A DNA stretch of 64,000 bases from an uncultured Planctomycetales bacterium (GTDB lineage: Bacteria > Omnitrophota > Gorgyraeia > Zapsychrales > Zapsychraceae): the NCBI GenBank assembly GCA_964535935.1, contig CAZHWM010000020.1:1210-65209 (forward strand), read 5' to 3'. Positions 1 through 64,000 of this stretch are shown in pieces. The translations under genes were made by a program, and so were the position numbers. Below the pieces are notes generated by a model, which saw only the letters and a list, made by a program, of their open reading frames with translations, had not been told where the DNA came from and did not search any database. How positions within the stretch are numbered: the stretch's first letter is position 1; each line of letters starts with the position of its first letter.

Positions 1-159
1 CGCCTCATATTTAGGGTTATACTGCAGGCCTTCAACTGGCAGATAATCCCCAAGGCTAAAAGAACGGAACAAATCTATACGCATTTGGCATTTAATCCAG
101 TAGGCGGAAATAAAAAAAAGGATAATAACAAGAAAGATGATAATGGGTTTATTTTTCAT
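1..159 (-). CDS. hypothetical signal-anchored protein, N-terminal fragment (ORF runs off the left edge)
   Basis: The minus-strand ATG at 159-157 opens MKNKPIIIFLVIILFFISAYWIKCQ..., a hydrophobic N-terminal anchor. The frame stays open to base 1. No clear RBS and no family recognised. Confidence 0.3.
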   Translation of the reverse strand, partial: MKNKPIIIFLVIILFFISAYWIKCQMRIDLFRSFSLGDYLPVEGLQYNPKYEA

Positions 160-302
160 AAGTTAAGTTCTATAACAAACATTGAATTGGTGCAACAAAC
201 ACTTAAATTACCACAATACCCAACATTGTTGACTTGTATTAACGACATCGGATTGTATTAATTTATAGCCGTTAGCCTAATGCTCATTTTACTAAGATCG
301 AC

Positions 303-1427
303 TTACTTAAGGATACTTTTATATACTTCCTCATATTTCTCCCCTATCCTTTCCCAAGAATATCCTTCCCTAAATTTTTTCATAAGCCTTTCTTTAAACA
401 TTTTAACCATCTCATGATCAGATAAACATCTATCGATGAGCTTTGACCATTTGTTCTTATCAAATTCCTCAATCAAAAAACCATCTTTATTATTATCAAT
501 TAAATCTGCTGTCCCAGCAGTAACTGAGGCTATTATAGGTAACCCAAAAAACATACACTCTAAAACAACCATACCATAAATTTCATAAAATGAAGGCAAC
601 AAAAATATATATGCCTGCTTATATAAGCTTCCTATCATCTCCTGTGGAATATTTTCTACTAATTTTATTTTATGAAACAGTGATTTCTCATAAATTCTCG
701 AAGAAACAGAATTCCTTAAAGGACCATCTCCAACTATAACTAAAACAAAATCCTCTCTACTTAGAGTTTCTATTACATCCATAAGAAAAAAGGGATTTCT
801 TCTTTGTTCTATTTTGCCGACATAAAGCAATATTTTCTTATCATTAGCTATATTTAACCTCTTATACCAATCAATATCCTCCTCCTTAAAAGAAGTTATA
901 TTTAATCCAACACCTAACACTTTTGTATTATAAAACTTCTTTCTCTTCATATATCCCTCAGCAGCGGAAGTCTTACAAATCACTAAGGAAACATTTTTTC
1001 TTAATATAGGTAAAAAAATAACATCAAAAAAATATTGAATTACTCGTTTTATAGGATTTCTGTAATTCTCATACATCCCTTGCCATAAAATTACAGGGAT
1101 ATTATTCCTTCTTGCATAACTTGAAATAAAAACAGACATTATTTGAGAATCCTCTGATACCTGAATAATATCGTACTTATTCTGCCTGAAATAATTAAAT
1201 ATTTGAGGATAAAAACTATTCTGACCAGGGAGAGACGTTCCTTTTAAAAAAAATATCCTTACTTTAGGAGTTAAAACCTCAACATAATCCTTGGTTTGAT
1301 TTCCTTTCATGTAGATATCTACGAAATGCCCTTTATCCTCCAGAGCTTTTGCTAATCCTATCTCCTGACAATTATAAAGATAGGGATTTAAATAATTGGA
1401 GCTATTTCTGATGATTGCGATATGCAT
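303..1427 (-). CDS. glycosyltransferase, GT-B fold, family 4/group 1
   Basis: 374-aa ORF. The C-terminal half carries the E-x7-E motif context PSFYEIYGMVVLECMFFGLPIIAS typical of GT4 enzymes. Confidence 0.85.
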   Translation of the reverse strand: MHIAIIRNSSNYLNPYLYNCQEIGLAKALEDKGHFVDIYMKGNQTKDYVEVLTPKVRIFFLKGTSLPGQNSFYPQIFNYFRQNKYDIIQVSEDSQIMSVFISSYARRNNIPVILWQGMYENYRNPIKRVIQYFFDVIFLPILRKNVSLVICKTSAAEGYMKRKKFYNTKVLGVGLNITSFKEEDIDWYKRLNIANDKKILLYVGKIEQRRNPFFLMDVIETLSREDFVLVIVGDGPLRNSVSSRIYEKSLFHKIKLVENIPQEMIGSLYKQAYIFLLPSFYEIYGMVVLECMFFGLPIIASVTAGTADLIDNNKDGFLIEEFDKNKWSKLIDRCLSDHEMVKMFKERLMKKFREGYSWERIGEKYEEVYKSILK

Positions 1428-1440
1428 ATCTTATTACTCT

Positions 1441-2772
1441 TTACAGGGAAGATTTAAGTTTGTTTACTGATGATAAATTCTTAAAAAAAACATAAACAAC
1501 TATCAAAAGAATATAATTTAATATAGTACTTGCTAACATGATACCATTAATACCAAATTTTCTAACTAAATATGCGTCCAACAGGATATTTAAAATAAAT
1601 TTTATAATCGAAACATAAAGCAAATATCTTGTTGCTTTTAAAGCCAAAAATCCTCTAACAAACACTTGTATTATAATATATGGAATAAATCCTATCATGC
1701 TAATGATATATAATATATCTATACTACGTAAAGCTTCCATAGGAATCCTACCCCCTATACCGAAGCATAAATTTACAATATATTTAGAGAGAAAAATTAA
1801 TACCAATGTTATAGTAGAAACTCCTGCCAAAATAGGACGCAAATAATTATAAAAATTTTTCTTAAATCTCTCAAAGCCATATTTGTATAAATCATCTGAT
1901 AAATGGGACAAAAAAACTGTTAAAAATCCAAAAGTTATAAAATTGTAAGGAATTGCGACCAACTTGTTTGTGTATTCCAATAATGAAATGCTTCCTACAG
2001 GCAACCATGAGGCGAAAGAATTGTCTACAAGGGGATTCATCCCTACTATTAAAGTACTAATCATTAAAAAAGAAACTCTTATAAACACATCTATAATTTC
2101 TTTATCAAATTTAAAATCAAATCGAAATTTAAATAATTTTCTATGTACAATATATAAAATTAACAATAATAACCTTGATAACTCACCTATGTTATAGCCT
2201 ATTATTATTGAATGGACTCCGCAATCATTCTTCAAAATGTAAATAATAATAATGCAAACCACCGCCCTAACAGCCGGAGATAAAGCTGGTACCCAAAATT
2301 TTTTATATGCATTTAATATCCCATTAAGAAAAGATGAGCTACATAAAAAAAAAGTGAAAGGGATGAATTCAAGAAAATATATGTTTAAAATATTTATCTG
2401 GTATGAAGAAAAATTTGTGATTACTGAAAATATCTTTTTACTTAACAAAAAAGTTATAATTAAAACGAATGCCAACCCCCCCAATATAAGAATCATTAAT
2501 CTCCCAATTAGATATTCCAATTTCTCATTACTATAATTATGTTTATGATCTGAGACAATTGGAACAATAATATTCTCCACCGAATTTGAAAATATCATAG
2601 TTAGAAAAAACATTACTCCATAAGAATAAAAAAATACATCAATATTCTCATTTACTCCAAACCACGCTGCAATAAAAAAAGGGATAAGATACCCTACAGC
2701 CTTACCTATGACAGTAAAAATTGTTGTATAGAAAGAATCTTTAATGAAATGATGTTCTCTATATGCTTTCAT
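1441..2772 (-). CDS. MOP-superfamily polysaccharide/lipid-II-type flippase (MurJ/MviN-like)
   Basis: 443-aa polytopic membrane protein. The N-terminus GKAVGYLIPFFIAAWFGVNENIDVFFYSY resembles MurJ/MviN. It overlaps the upstream GT gene by 14 nt. Confidence 0.7.
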   Translation of the reverse strand: MKAYREHHFIKDSFYTTIFTVIGKAVGYLIPFFIAAWFGVNENIDVFFYSYGVMFFLTMIFSNSVENIIVPIVSDHKHNYSNEKLEYLIGRLMILILGGLAFVLIITFLLSKKIFSVITNFSSYQINILNIYFLEFIPFTFFLCSSSFLNGILNAYKKFWVPALSPAVRAVVCIIIIYILKNDCGVHSIIIGYNIGELSRLLLLILYIVHRKLFKFRFDFKFDKEIIDVFIRVSFLMISTLIVGMNPLVDNSFASWLPVGSISLLEYTNKLVAIPYNFITFGFLTVFLSHLSDDLYKYGFERFKKNFYNYLRPILAGVSTITLVLIFLSKYIVNLCFGIGGRIPMEALRSIDILYIISMIGFIPYIIIQVFVRGFLALKATRYLLYVSIIKFILNILLDAYLVRKFGINGIMLASTILNYILLIVVYVFFKNLSSVNKLKSSL

Positions 2773-3874
2773 ATAAATTAATATACTTTTCTACAATTTT
2801 GTAGAGAGCAAAATATTTTTCTACTTTTTCCCTACCCTTAATACCAAATTCTATTCTTTTTATTTCATTATCTAACAAAAAATTAACTGCTTGAGCCAAT
2901 TTTTTAGGATCTCTAGAATGAACTAAAATTCCCGTTCTTCCATCATCAATAACTTCCGATAGCCCCCCCACTGCATATGAAACAACAGGTTTCTTCATTG
3001 CCATAGCCTCTATGGCCGATATTCCAAAAGTTTCAATAGCAGATGGCATAACAATAACGTCTAATTTTGCTAATATACCTGTTACATCTTGTCGCTCTCC
3101 TAAAAAAGAAACATGCTTATCAATTTTCAGCTTTATTGCCAATATCTCCAAACTTTCTCTTAACGGCCCATTACCTACAATAATAAAATGGGTATCAGAG
3201 CGTTCAGATAATATAAAAGAAGCCATTTTAATAAAATGATCAACTCCATGTCGTGGTGTTAACCCTCTAACAGTACCTACCAAATATTTATTATTTTGTA
3301 ATATAATCTTTTCTTTTATTTCTATATTTCTTTTCACATCAAATTTACTTAGATCAATCCCATTTGGGATAATTTTAATTTTATCCTTATCAACAAATCC
3401 ATTTTTTATAAGCTGCATTTTGCTATTTTGAGAAACAGTAGTATAGAAATCCCCGCATTTCCTAGTTAATATCTGAAAAAATTTAAAGATAATCCATCCT
3501 TTTTTCTTTCTATATTCCTCAACACCAACATGTTCCGTAATTATAAGTTTCCTAGCGGAAAGACAAACTACCCATTTCAAAAGAGGAGAAATATAATGTA
3601 AATGAACTATATCAAAATTATTTTTTTTTATATATCTATACACAATAAACGCATTTAATAAATCAAATCCATTTCTCATTTTAAAAAGTTTTATTCGGAC
3701 TCCTTGCTTGACTAAACTTTCAGCAAATAATCCGCCCTCCTTAGCATAACCTACAACTAAAGAATATTTTTTCTTTCTATATAATACTAAAGCTATGTCA
3801 TGAACAATCTTTGACACTCCCCCCGCTCCACCGTGCCAAGTTAATAGTAATAGTTTTTTCTTTTTCTTATCCAT
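2759..3874 (-). CDS. glycosyltransferase, GT4/group 1
   Basis: 371-aa ORF with the E-x7-E context PSAIETFGISAIEAMAMKKPVVS and an N-terminal GGAGGV sugar-donor-domain motif. Confidence 0.85.
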   Translation of the reverse strand: MDKKKKKLLLLTWHGGAGGVSKIVHDIALVLYRKKKYSLVVGYAKEGGLFAESLVKQGVRIKLFKMRNGFDLLNAFIVYRYIKKNNFDIVHLHYISPLLKWVVCLSARKLIITEHVGVEEYRKKKGWIIFKFFQILTRKCGDFYTTVSQNSKMQLIKNGFVDKDKIKIIPNGIDLSKFDVKRNIEIKEKIILQNNKYLVGTVRGLTPRHGVDHFIKMASFILSERSDTHFIIVGNGPLRESLEILAIKLKIDKHVSFLGERQDVTGILAKLDVIVMPSAIETFGISAIEAMAMKKPVVSYAVGGLSEVIDDGRTGILVHSRDPKKLAQAVNFLLDNEIKRIEFGIKGREKVEKYFALYKIVEKYINLYESI

Positions 3875-3927
3875 AATGTTAATTTAACAATTTTATGAAA
3901 ATCTAAACTTAACTTCTTAAATATAAA

Positions 3928-5289
3928 CTAACTGTTATTTTCACAACAATAAAAAGCTCCAACAAAAACACCTAAAATTATCCAAAAAATTTCTATCATA
4001 AAAGCATTCATAGTCAAATTCATTAATATAGTCCCAATAAGGGAGAAAAAAAGACTTCTATAAAGATAATTTTTCTTTAAAAATCTATAATTCCAATATT
4101 TGTTAAAAAATGAAATAAAAAACATCAACCATAATCCAAAACCAAGTAGACCATTTTCCGATAAAAGTTTTAAAAACATATTATGAGAGGTAATAAAAAT
4201 AGTATCTAATCCCGCGGCACTTAACATCTTTCTTAAAATAGTACTATATGCAAAACAACCTGTCCCAATTCCCCAAAGAGGATTAGACTTAAACATTTCT
4301 ATTCCTGATGACCAAATAACTATATGCCAAATATTAGAAGATTCCTCAGCCGAAAAAGTATCTAGAAAACGATATAAAACCCATGGGAAAAATAAAAAAA
4401 TTAAATACACTATCCCAACACTTCCAATAAATCGCAATGGAATATTTTTCTTTTTTAGCCAGATTTCTACGAAATATAAACTGATAAAAAATATCCATGC
4501 CGCTCTAGAGGCAGTCAAAACTAAAACTAAAATTATAAGAAATTTAACTATTAATTTAGTTATTTGCTTTAAAGGACTAATATTTACCATAAAATATTGA
4601 ATCAACAATATATTAGCAGTACCTACTGGTCCCCAAAGGAAAGAATCTGTCCTAAAAAAAACACCAGAAAGAACCTCTCTAGCTGAAAGAGATGTTCTAA
4701 CGAATTGAATTCCATGAAATAAATTTATATGGATAGCCGGAATAAAATCTTTGCCATAAAAAAATTTTAATATTCCATAACTTGAAAACATAATCGAAAC
4801 TATTACAACAAATTTAGAAAAAATTTTTATTTTTTTATAGGTGTTATAATATGATCTATAAAAAACGAAAATAGAATATAAATATATCCATTGTAAGGTT
4901 TCTTTGAAAATGAGTAAATGTTCTTTATATAACAAGGCTTGTATAAAACAAAAAAATATAAAAATTACTATATAAATATCATAATAAAAAAAACGAATAT
5001 TATATAGCTTACGTTTATATAAATTTTCTATAAAATATTTAACTATAACTATACACCATAACAATTGCATTATCCTTATATCGCAAAGTCCTGCATGAAT
5101 TACAACAAGTTGATTAAATGGTGGAAAAACACTTATACATATTAATATAAAATCTGTTTTTTTAATTAATAAAAAGACAAAAAGTATTAATAAAAAAAAA
5201 CAAAAAGCCATACCCCAATTAAAATCAAGCAATATTCCTATAAAACAACTTAATATAATACTAATAAATATATTAATTCTTATTTTCAT
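3928..5289 (-). CDS. O-antigen ligase / Wzy-type polymerase-like membrane protein
   Basis: 453-aa, highly hydrophobic, multi-spanning protein. The loop LTASRAAWIFFISLYF resembles the Wzy_C/O-antigen ligase signature region. It lies in a polysaccharide locus. Confidence 0.65.
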   Translation of the reverse strand: MKIRINIFISIILSCFIGILLDFNWGMAFCFFLLILFVFLLIKKTDFILICISVFPPFNQLVVIHAGLCDIRIMQLLWCIVIVKYFIENLYKRKLYNIRFFYYDIYIVIFIFFCFIQALLYKEHLLIFKETLQWIYLYSIFVFYRSYYNTYKKIKIFSKFVVIVSIMFSSYGILKFFYGKDFIPAIHINLFHGIQFVRTSLSAREVLSGVFFRTDSFLWGPVGTANILLIQYFMVNISPLKQITKLIVKFLIILVLVLTASRAAWIFFISLYFVEIWLKKKNIPLRFIGSVGIVYLIFLFFPWVLYRFLDTFSAEESSNIWHIVIWSSGIEMFKSNPLWGIGTGCFAYSTILRKMLSAAGLDTIFITSHNMFLKLLSENGLLGFGLWLMFFISFFNKYWNYRFLKKNYLYRSLFFSLIGTILMNLTMNAFMIEIFWIILGVFVGAFYCCENNS

Positions 5290-5400
5290 ACCCTTTTGTT
5301 TACTCTTATAAAATCATAAAAATTTTTGACAAAATCAACTATACCGGTACTACTAAATAAGTAGTATAAATTTTAAGACAGCGGTTATTTACCTCTCTGT

Positions 5401-5428
5401 AAAAAAACCCCTGCCCCAAAGCAGAGCG
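5401..5428 (-). terminator. candidate rho-independent terminator (minus strand)
   Basis: The minus strand reads CGCTCTGC-TTTGGG-GCAGGGG followed by TTTTTTT. This gives a 6-bp stem with one G-U pair plus a U7 tail. Confidence 0.4.
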
Positions 5429-5830
5429 TTAAAACATAATAGCATACATAAACTGACAAACCAACCGACACATATTTTACAGGATGTTTCTCTAAGTAAG
5501 CAGAACATGTATAAATTGAGCTGAACCACAAAAATATCCACCTTAAAAGCCTAAAAAACTATATACGCCATCTTTTCATACCAAAATTTATTCTCTATAA
5601 GTAAAAGGATTGTACTACAAATATACTCTTAAATAAGAATTTTTTTAAATATCTTATTTTGATAAGTTGTCTTACTATATATAGATAAAAAATATATACA
5701 ACAAATGGTATTGAAACATCCCATAGAAAAGGATTTATCATTGGCCGAAAAATAAAAAAACATCTTCTTATAAAATCATGGATAACATAACATCCTATAG
5801 TTAATTTCGCAACCTCAGAGATATAAGTAG

Positions 5831-5863
5831 TGCACAAATCAACCTTGTTAAATTGTGCAGAAT
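5831..5863. repeat. 33-bp structured intergenic repeat, copy A
   Basis: TGCACAAATCAAC-CTT-GTTAAATTGTGCAGAAT. The same unit recurs at 14592-14656 and 31962-32032. Confidence 0.75.
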
Positions 5864-5951
5864 GTATTTTTTGAGATTCTTCGCATGCCTGCAGCATACC
5901 CAAAATGACAAACAAGGAAACAGTTGTCTTCCCTTCCCCTCCTTCTTCCTC

Positions 5952-6140
5952 TTACCCGTTGTCCTGAAAAGCTGATGGGACGTATGTTAGCTTTATCCAT
6001 AAACTCTTGGTGGGGGAAAATCGCTCAATTTCATAAAATCCCATTTCAATAAGGTTATGGATAGTTTCAACGTCAGCTTGCATCCTATGAATGCCGCTGA
6101 ATATAGTTTGATGCTTTTGGCCACAGGCAAAGATTCTATG
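5952..6140 (-). pseudogene. possible orphan coding remnant (family and even strand uncertain)
   Basis: This stretch is locally GC-richer. The minus frame is open for 62 codons without a start codon or RBS, ending ...HRMQADVETIHNLIEMGFYEIERFSPTKSLWIKLTYVPSAFQDNG*. Short open frames also exist on the plus strand. Confidence 0.2.
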
Positions 6141-6307
6141 CTAATCCAACGCCAATAATCACTATGGTAAACGTTATGAATATTGTTGAGTTCAAATTCA
6201 TGACATCATTTCCAAAATATTCGATATAAAAACTTGACAAAAATAAGTTTTATATAATAGAATCTTTATAAAAATGAAAACCATTTGCAATAAAGAAGGA
6301 GGGTCGT

Positions 6308-6487
6308 ATGCCAGATAGAGACGGTACTGGTCCAAGAAACATAAGTGGGAATAAAATGGGCAATAAATTAGGTCCGGGTGGAGAATGTGTATGTTTAAAC
6401 TGCGGAGAAAGAATACCTCATCAACAAGGGGTTCCATGCAATACAATTAATTGTCCCAAATGCGGGAATAAAATGACAAGGGCATAA
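6308..6487 (+). CDS. small DUF5320-like zinc-ribbon protein (59 aa, below ORF-track cutoff)
   Basis: A GGAGGG RBS lies 5 nt before the ATG. The translation is MPDRDGTGPRNISGNKMGNKLGPGGECVCLNCGERIPHQQGVPCNTINCPKCGNKMTRA. It has the N-terminal MP-x-RDGTGP motif and a CxCxxC...CxxxxCxxC cysteine pattern. It sits directly upstream of an Mrp-type ATPase, as is typical for this family. Confidence 0.7.
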   Translation: MPDRDGTGPRNISGNKMGNKLGPGGECVCLNCGERIPHQQGVPCNTINCPKCGNKMTRA

Positions 6488-6526
6488 TACAAGAAGCATA
6501 CACTCTTTATATTTTATTAAAAAACC

Positions 6527-6554
6527 TTGCCTCATTTTAGACAATGCGTATAAT
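6527..6554 (+). promoter_or_regulatory. candidate sigma70-type promoter for the mrp/radical-SAM genes
   Basis: TTGCCT, 16-nt spacer, TATAAT, about 75 nt upstream of the ATG at 6629. Confidence 0.4.
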
Positions 6555-6628
6555 AACCTTTTTCTTCTAAAAATCCATCTACTTTAAAAAAGATTACTTA
6601 AAAATATAACTGGGAGGAATGTTATTCT

Positions 6629-7477
6629 ATGGAGAATCTTCAACAAAAAGAAAGAGAACAGGAAGCTCGCCTTAGGGCAAACTTAGCAAAAATAGACAAA
6701 AAATTAATTGTTATAAGTGGTAAAGGTGGAGTAGGGAAAACCACCGTAGCTGTAAATTTAGCATATGAATTAGCTGCAAAAGGGAAAAAGACAGGGATAC
6801 TTGACGTAGATATACACGGCCCTAATGTTGCCAAGATGTTAGGAATCGAGGGGGAAAAACTCTCTAAAAACGACTTTGGAATGATCCCTGTAGAAGTCTT
6901 GCCAAATTTAAAAGTAGTAAGCATGGCACTATTACTTGAAAGCCCTGATACACCTATTATTTGGCGGGGGCCACTTAAAATGGTTACAATAAAACAATTT
7001 TTGTCTGATATTAACTGGGGAGAACTTGATTATCTAATTATTGATTCTCCCCCCGGCACAGGTGATGAGCCTCTAAGTGTTTGTCAGTTAATCCCAAATA
7101 TAGATGGGGCGATAATTGTAACAACTCCTCAAGAGGTAGCTATATTAGACTCAAGAAAAAGTATACAATTTGTAAAACAATTGAAAATACCTGTATTAGG
7201 AATAATTGAAAATATGAGTGGGTTGATATGTCCTTATTGCAAAAATAAGATTGATTTATTTGGACACGGTGGAGGTGAAAAGGCTGCCAATGACTTAAAT
7301 GTTCCTTTTCTGGGAAGGATCTTAATTGAACCAGAAATTGTAAAAGCAGGAGATCTTGGACAACCTTTACTTAGCCCTACAAGGGAAATCTTACCAGAGA
7401 CTGCTGTCAATGAAATGAAGCAAATAATAAAAAAAATAGAAAATGTTATAGAGGTAAATGATAAAGAAAAAGTATAA
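6629..7477 (+). CDS. mrp: Mrp/NBP35/ApbC-family Fe-S cluster carrier ATPase
   Basis: Deviant Walker A GKGGVGKT, a DSPPGTGDE region, and the CPYC motif followed by DLFGHGGGE and VPFLGRI. Confidence 0.9.
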
Positions 7478-8237
7478 ATATATTTACGGACCTGTTTCTT
7501 CTTGGCGATTGGGAAGTTCTTTAGGAATAGATCCTATCTCAAAAAAAAGAAAAATTTGTAGTTTCGATTGTATATATTGTCAAATTGGGAAAACAGGACT
7601 ATTAACAGATAAAAGAGAATGTTTTGTTGATACCAATGATATCATAAGAGAAATAAAGTCACTTCCTTCTTCTTTAACAATTGATTATATAACTTTTTCA
7701 GGCAGAGGAGAACCTACATTATCCGCTAACTTGGGCGAAATGATACAAGCTGTAAAACAGATAACAAAACAAAAAATCGCTGTTATAACTAACTCCTCCC
7801 TATTGTATAAAGAAGAAGTACAAAAAGATTTATTGTTGGCTGATTTTATCATAGCAAAACTTGACGCGCCAAGACAGGATGTATTAGAAACTATTAACCA
7901 TCCTATAAAAAAAATTAATTTTAAATTAATACTTTCAGGGATAAAGGCTTTTAAAGAAATATTCAAATCGAGATTAGCATTACAGATTATGTTTATTGAA
8001 CAAAATAAGGCATATGCAAAAGATATCGCAGAAATTGTAAAAAAAATTTGTCCAGACGAAGTCCAGATTAATACTCCCCTTAGACCGTCTTTGGTATCCC
8101 CTTTATCTAAATCAGAAATTGATTTAATAGAATCTTACTTTGATGGGCTAAAAATCAGTTCTCCTTATAAGGTAAAGAAAAAGAATATCCAACCACTTAG
8201 TGATGAGGATACCCTGAGAAGAAGAGGAAAAATATAA
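7458..8237 (+). CDS. radical SAM protein (COG0731-like, function unknown)
   Basis: A CX3CX2C motif (CSFDCIYC, aa 34-41) is preceded by [16 protein letters not shown]. The gene overlaps mrp by 20 nt. Confidence 0.85.
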
Positions 8238-8276
8238 AATTTGATATACTTTTAAAATTTATCCTTTTATTTTGTA

Positions 8277-9419
8277 TCAATTACATAATTTTTCATATAC
8301 TTTTATAGTCTGAGAGGCAATATTCTCCCAATCAAATCTCTTTCTTACAAAATCAATCTGCTGTAGTCTTTGCTCCTCTGAAAAAGGAAACTGAACTGCA
8401 TAATGAAGTCTTTCACAGATTGCCTTAACATCACCAGGTCTAAAATAACTGTTGCTGTCAAGTTTTACCTCGCGATTGGCAGGGATATCTGAAACCATAC
8501 ATGGCAAACCATAACTCATTGCCTCAAGGAGCGCTATTGGCAGACCTTCGTAATATGAAGGCATTACAAATGTATGGGCATTATAATATAATTCATCAAG
8601 CGCATCTCTTTTAAGTCTCCCTGTAAGGATAACCTCTTTTATCTGGGCTGCTTTCTTCTTTATAGATAGACTATAACTATCCTCATGATCTGATTCACCT
8701 ACAATTACAAGTTTAAAATCACCATATCCATTGCTATGATTATCCCTTTTAAATAAACTAAACGCCTCAATCAAATCAATAAATCCTTTCTCAGGGACAA
8801 ATCTGCCAACGGCTATAAAATATCGATTTTTTTCAAGACCAAATCTCTTAAGAAGGCCTTTTTGTGTTGTATGGCCTGCTATGACAACCCCATTAGGTAT
8901 AACAACAGACTCCCTGCCAAATTTATCTCTAATATTATCGGCTATAGTCTTGGATATACAAATAATTTTATTGGCATATCTACATGCGCACATCTCCCCA
9001 ATTTTAAGAAAAATTTTAGCAACTCTATTCCACTTCTTACGCATATAATCAGGGCCATGATGGGTAACTACCACCTTTAACCCTAATAACCTAGCTAATG
9101 GCACACATAATGATGGTCCTATAGCATGTATATGTAAGATGTCACATCCTATTCTTTTAGTAAACCATATACCTTTAAAAGTGTGAATTATCGCTTCTAA
9201 AAACTTATTTTTAGGACAAGACAACGGAACCAGTTTGACTTTATTATATGCTGTTATAGATGTATCCACATAATTACACCGCGTTAACACTGTTACATCC
9301 CAACCATGCTTTACTATAATAGGATAAAGATTCTCACAATGAGATTCCACTCCTCCTTGAACACCGGGGAAACCTCTAGTACCCAAAACAACTATCTTTG
9401 GTAAAAAGTCTTTGTTCAT
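8277..9419 (-). CDS. glycosyltransferase, GT4/group 1
   Basis: 380 aa with E-x7-E context PSYYEGLPIALLEAMSYGLPCMVSD and N-terminal GTRGFPGVQGGVESH. Its start forms an ATGA overlap with the upstream radical SAM gene. Confidence 0.85.
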   Translation of the reverse strand: MNKDFLPKIVVLGTRGFPGVQGGVESHCENLYPIIVKHGWDVTVLTRCNYVDTSITAYNKVKLVPLSCPKNKFLEAIIHTFKGIWFTKRIGCDILHIHAIGPSLCVPLARLLGLKVVVTHHGPDYMRKKWNRVAKIFLKIGEMCACRYANKIICISKTIADNIRDKFGRESVVIPNGVVIAGHTTQKGLLKRFGLEKNRYFIAVGRFVPEKGFIDLIEAFSLFKRDNHSNGYGDFKLVIVGESDHEDSYSLSIKKKAAQIKEVILTGRLKRDALDELYYNAHTFVMPSYYEGLPIALLEAMSYGLPCMVSDIPANREVKLDSNSYFRPGDVKAICERLHYAVQFPFSEEQRLQQIDFVRKRFDWENIASQTIKVYEKLCN

Positions 9420-10381
9420 TTACGGGGCCTCAACTTTTGGTTTATTACCCATATAATAGGCTTCAAAGGATGATGCCATATGGCTGGTGCAGCGCTACCT
9501 ATCATCCAACAATTTTTCGTACAATTTTTTACCATATTTCTTACTTCATCTGCCCTCTTGCTATACCAGATCTCCTCCCATGATTGTTCCTTCAAATTAC
9601 CCATAGGCTGTTTTTCATCCATCCCATTACACGGCAGCACATCCCCCCAAGGATCGAGGAAGAAACCGTTTCTCCCCATCTCACATGGTAAAAGTCGTTT
9701 ATTGCCTTGAATATAATTAATTAACCCATAATTAAAATAAGCACGAAACCAATCTTTAATCCTCCTCGACCTTAACAACCGTGAAATTAATTTCTCAAAT
9801 TCTGCAATAACCATTGCTTTATCTTGGATAGCATTATCCCATTTATGAAAATAATGTGAATTATGTAAAGTAGCTGTAGCAAACTCATATCCTAAGGCCT
9901 CAGACAGATCATATAAATATACCAAATCCTTCGCATTCATATCCTGAACAGTTATGCCAAATCCTATATCCTTAATACCCATCTCTCTAAGTTTCAACAA
10001 GGTGCGTATTATCCTATCAAATCCATCCGGAATCCCTCTTATAGTATCGTTGGTCTTCTGCAAACCTTCTATACTAATACGTATACCCAGATCAGGATAT
10101 ATTCTACATAAATCAATAATCCTATCAGTAAAATATCCATTAGTACTAATAACTATTCGTTTCGTTTTCTTTCTTAATAAACCAACTATATCTGGTAAAT
10201 CACTACGTACAAAGGGCTCCCCCCCTGTAATATTTGTAAAAAACATCTCTGGCAACTTTTTAAGCACATCAAGACCTATTTCTTCTGAAGCCTTAGACGG
10301 ATAGTGCCATACATCACACATATTACATCTTGCATTACATCTGTAAGTTACAATAATAGAGGCATGTAGTTTGTTTTTCAT
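9416..10381 (-). CDS. radical SAM enzyme with C-terminal twitch/SPASM-like cysteine domain
   Basis: CNARCNMC (CX3CX2C, aa 15-22). The C-terminus has CEMGRNGFFLDPWGDVLPC (CX12GX4C) plus CTKNC. Confidence 0.85.
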   Translation of the reverse strand: MKNKLHASIIVTYRCNARCNMCDVWHYPSKASEEIGLDVLKKLPEMFFTNITGGEPFVRSDLPDIVGLLRKKTKRIVISTNGYFTDRIIDLCRIYPDLGIRISIEGLQKTNDTIRGIPDGFDRIIRTLLKLREMGIKDIGFGITVQDMNAKDLVYLYDLSEALGYEFATATLHNSHYFHKWDNAIQDKAMVIAEFEKLISRLLRSRRIKDWFRAYFNYGLINYIQGNKRLLPCEMGRNGFFLDPWGDVLPCNGMDEKQPMGNLKEQSWEEIWYSKRADEVRNMVKNCTKNCWMIGSAAPAIWHHPLKPIIWVINQKLRPRK

Positions 10382-10451
10382 ATCTATTCTCCCCTAAGGT
10401 TTTCTGTATCCAATTTTAGCTTAAAATTTATTTAACGAATATAAATAGTCT

Positions 10452-11666
10452 TTACATACAACTATTGTATATCTTAATCAACTGGTTATAATGTTTATCC
10501 GAATTCAATTCCTCCTCTACAAATTTTCTTGCATTATGCCCAATCTCTACTCTATTGGAATGATATGATATCATTCTCTCTATCTTCTGGCTTAAATCAT
10601 CGACATTACCCGGTTCAAAACATAGCCCCCTTTCGTTATCCTTTACCAACTCTGGGATACCGCCTATACGTGCCCCTACAACTGGTTTACCCAACGCAAA
10701 TGCCTCTATAACCGTTCTTGGATTATTCTCATACCATTCAGATGGGATGACCAAAAACATAGAACTTTTTATCTCTCCATACAATTCCTCACCCTTTTTA
10801 TATCCTAAGAACTTCACATTACTAATCCCTTCGTGCTCAACCTTTCTATGCAACTCTTCTCTTATAGGCCCATCACCTATTATCTTTAAGATCACATCTT
10901 TTTTTCTTACAGCATTAATCAATGTCTCAATCCCCTTCTCATAAGAGAGGCGGCCTACATAAACAATACTATTCTCATCTGCATCAAAATGTGGTTGAAA
11001 TTTAGTGATATCAACAAAATTAAACAAAAATTCCACACGGCCCTTCAGCCCCATTTCTAATACCTTATCTCTCAAAAATTTGCTCGGAGAAATATATACT
11101 GAAATATTATCATATATCCTTAAAATATTATGATGTAAATACATCTCAATAGTATTAACAAAACTCTTGGCAAGTGAATTTTTCGTACATCTGTTGAGAA
11201 AACAATGATAATATCTCCCGCCACGACAACGCTCACATATCTTCCCTCTAACCAGCATGGTATAACAGGCACATACCATCTTATAATCATGCATAGTAAA
11301 TACTGCAGGAATCTTATATTTTTTAAACACATCTAAAACAGATGGGGAAATCTGATGGGCAAAATTGTTTAGATGAACAATATCAGGCCTAAAATCCCTA
11401 ACAATCTTTTCAACCTTATTCCTGGCCTCAAAAGAATAAAGGATATCAGCCACGCTCTTCATCTTCTGCCTTAATCCAATAGGTTTATTATAATCTATAT
11501 ATGAGACAAAATATTTTTTATATGGGTAATCTGGATTAGATGGATGATCCATCCCCCAAAAAGCAACCTTATGCCCCTTTGACAATAAAAGATTGCCAGT
11601 ATTAATAGTACTAATAGCATCCCCGCCTTTAGGATACAGGAATTTATTTATTAAAAGAACTCTCAT
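10452..11666 (-). CDS. glycosyltransferase, GT4/group 1, with Cys-rich insertion
   Basis: 404 aa with E-x7-E context PSEWYENNPRTVIEAFALGKPVVG and the insertion VCACYTMLVRGKICERCRGGRYYHCFLNRC. Confidence 0.85.
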   Translation of the reverse strand: MRVLLINKFLYPKGGDAISTINTGNLLLSKGHKVAFWGMDHPSNPDYPYKKYFVSYIDYNKPIGLRQKMKSVADILYSFEARNKVEKIVRDFRPDIVHLNNFAHQISPSVLDVFKKYKIPAVFTMHDYKMVCACYTMLVRGKICERCRGGRYYHCFLNRCTKNSLAKSFVNTIEMYLHHNILRIYDNISVYISPSKFLRDKVLEMGLKGRVEFLFNFVDITKFQPHFDADENSIVYVGRLSYEKGIETLINAVRKKDVILKIIGDGPIREELHRKVEHEGISNVKFLGYKKGEELYGEIKSSMFLVIPSEWYENNPRTVIEAFALGKPVVGARIGGIPELVKDNERGLCFEPGNVDDLSQKIERMISYHSNRVEIGHNARKFVEEELNSDKHYNQLIKIYNSCM

Positions 11667-11817
11667 CTAGACTGCCTCTCCCCCAATATAAGACACTATA
11701 CTTACAATCTCAAAATCACACTAAATTATAAAAAAAAATAAATACTTTTGGTAAAAATGTTCTTATAAAAATTTTTTTAACTATATATAAGTCTTACTAT
11801 TATTTTTATATTAATAA

Positions 11818-11858
11818 ATAATATAAAATAGGGGGTAAAGTAAAACTTTACCCCCTAT
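11818..11858 (-). terminator. rho-independent terminator after the membrane-anchored hsp20
   Basis: ATAGGGGGTAAAGT-TTT-ACTTTACCCCCTAT forms a perfect 14-bp stem, followed on the minus strand by a T-rich run. Confidence 0.6.
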
Positions 11859-11895
11859 TAGTTAATTATAACGATTTTAATTACTATATTAAATA

Positions 11896-12645
11896 TTAAT
11901 TTACATTAATTTTAACAGTATCATCCTTTTTCTGACTAATCCCCTGTTTTCGTGCTACTTTTATAGTCAACACTCCCTTTTTATAGTCAGCTTTAATAGA
12001 ATTCAAGTCTGCATCATCTGGCAAAGGAATAGAACGGGCAAAATATCCAAACCTCCTTTCCCGTTTAAAGAAATGATTGCCTTTATTCTCATCAAGTTCA
12101 TTCCTCTGTCCTGAGACAACTAGCATATGCCCCTTTGTTTCTACATTAATATTTTGTTTATCCATGCCGGGGATATCCATTTTTATTATATAACTGTCTT
12201 TAGTAGCTTTTACATCTGTATCCAAATCAAATGGGTTCTTTCTACTAAACCATCCAAAACCATTATACGCCCTTACACGGCCAAAGGCATCTCTGAACAT
12301 ACGATTCATCTGTCTCTGTATACGAACAAGTTCATCTAAGGGATCTGCGCTAACACTTCCGCCAAAACTATCCCAATAATCAGGCTCATTAAATTTAATC
12401 GGCGGAGTGGAAATAACTATGCTCCCTTGAGGCCGTATGTTATTGGACTGAACAGATAATGCCGCTATCTTTTTCTTTAAACTTCCTATCTGCCAGCTAA
12501 AAAAACAAACCACAACTAAAAAAAGGACTATTAGTCCTATAATAATCTTTTTACTATTTTCATCTATAGCAGCAGAACCAGCTTGCGACTGCAATTCATT
12601 TTTATTGTCTGACTGCTCAACATTGGTTTTATTTTCTGTGCCCAT
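11896..12645 (-). CDS. membrane-anchored Hsp20/alpha-crystallin family protein
   Basis: 249 aa. It has a polar N-terminus, one hydrophobic helix (IIIGLIVLFLVVVCFFSWQIG), then an ACD (DSYIIKMDIPGMDKQNINVETKGHMLVVSGQR ... FGYFARSIPLPDDADLNSIKADYKKGVLTIKV). A GAGGAGGGAG RBS precedes the start. Confidence 0.85.
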   Translation of the reverse strand: MGTENKTNVEQSDNKNELQSQAGSAAIDENSKKIIIGLIVLFLVVVCFFSWQIGSLKKKIAALSVQSNNIRPQGSIVISTPPIKFNEPDYWDSFGGSVSADPLDELVRIQRQMNRMFRDAFGRVRAYNGFGWFSRKNPFDLDTDVKATKDSYIIKMDIPGMDKQNINVETKGHMLVVSGQRNELDENKGNHFFKRERRFGYFARSIPLPDDADLNSIKADYKKGVLTIKVARKQGISQKKDDTVKINVN

Positions 12646-12724
12646 ATCGCTCCCTCCTCTTTAGAAATTTTATATTACTCTCACATTAATCAACGCCGCC
12701 ACCTATTCATTATACTTTACTTTT

Positions 12725-12973
12725 TTAAAACAAATCAAACAACTCACTTCTAAATCCATCATAACGTTTTCTAAAACGCCTTAATGCAACTGCAGAACTA
12801 ATAAATACCAAACCGATTACCACAAATATTGAAGCAATCATAGCAACCAACAACTGCGGCACCAAAACAATCAGTACTCCAAATAATATAAACAAAATTC
12901 CCTGTAATAGTTGATGCTTCCATGTCATAGAAAAACCATCAAAAAACACATCAAATACATCTATCTTCTGCAT
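12725..12973 (-). CDS. small two-helix membrane protein (DUF308/HdeD-like repeat)
   Basis: 82 aa. WKHQLLQGILFILFGVLIVLVPQ... followed by a second helix. An AGGGAG RBS precedes the start. Confidence 0.5.
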   Translation of the reverse strand: MQKIDVFDVFFDGFSMTWKHQLLQGILFILFGVLIVLVPQLLVAMIASIFVVIGLVFISSAVALRRFRKRYDGFRSELFDLF

Positions 12974-12993
12974 ATCTCCCTCCTTAATATTAG

Positions 12994-13031
12994 AAATATA
13001 AAAGGGGCATATTCACAAAAAGCTATGCCCC
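12994..13031 (-). terminator. rho-independent terminator after second hsp20
   Basis: GGGGCATA-(12 nt)-TATGCCCC forms a perfect 8-bp stem, followed on the minus strand by TTTTATATTT. Confidence 0.55.
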
Positions 13032-13044
13032 TTTCTCTGTATTC

Positions 13045-13425
13045 TTACGTAGAAATTTCAACCTTCTGAGGCTGTGCTTCTTTAGCTTTAGCAAGAGTAA
13101 TTTTTAATACACCATTCTGATAGTTTGCAGAAATATTCTCCTTGTCTACATCTGTATTTAGCTCAAAAATACGCCTATACTCTAAATCAGCGTATCTTTC
13201 CTGATAAACAGAAGTATATTCTTCCTCAATCTTATCTTTCTTCCTAACTCCTTTCACTATCAACTGATCTCCACACAATTCTACACTTAATGCATCTTTT
13301 TGTACCCCTGGCATATCCATCTCTATTACCACCGCATTTTCTGTCTCTGTTATATCAACAGGCGGCTGAACTACCAGCCTTTCCCCATCTTCTCTATTAC
13401 GTTTAATAAGCCTGTTAAGCCTCAT
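13045..13425 (-). CDS. Hsp20/alpha-crystallin small heat-shock protein
   Basis: ACD motifs AVVIEMDMPGVQKDALSVELCGDQLIVKG and NGVLKITLAKA. The start is set at the ATG 8 nt after GGAGGAGG; the track's GTG start at 13434 sits within the RBS. Confidence 0.9.
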   Translation of the reverse strand: MRLNRLIKRNREDGERLVVQPPVDITETENAVVIEMDMPGVQKDALSVELCGDQLIVKGVRKKDKIEEEYTSVYQERYADLEYRRIFELNTDVDKENISANYQNGVLKITLAKAKEAQPQKVEIST

Positions 13426-13495
13426 AAATATCACCTCCTCCTTTAATTAATCTTATAAAAGAGGATAAATTCTCTCTCCCCTTTACGAGATATAA

Positions 13496-13972
13496 TTAAT
13501 TAACATCAATCTTAATCTGTTTAGGTTTTGCTTCTTCTTTCTTAGGCAAAGTTAATTCTAAAACCCCATCTTTAAATACAGCTTTAACTTTAGAACCATC
13601 CACCTCACTTGGAAGACTTATACTACGGTGGAAACTACCATAAAACCTTTCTGAACGGATATAATCTTCTTCTTTTACTTCTCTCTCTTGTTTTTTCTCG
13701 CCCTTTATGGTAAGGATATTATCCTGAATCAATACCTCTATATCGTCCTTTTTTAGCCCAGGCAGATCTGCTTTTACTACAACATTATCTTTAGAATCAT
13801 AAATATCAATAGCAGGTGCCCACTGTCCGCCTAAAAGAGTAGTATCGGTTTCCCCAAGTCTTGGAAACGTCAAATCAAATAACCTATTCATTTCTCTTTG
13901 AAGATTCTCTAACTCCTGAAAAGGAGATATTACATTCCAATCTTTTGTCCTTTTAGTAGGAACATTTGCCAT
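13496..13972 (-). CDS. Hsp20/alpha-crystallin small heat-shock protein
   Basis: SPFQELENLQREMNRLFD N-terminal motif. ACD motifs NVVVKADLPGLKKDDIEVLIQDNILTIKGEK ... ERFYGSFHRSISLPSEVD ... DGVLELTLPK. The start is set at the ATG after GGAGGAGG; the track's GTG is at 13981. Confidence 0.9.
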   Translation of the reverse strand: MANVPTKRTKDWNVISPFQELENLQREMNRLFDLTFPRLGETDTTLLGGQWAPAIDIYDSKDNVVVKADLPGLKKDDIEVLIQDNILTIKGEKKQEREVKEEDYIRSERFYGSFHRSISLPSEVDGSKVKAVFKDGVLELTLPKKEEAKPKQIKIDVN

Positions 13973-14141
13973 AATTATCACCTCCTCCTTCTTTATTTAT
14001 ACTCTTCTAATAATTATAATTACAAATAAATACATATAAACAAAATCAATTTTCACTACCATACTTCACTTCGAAATAAATCATTTTTATCTCATTTTAC
14101 CACCCCCCTTCTTTAACCAACCTTTATTTTTCATCAAATAA

Positions 14142-14168
14142 TTAGCACTCGATAGGCATGACTGCTAA
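14142..14168. promoter_or_regulatory. CIRCE-like inverted repeat (HrcA-operator-type)
   Basis: TTAGCACTC-GATAGGCAT-GACTGCTAA matches 17 of 18 arm positions of the CIRCE consensus TTAGCACTC-N9-GAGTGCTAA. It lies between the hspR-like stop codon and the first hsp20. Confidence 0.6.
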
Positions 14169-14189
14169 TATTTAAGTAAAAAAAATTTT

Positions 14190-14477
14190 CTATTCTCCCT
14201 CCATCTCCAATATCACCTTCAGCCCGTTAATACATACTCTCTTTTTATTCAAATAATACCAACAACGCTGAATCTTGCTTAGTTCTCGTTTAGAATAATA
14301 TCGTGTATCCCCCTTCCTCTGTCTCTTAGGACTAACAATACCTTTTTCATCTAATTGCTTTAATACCCATACTGGAATATCTAAAATCCTACATATTACA
14401 CCTGTTGTAAACACAGGTTCATCAGGATCGATATATACCTCTTCATAATTATCCTTTGATTTTGCCCCCCCCTTCAT
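14190..14477 (-). CDS. MerR-family HTH regulator, HspR-like
   Basis: 95 aa. FTTGVICRILDIPVWVLKQLDEKGIVSPKRQRKGDTRYYSKRELSKIQ...INGLKVILEME follows the MerR/HspR HTH-wing pattern. It sits at the head of the sHSP locus. Confidence 0.8.
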   Translation of the reverse strand: MKGGAKSKDNYEEVYIDPDEPVFTTGVICRILDIPVWVLKQLDEKGIVSPKRQRKGDTRYYSKRELSKIQRCWYYLNKKRVCINGLKVILEMEGE

Positions 14478-14504
14478 AGCAAACTCCTCTTCTTTTTCAA
14501 CAAC

Positions 14505-14533
14505 AGTCTATCACATATCAAACAATTTGTCAA
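14505..14533 (-). promoter_or_regulatory. candidate sigma70-type promoter of the hspR-like gene
   Basis: The minus strand reads TTGACA, 17-nt spacer, TAGACT, ending about 27 nt before the ATG at 14477. Confidence 0.5.
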
Positions 14534-14591
14534 TACTTATCAAAAAAAATTTTTCGATTATCGAACAAAATCTCATCTATTTTCTAACTTA

Positions 14592-14656
14592 TTTCACAAA
14601 TCAACCTTGTTAAATAGTGAAAAATGCACAAATCAACAAGGTTAAATAGTGCAGAA
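14592..14656. repeat. two tandem copies (B1, B2) of the 33-bp structured repeat
   Basis: B1 is TTCACAAATCAAC-CTT-GTTAAATAGTGAAAAAT. B2 is TGCACAAATCAAC-AAG-GTTAAATAGTGCAGAAT. Both have the same flank orientation but opposite central trinucleotides. Confidence 0.75.
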
Positions 14657-14693
14657 TACACAAATAAAGGAGAAATAAAGGAGAAATAAACTA

Positions 14694-14879
14694 TCAAGAA
14701 ACTATATGATACTTGCGTAATAACCACATCATTGGGCACCAATTAGTAAATGCAGATTGGAGCAAATTTACCCCCACAAATCCTGTAAACCATAGCCATC
14801 TTATATCTATTTTTATAGCTAAAATAAGGCTTAAAAGTATAAAAAAGCCTGCAATACCTCTAAGTATTCGTTCTAACAT
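14694..14879 (-). CDS. DUF2892 (YgaP-like) small membrane protein
   Basis: 61 aa. ERILRGIAGFFILLSLILA...FTGFVGVNLLQSAFTNWCPMMWLL matches the two-helix, conserved-CP pattern of the family. Confidence 0.7.
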   Translation of the reverse strand: MLERILRGIAGFFILLSLILAIKIDIRWLWFTGFVGVNLLQSAFTNWCPMMWLLRKYHIVS

Positions 14880-14907
14880 CTTAGAGCCCCCTTTCTCTAC
14901 AAAAAAT

Positions 14908-16191
14908 TCAAAAATTATATCTTATTCTTATATATACGTTTTTATTTCGTTTCATCTGGCCAAATTCTGTAATATCGTCTTCTCCCCATGGTAAATTGGC
15001 CCCAAGAGTGGCTTTCAAATGGTCATTAACATCATAGCTTACAGATGGCCTGCAATAACCATCTTTATCTGAAGGAGAATAGAAGGTGAATAAAGATAGG
15101 GTTACTGTCTGGTGTTTAAATTGTTTGGTAATACGGTTTGTTAGCAAATGCCTAAACTCATCCCAAAAATAATCGTTTGGCAGGAGATTGTCTCTATAAT
15201 TATCATAATCAAGCCGTTGTTCATACATATATTGAAAACCTATTTTAAAGTCATTTCCCATATCTTTTGAATAGCCAAGCATGGCCTTAAACATGGAATT
15301 TTCTATCATTCTATTACTGCCATCACTGTCCTCTCTTGAATTATAATATCCAGTTTCAATGTTTCCTATTCCACCTAAAATACTACCCCGCAAACTTACT
15401 CCATATGCATCAAGTCTCTCATAGTATAATTGTTTAGATGATTCGTCTTTATAACTACGCGGATTCTTATCATATCCGTGGAAAAAGTATATGGCAAATT
15501 CGGTACCATTTATATTTTTATATATCCTTAAGGCATATTCATTATTAGAAAATTGATGCGGTGGGGATATAATATGTCTGTCAGAATCAATCCCTGCAAT
15601 ACCAGAACGAAAACTATCAAAAAACGAAAGTCTATCTCCTTTCGCTATAGTATTAGGGGTAAAATAAGGCATAATAATAAAATCTATACTTGCAAAATCA
15701 GGATAAAATGACATCTTTACAGCAGGCGTAGGTTTCTTCAGGTATTCGTCATCTCTGCCAATAAAAAATGATACATAGTCTTTTGGGAACAGGTCATTAA
15801 TAAACAAATAATCCCCTGTTCCCCATGTTAAGACCTGCTGACCTATTTTCAAATCCATAAATTCAAAAGGGGTCAAAGATAAACTCATTTCTCTTAATTC
15901 AAAATCCGTCTTACCGTCATAATATTCGTCAATAATAAAATCTCCCCTGAAGTTTAATATGGCCCCTTTATCAGCTAAATAGTTATTTCCTTCAAAAAAA
16001 TATGTTGTTTTAAGCTGGAGTCTTTGTTCTAATAAATTGAATGTGTCTTGTTTGGTGTTATCATCACTAACTTTCACTCCTATATCTGTCTCTAAAAAAC
16101 CGTGGAAATCAGGCAACGATGCACATGCCAATCGCACATCTAAAACATAAAAAAACAGTATAATATATTGTAAAATCTTTATCTTATCCAT
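14908..16191 (-). CDS. putative outer-membrane beta-barrel protein (family not recognised)
   Basis: It has a signal-peptide-like N-terminus (...VRLACAS). Composition is Y/G/D/N-rich with an alternating pattern. The C-terminus is ...YIRIRYNF with a terminal Phe. It overlaps the LolA-like gene by 13 nt. Confidence 0.5.
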   Translation of the reverse strand: MDKIKILQYIILFFYVLDVRLACASLPDFHGFLETDIGVKVSDDNTKQDTFNLLEQRLQLKTTYFFEGNNYLADKGAILNFRGDFIIDEYYDGKTDFELREMSLSLTPFEFMDLKIGQQVLTWGTGDYLFINDLFPKDYVSFFIGRDDEYLKKPTPAVKMSFYPDFASIDFIIMPYFTPNTIAKGDRLSFFDSFRSGIAGIDSDRHIISPPHQFSNNEYALRIYKNINGTEFAIYFFHGYDKNPRSYKDESSKQLYYERLDAYGVSLRGSILGGIGNIETGYYNSREDSDGSNRMIENSMFKAMLGYSKDMGNDFKIGFQYMYEQRLDYDNYRDNLLPNDYFWDEFRHLLTNRITKQFKHQTVTLSLFTFYSPSDKDGYCRPSVSYDVNDHLKATLGANLPWGEDDITEFGQMKRNKNVYIRIRYNF

Positions 16192-16976
16192 TTAACAGGA
16201 GGCCTTCTTAAATATCGTTCTGTAAATATATCTTCTGTTAATCCAACATTATATTTAACATTGGAAAACTCCATAAGCGTATTTCCACCCCTTACCATAT
16301 CCCTTACCTCTGACTTGACTACCGTGGGATATCCGTCTATATTCTTTACCTCTAATGCGCGTATGACTTTTATAAGTTTATTTTCTTTGTCATAATACTC
16401 AGCCTTCATAGGCAGAAATGTTTTCTTATCTATATAAACTATATAATAGGCAAATTCCACTCCTTTGGTATCTTTAGGGATATTCTTTATTTTATAATAT
16501 TTTTCATCGGCCCCTATTAGTTTGTGTGTATCTTCATCTATTCCCCTACCAGAAACATCCTCATAGACAAAGTGAGAGCCTACAAAACTGGACCTTTTAT
16601 CGCTGGCTGCAATGCGCCTTACCAAATCCAATGCTGGCAAATAAAGCCATCTATCATCATCTCTACCTAAATGCTTCCAGACCATAAACACCATCTTAGC
16701 TACATCCGCAGGTTTTTTGAAATAAACATAAAACTTCTGCTCTCCTCCTTGCTGTATATTAAGCCGCAATATCCTAAATTCTCGTATCCTCTGCCTGCCT
16801 TGAGAATCAGTAATAATCATTTTTACATCAGCGCTGCCGTCTTTACCTGAATAATAGGAGGCTATATTAGCCTTTTTTATAATATCATCCGCGGAGAGTT
16901 GTTCTGCATAAATTGCAGCTTTATTTAAAAACATTATAAATAAAATATAAATCATTCCCAAGATTAATCGTTTCAT
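16179..16976 (-). CDS. LolA-like outer-membrane lipoprotein-sorting protein
   Basis: DDRWLYLPALDLVRRIAASDKRSSFVGSHFVYEDV is the hallmark stretch of the LolA_like family. The start is set at the ATG after AAAGGAGGGG, which forms an ATGA overlap with the RND gene's stop codon. Confidence 0.8.
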   Translation of the reverse strand: MKRLILGMIYILFIMFLNKAAIYAEQLSADDIIKKANIASYYSGKDGSADVKMIITDSQGRQRIREFRILRLNIQQGGEQKFYVYFKKPADVAKMVFMVWKHLGRDDDRWLYLPALDLVRRIAASDKRSSFVGSHFVYEDVSGRGIDEDTHKLIGADEKYYKIKNIPKDTKGVEFAYYIVYIDKKTFLPMKAEYYDKENKLIKVIRALEVKNIDGYPTVVKSEVRDMVRGGNTLMEFSNVKYNVGLTEDIFTERYLRRPPVKWIR

Positions 16977-19492
16977 TTGCCCCTCCTTTGATTTAGGCAT
17001 ATCTTATGTCTTGATATAAAATTACATACACCAGCAGTAATAACAATAATAGCAATAACTACAAATGTTATAGGCCTCCATCCTACAGCAGTATATCCAG
17101 CTAACACATACGCCACTGCAAAAGCTACGAATAATGAGGTTAACATACAATTACTACATCTACATACTATGGCCTCTTTTGTGTCATCCAAAATAACAGA
17201 TGGCTTTAATGATATAATAGCTGGCAAGATAAATAGTGTAGCAAGACTTGATACAGCCATAATAGAAAACATAAAGAATCCAACTGTCTTATATGGGACA
17301 AGCGGAGCAGCTAATAACGGCAGAAACCCTATGGCTACCACTAATGCATTGCGTATGATAGCTCTTCCCGGACCTGAAAACATTTCCTCAGCTGTAGCCT
17401 GCCAAGTTCCTTTTTCTCTATTAACTTCTATAGCCCGCTGGATAAAATGTATGGCAAAATCTATGGATAGGCCTAATGTAAGCGCAGATAATACAGCCAC
17501 CGGCATATCATAATCTTTGCCAAAAAATCCTAATAGGCTATATATAAAGATTATCGTTACAGTTAAAGGAATCATGGAAATCAACGCCCTTACAGGTGAC
17601 CTAAATAAAAATAACATCATAAATAATACAATTACAAAACTCCCTATAAAATTCTTTAGCATCCCTACTACCATATTATTCTGCCATATCACATTAATAT
17701 ATGTGAGCCCGGACCAATAATATGTGATAGGCATCGGAGGGGGATTATTTTTAATATAGTTGTCAACATATTTTACAACCTTATCCATATCTTTGTTATC
17801 ACCACTCTTTAATTGTAGCCATATGTTAAGTTTGGAATAATCAGGAGTCACCATATGCCATAGGTCATCTGGCTTATGTGAATTTTCAAAGGATATAAGA
17901 GATTGTGCTATGGCTGCTTTTGTCTTAGGAATAACATTGTTAATCTTATCTCCACCTAACAGTTCATAATAAATCTTTTTTACAATATCTACAAGGGATG
18001 TTGTCTTACCAACAAGACCGCTTTTCATCAAATGTTTCTGAAGTGCCTCTATATATTTAAGCATTTCTGGCCTCATAAAGGCTTCTGCTTTCTTATCCTT
18101 TGCTGTGATGATAAGATACGCCTCATACGTTCCTGCAAAATGTTTATTAAGTATCCTGTCTGCTATACGAATAGGATGTTTTTTAGTAAACCATCTTACA
18201 GGATTATCATTGACTTGAATACGTGTAATTCCATATATGGAGATAACCACAAGTATTACAGTTATTGTCAATACCGTCTTAAAATGCCGGGTTGAAACAC
18301 GTTTTATAACATTGAGTATCCTATTTAATATAACTGTCTCGAGGCTCTTCTCTGATGATGAGAAAGACTTGAATCTGTCAGGGTTAACCAACATAACATA
18401 AGCAGGAATAAATGATATAGTAAGCACCCAAGCAATAAGGACACCTATAGCGACAAAGATACCAAACACCTGCACAGGCGGTATAGGTGAAAAGGCTAAT
18501 GAGAAAAATCCTACTGCTGATGTAAGGGATGTAAAAAGCATTGGACTAAATAGTTCGTCAAGTACAAAGGTTATGGTCTTACTTCTATCTTTATAGATAT
18601 GATATTTATCAAAAAATTCACTTAGAATGTGAATAGAGTCCAATACCGCTATTGGCATCAAAAATATAGGTATCATAGAACTCATAATATGGACAGGGAA
18701 ACCAAATCCGATAAGCAGTCCCATAGTGATAATTACAGTGGCTATCGCAACCAACATTGGGGCTATTATTAAATTTAGAGACCTGAAAAAAAACCACATT
18801 AATAAAAATATAACAACCCCTGCTAAAGGAGCAGAGATAGCCATCTGTTTAAACATCTCTGCCCCAAATTGGTCGTTAGCTATTGGTAAACCAGTAAAAT
18901 AGTATTTATCATCCGATGGATATTTTTTTATTATCTTCTTAATCTTATTAGCAATTTCATAACTTAAATCCTTCGACTTTATAGGCACATAAATCGCCAT
19001 TGCCTTTCCATCTTCTGATACCATTGTTCCATAAAACATAGGATTATTTTCTGCTTCATCACGAATATGCAATGCCTCTTGTTGTGTCTTGGGAGGCCTT
19101 TCCATAAGCCAATTAAACCGCAATGTCCCTAACCCCGCCTGCTCTATATTATCTTTGGTAGAAGGGGCTATTATCTCATTTGAGATTACCCCATCTATCT
19201 TCTTTATCTCATCTGTAATATGATATATATTTGTTAGAGTTTTAACATTAAAAACGCCATTGGGGTTATTTTGGTTGACAATCCCTATTACTATTAGGTC
19301 ATAAATAGAAAACTCTTTCTTCATCTTGCGACTGTCAACCCTTACAGGAGCATTATAAGGCAGCATATTTTCAGGGTCTGTATCAACCTTAATCTTAGGT
19401 ATCTGAGAAAGAGCCAAGGTAACAAAAACAAATGTGGTTACCATTATTATTTTAGGCCGACTTATTGCATATTGAATAAATTTAGCAAACAT
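16973..19492 (-). CDS. RND-superfamily exporter, MMPL/COG1033 type
   Basis: About 840 aa with two blocks of about six TM helices separated by large soluble loops. The start is set at MFAKFIQYAISRPKI after a GAGGAG RBS. The track's longer N-terminus overlaps the upstream small ORF. Confidence 0.85.
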   Translation of the reverse strand: MFAKFIQYAISRPKIIMVTTFVFVTLALSQIPKIKVDTDPENMLPYNAPVRVDSRKMKKEFSIYDLIVIGIVNQNNPNGVFNVKTLTNIYHITDEIKKIDGVISNEIIAPSTKDNIEQAGLGTLRFNWLMERPPKTQQEALHIRDEAENNPMFYGTMVSEDGKAMAIYVPIKSKDLSYEIANKIKKIIKKYPSDDKYYFTGLPIANDQFGAEMFKQMAISAPLAGVVIFLLMWFFFRSLNLIIAPMLVAIATVIITMGLLIGFGFPVHIMSSMIPIFLMPIAVLDSIHILSEFFDKYHIYKDRSKTITFVLDELFSPMLFTSLTSAVGFFSLAFSPIPPVQVFGIFVAIGVLIAWVLTISFIPAYVMLVNPDRFKSFSSSEKSLETVILNRILNVIKRVSTRHFKTVLTITVILVVISIYGITRIQVNDNPVRWFTKKHPIRIADRILNKHFAGTYEAYLIITAKDKKAEAFMRPEMLKYIEALQKHLMKSGLVGKTTSLVDIVKKIYYELLGGDKINNVIPKTKAAIAQSLISFENSHKPDDLWHMVTPDYSKLNIWLQLKSGDNKDMDKVVKYVDNYIKNNPPPMPITYYWSGLTYINVIWQNNMVVGMLKNFIGSFVIVLFMMLFLFRSPVRALISMIPLTVTIIFIYSLLGFFGKDYDMPVAVLSALTLGLSIDFAIHFIQRAIEVNREKGTWQATAEEMFSGPGRAIIRNALVVAIGFLPLLAAPLVPYKTVGFFMFSIMAVSSLATLFILPAIISLKPSVILDDTKEAIVCRCSNCMLTSLFVAFAVAYVLAGYTAVGWRPITFVVIAIIVITAGVCNFISRHKICLNQRRGK

Positions 19493-19512
19493 AAATCTCC
19501 TCACAGTTTTTA

Positions 19513-19668
19513 TTACAAAACAGCAAACATAAAACCTAAAAATGCCCCATATATAGCACCTCTTAACGGGGTACTTGTCAGTGGACACAGACCACTTGAA
19601 CACTTACCATAATATCCCATAAGCCCTCCAATTATTGCACCTATGACTACAGAAATTAATATCTTCAT
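19513..19668 (-). CDS. small two-Cys membrane protein, DUF6132-like (51 aa, below ORF-track cutoff)
   Basis: An AGGGAG RBS precedes the start. The translation is MKILISVVIGAIIGGLMGYYGKCSSGLCPLTSTPLRGAIYGAFLGFMFAVL, with a C-x5-C motif between two glycine-rich helices. Confidence 0.6.
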   Translation of the reverse strand: MKILISVVIGAIIGGLMGYYGKCSSGLCPLTSTPLRGAIYGAFLGFMFAVL

Positions 19669-19756
19669 TACTCCCTCTTTTAACTATTCTTCACAAAAAA
19701 TGCCAAGACTCACAAACCGACAAGCTTGCCCCCTCACCGTTACCGTAAAAATAAAT

Positions 19757-21430
19757 TTATCCTTCCAACTTATCATAAGGCCACATAACCATACCACCAT
19801 CCATGACTTTCACATCTTTAAACCCAGCTGCCTGCAGCGTTAATGCAGCCTCATATCCTCTGAGCGATATCTTACAAAAAACTATAACTTCTTTCTCAGA
19901 TGGCAGTTCATTTATCCTATTACGTAATTCTCCCAGAGGAATTAAAAGGGTATCTTTTATATGAACTGTTTTATATTCTTCTTTTGTCCGTACATCCAAA
20001 AATATAAAGTCATCACCTCTATCTATTTTTTCTTTCACTTGCATAGGAGTAACAGATTTAAATATACCATCCAATTTATTTCTCGCTATATTAGCAGCAG
20101 TAATGATATTATCCATTGCAGGAGAATATGGTGGGGCATAAGAAAGGTCTGCATTAGCAATATCATCCACTGTCATTTTAGCAGTAATTGCCATAGCTGC
20201 TACATCCACCCTCTTATCCACAACACCTAACCCTACCGCTTGCATACCTAACAATCGCCTTGTTTTTTTATCAACAATCAACTTGATACTAATAGGTTTA
20301 GCTGATGGATAGAAATGGGCTTTATCTGGAGCAGGACTCAAGACTGTCTCCACATCAAATCCTTCATCTTTAGCCTGTTTCTCTCCTAATCCTGTTCTCC
20401 CAACATTAAGTTCAAAAACTTTACATATAGTAGAACCAATTACGCCAGGGAAAGAATCGCCTCTTCCGCAGATACTATTAGCAGCAACCCTTCCCTGCTT
20501 ATTAGCTGTGGAACCTAATGGGACAAAACATGGCTTAGCTGTTATAAGATTTACAGACTCAACACAATCGCCGGCAGCAAATATATCCTCATCACTGGTC
20601 TGCATCTTGGCATTAACCTTAATCCCACCTGTCTGACCTATCTCAAGACCTGCCTTTCTTGCCAACTCCACATTTGGCCTTACACCTACGGATACTATAA
20701 CAAAATCACATGGGATATCTCCCTTATCAGTAACTACTATCTCTGCCCTCCCCTCTCCTTTAATAGATAACAAAGAAGTAGAAGTTTTTACCTTAACACA
20801 CTTAGACTCTAAATGCTGAGTTACCTGATAAGCCATCTCCCAATCAAGCATAGGCAAAATCTGAGGTAATTTTTCTACAATAGTAACTCTACACCCCTTA
20901 CTGGCCAGTGCCTCTGTCATCTCAATCCCAATAAGCCCCCCTCCTATAATAACAACATCCTTTGCCTTCTGTTCTGAAAGAACACTCTTTATGGCCTCTG
21001 AATCTTCTATCTTTTGAAGAGTAAAAACATTCTTTAAATTCATACCTTCTAAAGGAGGGATGATAGGGTTAGCACCTGTTGCAAGTACTAATTTATCGTA
21101 TGATATCTTCTTTTCTTGCCCTGATTTAAGATCCTTTACCAGAACTTCCTTTGAAGCACGATCAATATTAACTGCCTCAGTACGATTTAGCACCTGGATA
21201 TTTTTTGCGTTTCTAAAAAATACCGGATCCCGGACTACACCTAAAGCAGTACTCATAAGTTCTTTCTGTTCCTTAACCACACCTGATACATAATAAGGAA
21301 GCCCACATCCTGCATATGATAAAAATTCTCCCTTCTCAATAAGGATTATCTCTGCATCTGGGCACAATCTATGTATACGTGACCCTACCTTAGGGCCTGC
21401 GGCCACGCCTCCAATAATAACTACCTTCAT
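19757..21430 (-). CDS. CoA-disulfide/persulfide reductase-type FAD oxidoreductase fused to a C-terminal rhodanese domain
   Basis: GGVAAG FAD motif, redox Cys in SYAGCGLPYY, second GGGLIG dinucleotide motif, and a C-terminal rhodanese with the active-site loop CKISLRG. Confidence 0.9.
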   Translation of the reverse strand: MKVVIIGGVAAGPKVGSRIHRLCPDAEIILIEKGEFLSYAGCGLPYYVSGVVKEQKELMSTALGVVRDPVFFRNAKNIQVLNRTEAVNIDRASKEVLVKDLKSGQEKKISYDKLVLATGANPIIPPLEGMNLKNVFTLQKIEDSEAIKSVLSEQKAKDVVIIGGGLIGIEMTEALASKGCRVTIVEKLPQILPMLDWEMAYQVTQHLESKCVKVKTSTSLLSIKGEGRAEIVVTDKGDIPCDFVIVSVGVRPNVELARKAGLEIGQTGGIKVNAKMQTSDEDIFAAGDCVESVNLITAKPCFVPLGSTANKQGRVAANSICGRGDSFPGVIGSTICKVFELNVGRTGLGEKQAKDEGFDVETVLSPAPDKAHFYPSAKPISIKLIVDKKTRRLLGMQAVGLGVVDKRVDVAAMAITAKMTVDDIANADLSYAPPYSPAMDNIITAANIARNKLDGIFKSVTPMQVKEKIDRGDDFIFLDVRTKEEYKTVHIKDTLLIPLGELRNRINELPSEKEVIVFCKISLRGYEAALTLQAAGFKDVKVMDGGMVMWPYDKLEG

Positions 21431-21485
21431 AATTTTCCTCCTCCTTTTTCACAATTAACCAAAATAACATTAGTTATACTTATCT

Positions 21486-21749
21486 CTATTGTTGTTTCAA
21501 AATAGAAATAATCTTTTTGGCCTTATCATTAACTACCCTATAACATGTCTTTACACCCTCCTTCTCAGGAACAATAATCCCATGAATACGTAGTATACTC
21601 AAATGTTGAGATACTGTTGACTGAGGAAGATTTAATTTGCTTACTATAGCATTTACATTACACCTGTCACGCATCAGTCCATCCACCATTTTTAATCTTA
21701 CAGGATGCCCCAAGGCCTTCAAAAAGTCGCTTTCCTTACTATAATCCAT
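21486..21749 (-). CDS. ArsR/SmtB-family transcriptional regulator
   Basis: 87 aa. FLKALGHPVRLKMVDGL...CNVNAIVSKLNLPQSTVSQHLSILR is a winged-HTH pattern. Confidence 0.85.
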   Translation of the reverse strand: MDYSKESDFLKALGHPVRLKMVDGLMRDRCNVNAIVSKLNLPQSTVSQHLSILRIHGIIVPEKEGVKTCYRVVNDKAKKIISILKQQ

Positions 21750-21840
21750 GTATCTCTCCTATTCTCTCTAAAAAAACTAAAAAATCTAAAAATACCTATT
21801 TAATCTAATTAAATTAAACTAAACTTAATAACACGCCCTA

Positions 21841-22200
21841 CTAAAACTGTCCTGTCCGCAACATAACTAAACTACAGGCATTTACACAACAAATCCCTTT
21901 TTCAACCGCCATCCTCTCCAAATAGGGATTCTCGGCCCCAGGATTAAAAATAATCCTCGAAGGCTGTTTTTGTATAATATCTAAAGCTATCTTAGTTGAT
22001 ACATCAGCACCTACATATAAAGTTACTGTATCTATCTGAGTATCTATATCTAATATAGAAGGATATACTTTTAATCCCTCTATATTTTTTACTCTTTTAT
22101 GTACAGGATATACCTCATGGCCTTTTTCCTTTAATAAGACAACAGCCTTGTAAGAATAACGATGTGGTTTATCAGACGCACCAATTACAGCTACTCTCAT
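21841..22200 (-). CDS. CoA-binding domain protein (YccU-like)
   Basis: 119 aa. MRVAVIGASDKPHRYSYKAV...GHEVYPVH... resembles the CoA_binding_2 pattern. Confidence 0.75.
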   Translation of the reverse strand: MRVAVIGASDKPHRYSYKAVVLLKEKGHEVYPVHKRVKNIEGLKVYPSILDIDTQIDTVTLYVGADVSTKIALDIIQKQPSRIIFNPGAENPYLERMAVEKGICCVNACSLVMLRTGQF

Positions 22201-22280
22201 TTACATTTTTACCTAGCTTTTTTAAATCTACTATAGTCTAAGGTAAAAAAATACTGTCTTAATGTAACTATAGTAAAGAC

Positions 22281-22820
22281 TTAAATATGTTTTTTAAATT
22301 CTTTAAATGTCTTATAAAAATATCCCTTATGCAATTCTATAATATTTACATCTTTCCAAAAAACAGGATGATGACTCGCTGCTATAATCTGGCAACCTTT
22401 ACGGACTATCTTATCTAATCCTTTCCTTATCCTCAACACCCACCATAAATCATGTCCTGTTTCAGGTTCATCCAGGAGCAAACAATCACCACTATGAAAA
22501 CTTAACGACGCTAAAACATCACGCATAGTCTCACCATGCGATGAAAACATAGCCCTTACTCTAATAATAGAAGGGGACATTTTCATTATATTATTATATG
22601 GTAAATGAGGATTCATTGTTTCACTATTAAAATAACTGTATTTTGTATCTTTATCTGCTGAAATATTACAATCACTGCAGGTATAAATAGCCTCTAAAAG
22701 AGAACTCTTACCCGAGCCATTAGGCCCTACTAAAACATTAATTGCTGAACTGAAACTAAATCTCACCCCCTCATTTATCCTGGCCCTGTGTTTGGGACAA
22801 ATCGTGATACTATAAATCAT
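22281..22820 (-). CDS. minimal ABC/SMC-type P-loop ATPase (179 aa)
   Basis: Walker A GPNGSGKS, signature-like SSHGE, Walker B LLLDEPETG and an ASHH H-loop-like motif. No transmembrane or substrate-binding partner is adjacent. Confidence 0.6.
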   Translation of the reverse strand: MIYSITICPKHRARINEGVRFSFSSAINVLVGPNGSGKSSLLEAIYTCSDCNISADKDTKYSYFNSETMNPHLPYNNIMKMSPSIIRVRAMFSSHGETMRDVLASLSFHSGDCLLLDEPETGHDLWWVLRIRKGLDKIVRKGCQIIAASHHPVFWKDVNIIELHKGYFYKTFKEFKKHI

Positions 22821-22852
22821 AAAAATAAACTTTAAAATAAATATCCAGAAAC

Positions 22853-23170
22853 TTATAATACGTTATTAATCCTGTTCTCTATTTCCTGCTGTGGAACTGC
22901 TCCTACTACTGTATCAATTACATCACCATTTTTAAAAATCGATATTGTAGGAATACTCATAATCCCATAACGTGAAGCTATACCCGGAGCCTCGTCAACA
23001 TTCAATTTGCCCACCTTGAGTTTACCTTGATATTTCTCTGCTATAGCCTCAATTACTGGTCCCATCATACGGCAAGGACCACACCACGGTGCCCAAAAAT
23101 CTACTAAAGCAGGTAAATCAGATTGGATGATTTCTTGGTCAAAATTTTGTTCTGTTAATGTGATTTCCAT
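22853..23170 (-). CDS. trxA: thioredoxin
   Basis: 105 aa with the WCGPC active site and a GGAGGGG RBS. Confidence 0.95.
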
Positions 23171-23228
23171 AAACTTCCCCTCCTTAAAAAGTTATAAAAT
23201 AAGTTGCACAACTACGATTCATAATATC

Positions 23229-23256
23229 ATTATATCAATATAATTGGATAAATCAA
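23229..23256 (-). promoter_or_regulatory. candidate sigma70-type promoter of trxA
   Basis: The minus strand reads TTGATT, 16-nt spacer, TATAAT, about 59 nt upstream of the trxA ATG. Confidence 0.4.
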
Positions 23257-23303
23257 TAAAAATATAAAAAATTTATAAAAAACAATTACTATAAAATGCG
23301 ATA

Positions 23304-24980
23304 TCAGACTGCCGGTGCAAGTTTCTCTCTGCCCTTGGAATACTCGGAATCTAACTCATTTTGCCGTTCAAATAACTTTCTATTTATCGTCTTTAACAAA
23401 GGCTGATATTCCACAATACCTACTACCTTCTTAGAATCGTTATTTTCAACTACAGGTAAATAATCCACCTCTCTTTTATCAAAAATAGAAATCGCCTCTT
23501 TAAGAGGCTGATCTTGATATAAAACATTTTCTATTGGCTCTGCCACATCCCTTGCAAGAATAATTTGATTCAGCTGTTCCTCCATGAAAGTGTCCCTTAA
23601 GCTACCCAATGATATAACACCCACTAACTCGCCATATTTATTAACCACAGGAAAATGATAAGATTCTTTTTCCTTAATAGTTTGTATAATTTTATCCAAA
23701 GTAACATCTTGCCGGATAGCAGCAAAGTCCTTTTCCATCACATCTGATACCTTTAATGAATTAATGACATCTTCCTCTGTAATATTCCTCCATAATTCAT
23801 CTGCCTTGGTTGCCCCAAATTTTACAAGCAATGGACCTATCAATTGAACAATAAATGTAGTAGCAGCTACCACGCTTACTACTATATTTCCTGTAGTCAT
23901 ACCAGCGTCATTTATATAACTCAGATTATGCTTAATAGACATAGCAAGGCCCATAGCAACACCGCCTTGAGTCATAAGGCAAACTCCTGTATAACGCACA
24001 ACTGTCTTTTTTGCCTTAGATAAAATAGCACCTAACGTTGCTCCTATAATCTTTCCCAGACTACGCGCAATAAGGTATGCTATAACAATTAATGCCAAAG
24101 AAATTTTTAAAAAGATGTGTATATCCAATGACGCACCAACAACTACAAAAAATAAAATATATAAAGGAGTGGTCATCTCTTTGACTGATTTAAATAATTT
24201 CTCGCTTGTTTCAGGCATAATATTTACGACTACTGCACCTAATACCATACTTGATAAAATTAAATCAAGATGCAAATACATGGATATCCCGACAACTATA
24301 GTCGCAGCACCTATTGAAAGAGACATTGCTATCTCGTTCTCTTTAATTTTAGAAATAATCTTAACCAAGAAGAATCCAACTATGCCCCCTAACAAAACAC
24401 ATTGCATTATCTCAAGTATAGGATCACCTATAGAATGCCATAATGAAAAATGCTGCTTGGCTATTAACGCCTTAGAAAAAACGCTCACCAAGCCATATAT
24501 CACTAGTGCTAATCCATCGTCAAGAGCAACTATTGAGGTTAACGTGGTAGTTAATGGCCCTTTTGTTTTATATTCCCATAAAACATTAGTAGTGGATGCA
24601 GGATCAGTAGCAGAAGCTATTGCCCCCAAAAGTAATCCTAAATACAATTTACCTGTTACAATAGTAACTGCTATTGTAACCGCAATAAAAGCAACAACAC
24701 CTTCTCCTATTAAAATAGAATAAATAGATGCGCCATATCTTCCAAATACTTCACCCTTCAATTCTGCGCCTATCATAAAACCTATTATCCCAAGAATTAA
24801 ATTAATAAGGGGGGATAATGCCTGCACAGTAGTATCATCACATATATTAAAAACTGACTTTCCCAATAATACTCCTATTAAAATGTAGCCTACCACTTGT
24901 GGTATCTTAAGCCTTTGAAATATCCTCCCGCCAAAAGTTCCAAAAGATATAGCAATCCCAATTAACAAAACTATATTCAT
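23304..24980 (-). CDS. CPA2-type cation:proton antiporter with C-terminal CBS-domain pair
   Basis: About 390 aa of Kef/NapA-like TM domain (...GAELKGE..., ATDPAST). It is followed by a tandem CBS region (VSDVMEKDFAAIRQ ... HFPVVNKYGELVGVISL ... DYLPVVENNDSKKVVGIV). Confidence 0.85.
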   Translation of the reverse strand: MNIVLLIGIAISFGTFGGRIFQRLKIPQVVGYILIGVLLGKSVFNICDDTTVQALSPLINLILGIIGFMIGAELKGEVFGRYGASIYSILIGEGVVAFIAVTIAVTIVTGKLYLGLLLGAIASATDPASTTNVLWEYKTKGPLTTTLTSIVALDDGLALVIYGLVSVFSKALIAKQHFSLWHSIGDPILEIMQCVLLGGIVGFFLVKIISKIKENEIAMSLSIGAATIVVGISMYLHLDLILSSMVLGAVVVNIMPETSEKLFKSVKEMTTPLYILFFVVVGASLDIHIFLKISLALIVIAYLIARSLGKIIGATLGAILSKAKKTVVRYTGVCLMTQGGVAMGLAMSIKHNLSYINDAGMTTGNIVVSVVAATTFIVQLIGPLLVKFGATKADELWRNITEEDVINSLKVSDVMEKDFAAIRQDVTLDKIIQTIKEKESYHFPVVNKYGELVGVISLGSLRDTFMEEQLNQIILARDVAEPIENVLYQDQPLKEAISIFDKREVDYLPVVENNDSKKVVGIVEYQPLLKTINRKLFERQNELDSEYSKGREKLAPAV

Positions 24981-24991
24981 TTCAATCCCTC

Positions 24992-26209
24992 CTAATTTTT
25001 TGTGTCTTTTTCATTTTTAGATAATATATTATACACATATTTAGGCTCTACTTTAATTGCAAGATTCATATGAGGAAACATAGCCTTAAATTTTATACGA
25101 ATAGAACGAATAATGTCATAAACCTCAGCTTCATTTGCATCTGCTTCCAGAGCTATATCAAAAATTACATTACATTTATCTCTATTCTTTCCAACTATCC
25201 TTAATTCATGAAAAGAATTAACCCTTCTATCTTCAGAAATAATTTTTGTTACTGCATTAAAAATTTCTGCATATCTAGGATGATCTTTATTTATAGGATC
25301 AATATGCACAACTACCATACCATTCATCTCTTTACTTATATCTTCCTCTATCTCCTCTGAAACCTGATGCAACTTAGATAAATCTTCTTTATCTGAAACT
25401 TCTATATGAAGAGAAATAATATTCATCTGTCCATATCTATGAAAGATAATATCATGCACCCCTAACACCTCTTTATATCTTGAAGCAAGTTTCTCCACTT
25501 TTCTTATATCTTCCTTTGAAGGGGGTTCTCCTAACAAGGGGTCAATTGCATCCTTGCCTATTTTATATGCAGAATAAAAAATAATACCTGATACAATAAT
25601 TCCTGTAATACCATCAACACGAGATACCCCCAACCTTGCCGCTATCAATGCAATAACTACCAATAAAGTAGCAACTACGTCTGTCCGGTGATGTAAAGCA
25701 TCTGCCTTCAATGTAGTTGATTCTATCATCTCTCCCAACTCACAAGAAAACCTCGATATTACCTCCTTAACCAACGCAGTAAAAAAGATAAGAATAATCA
25801 CATATATAGATACTACTATTTGTTGCGGGTGAACTACAGAATATATAGAACGTTTCATCAATTCTGTCCCAGCAAAAAATAGTAACACAGACACTATAAG
25901 TGTGGCTATAGGCTCCATCCTCTCATGCCCAAATGGATGCTCCTTATCTGCTGGTTTCTTAGCAAATCTAAAACCTAATATCACAACTATAGAAGTTACA
26001 CAATCTGATAGTGTATGCACCGCATCCGCTATCAAGGAAATACTTCCAATTGATATTCCTATTACAATTTTTATAAAAAAAAGAAGTAAATTACCAATAA
26101 TACTTACCCATCCCTCAAGATAGCCATACCCTGCTCTAACCTTAACATCATATTTTCTTTTGTAGTTTTTTATGAATCGCTTAACTATCCAATGGGTTAA
26201 TCGTCTCAT
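24992..26209 (-). CDS. cation diffusion facilitator (CDF) transporter with duplicated cytoplasmic domain
   Basis: SLIADAVHTLSDC and DALHHRTDV metal-site motifs. It is 405 aa, with two consecutive ZT_dimer-like C-terminal modules. Confidence 0.85.
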   Translation of the reverse strand: MRRLTHWIVKRFIKNYKRKYDVKVRAGYGYLEGWVSIIGNLLLFFIKIVIGISIGSISLIADAVHTLSDCVTSIVVILGFRFAKKPADKEHPFGHERMEPIATLIVSVLLFFAGTELMKRSIYSVVHPQQIVVSIYVIILIFFTALVKEVISRFSCELGEMIESTTLKADALHHRTDVVATLLVVIALIAARLGVSRVDGITGIIVSGIIFYSAYKIGKDAIDPLLGEPPSKEDIRKVEKLASRYKEVLGVHDIIFHRYGQMNIISLHIEVSDKEDLSKLHQVSEEIEEDISKEMNGMVVVHIDPINKDHPRYAEIFNAVTKIISEDRRVNSFHELRIVGKNRDKCNVIFDIALEADANEAEVYDIIRSIRIKFKAMFPHMNLAIKVEPKYVYNILSKNEKDTKN

Positions 26210-26248
26210 TTTCTACTCTTATAAGCAACAATATATAATCATTCCGCT

Positions 26249-27217
26249 TTATATTATCTCAAACGCATCTATTGCGGCCTTGTATCCTATATCAATAGCC
26301 TCATAACCACGATGAAATTCTAAAGAAGATATTTTTCGTGTATCAGGACTTATTGCCAAATCTGCCTGCTGTATATTTGATTTTGCAATTTCATACTCCA
26401 TAATATAAATTGCATTAATTATGGTATCAAATACATTTGGCATATCCAAATCAATCACAATATCTGATTTTATAAATCTGTTTTTAAATATGCCAATAAC
26501 TCTATTAAAATCCCTCAGCTTATTCTTATTTTCATGCAAAAGCCATTCTATCTTATCATTTAACGCCTTAGAAGAGGCATGATACTTCCATCTTGAAGTA
26601 GGCTTATGGAGCATATGTTTAGGAAGTGGACGTCTTTCACGTAAACTATGTATAACATTACATGCGATAACAAAGTCTGCTCCCATATCCCTCACTACTG
26701 AAACAGGCACAGGAATAACTATCCCCCCATCTACTAAAAAACGATCTCCCATTTTTACTGGAGTAAATATAGCAGGTATAGAGATACTTGCCCTTACCGC
26801 CTCTATAACAGAACCCTCTCGTATTACAACTTCATCTCCTGTGTTAATATCCGTAGCGACAACAGCCAATGGTATCTTTAAGTCTTTAAATTTAACATCT
26901 CCTATAATAGTTTTCAACAATTCTTTTACTTTATGCCCATGGATAAATCCCTTAAACATAAACGCCAAGTTAGGATCCGCTAATTTAATAAGTTGCATCC
27001 AGTCAGTTCTAAGGGCTAACTCCTCCAATTCTGATATATCACCTTTCCTAGCAAAACAAGCACCTACCAATGCCCCCATACTTGAACCACTGATTAAATT
27101 TATACGTATGCCCTTATCCTGTAATGCCTTCAATACTCCTATATGGGCCAACCCTCTAGCAGATCCACTACCCAAGGCAAGTCCAACATTATTTGCTTCC
27201 GACAAAATTGCAGTCAT
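26249..27217 (-). CDS. patatin-like phospholipase
   Basis: GSGSARG oxyanion motif, GSSMG nucleophile elbow (GxSxG) and a VDGG catalytic Asp motif. Confidence 0.85.
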   Translation of the reverse strand: MTAILSEANNVGLALGSGSARGLAHIGVLKALQDKGIRINLISGSSMGALVGACFARKGDISELEELALRTDWMQLIKLADPNLAFMFKGFIHGHKVKELLKTIIGDVKFKDLKIPLAVVATDINTGDEVVIREGSVIEAVRASISIPAIFTPVKMGDRFLVDGGIVIPVPVSVVRDMGADFVIACNVIHSLRERRPLPKHMLHKPTSRWKYHASSKALNDKIEWLLHENKNKLRDFNRVIGIFKNRFIKSDIVIDLDMPNVFDTIINAIYIMEYEIAKSNIQQADLAISPDTRKISSLEFHRGYEAIDIGYKAAIDAFEII

Positions 27218-27435
27218 CTTTTATCCTTTAACAAAAATCATTTCTATAAATAATATACCTAAACTTGACTAAGACTCAATATAAATTAAATATAAAATAT
27301 CCTAAGAAATATATTTAATGAAGCTTTAAACTTAGTGATAATTTTTATAATAAAGATAAAATATTATAAAGAGATATCGTATCAACCCATATAAATACAT
27401 GTCAACAAATTTTTAAACTAAACCAAGAAACAATC

Positions 27436-28860
27436 TCAATAAATAGAACTGGTATCGGCAAGAGAGATAAGGCGTGTCTTACGAAGTCGAGCAGCAAGCT
27501 CATGTGCAATTCTACTTATATCTCCTGCACCCATAGCAAGCACTATATCCCCCTCTCTTGTAATCTCAGAAAGGACATCCACAATAGTCTCTTTTGGGAT
27601 ATAACAAGAGTTTCTACCAGTAAGCATCCGTATCTTTTCATTTAAAGCCTTTGCGGTTACGCCATCTATACATGGTTCGCTTGCTGCATATACATCCGTG
27701 ACAATGGGATAATCACTTGCACCTAAACTTTTAGCAAATTCCTCCATAAGAAAATTAAGCCGAGAATATCTATGTGGCTCAAAAACTGTAATAAGACGAC
27801 CCTTTTTAACACGTCTGGCCGTCTGTATGGTCATATCTATTTCTGTAGGATGATGTGCATAATCATCTATCACCATTATCCCTGCGCAATCTAATAAAAT
27901 CTGGAAACGCCGCCCTACTCCTTGATACATAGCCAATGCCTTTGCTATAGCATTAAAATCCACAGACAATTGACTACAAAGACCAACTGCCGCCATTGCA
28001 TTAACCACATTATGCATACCCGGGATATTCAGTTTAATATGCCCCAAACGTTCTCGTCTAAAAAAGCAATCAAATTCAGAAGAAAAATCATTAAACACAA
28101 TATCTTTTGCATAAAAATCTGCTTTATCATCCAGCCCATATGTCTTATAATTCCGCCCGCTTTGCTCCAAAAGAGAGATTAGCCTCTCATCAGAAGCACA
28201 TGCAAAAATAATCCCAATTTCCTTGGTCATAGATATAAACTTACGATATGAAGAAAGAATATTTTGCCAACTTTTATAATAATCTATATGTTCAAAATCA
28301 ATATTTGTAATAACAGAAAACATAGGAGAAAAATATAAAAACGACCCGTCACTCTCATCTAACTCAGCGACAAAATACCTACCAGTTCCCTGAAATGCAT
28401 TAGAGGGAACACCATTTACAACTCCCCCAATAGCAGAACTCGGACTAAATCCAGCATAAGACAATATACGTTCTATCATAGCTGCTGTGGTAGTCTTGCC
28501 ATGTGCGCCTGCAACAGTTATACCCTCATAACCTTTCATTAACTCTGCTAACATCTGTGCACGCTTCAAAACAGGTATATTTTCTCTCCTTGCGGCTGCA
28601 AGCTCAGGATTAGCCTCTGTAACCGCCGCAGAAAAAATTACAACATCGGCACCAAATATATTACTTGCATGATGACCTTTAAATATATGAGCGCCTTTCT
28701 GTTTCAATCTTGCAGTAACCTTATTTTCAACCACATCAGAACCACTTACTCTACCCCCCCTAGCAATCAACAATTCTGCAATCGCCCCCATTCCTATACC
28801 ACCTATACCTATCAAATGATAGTGTTTACCTTTTTTAATAATGTTATCTCGCGTATCCAT
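27436..28860 (-). CDS. murC: UDP-N-acetylmuramate--L-alanine ligase
   Basis: HLIGIGGIGMGAIAELL N-terminal Rossmann motif, GAHGKTTT P-loop, Mur ligase middle and C-terminal domains, in dcw context. Confidence 0.95.
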   Translation of the reverse strand: MDTRDNIIKKGKHYHLIGIGGIGMGAIAELLIARGGRVSGSDVVENKVTARLKQKGAHIFKGHHASNIFGADVVIFSAAVTEANPELAAARRENIPVLKRAQMLAELMKGYEGITVAGAHGKTTTAAMIERILSYAGFSPSSAIGGVVNGVPSNAFQGTGRYFVAELDESDGSFLYFSPMFSVITNIDFEHIDYYKSWQNILSSYRKFISMTKEIGIIFACASDERLISLLEQSGRNYKTYGLDDKADFYAKDIVFNDFSSEFDCFFRRERLGHIKLNIPGMHNVVNAMAAVGLCSQLSVDFNAIAKALAMYQGVGRRFQILLDCAGIMVIDDYAHHPTEIDMTIQTARRVKKGRLITVFEPHRYSRLNFLMEEFAKSLGASDYPIVTDVYAASEPCIDGVTAKALNEKIRMLTGRNSCYIPKETIVDVLSEITREGDIVLAMGAGDISRIAHELAARLRKTRLISLADTSSIY

Positions 28861-28890
28861 ATCAAAATCAAAAAATAATTATAATTTTAA

Positions 28891-29673
28891 TTAATATTCA
28901 TTACTTTTAACATAATTAATCCATGCCTCATTCAATCTCCGAAGGCTATTATATTTACCATACACCTCTTTTAAAGCCTGTTCAAAAGGAATTCCATTTT
29001 TTAATTTTTGACACAACCTTACAAAACGATATCTTCCAAATTTCTTAATCATAAAATTAATAAAACTAGCAGATTCAGAATAAAATATCTGCAACATTTC
29101 TTTCGATGTATCCTTTCCTAATCTAACATAATTCAGTTTATCTATAGGGATAAAACTCCCGCCTTTCATTGCCTCCCTAACTATTCTATTAGCTCCCCAT
29201 CGTCTTGCCTTTTCCTGATGCATTGCAACCCCTTCCTCAAACCAAACAGGCACTTTAGCATGAAATCCTATAAATTCTCGAAATATAATATGCCCAAGTT
29301 CATGAGGTAAGGTAGAATCAAAAAAACCATAGGCCAAGGGAAATGTTCGAATAGTCTTGGTCCTTGCAGAAACCACCCCATTAGACCAATCTGCATATTT
29401 ACCTGACCGCATATAATCCTGATGGTCATCATATATATAAATTTTAGCACGCTTATCAAAACTCCATGTATCATACCTAACAAATCCTAAATTGCGAGTT
29501 ATATTATCATAATAATCTTCAGCGGATTCTTCGACAGCTGTAACAAAATCGCGCGGAGCAGACTTATAAAAAATTATAAAATGCCTACTTCTATCTTTCT
29601 TCCATGTTTCTGCATAGGCAAATACACATACAAAAAAAATAAAAAAGGTTGCTGTAATATATCTTATCCTCAT
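28891..29673 (-). CDS. secreted gluzincin-type metallopeptidase (peptidase-MA-like)
   Basis: Signal-peptide-like N-terminus (...CVFAYAE), HELGH zinc motif followed by WFEEG. It lies 1 nt after the murG stop codon and 30 nt before the murC start. Confidence 0.6.
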   Translation of the reverse strand: MRIRYITATFFIFFVCVFAYAETWKKDRSRHFIIFYKSAPRDFVTAVEESAEDYYDNITRNLGFVRYDTWSFDKRAKIYIYDDHQDYMRSGKYADWSNGVVSARTKTIRTFPLAYGFFDSTLPHELGHIIFREFIGFHAKVPVWFEEGVAMHQEKARRWGANRIVREAMKGGSFIPIDKLNYVRLGKDTSKEMLQIFYSESASFINFMIKKFGRYRFVRLCQKLKNGIPFEQALKEVYGKYNSLRRLNEAWINYVKSNEY

Positions 29674-29674
29674 C

Positions 29675-30745
29675 TCAGCTATCCCCTACAAAAGATAAAG
29701 CCTCATCAGCTATACGCCTAGCCGCATCGGGTATACACAGCTCTCTAAAACGACGTTCCATTTCCATAGCATTACCCCTATAAATAAGCAACTTAAGTAT
29801 TGTATCCTTTAATAATTCAGGAGATAATCTTTCTTCAAAGATCACCTCAGTAGATCCCAGCTCTCTTAAAACAGCAGCATTTTTATCCTGATGAGCCTTA
29901 ACCGCATAAGGATATGGAATTAACACTGCAGGGAGCCTTGCTCCTGCTATCTCAAATATAGTTGCCGCACCAGCACGAGAGACCACAATGTCAGCTACAA
30001 GATATGCGTAGCAGATCTCATCCAAAAAAGAAAACAATCTAACTGGTATCTCCAATCTAGTATATGCCCCTTTTAAATATTCATAATCATTTTTGCCCGA
30101 GATATGAATAACCTGAATATCTACCTGCTTCTTCAACAATGCAGCGGACAAAACAAAATCTTTATTAATACGACTACTCCCCTGACTCCCCCCTATCACC
30201 AATAAGGTTACCTTTTTTTCTAAACTCAGGCCTAAAACCTTAAATGCCTCTTGACGGCTAAGATTCTCTGGAATTATATGATAAGGACACCCTGTTAACA
30301 CCCTCTTTCTCTCTGGAAAATATTCCAAAGAATCTTTAAAACTAACGGCAATCCTTTTAACAAATTTTGCCATTAAAGCATTAGCCCTACCGACAATAAC
30401 ATTCTGTTCATGTATCAAACATGGACAACCAGATAAAAACGCAGCCGTAACTATTGGAAACGTTCCATAGCCTCCAAAACCTATTACAACATGTGGAACA
30501 AACCTCTTTAAAATATTTTTAGACATACTAACAGCTTTGCCCATAGACATCACTGAAAAAATCCCTGTAACCGGCCTTGAAGGTATCTCCTCAAACCTGA
30601 AACCAGCAGTCCTAATCCATCTAGCCCCAAATCCAAAGGTTCCAGCAAAAAGGACCTCATGCCCCATCCTGCGCAACTCTTCAGCCACCATAAGTGAAGG
30701 AAACAAATGCCCTCCACTTGGAGTTGATGAGATTATAACCCGCAT
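29675..30745 (-). CDS. murG: undecaprenyldiphospho-muramoylpentapeptide beta-N-acetylglucosaminyltransferase
   Basis: 356 aa with TPSGGHLFPSL (GGH motif), a GGSQG motif, in dcw context. Confidence 0.95.
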   Translation of the reverse strand: MRVIISSTPSGGHLFPSLMVAEELRRMGHEVLFAGTFGFGARWIRTAGFRFEEIPSRPVTGIFSVMSMGKAVSMSKNILKRFVPHVVIGFGGYGTFPIVTAAFLSGCPCLIHEQNVIVGRANALMAKFVKRIAVSFKDSLEYFPERKRVLTGCPYHIIPENLSRQEAFKVLGLSLEKKVTLLVIGGSQGSSRINKDFVLSAALLKKQVDIQVIHISGKNDYEYLKGAYTRLEIPVRLFSFLDEICYAYLVADIVVSRAGAATIFEIAGARLPAVLIPYPYAVKAHQDKNAAVLRELGSTEVIFEERLSPELLKDTILKLLIYRGNAMEMERRFRELCIPDAARRIADEALSFVGDS

Positions 30746-30853
30746 ACCATACTCACTCCTTTTACAGGTATTAAATTCAATATCCCTTTCTAATATAGTA
30801 TAATTTAAATACCACCATATAAATCTAAGTTAACAAAATTCATAAAACCCTTA

Positions 30854-31948
30854 TTATCTATATAATTCCTCTGTACGGGATATATTCAACAACAATCCTA
30901 CAGAAATCATATTAAATATCAACGCAGAGCCTCCATAACTTATAAAAGGAAGGGGTAACCCTTTTGTGGGTAAGGCCCCTATACTGACCCCAATATTGAC
31001 AAGTGCCTGCATCCCCAACATTACAACAATCCCTACACTCAAAAAATATCCGAATGGATCCAATGTCCTTTTTGCTATCCTCGCCCCCTGCCATATGAAA
31101 GCTATAAATAAAAAAATAACTACAAGCGTCCCAACTAGACCCGTTTCCTCCCCAATAATCGACAATATAAAATCTGTATGAGCAGCTGGTAAATAAAAAA
31201 GTTTTTGCATACTTTTGCCCAAACCAACACCGAATATACCTCCAGAACCTAATGCTATCTGAGACTGAGATAATTGAAATCCGATACCATTACAATCTTT
31301 CCATGGATCAATAAAAGCAAGTATTCTCTGCATTCTATAAGGCACCTTTACAACTAAAAAATACAAAAACGGTGAAACTGCAACTCCTACTATAAATATA
31401 TGTTTCAACTTGGCACCTGCTATAAACAACATAACCAAACTAATACAAGCGACAAGTACCGCATTCCCCAAATCCGGCTGTTTGACAATTAATACACTAA
31501 TAATTCCCATAATTATTATAACCGGCAAAAACCCCTCAAAAAAATTCCCTACCCTATTTTGCTTTCTTGCAAGAAAATCAGATATATAAATCATAAGCGC
31601 CAATTTTGCAAACTCAGACGGCTGAAAACTAAAAAATCCTATCTTAAACCACCGTCGTGCACCAGAACTTGCCTTTCCTATATGCGGGATAAGCACTAAT
31701 ATCAACAAAAAAATAGTAAACAAAATCAACGGCTTTGCTATATACTGCAACCTGCGGTAATCCATAGCCATAACAGCAAAAGTCAAAATAAAACCTATGC
31801 CAAGAAACAACACATGTCTTTTTAAAAAATATGCCGGATCCCCTAACTCCTGCAAAGCATAAATACCACTGGAACTAAATATCCAAATCACTCCAATAGA
31901 AATCAAACTAGAGACAATTACTGCTATTGATATACGTATCCTTCGCAT
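30854..31948 (-). CDS. ftsW: SEDS-family peptidoglycan glycosyltransferase / cell-division protein FtsW
   Basis: Polytopic protein with SEFAK, PDLG and HTDFI motifs. The start is set at MRRIRISIAV (ATG 31948, AAGGGA RBS). The 20 extra N-terminal residues in the track are translated from the intergenic repeat. Confidence 0.9.
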   Translation of the reverse strand: MRRIRISIAVIVSSLISIGVIWIFSSSGIYALQELGDPAYFLKRHVLFLGIGFILTFAVMAMDYRRLQYIAKPLILFTIFLLILVLIPHIGKASSGARRWFKIGFFSFQPSEFAKLALMIYISDFLARKQNRVGNFFEGFLPVIIIMGIISVLIVKQPDLGNAVLVACISLVMLFIAGAKLKHIFIVGVAVSPFLYFLVVKVPYRMQRILAFIDPWKDCNGIGFQLSQSQIALGSGGIFGVGLGKSMQKLFYLPAAHTDFILSIIGEETGLVGTLVVIFLFIAFIWQGARIAKRTLDPFGYFLSVGIVVMLGMQALVNIGVSIGALPTKGLPLPFISYGGSALIFNMISVGLLLNISRTEELYR

Positions 31949-31961
31949 ATATATTCCCTTA

Positions 31962-32032
31962 CTGCAAAAATCAACAAGGTTGATTTTTGCAGAATACGAA
32001 TTCTGCACTATTTAACAAGGTTGATTTTTGCA
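31962..32032. repeat. two inverted copies (C1, C2) of the 33-bp structured repeat, forming strong hairpins
   Basis: CTGCAAAAATCAAC-AAG-GTTGATTTTTGCAG forms a perfect 14-bp stem. GCAGAAT-ACGA-ATTCTGC follows. Then comes the reverse-orientation unit ATTCTGCACTATTTAACAAGGTTGATTTTTGCA. Confidence 0.8.
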
Positions 32033-32048
32033 ATATGTAAAATTTCAT

Positions 32049-33398
32049 TCAATTACTATTTACAAGTTCCTTAAAAACCCTACCACGTTCTTCAAAGTTT
32101 GAAAACATATCGAAACTAGAACACATAGGACTTAACAGGACCACATCACCTTCTTTAGCAACAGACTTGGCTTTAAATACAGCATCCTCAAAACTATCAC
32201 AAGATATAATATCAACTATTTTATTAAAAACATATTGCAATCTATCTTTTGCCTCTCCAAAAACTATCATCTTCTTAACCTTTTCTGCCACCAAAGAGGC
32301 AATTGCCCTAAACTCAGCACCTTTGTCTCGTCCCCCACAAAGCATAATAACCGGTTTATTTAAACAAGATAATGCCCAACCGGCTGATTCTGCAGTAGTA
32401 GATTTCGAATCATTAACAAACTCAACTCCATTAATACAGCCAACTAATTCCATACGATGTTCTAACCCTTGAAATTTACTAAAAACCTCATAACAAATAT
32501 CCTTATTTATCCCTAAAATCTGCCCGACCACTCTAACAGCAGAATAATTAGGATTGTTTATTACAGAATTATCTACAGTAAAATTATTGCCAGAAGAAAA
32601 AACCTTCGAAGCTATATTCGGAACATTAAAATATGTCACAGTAGCACCTATCTGAGAAGCAAGCTCTTTTATACTTCCATCTGCAAAATTTAGTACAGCA
32701 TAATCTTGTTTTTGTTGATTAAAAAAAATATTCTTTTTAGCCTCAAAATATTCTTTCATATCCTTATGTCTATCAAGATGATTTTTATAAAAATTTAAAA
32801 ATATTGATATGTACGGTCTGAACCCTCTTATAGAAAACCTATCCTGCTGTTGTTTATCTGTGACTATAGACTCCAATTGAAAAGAACTTACCTCTACAAC
32901 AAAAAAATCCCTGTCATTTTCAGTTGCATATAAAGAAAATGGTTCTCCTATATTTCCACATAAATACGAAGTATATCCGCTATTTTTAAGAAGACTATGA
33001 ATGAGCGTAGAAACCGTTGTCTTTCCACTTGTACCTGTAACCGCTATAATTGGTTTATTACAAAACTGATAGGCAAATTCTATTTCTCCTAATACAATTA
33101 TATCTCTGGAACGCGCCCATTTTACTACATCAGAAAAAATACTAACAGACGGACTCAAAATAATTATATCGCTATCCTCAATAAACTCGCGTGTGTGCCC
33201 TCCGAACTCAAAAGCAAAACAATTATTCTTAATCCATTTCATATCATCTTCTGGTATTCTACTGCTTACAGCTGCTTCTGAAACCTTCAACACGGCAGCT
33301 CTGTCTTTAGCTAACTTTAAAACTGCCATACCACTTTTTCTTGCACCAATAACCGTGACCTTTTTATTGAATAAATCCATCTCAACTGTCTTTATCAT
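32049..33398 (-). CDS. murD: UDP-N-acetylmuramoylalanine--D-glutamate ligase
   Basis: GTSGKTT P-loop and Mur ligase domains. Its start forms an ATGA overlap with the mraY stop codon. Confidence 0.95.
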   Translation of the reverse strand: MIKTVEMDLFNKKVTVIGARKSGMAVLKLAKDRAAVLKVSEAAVSSRIPEDDMKWIKNNCFAFEFGGHTREFIEDSDIIILSPSVSIFSDVVKWARSRDIIVLGEIEFAYQFCNKPIIAVTGTSGKTTVSTLIHSLLKNSGYTSYLCGNIGEPFSLYATENDRDFFVVEVSSFQLESIVTDKQQQDRFSIRGFRPYISIFLNFYKNHLDRHKDMKEYFEAKKNIFFNQQKQDYAVLNFADGSIKELASQIGATVTYFNVPNIASKVFSSGNNFTVDNSVINNPNYSAVRVVGQILGINKDICYEVFSKFQGLEHRMELVGCINGVEFVNDSKSTTAESAGWALSCLNKPVIMLCGGRDKGAEFRAIASLVAEKVKKMIVFGEAKDRLQYVFNKIVDIISCDSFEDAVFKAKSVAKEGDVVLLSPMCSSFDMFSNFEERGRVFKELVNSN

Positions 33399-34483
33399 CT
33401 TATCTTTAAAGTAGTCAATGTAATAAGGGCAAAAATGATTGCCAGTATCCAGAAACGTATTATTATCTTGGATTCCTTCCAGCCTGACAACTGCAAGTGA
33501 TGATGTAACGGGGACATTTTAAATAGCCGTTTGCCACGCAGTTTAACTGACAATACCTGTAATATTACAGAAAATGCCTCTATAACAAAAACACCTCCTA
33601 ACAAAACTAATAGTATTTCTTGCTTTATTAAAACAGCTATCGTCCCTATACTCCCACCTAAAGCCAGTGCTCCTGTATCTCCCATAAATATATCCGCTGG
33701 ATAACAGTTAAACCATAAAAAACCAAGACTTGCCCCTACTATTGCCGCACAAAATATAGATAACTCTCCAGCATCTGAAACAAATGGTAAAAAAAGGTAT
33801 TTACTAAAAGAAATATGGCCAGTAACATAACTCAAAATAGCCAATGCCATACTTACTATAAGCACACAACCTATAGCCAACCCATCTAGACCATCAGTCA
33901 AATTAACTGCATTAGATGTCCCTATAATAACAAGGGCAACAAAAGGAATATAAAATAGCCCCATATCAATTACTAATTTTTTAAAAAAAGGAAAGGTTAA
34001 AGTGGAAGGAGTATCAGGATTGAAATACACATATGATCCTACAAAACAGCCTATTAAAATCTGCCATATCAACTTTGTACGTTTGCTTAACCCACGGCGA
34101 CCTCCTATACATTTTAACTTTACATAATCATCTACGAAGCCTAAAACTGCCAGCCATAAACAAGTAAAAAGAGTCAGTAATATATATTTATTTGATAATC
34201 TCGCCCATAATAGCACAGAGATAACAATACTTCCTATAATAAATATCCCGCCCATGGTAGGTGTCCCTTCCTTGCTATTATGGAATTTATCCAAATCAGG
34301 ACAGTCTTTTCTTCTGGCAACTTCTCCTATCTTCATCTGCCTCAATTTCCTGATAAAAAACGGACCTAATAAAACACATAAAGCAAATGTGGTTACCGCT
34401 GCCATCCCTGCTCGAAAGGTGATATACTTAAATATATTAAATCCAAAAAATATATCCCGGAAATCCGAAAGATTATAAAGCAT
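33395..34483 (-). CDS. mraY: phospho-N-acetylmuramoyl-pentapeptide transferase
   Basis: 362-aa polytopic protein with the motifs KEGTPTMGG, NAVNLTDGLDGLA and PLHHH. Confidence 0.95.
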   Translation of the reverse strand: MLYNLSDFRDIFFGFNIFKYITFRAGMAAVTTFALCVLLGPFFIRKLRQMKIGEVARRKDCPDLDKFHNSKEGTPTMGGIFIIGSIVISVLLWARLSNKYILLTLFTCLWLAVLGFVDDYVKLKCIGGRRGLSKRTKLIWQILIGCFVGSYVYFNPDTPSTLTFPFFKKLVIDMGLFYIPFVALVIIGTSNAVNLTDGLDGLAIGCVLIVSMALAILSYVTGHISFSKYLFLPFVSDAGELSIFCAAIVGASLGFLWFNCYPADIFMGDTGALALGGSIGTIAVLIKQEILLVLLGGVFVIEAFSVILQVLSVKLRGKRLFKMSPLHHHLQLSGWKESKIIIRFWILAIIFALITLTTLKIR

Positions 34484-35876
34484 AGTCTACCTCTTTTTCG
34501 TCTTTAAATATCCGTATTCTCTCTATATCCTCAATCACTCTTTCCATATGCATACCACGCGAACCTTTCACAAGCAAAACATCACCTTCTTTACAATATG
34601 CATTAAGCTCATAAATAAATTCCTGAAGATTATCCGTATAAAATGTATTAATAGTCGTATTCTCTCTGATGATAGTATCAATAATATATTTAGAATGCTC
34701 GCCTATAGCAAAAACTGCATCAATAGAAGAGATTGCGACCTGCCTCCCTGCCTGTATATGAAAGTATTTGGATTGTTCTCCTAACTCAAGCATATCAGCA
34801 CAAGCAAGTATCTTACGACCAGTGACATCCAATTCATCAAGGGTCTTAACTGCTACTAAAAAGGAAACAGGATTTGAATTATATGTATCATCGATAACCG
34901 TAACTCCACCTATTTCTTTAACAAACTGTCTGCCCGATAATGGTCTAAACTTACTGATAGCATCTGCCACTAAATTCTGATCTATCCCAAATATCTTCCC
35001 ACAACATATAGCAGCTAAACTGTTGTACACATTATGTATGCCTATCTTAGGGATAAAAAATTCTCTTCCCCCCACTCTAAAAACAATACCGGAAGCCATA
35101 TCTGTTCTAATATCATCTGCTTTAATAACAGCAGAGGCATTGCATGCATAACTCAACTTACATTGAGATATCCTTATATCTCCTATTTTTCTCAAATAAA
35201 AATCGTCATTATTAAAAATCACATATCCATATGGATTCATGTTAGATATAAGAGAAAATTTCTCTCTAAAAACACCCTCCGGGGTGGACAAACCTTCAAG
35301 ATGAGACGCCCCTATATTAGTAAACACTACAATATCTGGAATGGCCACACTACTAAGCCAATCTATCTCTCCCACAGAACTTGTAGCTAATTCCAACACC
35401 GCTACATCATAAGATGCATTAAGCCTCAATAAAGTAAGCGCCACCCCATATTGATTATTCTCTGTATTTATATTTTTTAATACCTTAACTGCCCTAGACA
35501 AAACAGAAGATATCATCTCTTTGGTGGTAGTCTTTCCAGCACTGCCTGTAACAGCTATTACTGGAATATCAAAACGCATCCTATGAAAACGAGCAATCTG
35601 TCCTAAGGCCTTTGTTGTGTCTTTAACACGTATAACTGTAACATCTTTAGGAATAATAGGGACATCTCTTGATATGATAAGAGCTGAAGCCCCGTTTTTT
35701 ACCGCATCAATTACAAAATCATGGCCATCAAAACGTTTACCTTCAATAGCGATAAATAATCCGTTCTTTTGTAGTTTACGTGAATCAATATAAACATTAT
35801 CAACAAAAGATGATGGAGTTAATCTATCTACCCTCCCTGATACAGCCTCAATTATCTCAACCAAATTAAACCTCAT
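34473..35876 (-). CDS. murF: UDP-N-acetylmuramoyl-tripeptide--D-alanyl-D-alanine ligase
   Basis: GSAGKTTTKE P-loop and Mur ligase domains. The start is uncertain. ATG 35876 (MRFNLVEI) follows a GAGGAAGG RBS; the track's ATG 35897 is the alternative. Confidence 0.9.
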   Translation of the reverse strand: MRFNLVEIIEAVSGRVDRLTPSSFVDNVYIDSRKLQKNGLFIAIEGKRFDGHDFVIDAVKNGASALIISRDVPIIPKDVTVIRVKDTTKALGQIARFHRMRFDIPVIAVTGSAGKTTTKEMISSVLSRAVKVLKNINTENNQYGVALTLLRLNASYDVAVLELATSSVGEIDWLSSVAIPDIVVFTNIGASHLEGLSTPEGVFREKFSLISNMNPYGYVIFNNDDFYLRKIGDIRISQCKLSYACNASAVIKADDIRTDMASGIVFRVGGREFFIPKIGIHNVYNSLAAICCGKIFGIDQNLVADAISKFRPLSGRQFVKEIGGVTVIDDTYNSNPVSFLVAVKTLDELDVTGRKILACADMLELGEQSKYFHIQAGRQVAISSIDAVFAIGEHSKYIIDTIIRENTTINTFYTDNLQEFIYELNAYCKEGDVLLVKGSRGMHMERVIEDIERIRIFKDEKEVDYAL

Positions 35877-37353
35877 CTGCCCCTTCCTCTTTTTCATTCA
35901 CACATCCAAAATACTCTCTTATTATCTTACGTTCATCAAATTCAATGGTTTTATCATTAAATACCTGATAACATTCATGGCCTTTGCCTGCAATAAGAAC
36001 AATAGTCCCATAACTTGCCATGTTAAGCGCCTCATATATCGCCTCTGTTCTGTTCACCACTATCTTATAATTCTCACGTTCAAAACCAGCTGTTATATCA
36101 TTAATTATAGTTATAGGGTCCTCGTTGCGAGGATTGTCAGTGGTAATAATAGTAAAGTCAGCTAACTTAGAGGCAACCTTGCCCATAAGAGGCCGTTTAC
36201 TTTTATCCCTATCACCACCACAACCAAATACTAAAATTATCTTTGCAGTAGTTACATTTCTTAATGCTACTAATACATTATGTAAGGCATCCTGTGTATG
36301 TGCATAATCTATAAATATGGCAAAATCCTGACCACAATCAACTGCCTCCAGTCTGCCGGGGACAATTGGAACGCACGCTATACCTCTTTTTATTTTATCT
36401 ATATCAATACCTTCATTAAGACATACAGCAGCTGCAGCAAGTATATTATATACATTATAAATACCAACAAGCCTTGTCTGAATAGTCTCGTGTCTATCCC
36501 CATATACTAACTGAAACTCAGTCCCTGCTATATTAAGATGTATTGCAAGAGCCATCACATCGGCCTCATTATCAATACCATAAGTTACATTCCTTCCTTT
36601 AGACAAAGACAAAAGTTGCCTGCCATAAAAATCATCCACGTTAATTACAGCTACTGAATCATTCTTAAGCCCTTCAAACAACCTGGCCTTAGCAAGAAAA
36701 TAATCCTTCCTATTTTTATGATAATCCAGATGATCACTTGTAAGATTTGTAAACACAGCACTATTAAAATTTATAAGTTCCACCCTCCCCTGAACCAAAG
36801 CATGAGAAGAGACTTCCATCACATTATACTCAACACCAGATGCTACCATCTTCGCTAACAAAGACTGAGTATCTACAAAAGAAGGGGTGGTCATCTCCGA
36901 AGGAATTATTTCCGCCCCGATCCTATAATTCACAGTCCCCAAGACACCACAACTCCTACCATCTTGTTTGAGAATAGCTTCAATAAGATAAGAGACGGTG
37001 GTCTTCCCATTTGTGCCTGTTATACCTATGGATTTTAACTTATTAGAAGGAAGCCCATAAAAACGAGTTACTATCTCCTTTAAAAAAGACTCAACATCAT
37101 CAACTTTTAAAAAACACACATCTTTTTCTAATCCAAAACCCAACTGTCTGTCACATACCACAACTGAGGCCCCATTGGCAACTGCCTCTAAAACAAAATC
37201 AGCTCCATCATATCTACTGCCCCGCAGTGCCACAAATATATTGCCAGAACGAACTCTGCGTGAATCAGTAGAGATACCGCTTATATCCTTACGGCAAATA
37301 CGCTCATCCAGCTGATAAGGATACAATCCTTCTATAAGTCTAGCTAAAAGCAT
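35866..37353 (-). CDS. murE: UDP-N-acetylmuramoyl-L-alanyl-D-glutamate--2,6-diaminopimelate (or L-lysine) ligase
   Basis: GTNGKTT P-loop, TTDNPR motif and Mur ligase domains, in dcw context. Confidence 0.95.
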   Translation of the reverse strand: MLLARLIEGLYPYQLDERICRKDISGISTDSRRVRSGNIFVALRGSRYDGADFVLEAVANGASVVVCDRQLGFGLEKDVCFLKVDDVESFLKEIVTRFYGLPSNKLKSIGITGTNGKTTVSYLIEAILKQDGRSCGVLGTVNYRIGAEIIPSEMTTPSFVDTQSLLAKMVASGVEYNVMEVSSHALVQGRVELINFNSAVFTNLTSDHLDYHKNRKDYFLAKARLFEGLKNDSVAVINVDDFYGRQLLSLSKGRNVTYGIDNEADVMALAIHLNIAGTEFQLVYGDRHETIQTRLVGIYNVYNILAAAAVCLNEGIDIDKIKRGIACVPIVPGRLEAVDCGQDFAIFIDYAHTQDALHNVLVALRNVTTAKIILVFGCGGDRDKSKRPLMGKVASKLADFTIITTDNPRNEDPITIINDITAGFERENYKIVVNRTEAIYEALNMASYGTIVLIAGKGHECYQVFNDKTIEFDERKIIREYFGCVNEKEEGADEV

Positions 37354-37432
37354 AAAACATATCTACCTTTTTAAAGCATGATTAAAAATACATAACTTTG
37401 TCAATATATTATCCTTAACATAATAGGATATA

Positions 37433-39118
37433 CTATATTCCTCCATCTCTTACGGTAAGATAGCGTAGCGTATTCTCGACTATCTCTTTAAATACAGGTG
37501 CGGCAACCGTTCCTCCGAAATGATCGGGATGCGGTTCGTCAAAAACAACTACAGCTGCTATGCGGGGATTATCTGCTGGAGCGAACCCCACAAACGTTGC
37601 ACAAAACTTAGTATGCGAATATCTCCCATTTACGACCTTCTGGGCGGTCCCTGTCTTACCTGCTACTTTTATTCCCTTTATCCTTGCCTTCTTACCAGTA
37701 CCTTCCTCTACCACATCCACCAATATATCTGTTACTTTTTTGGCTGTACTTCTACTTATTACCCTATCTATTCTTTTAGGCGAAAATTTCTTTATAATAT
37801 GACCAGTATGATCTTTTATGTATTTTACCACAAACGGCCGCATATAAACCCCTTTATTCGCAATTGTTGAAATCATACACAAAACTTGAATGGGAGTAAC
37901 CATAACCTCCTGGCCTATAGGTATCGCCGATATAGAAAGCTTAGACCATTTATCCGGAGGACGCAATATCCCATTCTCTTCACCTTTAAGATCTATCCCT
38001 GTCTTTTCCCCCACCCTAAACCTTTTGCAATACTTATAAATAATATCTGGCCCTAATTTTTGAGCTATCTTTGTAACACCTATATTGCTAGAAAATGCAA
38101 ATACCTCTTTAAAAGTCAATACCCCATAAGGTTTATGATCATGCAATATATGATTGGCAACACGATATGCTCCGTTTTCACAAAAAATCTTGTCATCCTC
38201 AGAAAATTTTCCCTCCTCCAATGCTGCTGAAAGAGTTATTATCTTAAACACTGAACCCGGTTCATATCCATAACTAATAGCCCTATTCGTCCGACTCTCA
38301 AGACTACTGGATGAAACACTATCTAAATCATAAGATGGCCTATTAGCCAATGCTAATATTTCTCCCGTGTTTACATCTGAAACAATAACTGTAGCTGCTT
38401 TGGCATTACTCTTACCAAAGGCCTTGTCAAGGGCTTGTTCAACAATATATTGAATAGTTTCATCAATCGTTAAGACAAGGTCAAACCCATCCCGCGGAGG
38501 AGAAAGATAATCATCAAGCATTAACTCACGCTGCCTAGCATCCCTTACTATCCTTGCCTTACCCGGACGGCCTCTAAGTTCCTTATCATAATATAACTCA
38601 ACACCTTCAAGCCCCTTATTATCAACCCCCGTAAATCCAATGACATGGGATGCTAACCTATGATCAGGATAATAACGTTTACTCTCCCTTCTAAAACCTA
38701 AACCATTAATATGCAACCTCCTGACTCTATCCGCATCGTCTGCTGTCAACCTACGCTTAATCCAAACAAAATATTTATCTTTTGACAATCGCCTTTTTAG
38801 AACACTTTCATCTATTTTTAGCAGATCAGCTAACATATTTATAGCCTTTAATTTATCATCCTCAGACATAACCATAGGATTTGCAAACAAAGAATATACA
38901 GGTATGTTAAAAGCCAATGGCCGCATATTTCTATCATAAATACTTCCTCGTATAGGCTCTATTTCAATAAAATGTTTATGCTCTTTCTGTGCAAGGTCCG
39001 AAAGATGAGAATAACTAAATACCTGAATCAACACTAACTTAACTGCAAAAAAAATAAGGCAGGCAATAATAGAAAAAAAAGTCAATACAAATCGAAGGGT
39101 ATATTTTTTACTATACAC
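37433..39118 (-). CDS. ftsI: penicillin-binding protein 3-type transpeptidase (FtsI)
   Basis: N-terminal TM anchor, a PBP dimerisation domain, and the transpeptidase motifs SVFK (SxxK), SSN and KTGT. It has a GTG start. Confidence 0.9.
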   Translation of the reverse strand: MYSKKYTLRFVLTFFSIIACLIFFAVKLVLIQVFSYSHLSDLAQKEHKHFIEIEPIRGSIYDRNMRPLAFNIPVYSLFANPMVMSEDDKLKAINMLADLLKIDESVLKRRLSKDKYFVWIKRRLTADDADRVRRLHINGLGFRRESKRYYPDHRLASHVIGFTGVDNKGLEGVELYYDKELRGRPGKARIVRDARQRELMLDDYLSPPRDGFDLVLTIDETIQYIVEQALDKAFGKSNAKAATVIVSDVNTGEILALANRPSYDLDSVSSSSLESRTNRAISYGYEPGSVFKIITLSAALEEGKFSEDDKIFCENGAYRVANHILHDHKPYGVLTFKEVFAFSSNIGVTKIAQKLGPDIIYKYCKRFRVGEKTGIDLKGEENGILRPPDKWSKLSISAIPIGQEVMVTPIQVLCMISTIANKGVYMRPFVVKYIKDHTGHIIKKFSPKRIDRVISRSTAKKVTDILVDVVEEGTGKKARIKGIKVAGKTGTAQKVVNGRYSHTKFCATFVGFAPADNPRIAAVVVFDEPHPDHFGGTVAAPVFKEIVENTLRYLTVRDGGI

Positions 39119-39156
39119 TTTACAGCATCTTCTTTACTATAATCCTTCAACAGGAA

Positions 39157-39546
39157 CTATTCCTCTGCCATAGCCTCTGTCTGAGAAACCAACGACAACA
39201 ATTTAGCAAACAAACTCGTATCTCTTCTTACACTAGCTGTCCTACGGATATAGCTATCATTAAAGGATGGGTTATAGACCGCAACTCTAAATACCTTATC
39301 ACAATCCACAAATTGCATCTGAGAATCTTTTGTAAGCATAACATGACCAAGATGACTGGCCGACTTTAACCGAGCAATAGTATAAACTATATGATTATTC
39401 TGTTCTCTTAACTTACCAATATGCTCCTGCCTACTCCTCTGTTTATACCCCAAATCAATTATGCGCATCTGCATATATATATATATAACTGCCACTATAG
39501 TGACAATACATAACAAACCAACTATCTTTTCCAATCTAAGATACAT
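39157..39546 (-). CDS. ftsL: FtsL-like cell-division protein
   Basis: 129 aa with a single N-terminal TM helix followed by a short helical or coiled region. It lies between rsmH and ftsI. Confidence 0.6.
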   Translation of the reverse strand: MYLRLEKIVGLLCIVTIVAVIYIYMQMRIIDLGYKQRSRQEHIGKLREQNNHIVYTIARLKSASHLGHVMLTKDSQMQFVDCDKVFRVAVYNPSFNDSYIRRTASVRRDTSLFAKLLSLVSQTEAMAEE

Positions 39547-39623
39547 AAACGCCCCACTGGTTAGATATCAATAATACTAATCATTACCTCGCAAGCGAAT
39601 AAAATAAACCTAGAGCTAAAAAC

Positions 39624-40511
39624 CTAAATCCTTTCAAACACCCTCAAACGGGCACTTCTTGCCCTTGGATTATGTGTAACCTCTTGCTCAGAAGGCCTAA
39701 GAGGCTTCTTAACAATAATCTTTCCCTTCCCTGCCTTCTCGAATGCCTTAAAACTCTGTTTCACAATCCTATCCTCTAGGGAATGAAAAGATATAACAAC
39801 AATACGGCCAGATACTCTAAGCCTATCAATACAGTTAATAAGACCTATTTCCAAACTCTCAAGTTCTCTATTAACAGCTATTCTAAATGCCTGAAATGTC
39901 CTAGTTGCAGGATGTATACGTTTCCTCCCCTTTCTTCGGAAAGGTATCGATTTTAATACTATTCTGGCGAGTTCTCCTGTAGTCTCTATGGGTTTAAATT
40001 TTCGTTCGGTGACCAGCCTGCGTGCTATTCTATTATGCCAGCGTTCCTGACCAAAATCTTTAAGTATATTTGATATCTCTTTCTCTGAAAGAGAATTAAT
40101 CAAATCATAAGCCGAAATATGCCCTTCTCTATCCATCCGCATATCTAGAGGCCCATCCTCTTTAAAACTAAACCCCCGCTGCGGACTATCTATCTGAAGA
40201 CTTGAAATACCAAGATCAAACAATATGCCATCTATCTTATCTATTTTAAATCTATCAAGGATCTTATCTATATTTCTGAAATCGTCATGAACAAACTCAC
40301 ATTGTGCTATATAATCACTAAGCCTTGCTTTTGCTAGATTAATCGCCCCCGTATCTCTATCTATCCCTATCAACTTTCCATCTTTACCTATTAACTCAAG
40401 GATACCTTTTGCATGTCCACCAAGACCTAACGTCGCATCTACAAAAATTCCTCCTTCCCGCGGGCTAAGATATCTAACTACCTCAGATGCCATTACAGCA
40501 ACATGCTGCAT
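39624..40511 (-). CDS. rsmH: 16S rRNA (cytosine1402-N4)-methyltransferase
   Basis: HVAVM...DATLGLGGH, DLGISS and SFHSLEDR motifs. Confidence 0.95.
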   Translation of the reverse strand: MQHVAVMASEVVRYLSPREGGIFVDATLGLGGHAKGILELIGKDGKLIGIDRDTGAINLAKARLSDYIAQCEFVHDDFRNIDKILDRFKIDKIDGILFDLGISSLQIDSPQRGFSFKEDGPLDMRMDREGHISAYDLINSLSEKEISNILKDFGQERWHNRIARRLVTERKFKPIETTGELARIVLKSIPFRRKGRKRIHPATRTFQAFRIAVNRELESLEIGLINCIDRLRVSGRIVVISFHSLEDRIVKQSFKAFEKAGKGKIIVKKPLRPSEQEVTHNPRARSARLRVFERI

Positions 40512-40540
40512 GTGAGATAATTCCTTCCTTTTACTAACTT

Positions 40541-40978
40541 CTATAAATCAAGCATATTCTCTGCTATCTGCTCAAAGGACGCACCTGATTCCTCTGCAAA
40601 TTGTTCCCATCTCATCCTATCCCATATCTCTATTCTATTAGATACCCCAATTATCACCGTCTCTCTATTAATACCAGCATACTCCTTTAAATATTGCGGA
40701 AGGACAAATCTACCCTGTCTGTCTGGTATCACATCTATTGCCCCGGAGAAAAAAATCCTGTTAAACCTTCTTGCCTCCTGTTTTGTAAACGGCATTCCCC
40801 TAAATTTCCTCTCCTGCAGTCTCCATTCATCCTCACTAAACATAAATATACATTTATCTAGTCCGCGTGTTAAAAAAAACCTATCTATCCCACACTCCTT
40901 ACATACTTCACGAAATCTTGATGGAAGAATTAATCTACCTTTTGCATCAAGGCTATGCCTGTATTCACCGTAAAACAT
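40541..40978 (-). CDS. mraZ: transcriptional regulator MraZ
   Basis: 145 aa with two SpoVT/AbrB-like halves, each carrying a DxxGR motif (LDAKGRLILP and PDRQGRFVLP). Confidence 0.95.
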   Translation of the reverse strand: MFYGEYRHSLDAKGRLILPSRFREVCKECGIDRFFLTRGLDKCIFMFSEDEWRLQERKFRGMPFTKQEARRFNRIFFSGAIDVIPDRQGRFVLPQYLKEYAGINRETVIIGVSNRIEIWDRMRWEQFAEESGASFEQIAENMLDL

Positions 40979-41050
40979 AACATCCTTTATAAGGGTTATC
41001 CCGATTCTATTCCAAGTCTAATTTCTGCAATCTTACTAAATCCAAATTTA

Positions 41051-41076
41051 CGCCACATCACTCCACTTTCCTCCAC
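41051..41076 (-). promoter_or_regulatory. three phased MraZ-box-like direct repeats
   Basis: The minus strand reads GTGGAGgaaaGTGGAGtgatGTGGCG, with an exact 10-bp period. The repeats start 8 nt after the candidate -10 and end 73 nt before the mraZ ATG. Confidence 0.6.
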
Positions 41077-41084
41077 TGAGAGTT

Positions 41085-41113
41085 AATATACAGCAAGATA
41101 AAGATATTGTCAA
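41085..41113 (-). promoter_or_regulatory. candidate dcw (Pmra) sigma70-type promoter
   Basis: The minus strand reads TTGACA, 17-nt spacer, TATATT. Confidence 0.55.
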
Positions 41114-41293
41114 TACCTATTTATATTTATCTTATTGATATACAATAAGTTGTATAACAACAAACTACAAATACAATATATTGTATAAATTTAAAGTAAT
41201 TAAACAAATATCTGACAAAAATAAAAATTGATTCTGCCGATAACCTAAGGAATATTAAGAAAGTATAAAATGGAAGGATTTTAGGGAAATTAA

Positions 41294-42241
41294 CTACTTA
41301 TTATACCCCCTACGACGCAAAACCATCTTTGTCTGGGCTAAGTCCTTAGTTAATTGTTCAGCAAGTGCTGCAGGAGAAGAAAATCTTTTCTCATCTCGAA
41401 TTTTTTCTATAAACTCAACAATTATTTCTTTACCATACAACTCTTGCCTGAGGTCAAATATATACACCTCTATTCTTACTCTATTTCTCAAAGAAAAAGT
41501 AGGTTTGGTTCCTATATAACTCATAGCACCAAATTTTTCATTTCCTATAATTACCCTTGAGGCATAAACACCCACTGGGGGAAGTACCTCGTCATCGGGG
41601 ATAATATTTGCTGTTGGAAAGCCTAATCTTCTTCCTTGCCTATCGCCTTTTGATACCTTTCCCATAATGGAAACAGGTCTGCCAAGAAGAATCGATGCCT
41701 GTTTAAGTTGACCAACAGCTATCATCTTTCTAATATCATTACTACCTATCTTATGTCCTCCTAAAGTGATGAAACTAACCACATTTACCTTTATTCCAAA
41801 GGGAGCCACACGTTCTTGTAAATAGTCTGCGTCTGCCATCCTATCTCGACCAAACCTAAAATCAGTGCCGATAAAAATCTCAGCAGGGGCAATTGTTTTT
41901 ATTATATAACGCCTAATAAAGTTGTCCGGCAACATAGATGCAAATCGTTTAGTAAATCTAACTACCACACAAACATCTACACCTAAAGAAGCTATTAACT
42001 TTAACCTATAGGGTAAGGATACTATTGCTGGTAAATATATATCTGGATTAAGAATATTTACTGGGTGAGGATAAAATGTCATCACAATAGATATGACTTC
42101 TCTCTTACGAGCCTGTCTTACAGCTTTCTCTATCAACCTTTTGTGCCCACGATGCAAGCCATCAAAAACACCTATGGCTAAAACACCTCCCGTATCTGAT
42201 AACTGTTGTTTAACCCTGCCAATCCCGTATATGACTTTCAT
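41294..42241 (-). CDS. ribF: bifunctional riboflavin kinase / FMN adenylyltransferase
   Basis: GVFDGLHRGH nucleotidyltransferase motif and a C-terminal riboflavin kinase domain (LGFPTAN). Confidence 0.95.
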   Translation of the reverse strand: MKVIYGIGRVKQQLSDTGGVLAIGVFDGLHRGHKRLIEKAVRQARKREVISIVMTFYPHPVNILNPDIYLPAIVSLPYRLKLIASLGVDVCVVVRFTKRFASMLPDNFIRRYIIKTIAPAEIFIGTDFRFGRDRMADADYLQERVAPFGIKVNVVSFITLGGHKIGSNDIRKMIAVGQLKQASILLGRPVSIMGKVSKGDRQGRRLGFPTANIIPDDEVLPPVGVYASRVIIGNEKFGAMSYIGTKPTFSLRNRVRIEVYIFDLRQELYGKEIIVEFIEKIRDEKRFSSPAALAEQLTKDLAQTKMVLRRRGYNK

Positions 42242-42872
42242 TCAACTCCTCTAAAGATTTAGCATCTTCTATGGTAAATGGACCTACCTTAGTACGTTCT
42301 ATTTGACAGATACATGCCCCACATCCCAATAAATTACCAACATCTTCTACAAGTTGACGTACATACGTACCTTTAGAACACTCCATATAAAATCTAACCT
42401 TTGGAGGAGACATCTCCTCCAAACGAATACAATCTATCCTTATTCTACGAGCAGGCCTATCCATTACAATACCTTTCCTTGCCATTTCATACAATTTCTT
42501 ACCTTTAATTTTAACAGCAGAAACCATAGGCGGAACCTGCTGGGTCTCACCTATAAACTTAGCAAATATATCTTCTACCTGCTCTTTTGTGATACCATCA
42601 TAAGGTCTTTCTTCTATAATCTCTCCCTGTATATCAGCAGAAGAGGTTCTAATCCCCAGCATCATAGTAGCCCTGTATGCCTTATCAAAGGCAACGAATT
42701 TATCAAAAAGTTTAGTAGACCTGCCAAGTAATATTAATAACACACCCGTTGCCATAGGATCCAATGTCCCTGCATGACCAACACGTTGCATACGAAACCT
42801 TTTACGTATTTTTAAGACCACGTCATGTGATGTAATCCCATAAGGTTTATTGACTATCAAAATACCATCCAT
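42210..42872 (-). CDS. truB: tRNA pseudouridine(55) synthase
   Basis: GILIVNKPYGITSHDVV and GHAGTLDPMATGVL (catalytic Asp motif). Confidence 0.95.
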   Translation of the reverse strand: MDGILIVNKPYGITSHDVVLKIRKRFRMQRVGHAGTLDPMATGVLLILLGRSTKLFDKFVAFDKAYRATMMLGIRTSSADIQGEIIEERPYDGITKEQVEDIFAKFIGETQQVPPMVSAVKIKGKKLYEMARKGIVMDRPARRIRIDCIRLEEMSPPKVRFYMECSKGTYVRQLVEDVGNLLGCGACICQIERTKVGPFTIEDAKSLEELNESHIRDWQG

Positions 42873-42940
42873 CTCTTATCTCCTAAAAACACTTAGATGA
42901 AAATCTGTTTCATATATTGATAATTTTATATTACCTAAAA

Positions 42941-43900
42941 CTACAATACCTTTTCTATTTGTTCTAACATTAATCTACGAGCCTCTTTTATACCAGTATA
43001 AATAGTACAACCACTTGCCTTACGATGACCACCCCCCTTAAAATAACAAGCCAATCTAGCCACATTTACCCTACCTGTAGACCTTAAATTTACACGTGTT
43101 CTAGCCCTTGCCTGTTCTGTAAAGACAACAAAAACTTCCACACCTGCAATAGCTCTCAAAAATCTAAAAATAGCATTTCTAATATCAAAATCCTTAGAGA
43201 AATGCGCCAAAACAGTTTTACGTAAATCTAAACAAATTAGCTTCCCTGAAAACAATACATCAAACCTGCTCACTAACCTAGCAAATGCCCTTAAATCATC
43301 TATAGACACACACTCATAAAACCTCCTATAAAGTTCGTCTACTGAGAAATCAAACGACAATAACTCAGCAGCTATCTTATGTGTTGCAGCCGTAGTGTTA
43401 TCAAAGCGAAAAGAACCTGTATCAGTCATGATACCAGCATAAAGATACATAGCAAGCCGTTTGTTAAGAGGATGATGTGCCTCTTTTAAAAGCTGATATA
43501 TAAGCTCTGCTGTAGAAGATGCCTCCGGTCTAATAAGATTTATCCCCCCGAAAGAGTCATTGGTTATATGGTGATCAATATTAATTAAAATCTTTTCCTC
43601 CTTTATAAGCGCATTAACCCTTCCTATCCGTAAAGAGTCCCCACAATCCAAGATAATAGCTGCATCATAATCTATCTTCATCCCCTCTTTATAACTCTTT
43701 ATCCGTGTAGCTCCCGGTAAGAATCTATACCTCTGTGGCAACTCCTCCTCATTAACCACCACAACACCCTTGCCCAATGAGCGCAGATACTCTGCCATAG
43801 CTAATTCAGAACATATTCCATCTGCATCAGGATTAACATGCGTAGTAATCAAAAACCTATGTTTTTCATTCAATATCCGTATAATCTTCCTGAAGGCCAT
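42941..43900 (-). CDS. nrnA: DHH/DHHA1 phosphoesterase (NrnA-like oligoribonuclease/pAp phosphatase)
   Basis: HVNPDADG, the DHH motif (NIDHHITN) and DHHA1 GGGH. It lies between rbfA and truB. Confidence 0.8.
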   Translation of the reverse strand: MAFRKIIRILNEKHRFLITTHVNPDADGICSELAMAEYLRSLGKGVVVVNEEELPQRYRFLPGATRIKSYKEGMKIDYDAAIILDCGDSLRIGRVNALIKEEKILINIDHHITNDSFGGINLIRPEASSTAELIYQLLKEAHHPLNKRLAMYLYAGIMTDTGSFRFDNTTAATHKIAAELLSFDFSVDELYRRFYECVSIDDLRAFARLVSRFDVLFSGKLICLDLRKTVLAHFSKDFDIRNAIFRFLRAIAGVEVFVVFTEQARARTRVNLRSTGRVNVARLACYFKGGGHRKASGCTIYTGIKEARRLMLEQIEKVL

Positions 43901-44231
43901 TTTGTATCTCCTTCAATGTCGCATCTATCTTAGAGCTGAATTCTATGGACTCATCATAAAAAAAAGACAATTGCGGAGTATATCTCATACGTATTCTTTG
44001 CCCAATATATTTACGTATAAGACCACTAGCGTTATCAAGTGCCCGTTGAGCCCCTGCCTGCCTCTCTTCTCCGCCAAAAACACTAAAATAAATCCGAGCA
44101 TGTCTTAAATCACGGCTCACTCTAACATAAGTTATACTTACAAATTCCAACCTTGGATCCCCTAATTCCCGTTGCAGTATACCACTTATCTCTCTCTTTA
44201 GCTGCTGATTGACTCTCTCAATCCTTCCCAT
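43866..44231 (-). CDS. rbfA: ribosome-binding factor A
   Basis: 121 aa. RIERVNQQLKREISGILQRELGDPRL...VSRDLRHARIYF. Confidence 0.9.
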   Translation of the reverse strand: MGRIERVNQQLKREISGILQRELGDPRLEFVSITYVRVSRDLRHARIYFSVFGGEERQAGAQRALDNASGLIRKYIGQRIRMRYTPQLSFFYDESIEFSSKIDATLKEIQNGLQEDYTDIE

Positions 44232-44291
44232 AATAACCCCTCATATATAAAAGAATATTACTTTCTTAAACCCCAAGCCTATATTCTTTCT

Positions 44292-45563
44292 TCAAATACC
44301 TTTATTCTTCACACAACTAATCATAGCCCTTATCTCATCATATTTAGTCCGCAAATTATAGTCTATTTTCTTAAACAATACCTCATCTAACATCCTACCC
44401 ACCTCTCTCCCCGAAAGGCCAGCTATCTTCGACACATCTTCTCCTCTAATTTTAAGAGAAACAAATCTATCTTGTTCTAAAAATCTGTCGATACGCCTTA
44501 TCAACTCTTTAGAAGAAGTCCTTACCCTAAAATAAAACACAACAGCTATATGCAAACCTGACAATATTTTATACACCTGACTCGGCCTTAAAGATGGATA
44601 AGCTAATTTTTTTATCATATCCAAAGATTGCCTACTTTGCAAGAGGACTTTTTTCTCTTCCCTTGTAAAGTGGAATTTATTCTTAATACGAACAAAAACT
44701 TCTTCTTCTATTCGTTCTAAAATAGCCATTAAATATATCAATGGCAATTTACATGCAAACTCATCCTTCAATTTACATCTATTACGATAACAAATAATAT
44801 TTTTATGAATACGATTTATGTGCCTTATATCAACCGTAAAATTATGGTCCATAAACCGAAAAGCGTTTAATTTATATAAACGTTTAATACACTTTGCAGG
44901 ATCTTCTTCCTTAAAAAATTTTTTAAATTCCGCAAAAAGTCTATGCCTTATCCCATCATCACGGTTTTTATCCAACTCCATCTTTATTAAATAAAGCGTT
45001 TTACGTTCTATCCTGAAAGAGAACCTCTGTTCAAAACGTACTGCTCTAATTATCCTAGTAGGGTCATCTATAAAACTCATATCATGAAGAACCCGTATCC
45101 TCCCTGCCCGAAGATCCTCCATACCACCGAACAAATCAATCAACTCCCCATATGTGGAACCATTTATAGAAAGAGCCATAGCATTAATTGTAAAATCCCT
45201 TCGAAAAAGATCATCCTTTATCCTGCCCGGACTTACAGTAGGCAATGCCCCGGGGTAAGGATAATATTCCTTACGTGCTATTGCAAAATCAATCCTACAA
45301 ACTCCTTTAATATATAAAGTAGCGGTTCCAAATTTTCTATGAACAACAACCTCCGCATTAAATATTTTAGCTAATCTATGCACAAAAAATACAATATCCC
45401 CTTCTAAGACTATATCTAAATCAAAAATTTCCCTATCTAAAATAATATCTCTTACAATACCTCCTACAAGATATGCCTTAACCTTAAACCTATCCGCCTG
45501 CTCCACAATCTTTTTTAATATCTTTAATAACTGAGTATCCAGCCGCAACAAATAGTTATTCAT
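44292..45563 (-). CDS. tRNA nucleotidyltransferase/poly(A) polymerase family protein (CCA-adding type)
   Basis: YLVGGIVRDIILDREIFDLDIV head-domain motif (GG..RD ... DxD) and RRDFTINAM. Confidence 0.8.
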   Translation of the reverse strand: MNNYLLRLDTQLLKILKKIVEQADRFKVKAYLVGGIVRDIILDREIFDLDIVLEGDIVFFVHRLAKIFNAEVVVHRKFGTATLYIKGVCRIDFAIARKEYYPYPGALPTVSPGRIKDDLFRRDFTINAMALSINGSTYGELIDLFGGMEDLRAGRIRVLHDMSFIDDPTRIIRAVRFEQRFSFRIERKTLYLIKMELDKNRDDGIRHRLFAEFKKFFKEEDPAKCIKRLYKLNAFRFMDHNFTVDIRHINRIHKNIICYRNRCKLKDEFACKLPLIYLMAILERIEEEVFVRIKNKFHFTREEKKVLLQSRQSLDMIKKLAYPSLRPSQVYKILSGLHIAVVFYFRVRTSSKELIRRIDRFLEQDRFVSLKIRGEDVSKIAGLSGREVGRMLDEVLFKKIDYNLRTKYDEIRAMISCVKNKGI

Positions 45564-45569
45564 AATAAA

Positions 45570-46454
45570 CTATGCCCTAGGGTGAAAATGTTTATGCACT
45601 GATTTCAACCGTTCTCTATCAATATGCGTATAAATTTGCGTGGTAGAAATATCCGAATGCCCCAACATCTCTTGTACTGAACGTAAATCAGCTCCACCTT
45701 CTAATAAATGAGTTGCAAATGAATGTCTTAATGTATGAGGTTTAATCTCCCTATTAATGCCTGCTATTCTGGCATAATGCTTTATAAGTTTCCATATACT
45801 TTGTCTACTTAATCTTTTTCCAAGGCGGCTCAAGAATAAAATTGTTGTATTATCCTTAAGTAACTTGGGACGAACAATATCACAATATCTGTTAACTGCA
45901 TTAATTGCCTTTTTCCCTACAGGAATAATCCTTTCCTTACTACCTTTTCCTATACATCTTATATAACCTATATCAAAATTAACATCTTCTACCCTAAGAT
46001 TAATTAATTCAGACACCCTCATCCCACTTGCATAAAACAACTCAAGAATAGCATTATCCCTGATTGACTGCCAATCTTCTCCCAAGGAGGCATGTATTAT
46101 TGCATCAATCTCATATACTGATAAAGTCTCAGGGACCTTTTTCCATAGTTTAGGAGTATCTATAAGAATTGTAGGATCACAGTCGATAATCCTTTCTCTA
46201 ACAAGAAACCTATGAAACATGCGTATACATGAAAGGCTTCTACATATAGAATTAGCAGCCAAGCCCGCTTTCTTCTGAAAATGCATGAAGGCAGTAATAT
46301 GTTCTTTTTCTATATCCTCTATCTTATTAATCCCTATATCTGTTAGATAATCAAAATAATGTAATAAATCTCTACGATACGCCAAAAGAGTATTATAAGC
46401 CAACCCCCGTTCAACAGACAAATAATTAATAAACTCCTCAATATATTTATACAT
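45570..46454 (-). CDS. xerD: site-specific tyrosine recombinase XerD
   Basis: N-terminal ERGLAYNTLLAYRRDL (XerD-like). The catalytic region is GMRVSEL ... HTLRHSFATHLLEGGADLRSVQEMLGHSDISTTQIYTH. Confidence 0.8.
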   Translation of the reverse strand: MYKYIEEFINYLSVERGLAYNTLLAYRRDLLHYFDYLTDIGINKIEDIEKEHITAFMHFQKKAGLAANSICRSLSCIRMFHRFLVRERIIDCDPTILIDTPKLWKKVPETLSVYEIDAIIHASLGEDWQSIRDNAILELFYASGMRVSELINLRVEDVNFDIGYIRCIGKGSKERIIPVGKKAINAVNRYCDIVRPKLLKDNTTILFLSRLGKRLSRQSIWKLIKHYARIAGINREIKPHTLRHSFATHLLEGGADLRSVQEMLGHSDISTTQIYTHIDRERLKSVHKHFHPRA

Positions 46455-46530
46455 CTACTATATTATATCCTAACTCAAGACGGTATTCTTCTAAAAAAAT
46501 CGAATAGTTGCTCTACCAAATATAAAAAGG

Positions 46531-47043
46531 TTACCGAATAAAAGTAATCACTAAATTTGGTCTAAAATTATCATGGACCTTTTTTGCAATATTCCTAAGT
46601 CTCTTTTTTATAACAAATATATTCCTCAACTTAGCAGGCCTCTGAATCTGTTTTATCAATCCCCGTAAATCTTTTATAATAGGAGCGAGTAGTTCTTTTT
46701 TTTCTTCAGCTAACAACTCTGACATTTTCTCCAGCTGTTTTAGTTCCTGATTCAGCAAATATATCTGTCTCTTCTCACTACTGTTCTCATCTATTGCCTG
46801 TATAAGATCCCTATACCATACCCTCCATAAAGAATAAGAGTATCTATACTGGTCCTCCACGCTCATAGATTTAACAGGATATTCTTTCGGTTCTAATACA
46901 GGAACAATCTCCTGAGATTGACTATCCTTGTTCTTTTCCCTTATAAACTTCTTACGTAGTGGTTCACATCCCAATATACAAAAAACAATAAAAAAACAAA
47001 CAGAAACTAAACCGAAGATATTAAAAAAATATTTTCTATGCAT
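46531..47043 (-). CDS. hypothetical lipoprotein with helical/coiled C-terminal region
   Basis: The start is set at MHRKYFF after an AAAGGAG RBS. It has the lipobox-like sequence ILGC. No family recognised. Confidence 0.45.
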   Translation of the reverse strand: MHRKYFFNIFGLVSVCFFIVFCILGCEPLRKKFIREKNKDSQSQEIVPVLEPKEYPVKSMSVEDQYRYSYSLWRVWYRDLIQAIDENSSEKRQIYLLNQELKQLEKMSELLAEEKKELLAPIIKDLRGLIKQIQRPAKLRNIFVIKKRLRNIAKKVHDNFRPNLVITFIR

Positions 47044-47112
47044 AAAATCTCCTTTGTTTATGACCACAAGTTAGAATATAATTAAACTCTAAAAACTACT
47101 ATATCAAATCTC

Positions 47113-49203
<2,091 letters not shown>

Positions 49204-49229
49204 CTAACAAATAATTCCGCAACCATATC

Positions 49230-49952
49230 TTATCCAGAAGCTAGACGATACGCAAGGACTTCTGGTAGTCCTGCCTCTATAATCTTTCTCTGTGCAGACT
49301 TTATATCATATGCAACTCTCTTTACCTCTATCATATTCAAATCTGTATCATATATACAATAACATGCCATTGGATTACTATCACGCGGCTGGCCAACACT
49401 ACCTACATTAACTATATATTTACACCCAGTTGATAACTCGATAGAAAGCTCATTAGAAAAAAATAAACGACCATTTTTTTGAATAAAAATTTGGGGTCTA
49501 TGCGTATGACCTATAAAACAAACTGCCCGATCCATAAGATAAAATGTATCCGTAGCATTTATAATATCGTAAAGATACTTAAATCGTTCTGGATGATTAA
49601 GGCTGGCATGAACTATGATAAGATAATTATTTTTTAAAACTAATGGTAGGGCATTAAGAAAATCAAAATCCTCAAAAGATAAAAGCTTTCTACACCACGC
49701 AATAGCAGCCTTCCCCTCTGGGATAAAATACGAGGCGTCAATTTTCCCCGCAACAGCCAAATCATGATTACCTGCTACAGAGATAACCCTATGCTCTCTT
49801 ATAATATCCAGACACTCTCGTGGATTAGCACCATATCCTACTATATCCCCCGCACATATAAAGGAATCAACTCCAGACCTATGACATGACTCTATAACTG
49901 AGTTCAATGCCTCCAAATTCCCATGAATATCAGATATAACAGCATATCGCAT
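49230..49952 (-). CDS. metallophosphoesterase (calcineurin-like, YfcE/MJ0936-type)
   Basis: ISDIHGN, GDIVGYG, GNHD and GHTH motifs. Confidence 0.85.
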   Translation of the reverse strand: MRYAVISDIHGNLEALNSVIESCHRSGVDSFICAGDIVGYGANPRECLDIIREHRVISVAGNHDLAVAGKIDASYFIPEGKAAIAWCRKLLSFEDFDFLNALPLVLKNNYLIIVHASLNHPERFKYLYDIINATDTFYLMDRAVCFIGHTHRPQIFIQKNGRLFFSNELSIELSTGCKYIVNVGSVGQPRDSNPMACYCIYDTDLNMIEVKRVAYDIKSAQRKIIEAGLPEVLAYRLASG

Positions 49953-50059
49953 ACTTTTTTAGTATACCCAGACACATTCCCACTACGTCACATAAATCTT
50001 ATAGGGGACAATTAAAAACTATTATAGTTTATGATATACAAAAAAACTAGACATCATTC

Positions 50060-50338
50060 CTAAGTCTTTATAAAAAAACGAGGAGGGAAACTTTCATCTG
50101 TTTTATGAAAACTTATCTTTTTGTCTACTATATATCCCTTAAAATAATCTTCTATTAAAAAACAAAGCTGTTCTATTTTCCCTCTTTCTGCCTCAGCGCG
50201 TATCTCAACCGAACCGTCTGAAAGATTTCTAACCCAACCACTTATCCCTAAAGAAGAGGCATATCTTTGCACCGCATACCTGAATCCTACCCCCTGAACA
50301 TGACCATAAAATAATATATGTGCCTGAACAACCTCCAT
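50060..50338 (-). CDS. acyP: acylphosphatase
   Basis: 92 aa with [11 protein letters not shown] and [12 protein letters not shown] motifs. Confidence 0.9.
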
Positions 50339-50355
50339 AACATTAAAACTAAAAT

Positions 50356-51654
50356 CTATTTTTTCTTAGGTATCGTTATAATCAGCTCATCACCTTGAGT
50401 GGTTGTTGTCAATTTATCTGTATCCGCATCTTCTGGCAGAGATACAGATTTCAAAAATGAACCATAGGTATGCGAACGCACTGATGAATTTTTCGTAGTC
50501 TCTTCTGTCTGCTCAGAATATTCTCCTGATATGGACAATGAATGCTGATGTATTTCTATATCTATCTTATTCTTATTAAGACCCTTTGTATTAATCTTCA
50601 TCTCATATTTATCACCCAAATCCTTTAATTCAAAATCAGTATCATAAAACAAATCAGTATCAAACATCCCTGGCATACCTCCTTTAGAAGTTATACCAGA
50701 AAAACTATCTTCAAATATTCTACGCATACTCTCACGCATACGTTCCATCTCAGCAAACGGATCCCACCGTCTTCCCACAGAAGAGAAGGAAGGAGACAAA
50801 CTCTGAGATTTCATACTACTCGTATTATTAGAAGAAATATTACGTTTCACAGAGACACTTTTATTTCTTCTATACTCGTCCAATGCCTTTTTAACCTTCT
50901 CTATGGGTATAGCAAAACCTATACTCTGAGAATTCTGAACCACTGCCACATTAATACCAACCAACTCCCCATTCAAATTAAGCAATGCACCGCCACTATT
51001 ACCAGGATTAATCGGTGCATCTATTTGCAAAAGGCCATCAAATACGATCCTACCATTACTAGCCTCTATCTTTCTATCCTTCCCACTTATAACTCCCACA
51101 GTAACCGAATTTTCAAGCCCTAAAGGATTTCCTATCGCCACAACTGTCTCTCCTATCATAACATCTCCTGGCTTGCCCAATTTAGCTGCATGCAAGGGCT
51201 CAGGGGGAGTTATTTTTACAATTGCAATATCATCTTTAGGGTCTTCATACATCACCTTCCCCTCTACTGACTTACCATCCCTTAATATGACCACCACATT
51301 ACTAGCCATATTCACAACATGTGCATTAGTTACTATAATCCCATTCGTATCTAAAATTACACCTGACCCCACACTATGTAACTTCAATGCCCGCCTTGGA
51401 GTATAATAACCAAAGAATTTTTCAAAAAGCATATCGAATTCACTGCCATAACGTCCCCAAAATGGATTCTCACTAAGATAAATCAACCGCTCAGTACTTA
51501 TATTCACAACTGCAGAGGCATTTTCCCTTACTACCTTCACCACTGGTGTTTCTCTAGGATTATCCTTAGAGGCAAAAGCAGATCTCACGCATACACAAAT
51601 AACCGCTATCGACATAAAAACAATAGACCTTCTATAGGACGACCATCTCCTCAT
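50356..51654 (-). CDS. HtrA/DegP-type serine protease fused to a C-terminal Hsp20 alpha-crystallin domain (no PDZ evident)
   Basis: Signal-peptide-like N-terminus. The S1C triad contexts are TNAHV (His112), DDIAIV (Asp141/142) and GNSGGAL (Ser220). A Ser/Asn-rich linker is followed by [18 protein letters not shown] ... [29 protein letters not shown] ... [15 protein letters not shown] ... ELIITIPKK. Confidence 0.85.
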
Positions 51655-51761
51655 AGCTCATCCCTCCTTTCCAACAAATCTACTCCTATATATATTCATA
51701 TAAAAATTTTAAATTAAAAATTTCTATCCACATTAAATTCTTTGCATAAATTAAATAAAAT

Positions 51762-52016
51762 TTATCCTAATTCAACGACAATATTAGGATCATACTTTTC
51801 CCTTAAAACATTTTGAATTGCATTAAGGGTTCCTATTGCCCCATGCGGACAGCATCCACATGCACCTTGATATCGTATAGTCAACACATTATCTTCATAT
51901 CCCAGCACCTCTAAGTCTCCCCCATCTCGTTGCAACACCGGTCGAATAAATTGTTCTATAATTTCATTTATTCTATCTAACCCTTCACTTCTATCTACTG
52001 GTTGTTCTTCAGTCAT
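51762..52016 (-). CDS. NifU C-terminal-domain (Nfu-type) Fe-S scaffold protein
   Basis: 84 aa. IRPVLQRDGGDLEVLGYEDNVLTIRYQGACGCCPH. Confidence 0.85.
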   Translation of the reverse strand: MTEEQPVDRSEGLDRINEIIEQFIRPVLQRDGGDLEVLGYEDNVLTIRYQGACGCCPHGAIGTLNAIQNVLREKYDPNIVVELG

Positions 52017-52114
52017 ATTCCCCTCCTTCGAATTATTATAAATATATCTCCTAACTTAACTATCCAATCTCAACTTCCAGATACTTTTTCTATAAATATA
52101 TTACGCTGTTTATC

Positions 52115-52747
52115 CTACTTTTCAAGCAAAAAAAGCCCCCAACTTGCCAAAAGATTATGAAATACAAAAATTATTCTACCGCCTAATATACCTATTTCTT
52201 TTAGAATTCTAATAGAGTTCTCTTTACAAAATATCCTAAAATCTTTAAGGCTCAAAAACCTCAAATTAGGCGTATCATACCACTGATAAGGCAGACCTTT
52301 TATTACAGGCACCTTACCCAAAAATGCCACCTGAAATCTGGCCTTATAATGACAAAAATTGGGTATGCCTACAATAACCTTTTTACCAACTCTAAGTGCC
52401 TCGAGTATGACCCTGCGTGCATTAACCACCTCCTGAAGGCTGCCATTCAATACCACATAATCAAATCGCTTATCAGAATAATCCAGCAGTCCTGTATCTA
52501 TATCCCCATGAGAGACACTTACCCCCCTAGCAACACATTTATAAATGGCCTTCTCGTTAATTTCAATACCCGTCCCATGACAGCCTTTTCTCTCTATCAA
52601 AAGAGAAAGTAACTCACCATCTCCACACCCTAAATCCAGAACCTTAGACTTAGACTCTACCCAGTCAAGGATAATCTTATAATCCAATCGAATATCATTT
52701 AATGGATTACTAAAAATAGCATCTTCCTCTTCTTTATTCATTGTCAT
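52115..52747 (-). CDS. metW: methionine biosynthesis protein MetW
   Basis: [15 protein letters not shown]-fold motif and [19 protein letters not shown]. It overlaps metX by 14 nt. Confidence 0.85.
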
Positions 52748-53876
52748 TCTGCCTTTGAATACGCCGTAAAAAATGAGATATAATATTAGTCTGATCCTCC
52801 GCCTCTATAAGAAAGGCATCATGACCATACGTCGAATTTATCTCAATATCAGAGACATCAAGATCATTAGCCTTTAAAGCCCTCACTATCTCTTTTGATT
52901 GATACGTAGGATACAACCAATCGGATGTAAAAGATATTATTAAAAACTTTGCCTTTGCACTGGAGAACACATCCTTAAGCTTCCCATCTTCAGCAAGATT
53001 AAAGTAATCAAGTGCCTTTGATAAATAAAGCCATGAATTAGCATCAAACCTCTGGACAAAACTGTCGCCTCTATACCTAAGATATCCTTCCACCTCAAAC
53101 TCAGTAGAAAAATCATATCCAAGCCTTTCCTTGCTTATAAGCTTACGACCAAATTTTTCTTCCATAGACTTCTCACTCATATAAGTAATATGCCCTACCA
53201 TACGTGCAACTGCTAACCCTCTTGCCGGGATAGCCTTACCATAGTAATCCCCGTCCATCCAATCGGGGTCAGCCATAATGGCCTGCCTTGCTACCTCGTT
53301 AAAGGCTATCTGCTGGGCAGTATGCCTGCTACTTGCACTAATAACAATAGCTGACAGAAGATTATCCGGATAAAGTATCGACCATTTGAGTGCCTGAAAC
53401 CCTCCCATAGAACCACCAGCAACACTTAACAATTTTTCTATCCCCAAAAAATCGATAAGTTTTTTCTGCGCATTGACCATATCCCGTATAGTTATAACAG
53501 GAAAACTTAACCCATACGGACGGCCTGTTTTAGGATTAATAGAAGACGGTCCTGTACTCCCCTTACACCCCCCTAATACATTAGAGCATATAACAAAATA
53601 TCTATCCGTATCAAATGCCTTACCAGGACCTATCATCATATCCCACCAGCCAGGCTTTTTATCTCCCTTATGAAATCCTGCTGCATGGGCATCCCCAGTC
53701 AATGGATGAAGAATCAATATAGCATTAGACCTATCTTTATTAAGACTACCATAAGTCTCATATGCCAATGTAATAGGTCCCAATTTCTCTCCACTTTTAA
53801 GCTCTAACTCATTAGGGGGTTCACAAAAAGTAACATATTCAGTTTCTACTATACCTACACTATTATTATCAACCAT
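52734..53876 (-). CDS. metX: homoserine O-acetyltransferase
   Basis: 380-aa alpha/beta hydrolase with GGSMGG nucleophile elbow, [14 protein letters not shown] and SDWLYP motifs. Confidence 0.95.
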
Positions 53877-53964
53877 TGTATATCTATCCCCAACACAACA
53901 ATATTAAAAAAACATTTTAACATAAACATAAAATGTGACAAGCCCAGTATAACTTCCCTTCCAC

Positions 53965-54885
53965 CTATTCTCTCTTCCTAACAACTCTGCTAGCCGCTGT
54001 CCTTAACATAGGGATGTATTCTTTTTTTGCTATCTCTATACCCTTATATATCTGCAAACTATCTTTATCTACCACACCAACTGCTCCCAATTCCATAGCC
54101 TTTTTAGCTATAGCAGAATTATCTTTAGCTATAGTAGACACAATAACAATGGGTTTGGGAAAATGTCGCATAATCTTATCAAGAAATTTCAAACCATCCA
54201 ATTTTGGCATTATTATATCTAAACTAATAACATCAGGATCCGTAGAGAGAATAAGATCCCGTGCCTCAAATGCGTCCTTAGCTTGTCCACATACCTCCAT
54301 ACCAGGAGTATCATTTATTATTCTTGATAGGATATTACGTACTATAGTAGAATCATCAACAACAAGAACACGTATATTCTTACTACGAAAATCCTTGCGT
54401 TCCTCCCCTGTGGGACGCACTATAACAGAGAAATCAGAAGTGTTAAAATATATCTTTCTCCCTCTAGTCCCGCCTACATCGCTTTCTACAATTGGTATCC
54501 TATACTCTAACAAAACCTCTTTTGCCATAGCAATATTCTCTTCTCCTATTCGCACACCAGAACCCAGATGGCTTACAACATTTCCCCCACCATATATCTT
54601 AGCTTTATAATTACCCACTGTTGGATCCAAAGTCAACAGTTTGTCTATAATATTCCTAGTGGACAAATCCCCAAAACGACCTATGTCTGTTTCATTAGGA
54701 TTAGTGGCACGATCCCTTACGAAATGATTCATAGCGGCTGATCCATTCTTTACATTATATACACATACCGCTACACAGGAACCAAGTAAAGTTGCAATAT
54801 ATTTCGGCTTTTTTGTAATGTGATATTCTCCTGGTAATAAAAAAACTCTTTCTAAATCTGAAGGCGCGACAGGTTCTGAATTCAT
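53965..54885 (-). CDS. cheD: CheD chemoreceptor glutamine deamidase fused to a CheB-type receiver domain
   Basis: Residues 1-160 carry LLGSCVAVCV...AMNHF...KIYGGGNV...IGEENI...DVGGTRGRKIYF (CheD). Residues 171-275 carry IRVLVVDDSTIVRNIL...DVISLDIIMPKLDG...IVIVST...VVDK (REC). Confidence 0.85.
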   Translation of the reverse strand: MNSEPVAPSDLERVFLLPGEYHITKKPKYIATLLGSCVAVCVYNVKNGSAAMNHFVRDRATNPNETDIGRFGDLSTRNIIDKLLTLDPTVGNYKAKIYGGGNVVSHLGSGVRIGEENIAMAKEVLLEYRIPIVESDVGGTRGRKIYFNTSDFSVIVRPTGEERKDFRSKNIRVLVVDDSTIVRNILSRIINDTPGMEVCGQAKDAFEARDLILSTDPDVISLDIIMPKLDGLKFLDKIMRHFPKPIVIVSTIAKDNSAIAKKAMELGAVGVVDKDSLQIYKGIEIAKKEYIPMLRTAASRVVRKRE

Positions 54886-54953
54886 TTGTTCCCTCCGTTA
54901 AATTTATCTAAAAATACCATAAATATTTAACCTAAATTATATACTTTCAATAA

Positions 54954-55352
54954 TTATTGTTTTAGTTTCGCCGTTCTATCAATAAAATCAACATATTCTC
55001 TATCATTTCCCTCTGACATACTCTCGCGTATATCACCAAACATCCTTATCATAAGATCACTCCCCTTAATAAACACATCCAAAAAACGATCATCTATTAC
55101 CCTACTTCCTGAACGAATAGATTCAATAGATTCCTCTAATATATGTGCTATCTCTTTTACCTTTAAAAATCCCAAAACAGCTGCATTACCTTTAATTGTA
55201 TGAAGAATTCTAAATATATAATCTATTTCTTCCCTATTGTCAGAAGAAGAATTTAAGGATATAGCAAGATTGGTGACCTCATTTAATGATTCCTCAGACT
55301 CATCTACAAATTGTATGACAACATCATGTATATCAGCATACGGATCAGACAT
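54954..55352 (-). CDS. stand-alone Hpt protein, paralogue of the CheA P1 domain
   Basis: 132 aa. FVDESEESLNEV...IDYIFRILHTIKGNAAVLGFLKVKEIAHILE aligns by eye along its length with CheA residues 1-110. Confidence 0.8.
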   Translation of the reverse strand: MSDPYADIHDVVIQFVDESEESLNEVTNLAISLNSSSDNREEIDYIFRILHTIKGNAAVLGFLKVKEIAHILEESIESIRSGSRVIDDRFLDVFIKGSDLMIRMFGDIRESMSEGNDREYVDFIDRTAKLKQ

Positions 55353-55497
55353 AACATCTACCCTATTAAGAATATATACTATTTAGGGGGACATAATAAT
55401 TACGTCGTGATAGTAATATATGGGATGGATAATCTACAACAACTTTATTAAAATTACTGTCTAATATTTCCCCTTAGAATATTTCTTATATTGTTTA

Positions 55498-57612
55498 TCA
55501 TAAAACATTTTCTAAATTTAACACAATAGCTACCCGTTCATCGCCTAAGATAGCCCCACCTGATATCAAATCAGAACGTGCGCCCAATCCTTCTATATCC
55601 TTTATAACCACCTGCTGCGTCCCAAGGACATCATCTACTAAAAGCACAAAATCTCTTTGACCTGCTGTTATAATTACTCCCACATACTCTGTCCTTTGAT
55701 CATCTTTATCCCTCTTTAATTCAAGCAGACGATCTAAGCGAATAACAGGAAACACCTTCTTATGATGAAGCAGGCACTCTCCTTCCTCTATAGTAGTTGT
55801 AATTTTGTCAGAATCAACCATAAATGACTCCCCAACACCTGCCATAGGAAGAACGAACCTATTATCACAAGAAGAAACAAGAAACCCTGCCATAATACGT
55901 ACTGCCACAGCCTTAGGTGCTTCTATAGTAAATGTAGAGCCCTCATCAAGAACACTTGATATATGTATCTGTCCACCCATCGCGTCTACATTCTTTTTAA
56001 CCACATCCATCCCAACACCTCTCCCGGAAATGTCTGTAATCTCTTTAGCAGTTGAAAAACCCGGAGCAAACAACAGATGATACACTTCTTGTTCAGAAAG
56101 TGTAGCTGCTCTCTCTTTTGTTAGGAGCCCTTTAGATATTGCATTCTCTATTACAACATCCCTGTTTATACCACCTCCATCGTCTTTAATAGATATAAAA
56201 AGGGAGTTTTCATTCTCTGTTATCTCTATGGTTATACTACCTTCCTCTGGCTTGCCTTTTGCCTTTCGTTCTTCAGGAGGTTCTATTCCATGATCCGCTG
56301 CATTCCTAACCATATGAACAAACGGTCCTTCCAAACTCTCCAAAAGACTCTTGTCTATTAAGGTCCCCTCTCCTATAATATGTACCTTTATCTTTTTCTT
56401 CTTTGCAACAGCGACATCATGGACTATACGGGGAGCTCTCTGCACCAATGTCTTGATAGGCACCCGACGTATATCCAATACGCTCTTCTGAAGCGCTGTA
56501 GACAGGTCATTAAACGTCTCATTATTCTTCTTAAGATTTATAACGTCCTTATTCAGTCCTAATTTCTCTGCAAATCGTTTTTGTATATGATCATACATCT
56601 CCCCCACAACAACTAACTCTCCTACAAAATCAAGGAACCTGTCTATACTAGATTCATACACTCTCATTGTCTTCTTGGATTTTACTGTGGCATCTTTATC
56701 TTTAACAGATACTGTCTTTTGTTTCTCTTCTCCCTTATCTGCTTCTTCTTTTATCTTAACGTTATTTACCTTACTTAAAATAACTTCTGCAAGAAAAGGA
56801 GTAAAACCTTCAGTAGAAATCGTTTTATTATAAGCATCTATAGCCTCATCTACGAATGAAACAGTATCTTCTGTAGCCTGCTTTTTCAACTCCTCCAAGG
56901 CTGAAAAAATTTTCTTCGAATTTTCATCATCAAGAATATCTCCAAAATCAGCGGACAAAATCTCTTTTACCATCCCTATCACATCTTTGTGTCCCGAAAC
57001 AGATAGTCCTTCTTCCCCCGTATCTGTTGAAGAACTACTTTCATCTGATGCACCATTAGCAATAGGAGAAACCAATTCCAGATTCTGTAAGATCCTCTTC
57101 CATATACTATTTAAAGAAGAATCATCCAAGACCAACTTCTCTTTAAACTGCAGTAAATCCTTTTTTATGAGCTTCCATATAGCAATAGGGTCTTTCTTCT
57201 TTCCGCCTTCAACATGAGATGTTATCTCATTAATAAGTCCATTATATTCAGAATCATCTTCCAACTCAGGTTTACCGGCCCTGACGTTTTCTAACATATC
57301 CTTCAAAAAATCTATACCACGTATAAGCACCCCTGATATAGTTTCACTGAATTTCATTGAACCTTCCCGCACCAGATTCATCAAATCTTCCATAATATGA
57401 GCAAGAGATTTTACCTTCATCAAATTAAAAAATGCAGAATTCCCCTTTATCGTATGAACTGTTCTAAAAATCTTATCAATTGCCTCTTTATTAGAAGGGT
57501 CAGATTCCAAAGTAATAAACATATTCGCCACTTCACTCAACATTTCCTGAGATTCGTCAACGAATTCCATAACCAACTCAGGATCAACTCCATAGTCTAT
57601 ATTTTCAGACAT
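55498..57612 (-). CDS. cheA: chemotaxis histidine kinase CheA
   Basis: P1 Hpt (FRTVHTIKGNSAFF), dimerisation region, HATPase N/G1/G2 boxes (HMVRNAADHGIE, DDGGGI, GRGVGMD) and a C-terminal CheW-like domain. Confidence 0.95.
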   Translation of the reverse strand: MSENIDYGVDPELVMEFVDESQEMLSEVANMFITLESDPSNKEAIDKIFRTVHTIKGNSAFFNLMKVKSLAHIMEDLMNLVREGSMKFSETISGVLIRGIDFLKDMLENVRAGKPELEDDSEYNGLINEITSHVEGGKKKDPIAIWKLIKKDLLQFKEKLVLDDSSLNSIWKRILQNLELVSPIANGASDESSSSTDTGEEGLSVSGHKDVIGMVKEILSADFGDILDDENSKKIFSALEELKKQATEDTVSFVDEAIDAYNKTISTEGFTPFLAEVILSKVNNVKIKEEADKGEEKQKTVSVKDKDATVKSKKTMRVYESSIDRFLDFVGELVVVGEMYDHIQKRFAEKLGLNKDVINLKKNNETFNDLSTALQKSVLDIRRVPIKTLVQRAPRIVHDVAVAKKKKIKVHIIGEGTLIDKSLLESLEGPFVHMVRNAADHGIEPPEERKAKGKPEEGSITIEITENENSLFISIKDDGGGINRDVVIENAISKGLLTKERAATLSEQEVYHLLFAPGFSTAKEITDISGRGVGMDVVKKNVDAMGGQIHISSVLDEGSTFTIEAPKAVAVRIMAGFLVSSCDNRFVLPMAGVGESFMVDSDKITTTIEEGECLLHHKKVFPVIRLDRLLELKRDKDDQRTEYVGVIITAGQRDFVLLVDDVLGTQQVVIKDIEGLGARSDLISGGAILGDERVAIVLNLENVL

Positions 57613-57733
57613 GTTACCTTCCTTTCAATAGGTCCTATATTAACACTCCCCTAAGAAGGAATTCGATTAAATCTAAAATATATATTTTAAAATACAAAAC
57701 ATGCAATACTCAAACTTGCATAAAATATACCTA

Positions 57734-58177
57734 CTATTCTGGTTTCATTCTTATCAATGTCTTAAGTTTCATCTGCCAATGTTTTAAATGATCAACCGCT
57801 GCCTTCACTGCATCCTCTAACTCTGCCATATCTTCTAATGGTTTAAATACACATGTATCAGCCCCTAAACGCATACAAGATAGAACATTATCCATAGTAA
57901 CATACCCTGTTATCATAATACAATGTGTCATAGGCGCACTATTCTTTATAGCCCGTAACAATTCTATCCCATCCATATCAGGCATATTAATATCAGATAT
58001 AACAACCTCAAAACGCTTCTTATTCATTATCTCAAGAGCCTCTTTCCCATTAGATGCACATTCTACTTCATATCCTATAAAACGAAAATGTCGTTTTAGC
58101 ATATCCCGTATATTTTCTTCATCATCGACAACCAAAATACGAGGCTTGGCATCTATTTCTTCTTGATTTTCCTTCAT
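57734..58177 (-). CDS. single-domain response regulator (receiver only)
   Basis: RILVVDDEENIRDML ... VVISDINMPDMDG ... IMITG ... KP. Confidence 0.85.
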   Translation of the reverse strand: MKENQEEIDAKPRILVVDDEENIRDMLKRHFRFIGYEVECASNGKEALEIMNKKRFEVVISDINMPDMDGIELLRAIKNSAPMTHCIMITGYVTMDNVLSCMRLGADTCVFKPLEDMAELEDAVKAAVDHLKHWQMKLKTLIRMKPE

Positions 58178-58198
58178 TTTATCACTCCTGATCTTTGA

Positions 58199-59392
58199 TT
58201 AATGGCTCCATAAAGGTAACTCTATTTTAAAACGAAGGCCACCATTTCCTGCCCTCTCCACATCTATAATTCCTCCATGCCCTTCAATAATAGAACGGCA
58301 AATAGGCAACCCTAACCCAGTTCCTTTCCCTGCTGGTTTTGTTGTAAAAAATGGCTCCCATATCTTTTCTAATTTATCATCTTCAAGCCCAGGGCCATTA
58401 TCCTCTACTATAATAAAAACACTATCATCTGAGTTACTTACATCTATCAGTAACCTTGCATCTTTCATCCCCTCCATCGCATCTGCTGCATTTATAAATA
58501 AGTTTATCAAAACCTGCTCTATCTGCTGAGGATCACCTTTCACAATTAATTCCTTTTCAGGCAATCTTTTTTCTACAAGCACGCGATTCTTTAATGCCTT
58601 ATGACAAAGGGTAAGTGCTGTTTCTATCCTATCAGCTATAGAAAAAGGTATCTTTTCCGTAGTTTCTTTTCTTGAAAAGGCCTTTAGACTATCAACGACC
58701 TTTCTTATCCTAACTACACCATCTTTTATCCCAGCAATAAGAGATGGCATTTCCTCATAAATAAATTTCAATCTTTCATCATCTCCGCAGTTACAACCTT
58801 TCTCTTCCATTGCCTTACTTAATACCGCCCAGAACTTCTCTAACGTCTGAACATTCCCACTTATGAAGGTAGTAGGATTTTTTATCTCATGGGCCAGCCC
58901 AGCAGATAATGTCCCAATGGTGGCAAGTCTATCAGCATGAACCAATTGTCTTGCCCGTTCTTCTGCTAATTTCTCCATATCACGAGCAAACTCTTCTATT
59001 TTTTTCTTAGCAAAATATAATCCTAAATGAGTCTTTACTCGCACAGAAAGCTCTTCCATAACAATTGGCTTAATCAGATAATCAACAGCCCCTGCCTTAA
59101 ACGCATCAACTATTTCTCTAGTATCTGTAGACCCTGTTAGAAAAATAATCGGAACATCATTTCCTATCTTAGTTTGTTTTATCTTCCTACATAACTCAAT
59201 GCCGTTCATCTCAGGCATATTATAATCTAATATAAACATATCAGCAGACAATCCCTCTTCTATCTTCTGTAATGCCTCTAGCCCACTATGTATAGCTACC
59301 ATCTCATATCCTGACATCAACTCACTAGAACCAACTATTTCAGGCAATGTTACATCATCATCTACCATGACAATCTTTGGCTTCAATGACAA
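58199..59392 (-). CDS. receiver-histidine kinase hybrid (REC-HisKA-HATPase, no sensor domain)
   Basis: N-terminal REC (IVMVDDD ... FILDYNMPEMNG ... LIKP), H-box GLAHEIKNPTT, N box LINLFINAADA, G boxes DNGPGL and GTGLGL. It has a TTG start after AGGAGGG. Confidence 0.9.
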   Translation of the reverse strand: MSLKPKIVMVDDDVTLPEIVGSSELMSGYEMVAIHSGLEALQKIEEGLSADMFILDYNMPEMNGIELCRKIKQTKIGNDVPIIFLTGSTDTREIVDAFKAGAVDYLIKPIVMEELSVRVKTHLGLYFAKKKIEEFARDMEKLAEERARQLVHADRLATIGTLSAGLAHEIKNPTTFISGNVQTLEKFWAVLSKAMEEKGCNCGDDERLKFIYEEMPSLIAGIKDGVVRIRKVVDSLKAFSRKETTEKIPFSIADRIETALTLCHKALKNRVLVEKRLPEKELIVKGDPQQIEQVLINLFINAADAMEGMKDARLLIDVSNSDDSVFIIVEDNGPGLEDDKLEKIWEPFFTTKPAGKGTGLGLPICRSIIEGHGGIIDVERAGNGGLRFKIELPLWSH

Positions 59393-59420
59393 TCGTCCCT
59401 CCTATCACAAACTACAAATA

Positions 59421-59813
59421 TTACTTAGGATCACCTAATTTCTCCTTAATCTTAGAGATTAACTTGTCTGGATCTATCGGTTTTACAATATAATCATCAC
59501 ATCCTATTGAGAAGGCCTCATTCACAGGCTCTTTAAACGCGGTAACCATAATAATCGGCAACCCCTCCCCCAAAGGGATCCCAGCCTTCTTTTCGTTTTC
59601 TCTAACCAACTTAAGGAACTCGACTCCATCCATATCAGGCATAGCCACATCTAACAAAACAAGGTCATATCCCCCTTTCTTCAATGACTGATTATATGCC
59701 TCAATAGCCTCTCTACCATTTGCTGCAACATCACAAACAGCAAAATCTCTTAAAATCTCCAAAATCAGTTGTCTATTAGTAAAATTATCATCTACTACTA
59801 AGATCTTCCACAT
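59421..59813 (-). CDS. single-domain response regulator (receiver only)
   Basis: KILVVDDNFTNRQL ... LVLLDVAMPDMDG ... IMVTA ... IVKP. Confidence 0.85.
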   Translation of the reverse strand: MWKILVVDDNFTNRQLILEILRDFAVCDVAANGREAIEAYNQSLKKGGYDLVLLDVAMPDMDGVEFLKLVRENEKKAGIPLGEGLPIIMVTAFKEPVNEAFSIGCDDYIVKPIDPDKLISKIKEKLGDPK

Positions 59814-59880
59814 ACCTATGCCTCCAAATTATTTATAATTGATCACAAAAGACACCTTCTCCTAAAATAAAAATACAACA

Positions 59881-60240
59881 TCAGGCTACAACATTCATTC
59901 TCAATTCTTCAAATGCCTTTTTAAATAAAACAAACTGTTCTCTTATTCTCTCTATATCCCTATGTTCTTTAGCAAAACTATCTATAGCCTCTGCTGTTTT
60001 ATATAATGCCTCCAATCTGAGATTGCCATATACACCTTTCAACCTATGTGCTAAAGGTTGAATTAAAGAAAAATTTTCTGAACCTATCGCAGATTCAAGT
60101 TCCTTAATATCTTTTTCTCCCTGGTTTATAGAAGAAGATAAAATTTTTAAATATACTTCCGGAGCAATATGTAATGTCCGACTATTTTCTTTTATAAGAG
60201 ATTCCCAATCACTTCTAGGGGAAAAGATACCTTCATCCAT
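59881..60240 (-). CDS. stand-alone Hpt phosphotransfer protein
   Basis: 119 aa, all-helical composition, with AHRLKGVYGNLRL (HxxKG Hpt motif). Confidence 0.7.
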   Translation of the reverse strand: MDEGIFSPRSDWESLIKENSRTLHIAPEVYLKILSSSINQGEKDIKELESAIGSENFSLIQPLAHRLKGVYGNLRLEALYKTAEAIDSFAKEHRDIERIREQFVLFKKAFEELRMNVVA

Positions 60241-60263
60241 CCTATCTCACCACCCTCCTCGAA

Positions 60264-60848
60264 TTATTCCGAATTAATATTATTATCATCTTTCCTTGAC
60301 TGCTCAACCAACTGGCTTAACTTATCAAAGGCACTAACCGAAGCCTCCTTTTGTGCATCAACCGTACTATTTCCACCAACCTGATGTAGCCGATATGCAA
60401 ATTTCAATTGAAAACAAATATCTTTCTCACAACAATATGCCTGCGTAAATTCTAACGTCTTATCAGATTTAACAGACTCAATATTATCTCCTTTAACTGT
60501 AGTGGGTATACTTATATCAAATTTATATTCCGTAGAATCCATCTTCATTTTAACCCCACCAGCTATCATATTTATTATCTCTCCTACACCATCCATAACA
60601 TCAGGAGAATCTGGTTCTATTTCTATCCCCAACATTTTAGATACAATATCCGCTGCTATGTCAACAGTAATCCATAACGAAATATTACCTTCAATAGCTC
60701 CAGCAAGACCAATAGAACTTATAATCATATTCTCCTGTAATGAAAAAGACATATTAGTATTTAATTCAGGAGAAAGAGACAGCGTAACACTAAAAGTATC
60801 CGCTACTGCTCTCTTTAGTGCATCCTCTAATTGTTGTTGTAATTCCAC
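60264..60848 (-). CDS. cheX: CheX-type CheY-P phosphatase
   Basis: IISSIGLAGAIEGNISL ... VMDGVGEIINMIAGGVK ... ISIPTTVKG matches the CheX layout (E-x2-N motif). It has an extra C-terminal segment of about 50 aa. Confidence 0.8.
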   Translation of the reverse strand: MELQQQLEDALKRAVADTFSVTLSLSPELNTNMSFSLQENMIISSIGLAGAIEGNISLWITVDIAADIVSKMLGIEIEPDSPDVMDGVGEIINMIAGGVKMKMDSTEYKFDISIPTTVKGDNIESVKSDKTLEFTQAYCCEKDICFQLKFAYRLHQVGGNSTVDAQKEASVSAFDKLSQLVEQSRKDDNNINSE

Positions 60849-60955
60849 GATAATCCTCTCTCTTTAAATAAAATATATCCTATATATCTTTATACAGAGC
60901 AAACTGATACCCCATGCCCTATCCTAATAAAAACCTAAAAAAGGTATATATTCAT

Positions 60956-61333
60956 TTACAATATAGACTGTATTGTCTCTTTTAGTTTTTCAGGAGTAAA
61001 AGGTTTAGGAATATACCCAGCCAAATTAGGATTTGCTGCCTTAGCCTCGTTTATTTTCTCTTCTGTTCCCTCTGTAGTCACCATAACAACAGGGATATTA
61101 GCGACTGCCGGAACCTTTGCAACCGCCTGTATAAACTCTAACCCAGACATATTTGGCATGTTCCAGTCACATAAAACAAGCCCCACATCCTGATAATTAG
61201 CAGCTAATACCTCTATTGCCTGATTTCCATCTCCTGCCTCTAGCACCTCATTTTCATAGCCTGCCTTACGAATAATAGATATTATCATTTTTCTTTGAAC
61301 ACCAGAGTCATCTACCACCAAAATTTTTTTCAT
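60956..61333 (-). CDS. cheY: chemotaxis response regulator CheY
   Basis: 125 aa. KILVVDDSGVQRKM ... LVLCDWNMPNMSG ... VVMVTTEG ... YIPKPFT. Confidence 0.9.
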   Translation of the reverse strand: MKKILVVDDSGVQRKMIISIIRKAGYENEVLEAGDGNQAIEVLAANYQDVGLVLCDWNMPNMSGLEFIQAVAKVPAVANIPVVMVTTEGTEEKINEAKAANPNLAGYIPKPFTPEKLKETIQSIL

Positions 61334-61387
61334 TATAAACCTCCTCTTCTTTTATCTTACTTTTTATAAAACTATGCTTTAAATTCA

Positions 61388-61966
61388 CTATAAATGCTCC
61401 ACAGGTGCCATAGTTATACTAATCACCATAGTCTTCTCCTTCCAGAGATAAAAAGTTAATTCATAAAGCTTATATTCGTTATAATTAAACTCAACACCCC
61501 CAGGGATATCATTTTTTGCTTTAATAGGAGCAGAAATCGTCAAATCTTTATACCCTAATGAGGTTAACTCATTCTTAAATTGGCCAGTAATAATATTTGC
61601 GAGCTCTCCACAACAATCCAATATTATCTCTTCATCTTCTTCATCAGCATCCTCAAACCCAAGCGCCTTCAAAAAACGGACCGCAAGGTCTTCTCTTATA
61701 TAAATCACTATAGCGCCAACAGGATCATGTTCCTCTAAATGTCTTGGCGATAAATAAAAATTAATTGCAGATACATAACAAGGACCATTAAACTTTTCTA
61801 ACCCAAAGGTCTGCATCCTGCTTGCATACTCTATAATCTCCTTCTCCTCAAACTCAGGATCCTGAGACAACTTAAGCTTATACATCTCTTCTAATGTATT
61901 TTGTACACATCCCATCAATGTTGTCGCAATTACCTGAGGGTCAAACTCTCTATCTTTAGCCACCAT
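61388..61966 (-). CDS. CheX/CheC-like protein (divergent)
   Basis: ILDCCGELANIITGQFK (E-x2-N-x3-G) and TISAPIKAKN in a CheX-like arrangement. The start is set at the ATG (MVAKDREF) after an AAGGGGA RBS; the track uses an upstream GTG. Confidence 0.5.
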   Translation of the reverse strand: MVAKDREFDPQVIATTLMGCVQNTLEEMYKLKLSQDPEFEEKEIIEYASRMQTFGLEKFNGPCYVSAINFYLSPRHLEEHDPVGAIVIYIREDLAVRFLKALGFEDADEEDEEIILDCCGELANIITGQFKNELTSLGYKDLTISAPIKAKNDIPGGVEFNYNEYKLYELTFYLWKEKTMVISITMAPVEHL

Positions 61967-62009
61967 ACAAGATCCCCTTACTATCACCTAGCCTTCTATA
62001 AATTTCTCA

Positions 62010-62423
62010 TTATTCCTTACTATCCCTTGCTTCAGATACATTCTTTCTCATAGATAGGATAAGTTTAATTATATCGTGACGACTTACAATACCTACTAAC
62101 TTCCCATCATTTATAATAGGAACCCTACGTTTATTACTATTCTTAAAAAAATCACATACATCAATAGCACTATCATCTTCTTTAAAACTAATAACATCTC
62201 GTGTCATATAATCACCAACCGTTGCACTCTTATTCACCTCTGCATCTGTCAATAAATGCAAAACATCCCACTCACTAACAAGCCCTACCAACCTATTTTC
62301 TTTATCTACAACTGGCAAACCACTTATTCTATATGTCGCAAGTAACTCTATCGCATCATATATAGACGTATGTTCCTCTACTGTGATAGGATTTCTTGTC
62401 ATAAAATCTTTAACAGGAAACAT
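62010..62423 (-). CDS. CBS-domain pair protein
   Basis: Two CBS motifs (VKDFMTRNPITV ... ISGLPVVDKENRLVGLVS and VGDYMTRDVISF ... RRVPIINDGKLVGIVS). The start is set at the ATG after a GGGAGG RBS; the track uses an upstream TTG. Confidence 0.85.
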   Translation of the reverse strand: MFPVKDFMTRNPITVEEHTSIYDAIELLATYRISGLPVVDKENRLVGLVSEWDVLHLLTDAEVNKSATVGDYMTRDVISFKEDDSAIDVCDFFKNSNKRRVPIINDGKLVGIVSRHDIIKLILSMRKNVSEARDSKE

Positions 62424-62451
62424 TATATTCCTCCCTTTACGCAAAAAACTA

Positions 62452-63519
62452 TTAAACAGGTTTTCTCGTAGATACTAACCTTATAAGTTCTGCAGATATA
62501 TCTTTTAATGATTTAACCTTTTCTACTGCTCCTATCTCATAAGCAACCTTGGGCATGCCATATACTATACAACTCCTCTCATCCTGGCCTATTGTTCTAG
62601 CCCCTGCCTGTCTCATTTTCAACAAACCATCTGCCCCATCTCTACCCATTCCTGTTAATATTACTCCTATAGCATTAGAGCCTGCATACTTTGCAACAGA
62701 TGCAAACAATACATCCACTGCTGGTCTCTGATGATGGACCATAGGACCATCCTGAATACGCACATAATATCTGGCCCCACTCCTACGCAATATCATATGA
62801 AAATTCCCAGGGGCAAGTAATGCTAAACCTGGTCGCACAGTATCGTTATCCTCCGCCTCTTTTACTTCTAAGGCAGTTATCCTATCCAAACTATTTGCAA
62901 AGGATTTTGTAAAATTAGCAGGCATATGCTGCGCCATTACTATTCCGGGGAAATTAGCTGGTAATGCAGGTAAAATCTCACGTATCGCCTCTGTTCCACC
63001 TGTAGATGCACCAATTGCCACCACAATATCTGTCGTCTTTATCATCGCTGCAGTTGCTGGCGAAGGTGGTTTAGATATGGAAGGTCTTGGCCGTAGTGTT
63101 GTAATTTTTCCCTTTGCCATTGCAGCAGCAGTAATTTTATCTACAAGATAAGTTATCATCTCATTAAGTTTATAAGAAACATCTAACTCTGGCTTCTGAA
63201 TAACCTCAATAGCACCTAATTCCATAGCACGCATAGCGGTCTCACAACCAGCTGGAGTTAACGAACTTAATATAATCACAGGCATAGGATGTGCCTTCAT
63301 AAGTTTCTCAAGAAAAGTTATGCCGTCCATTCTCGGCATTTCAACATCTAAGGTGATAACATCTGGCTTATCTCGAACAATTCTATCCCTTGCAAAATAT
63401 GGGTCAGGCACAGCTCCTATCACTTCTATATTAGGATACTTACTAAGTTCTCTAGTTAGAATATTTCTAACTACAGCAGAATCATCAACAATTAATACCT
63501 TTATCTTTTTGTTTTCCAT
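62452..63519 (-). CDS. cheB: chemotaxis protein-glutamate methylesterase CheB
   Basis: N-terminal REC (IKVLIVDDSAVVRNIL ... ITLDVEMPRMDG) and a C-terminal methylesterase domain (IGASTGG, HMP, GMGRDGA). Confidence 0.95.
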   Translation of the reverse strand: MENKKIKVLIVDDSAVVRNILTRELSKYPNIEVIGAVPDPYFARDRIVRDKPDVITLDVEMPRMDGITFLEKLMKAHPMPVIILSSLTPAGCETAMRAMELGAIEVIQKPELDVSYKLNEMITYLVDKITAAAMAKGKITTLRPRPSISKPPSPATAAMIKTTDIVVAIGASTGGTEAIREILPALPANFPGIVMAQHMPANFTKSFANSLDRITALEVKEAEDNDTVRPGLALLAPGNFHMILRRSGARYYVRIQDGPMVHHQRPAVDVLFASVAKYAGSNAIGVILTGMGRDGADGLLKMRQAGARTIGQDERSCIVYGMPKVAYEIGAVEKVKSLKDISAELIRLVSTRKPV

Positions 63520-63584
63520 AACTCTTATAGTTTATCTCTTTAATTAAAAATCCTCAAGGATAATACCCAAAATTTCAAAACAAG

Positions 63585-64000
63585 TTATGCTATCCTTTGA
63601 AAAAGTGCCGGCCCCACCACACGTACACGATTTTTTACAGAGCCAACCAATGTCTCAGAATGGCCAATAAACAGATAACCTCCTATCTCTAAAAAATTTA
63701 ATAATTTATGCACAAGGCTCTGCTGAGTAGCCTGATCAAAATAAATCATTACATTCCTACAAAAAATAAAATCAAACCTACCCTTAAACGGAAACTGTGG
63801 CCGCATAAGATTAAATCTCCTAAACACAATAAAAGACTTAAGTTCTGGTTTCACCTTGTAAAATTTCTCTCCTGCAACATCTTCTCTATCGAAATATTTA
63901 CTTATAATTAAAGGAGATACTCCCTTAAACTGATTAGCCCTATACCTTCCTTCTATCGCCTTAGCAAGGGCCTTTGTAGATATATCAGTAGCAAGCATCT
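63585..64000 (-). CDS. cheR: chemotaxis protein methyltransferase CheR (C-terminal part; start lies beyond the window)
   Basis: The frame is open to the right edge. ...ATDISTKALAKAIEGRY ... FDFIFCRNVMIYFD ... GGYLFIGHSE is a CheR SAM-dependent methyltransferase domain. Confidence 0.9.
   Translation of the reverse strand, partial: MLATDISTKALAKAIEGRYRANQFKGVSPLIISKYFDREDVAGEKFYKVKPELKSFIVFRRFNLMRPQFPFKGRFDFIFCRNVMIYFDQATQQSLVHKLLNFLEIGGYLFIGHSETLVGSVKNRVRVVGPALFQRIA

What the first reader, a model, noticed from the sequence alone, without database searches (positions are those of the whole stretch)
53965..54885. CheD deamidase fused to a CheB-like receiver domain
- Residues 1-160 form a complete CheD, with the catalytic contexts GSC-VAVC and MNHF plus the DVGGTRGRKIYF C-terminal block.
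- After a short linker, residues 171-275 form a receiver domain with the acidic pair (VVDD), the phospho-acceptor context (ISLDIIMPKLDG), the Ser/Thr position (VST) and Lys (VDK).
- This receiver is visibly closest to the receiver of the CheB encoded at 62452-63519. Compare IRVLVVDDSTIVRNILSRII...DVISLDIIMPKLDGLKFLDKIM with IKVLIVDDSAVVRNILTREL...DVITLDVEMPRMDGITFLEKLM.
- In the established Bacillus and Thermotoga models, CheD is regulated by binding to CheC.
- Here receptor deamidation would instead be placed under direct phosphorylation control, analogous to CheB. The window has CheX-like genes but no obvious CheC.
Basis: partly seen in the sequence, partly recalled or inferred. Interest (0 to 1): 0.55.

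Follow-up and report, generated by a model that had tools for sequence, protein, structure and literature searches.

The report
CheD deamidase fused to CheB-type receiver
An uncultured Omnitrophota bacterium encodes a real single protein that joins the chemoreceptor-modifying enzyme CheD to a phosphorylation switch of the kind found in CheB. This protein belongs to a widespread but unstudied family that usually sits next to its own CheA kinase, which suggests receptor modification by CheD is controlled directly by phosphorylation rather than by the partner protein CheC.

Summary
Window 53965-54885 (-) is one uninterrupted 306-aa ORF with a good RBS. It contains a CheD domain (aa 12-160) with the catalytic triad T32/C37/H54, a 10-aa linker, and a complete receiver domain (aa 171-300) with D177/D178/D223/T251/K274.

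- **Receiver type.** The receiver is CheB-type. Its best PDB and NCBIfam matches are CheB, and it is 45% identical to the window's own CheB receiver.
- **Not an artefact.** The identical protein occurs on independent assemblies, and more than 120 homologues share the architecture. They come from Omnitrophota, Planctomycetota, Nitrospinota, Nitrospirota, several deltaproteobacterial lineages, Myxococcota and Hydrogenedentota.
- **Context.** In about half of the loci the gene lies directly downstream of a distinct CheA subfamily. That CheA is the likely phosphodonor.
- **CheC.** The CheC-contact residues of CheD (Met-Phe) are replaced, and no CheC is in the window.
- **Related fusions.** Tri-domain CheD-REC-CheB-methylesterase proteins also exist, and 22 of 52 have lost the esterase catalytic Ser/His.
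- **Literature.** Nine full-text searches found no paper on this architecture, and no curated family model covers it.

The mechanism, a phospho-regulated CheD acting on receptors, is inferred and not shown. I rate it a new variant of a known kind, of moderate interest.

The parts
53965..54885 (-). CheD-REC gene, 306 aa, one uninterrupted ORF
   Evidence: ORF list. Pfam CheD plus Response_reg. The identical protein is found on 5 independent contigs.
54891..54896 (-). Shine-Dalgarno GGAGGG, 5 nt upstream of the ATG
   Evidence: Read from the sequence.
54406..54852 (-). CheD domain (aa 12-160). Catalytic codons are Thr32 (54790-54792), Cys37 (54775-54777) and His54 (54724-54726).
   Evidence: Aligned to T. 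maritima CheD 2f9z_C at E 6.6e-17 with the triad in register. The model matches 2f9z_C at TM 0.88 and rmsd 1.7 A. The triad is kept in at least 99 of 101 family members.
54376..54405 (-). Inter-domain linker (aa 161-170). Its length varies in the family: +9 aa in Planctomycetota and up to about 65 aa in one member.
   Evidence: Mean pLDDT for the 10-residue block 161-170 is 63. Alignment A1. Domain coordinates.
53986..54375 (-). CheB-type receiver domain (aa 171-300). Residues are D177, D178, phospho-acceptor D223 (codon 54217-54219), T251 and K274.
   Evidence: Best PDB hits are CheB: 6ymz at 1.9e-27, 1a2o at 5.8e-27 and 3t8y. NCBIfam CheB model positions 2-136 match at 1.6e-37. Model TM is 0.89 to the T. 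maritima CheB receiver.
54954..55352 (-). Free-standing Hpt protein (132 aa). It is a CheA-P1 paralogue with the HTIKGN phospho-histidine motif and is a candidate phosphodonor.
   Evidence: Pfam Hpt. 41% identical to the N-terminus of the adjacent CheA, E 6e-27. In L084 the same gene overlaps the CheD-REC start by 4 nt.
55498..57612 (-). CheA2 (704 aa: Hpt, dimerisation, HATPase, CheW-like). It belongs to the CheA subfamily that is co-inherited with CheD-REC and is the likely cognate kinase.
   Evidence: Pfam. Adjacency holds in about 26 of 52 loci. All the best CheA2 homologues are the ones next to CheD-REC.
57734..59813 (-). Conserved upstream module: single-domain receiver (57734-58177), REC-HisKA-HATPase hybrid kinase (58199-59392), single-domain receiver (59421-59813)
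   Evidence: Pfam. The same gene order recurs in L016, L020, L029, L034, L037, L042 and L084.
59881..62444 (-). Hpt (59881-60240), CheX (60264-60848), receiver (60956-61333), CheX-like (61388-61987), CBS-pair protein (62010-62444)
   Evidence: Pfam.
62452..63519 (-). Canonical CheB (REC plus methylesterase). It is the closest paralogue of the CheD-REC receiver.
   Evidence: Pfam. BLASTP 45% identity.
63585..63998 (-). CheR, C-terminal part; the gene runs off the window. Upstream in the same genome lie PilZ, CheA1 (917 aa), CheW and a CZB-MCP.
   Evidence: Pfam. The longer contig L087.

Best explanation
The gene encodes a two-domain chemotaxis adaptation protein. It has an enzymatically competent CheD (chemoreceptor glutamine deamidase, possibly also a methylesterase) joined by a short linker to a C-terminal receiver domain of CheB ancestry.

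Proposed mechanism:
1. The adjacent CheA2 kinase phosphorylates Asp223, either directly from its own P1 domain or through the free-standing P1/Hpt protein encoded between the two genes.
2. Phosphorylation switches the CheD domain's access to, or activity on, the adaptation helices of the cluster's chemoreceptors.
3. This gives kinase-dependent feedback on receptor modification. The logic is that of CheB, but the catalytic module is a CheD, and CheC is not needed.

Shown: the architecture, intact catalytic and phospho-acceptor residues, the CheB-type origin of the receiver, wide conservation, and the conserved pairing with a CheA subfamily.

Inferred: the phosphodonor, the substrate, and the direction of regulation (activation or release).
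For: - **Architecture and residues.**
- **CheB-type receiver.** CheB is the top hit in NCBIfam and in the PDB by sequence and by fold. Mean identity of the family's receivers is 39% to CheB receivers against 25% to CheY-like receivers.
- **Purifying selection on both active sites.** T32, C37, H54, D177, D223, T251 and K274 are invariant in 120 homologues at 50-78% identity. They are at least 96% conserved in a broader set of 100, except the T251 position, which is Thr in 74 and Ser in 23 of those 100.
- **Not an artefact.** The identical protein is found in 5 contigs. All 120 best hits share the architecture. Among the 149 best representatives of clusters at 50% identity that were classified, 48 have the two-domain architecture.
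- **Kinase partner.** A CheA, or CheA followed by Hpt, lies directly upstream in 23 of 52 loci, plus 3 more with mis-called starts. Those CheAs are the 25 best matches to the window's CheA2, ahead of the genome's own CheA1.
- **CheC independence.** The CheD residues that contact CheC (B. subtilis M101/F102, PMC3513319) are Val in 92 of 101 members at the first position and never Phe at the second. No CheC was found in the window or in the flanks of L084-L088.
- **Independent hint that a CheB-type receiver can drive CheD.** Tri-domain CheD-REC-CheB_methylest proteins exist, and 22 of 52 have lost the esterase Ser/His while keeping the CheD triad.
- **Possible substrate.** The cluster's MCP has QQ and EQ pairs in its adaptation helices (read by eye).
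Against: - There is no experimental evidence of any kind.
- AlphaFold models each domain confidently (pLDDT 90) but not their mutual arrangement (pTM 0.59). No intramolecular inhibitory interface can be claimed.
- The cluster already has a normal CheB and CheR, and some relatives also have a stand-alone CheD (L084, L086). The added value of CheD-REC is therefore unclear.
- Around 18 Planctomycetota orthologues are orphan genes with no kinase nearby.
- The receiver departs from CheB at positions that tune phosphoryl chemistry. D+2 is Ile where CheB has Glu, and K+1 is Asp or Glu where CheB has the usual Pro. Its kinetics, or even its competence, could differ.
- In B. subtilis the deamidase activity of CheD matters less for chemotaxis than its binding functions (PMC3513319).
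Confidence: 0.6

Rival explanations
1. A single-polypeptide version of the Bacillus CheC/CheD/CheY-P loop. The CheD domain would act mainly as a receptor-binding activator of CheA and not as an enzyme. The phosphorylated receiver would pull it off the receptors, playing the role that CheC plus CheY-P plays in B. subtilis, and this would lower kinase activity.
For: In B. subtilis the binding functions of CheD matter more than its deamidase activity, and CheY-P strengthens CheC-CheD binding (PMC3513319). The CheC-contact motif is absent here and no CheC was found. The gene is tightly paired with a CheA.
Against: The catalytic triad is near-invariant across the family, which argues that catalysis is retained. 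No confident REC-CheD interface is predicted (pTM 0.59). This rival differs from the best explanation only in which output of CheD is regulated.
Confidence: 0.2
2. A phosphate sink or CheB competitor. The receiver would mainly drain phosphoryl groups from CheA2 or Hpt, or compete with CheB and CheY for the kinase. The CheD domain would be constitutively active and serve only to tether the sink at the receptor array, in the way CheV tethers a receiver through its CheW domain.
For: The domain order (array-binding domain followed by a C-terminal receiver) is that of CheV. The cluster holds at least six receivers and three Hpt domains, as in multi-branch phosphorelays with sinks. The receiver has unusual D+2 and K+1 residues, which can alter phosphoryl-group lifetime.
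Against: The inter-domain linker is short, about 10 residues. The receiver retains a CheB-type sequence through helix alpha-5, as far as aa 299-303, which is consistent with inter-domain signalling. Tri-domain relatives with a dead esterase keep the receiver next to CheD.
Confidence: 0.1
3. A phosphatase regulator. The CheD domain would bind and stimulate the CheX phosphatases of the cluster, as CheD does in Borrelia burgdorferi, and the receiver would be the phosphorylation-dependent handle or the substrate.
For: Two CheX genes lie in the same cluster, and CheX occurs near CheD-REC in L034 and L086. The CheX-CheD complex that enhances phosphatase activity is documented for Borrelia (PMC5318424).
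Against: Most CheD-REC loci show no CheX within 10 kb. The conserved partner is CheA, not CheX.
Confidence: 0.07
4. An artefact: two separate genes (cheD and a response-regulator gene) joined by a sequencing or assembly error.
For: In other bacteria cheD and cheB are separate but adjacent, in frame, and divided by a single stop codon. A one-base error could therefore mimic a fusion.
Against: The identical ORF is found in 5 contigs from different assemblies. More than 120 homologues at 50-78% identity have the same continuous architecture and a conserved linker region. No methylesterase domain follows the receiver.
Confidence: 0.01

Closest known systems
CheB (receiver plus protein-glutamate methylesterase/glutaminase; structures 1A2O, 6YMZ, 3T8Y)
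   Same: The receiver is of the same type: 42-44% identity to solved CheB receivers and 45% to the window's CheB. It has the same predicted target, the adaptation sites of chemoreceptors. It has the same expected logic, a kinase-dependent phosphorylation switch on a receptor-modifying enzyme. CheB also deamidates Gln.
   Different: There is no methylesterase domain. The catalytic module is the unrelated Cys-His-Thr hydrolase CheD. The domain order is reversed, with the enzyme N-terminal and the receiver C-terminal. The receiver has Ile at D+2 and Asp or Glu at K+1, where CheB has Glu and Pro.
Stand-alone CheD regulated by CheC (B. subtilis, T. maritima; structure 2F9Z)
   Same: The CheD fold is the same (TM 0.88), as is the catalytic triad, and the presumed substrate is the same.
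   Different: A receiver is covalently attached. The CheC-contact Met-Phe is replaced by Val-Val. No CheC is found nearby. Regulation is proposed to be by phosphorylation in cis instead of by CheC/CheY-P in trans.
CheV (CheW-REC)
   Same: The layout is the same: an array-associated domain followed by a C-terminal receiver phosphorylated by CheA. Both are auxiliary adaptation proteins.
   Different: The N-terminal domain is an enzyme (CheD), not a coupling protein. The receiver is of CheB type, not CheV type.
Tri-domain CheD-REC-CheB_methylest proteins (uncharacterised, database sequences only; e.g. P0133, P0144, named 'CheB' by JGI and NCBI)
   Same: The N-terminal CheD is followed by a CheB-type receiver, and the CheD triad is conserved.
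   Different: They retain a C-terminal methylesterase domain, which is active-looking in 30 of 52 and degenerate in 22 of 52. Their receiver keeps the CheB-like K+1 Pro. Sequence distances do not place the two-domain family inside them.
Borrelia burgdorferi CheD-CheX complex
   Same: CheD operates with CheX, without CheC, in a cluster that contains CheX.
   Different: The Borrelia CheD is a single-domain protein. No phosphorylatable domain is attached.

Membership tests
CheD (Pfam PF03975; chemoreceptor glutamine deamidase) | Domain model match above the curated threshold | tested here: met
   74.8 bits against a cut-off of 25.
CheD (Pfam PF03975; chemoreceptor glutamine deamidase) | Cys-His-Thr catalytic triad (T. 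maritima C27/H44/T21) | tested here: met
   C37, H54 and T32 are in register. The triad is cited from PMC7022378. It is kept in at least 99 of 101 relatives.
CheD (Pfam PF03975; chemoreceptor glutamine deamidase) | CheD alpha/beta sandwich fold | tested here: met
   The AF2 model matches 2f9z_C at TM 0.88, rmsd 1.7 A over 149 columns.
CheD (Pfam PF03975; chemoreceptor glutamine deamidase) | Curated NCBIfam CheD equivalog score | tested here: not met
   The best CheD equivalog scores 103.5 bits against a cut-off of 223. No curated equivalog covers this two-domain family.
CheD (Pfam PF03975; chemoreceptor glutamine deamidase) | Deamidation or demethylation of MCP adaptation sites | not testable with these tools
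   This needs an enzyme assay. The cluster MCP does carry QQ and EQ pairs.
CheC-regulated CheD subclass (Bacillus/Thermotoga type) | CheC-contact residues (B. subtilis M101/F102) and a CheC partner | tested here: not met
   The aligned residues are V102/V103. The family has Val in 92 of 101 members at the first position and no Phe at the second. No CheC is found in the window or in the flanks of relatives. Genome-wide absence could not be tested.
Response-regulator receiver domain (PF00072) | Domain model match above threshold and a (beta-alpha)5 fold | tested here: met
   75.2 bits against a cut-off of 30.2. Five strand-helix units in the model. TM 0.89 to 3t8y.
Response-regulator receiver domain (PF00072) | Active-site quintet: two acidic residues, the phospho-acceptor Asp, Thr/Ser and Lys | tested here: met
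   D177, D178, D223, T251 and K274 are present. They are invariant or more than 90% conserved.
Response-regulator receiver domain (PF00072) | Phosphotransfer from a histidine kinase or Hpt | not testable with these tools
   The only evidence is the conserved adjacency to a CheA subfamily and, in two loci, to an Hpt.
CheB (protein-glutamate methylesterase) | CheB-type receiver | tested here: met
   CheB models and structures are the best matches. The receiver is 45% identical to the window's CheB.
CheB (protein-glutamate methylesterase) | C-terminal CheB_methylest domain (PF01339) with the Ser-His-Asp triad | tested here: not met
   The protein ends after helix alpha-5 of the receiver. There is no PF01339 match. 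It is therefore not a CheB.
CheV | N-terminal CheW domain | tested here: not met
   No CheW match; the N-terminal domain is CheD.

The most novel reading that the evidence does not exclude
CheD-REC and its dedicated CheA subfamily would define a previously unrecognised, multi-phylum branch of chemosensory adaptation. In this branch a CheB-type receiver has exchanged its catalytic partner, from the Ser-His-Asp methylesterase to the Cys-His-Thr hydrolase CheD. CheD would then be the phosphorylation-gated receptor-modifying enzyme, which would explain how CheD can be regulated in the many bacteria that lack CheC. The tri-domain CheD-REC-CheB proteins with degenerate esterase sites would be snapshots of the same functional takeover.
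Probability: 0.4. Interest if true: 0.65.

Novelty: new variant of a known kind. Interest (0 to 1): 0.52.

Why it matters
CheD is widespread, but its regulation is understood only where CheC is present (Bacillus, Thermotoga) or, in part, where it binds CheX (Borrelia). A CheD hard-wired to a CheB-type phosphorylation switch and co-inherited with its own CheA would be a third way of controlling it. It would also be a second kind of phosphorylation-gated receptor-modifying enzyme besides CheB.

The finding gives a directly testable system. It has a defined kinase, an optional free P1 domain, a receiver Asp (D223), a catalytic Cys (C37) and a cluster-encoded receptor. It also flags a set of related fusions, the tri-domain proteins with dead esterase sites, that current pipelines simply label 'CheB' or 'response regulator'.

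Tried and rejected
1. **Truncation of the tri-domain fusion.** I tested whether the two-domain protein is a truncated CheD-REC-CheB fusion. Between-group identities and quartet sampling for both domains show no special affinity. For the receiver, 2D-3D identity is 35-39% and 2D-CheB is 39%. For CheD, 2D-3D is 31-34% and 2D to stand-alone CheD is 34%. NJ bootstrap support for group monophyly was only 11 of 100. The origin is unresolved.
2. **C-terminal tail as a CheB linker.** I first read the C-terminal 30 residues as a leftover CheB inter-domain linker. The AF2 secondary structure shows it is helix alpha-5 of the receiver.
3. **Fusion in cultured genera.** The tblastn hits in Geomonas, Chromatium, Allochromatium, Thalassotalea and spirochaetes looked like fusions. 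My ORF and jackhmmer annotation shows they are separate adjacent cheD and cheB genes.
4. **Aromatic switch residue.** I considered its absence at K-3 as a family peculiarity. Many canonical CheBs also have Val or Ile there.
5. **Terminator and promoter scan around the gene.** Uninformative in this AT-rich DNA.
6. **AFDB fold search.** The library was unavailable.
7. **Inter-domain contacts.** They could not be examined because model coordinates and PAE are not returned.
8. **Literature.** Nine full-text searches and targeted reads found no description of CheD-REC or CheD-CheB fusions. Two key subscription reviews from the Zhulin lab (Wuichet and colleagues) could not be opened.
Full report
**The object.** Window 53965-54885 on the minus strand is a single 306-codon ORF with an ATG start and no internal stop. 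A GGAGGG ribosome-binding site lies 5 nt upstream.

Pfam finds two domains well above threshold: CheD (PF03975, aa 60-157) and Response_reg (PF00072, aa 173-275). An AlphaFold2 model built on 120 homologues has mean pLDDT 90.4. It shows three parts:
- a CheD sandwich at aa 12-160;
- a low-confidence 10-residue linker;
- a full (beta-alpha)5 receiver at aa 171-300, which ends with helix alpha-5.

By Foldseek the N-terminal half superposes on T. maritima CheD (2F9Z chain C, TM 0.88). The C-terminal half superposes on the T. maritima CheB receiver (3T8Y, TM 0.89). No solved structure covers both halves. pTM is only 0.59, so the relative position of the two domains is not predicted.

**Active sites.** T32, C37 and H54 align with the Thr21/Cys27/His44 triad of T. 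maritima CheD (the triad is as stated in PMC7022378). The receiver has D177, D178, the phospho-acceptor D223, T251 and K274.

In an alignment of 120 homologues at 50-78% identity, T32, C37, H54, D177, D223, S250, T251 and K274 are invariant. In a broader, de-replicated set the CheD triad is kept in at least 99 of 101 sequences. In the same set the three receiver aspartates and Lys274 are kept in at least 96 of 100, and position 251 is Thr in 74 and Ser in 23 of 100. Both halves are therefore under purifying selection as functional modules.

**The receiver is of CheB type.** Several lines agree.
- NCBIfam CheB models are the best matches (aa 169-303 against model positions 2-136, E 1.6e-37).
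- The best PDB sequences are CheB from Pectobacterium, Salmonella and Thermotoga (E 1e-27 to 1e-20). The first CheY scores 2e-13.
- Within the window the receiver is 45% identical to that of the CheB at 62452-63519 (E 2e-32). The next receiver scores 1e-7.
- Across my data set the family's receivers average 39% identity to CheB receivers and 25% to CheY-like ones.

The receiver nevertheless has its own signature. It has Ile at D+2 where CheB has Glu, Ala at T+2, and Asp or Glu in place of the nearly universal Pro after the conserved Lys, in 85 of 100 sequences. These are positions known to tune phosphoryl-group chemistry (my own knowledge), so its kinetics probably differ from those of CheB.

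**Not an artefact, and not unique.** The identical protein is encoded on five contigs from ENA, Logan and NCBI assemblies. All 120 best hits in a 5.8-billion-protein search have the CheD plus receiver architecture and are about 300-328 aa long. An exhaustive search of 50%-identity representatives returned 108 clusters at E<=1e-30. Of the 149 best representatives that I classified by domain architecture, 48 have the two-domain architecture.

A scan of species-representative genomes found true fusions in the following groups:
- Planctomycetota, Omnitrophota, Nitrospinota and Nitrospirota;
- several deltaproteobacterial lineages: Ca. Adiutrix, Desulfarculia, Thermodesulfobacteriota, and strain Smac51 with a complete genome;
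- Myxococcota and Hydrogenedentota.

One caution applies. Lower-ranked tblastn hits in Geomonas, Chromatium, Allochromatium, Thalassotalea and spirochaetes are not fusions. They are adjacent, separate cheD and cheB genes, often in frame and split by a single stop codon (the in-frame bias is partly a search artefact).

Source annotations call the fusion 'response regulator' or 'CheD/CheY-like'. No curated NCBIfam model reaches its cut-off.

**Organism and neighbourhood.** All named relatives of the window's LigA are Candidatus Omnitrophica/Omnitrophota, at 55-60% identity. GC is about 36%.

The gene is the last of a long minus-strand che cluster. Using a longer contig of the same genome (L087), the full order is: CZB-MCP, CheW, CheA1 (917 aa), PilZ, CheR, CheB, CBS, CheX, REC, CheX, Hpt, REC, REC-HK, REC, CheA2 (704 aa), Hpt, CheD-REC, followed by metX and metW.

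No CheC (PF04509) was found in the ORFs I scanned. These were the whole cluster plus 33 other ORFs, which covers most but not all of the window.

**A conserved kinase partner.** In 52 non-redundant loci with enough upstream DNA, 23 have a CheA directly upstream of CheD-REC, in two cases with an Hpt in between. Three more were missed only because my ORF starts were over-extended. Two loci have CheB upstream, and about 18, all Planctomycetota, are orphan genes.

Ranked by similarity to the window's CheA2, the 25 best non-self CheAs are exactly the ones next to CheD-REC. Every other CheA scores lower, including the same genome's CheA1 and the CheAs of ordinary cheR-cheD-cheB operons. A REC-HisKA-HATPase hybrid kinase and a single-domain receiver usually precede this CheA.

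In the window and in its closest relative (L084) a free-standing P1-like Hpt sits between CheA2 and CheD-REC. It is 41% identical to the CheA2 N-terminus and carries the HTIKGN motif. In L084 it overlaps the CheD-REC start by 4 nt. This is the strongest comparative argument that the receiver is phosphorylated by this kinase branch.

**CheC independence.** In B. subtilis, CheD residues M101 and F102 lie at the CheC interface. They were picked because they are conserved in species that have CheC (PMC3513319). The aligned positions here are V102 and V103. In the family the first is Val in 92 of 101 sequences and the second is never Phe. The surrounding loop carries a 2-residue insertion and is the only low-confidence part of the CheD model.

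**Related fusions.** Fifty-two of the 149 best representatives are tri-domain CheD-REC-CheB_methylest proteins of about 500-545 aa. There are also single examples of REC-CheB-CheD and REC-CheD. In 22 of the 52, the esterase Ser (GASTGG) is Asn and the His is replaced, whereas all 35 canonical CheBs in my set keep Ser/His/Asp. These proteins keep the CheD triad. A CheB-type receiver next to CheD as the only intact catalytic domain has therefore arisen more than once.

Distances and quartet sampling do not show that the two-domain family descends from either tri-domain group, and NJ bootstrap support is poor. The origin is open. Fusion of adjacent cheD-cheB genes is the obvious raw material.

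**Mechanism, with what is shown and what is inferred.**
- Shown: the architecture, intact active sites, receiver ancestry, family breadth, the CheA pairing, and loss of the CheC-contact motif.
- Inferred: CheA2, directly or through the free P1, phosphorylates D223. This gates CheD's action on the adaptation helices of the cluster's receptors, which contain QQ and EQ pairs.

The result would be CheB-like feedback executed by a CheD.

I give this about 0.6 confidence. The main alternative (0.2) keeps the same wiring but makes the regulated output receptor binding and kinase activation instead of catalysis, as in the Bacillus CheC/CheD/CheY-P loop. Three other readings are less likely:
- a CheV-like phosphate sink (0.1);
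- a CheX-stimulating role as in Borrelia (PMC5318424; 0.07);
- an assembly artefact (0.01, refuted).

**Novelty.** Both domains and the regulatory logic are known. The combination, its dedicated CheA and its distribution appear not to have been described. Nine full-text searches and several targeted reads found nothing. I therefore rate it a new variant of a known kind with moderate interest (0.52).

Noticed in passing
Proteins P0133, P0135, P0144, P0147, P0158 and others (representatives); not in the window: Tri-domain CheD-REC-CheB_methylest proteins of about 500-545 aa make up 52 of the 149 best representatives. In 22 of them the esterase catalytic Ser is Asn and the His is lost, while the CheD triad is intact. 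Databases name them simply 'CheB'.
   Followed up: partly
window 54954-55352 (-): A free-standing 132-aa CheA-P1-like Hpt protein with the HTIKGN motif. It is 41% identical to the N-terminus of the neighbouring CheA and sits between CheA2 and CheD-REC. The same gene in L084 overlaps the CheD-REC start codon by 4 nt.
   Followed up: partly
L087 2091-9935 (same genome, upstream of the window end): The cluster continues with a 982-aa MCP carrying a CZB (zinc-binding) domain, then CheW, a 917-aa CheA1 that has two P1-like Hpt repeats, and a PilZ-domain gene between CheA1 and CheR. One cluster therefore holds two CheA kinases.
   Followed up: partly
Receiver of CheD-REC, aa 225 and 275 (window about 54211-54213 and 54061-54063): Family-specific receiver signature. 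D+2 is Ile where CheB has Glu. The residue after the conserved Lys is Asp or Glu in 85 of 100 members, in place of the near-universal Pro found in CheB, in the tri-domain fusions and in the CheY-like receivers. The consequence is unknown.
   Followed up: partly
L059 10478-10483; also L060, L062, L079: In Geomonas and others, cheD and cheB are separate genes in the same frame, divided only by a stop codon immediately followed by ATG (TAG ATG in L059). A single point mutation would create a CheD-CheB fusion. The sample is biased by the tblastn retrieval.
   Followed up: partly
L055 4129-5655 and L061 8960-10525: CheR-CheD fusion proteins (508 and 521 aa) in Pirellula and Planctomyces MAGs, directly upstream of cheB. 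This is another uncharacterised fusion of adaptation enzymes.
   Followed up: no
window 50356-51654 (-): A 432-aa protein combining a trypsin-like serine protease domain (Trypsin_2) with a C-terminal HSP20/alpha-crystallin domain. Three further HSP20 genes lie at 11896-13981.
   Followed up: no
window 62010-62444 (-): A CBS-pair protein (144 aa) is encoded inside the che cluster between CheB and a CheX-like gene. It is conserved in the same position on the independent contig L001.
   Followed up: no
window 1-64000: Nearly all genes are on the minus strand, and GC skew is strongly negative throughout (-0.15 to -0.35 per 8 kb). This is consistent with one replichore and strong gene-strand bias. 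The first 8 kb, a glycosyltransferase / O-antigen ligase region, has lower GC (0.295).
   Followed up: no
window 14908-16191 (-), 46531-47067 (-), 39157-39546 (-), 5595-5915 (-): ORFs of 427, 178, 129 and 106 aa with no Pfam match at E<=1e-4 (E<=1e-3 for the 178-aa ORF).
   Followed up: no
L086 7572-10915 and L084 1-150 / 10001-10924: Some relatives encode both a stand-alone CheD and CheD-REC in one cluster. In L086 the order is CheA, CheD, CheR, CheB, CheD-REC, MCP, and the two CheD domains are only 36% identical. The two forms are therefore probably not redundant.
   Followed up: partly
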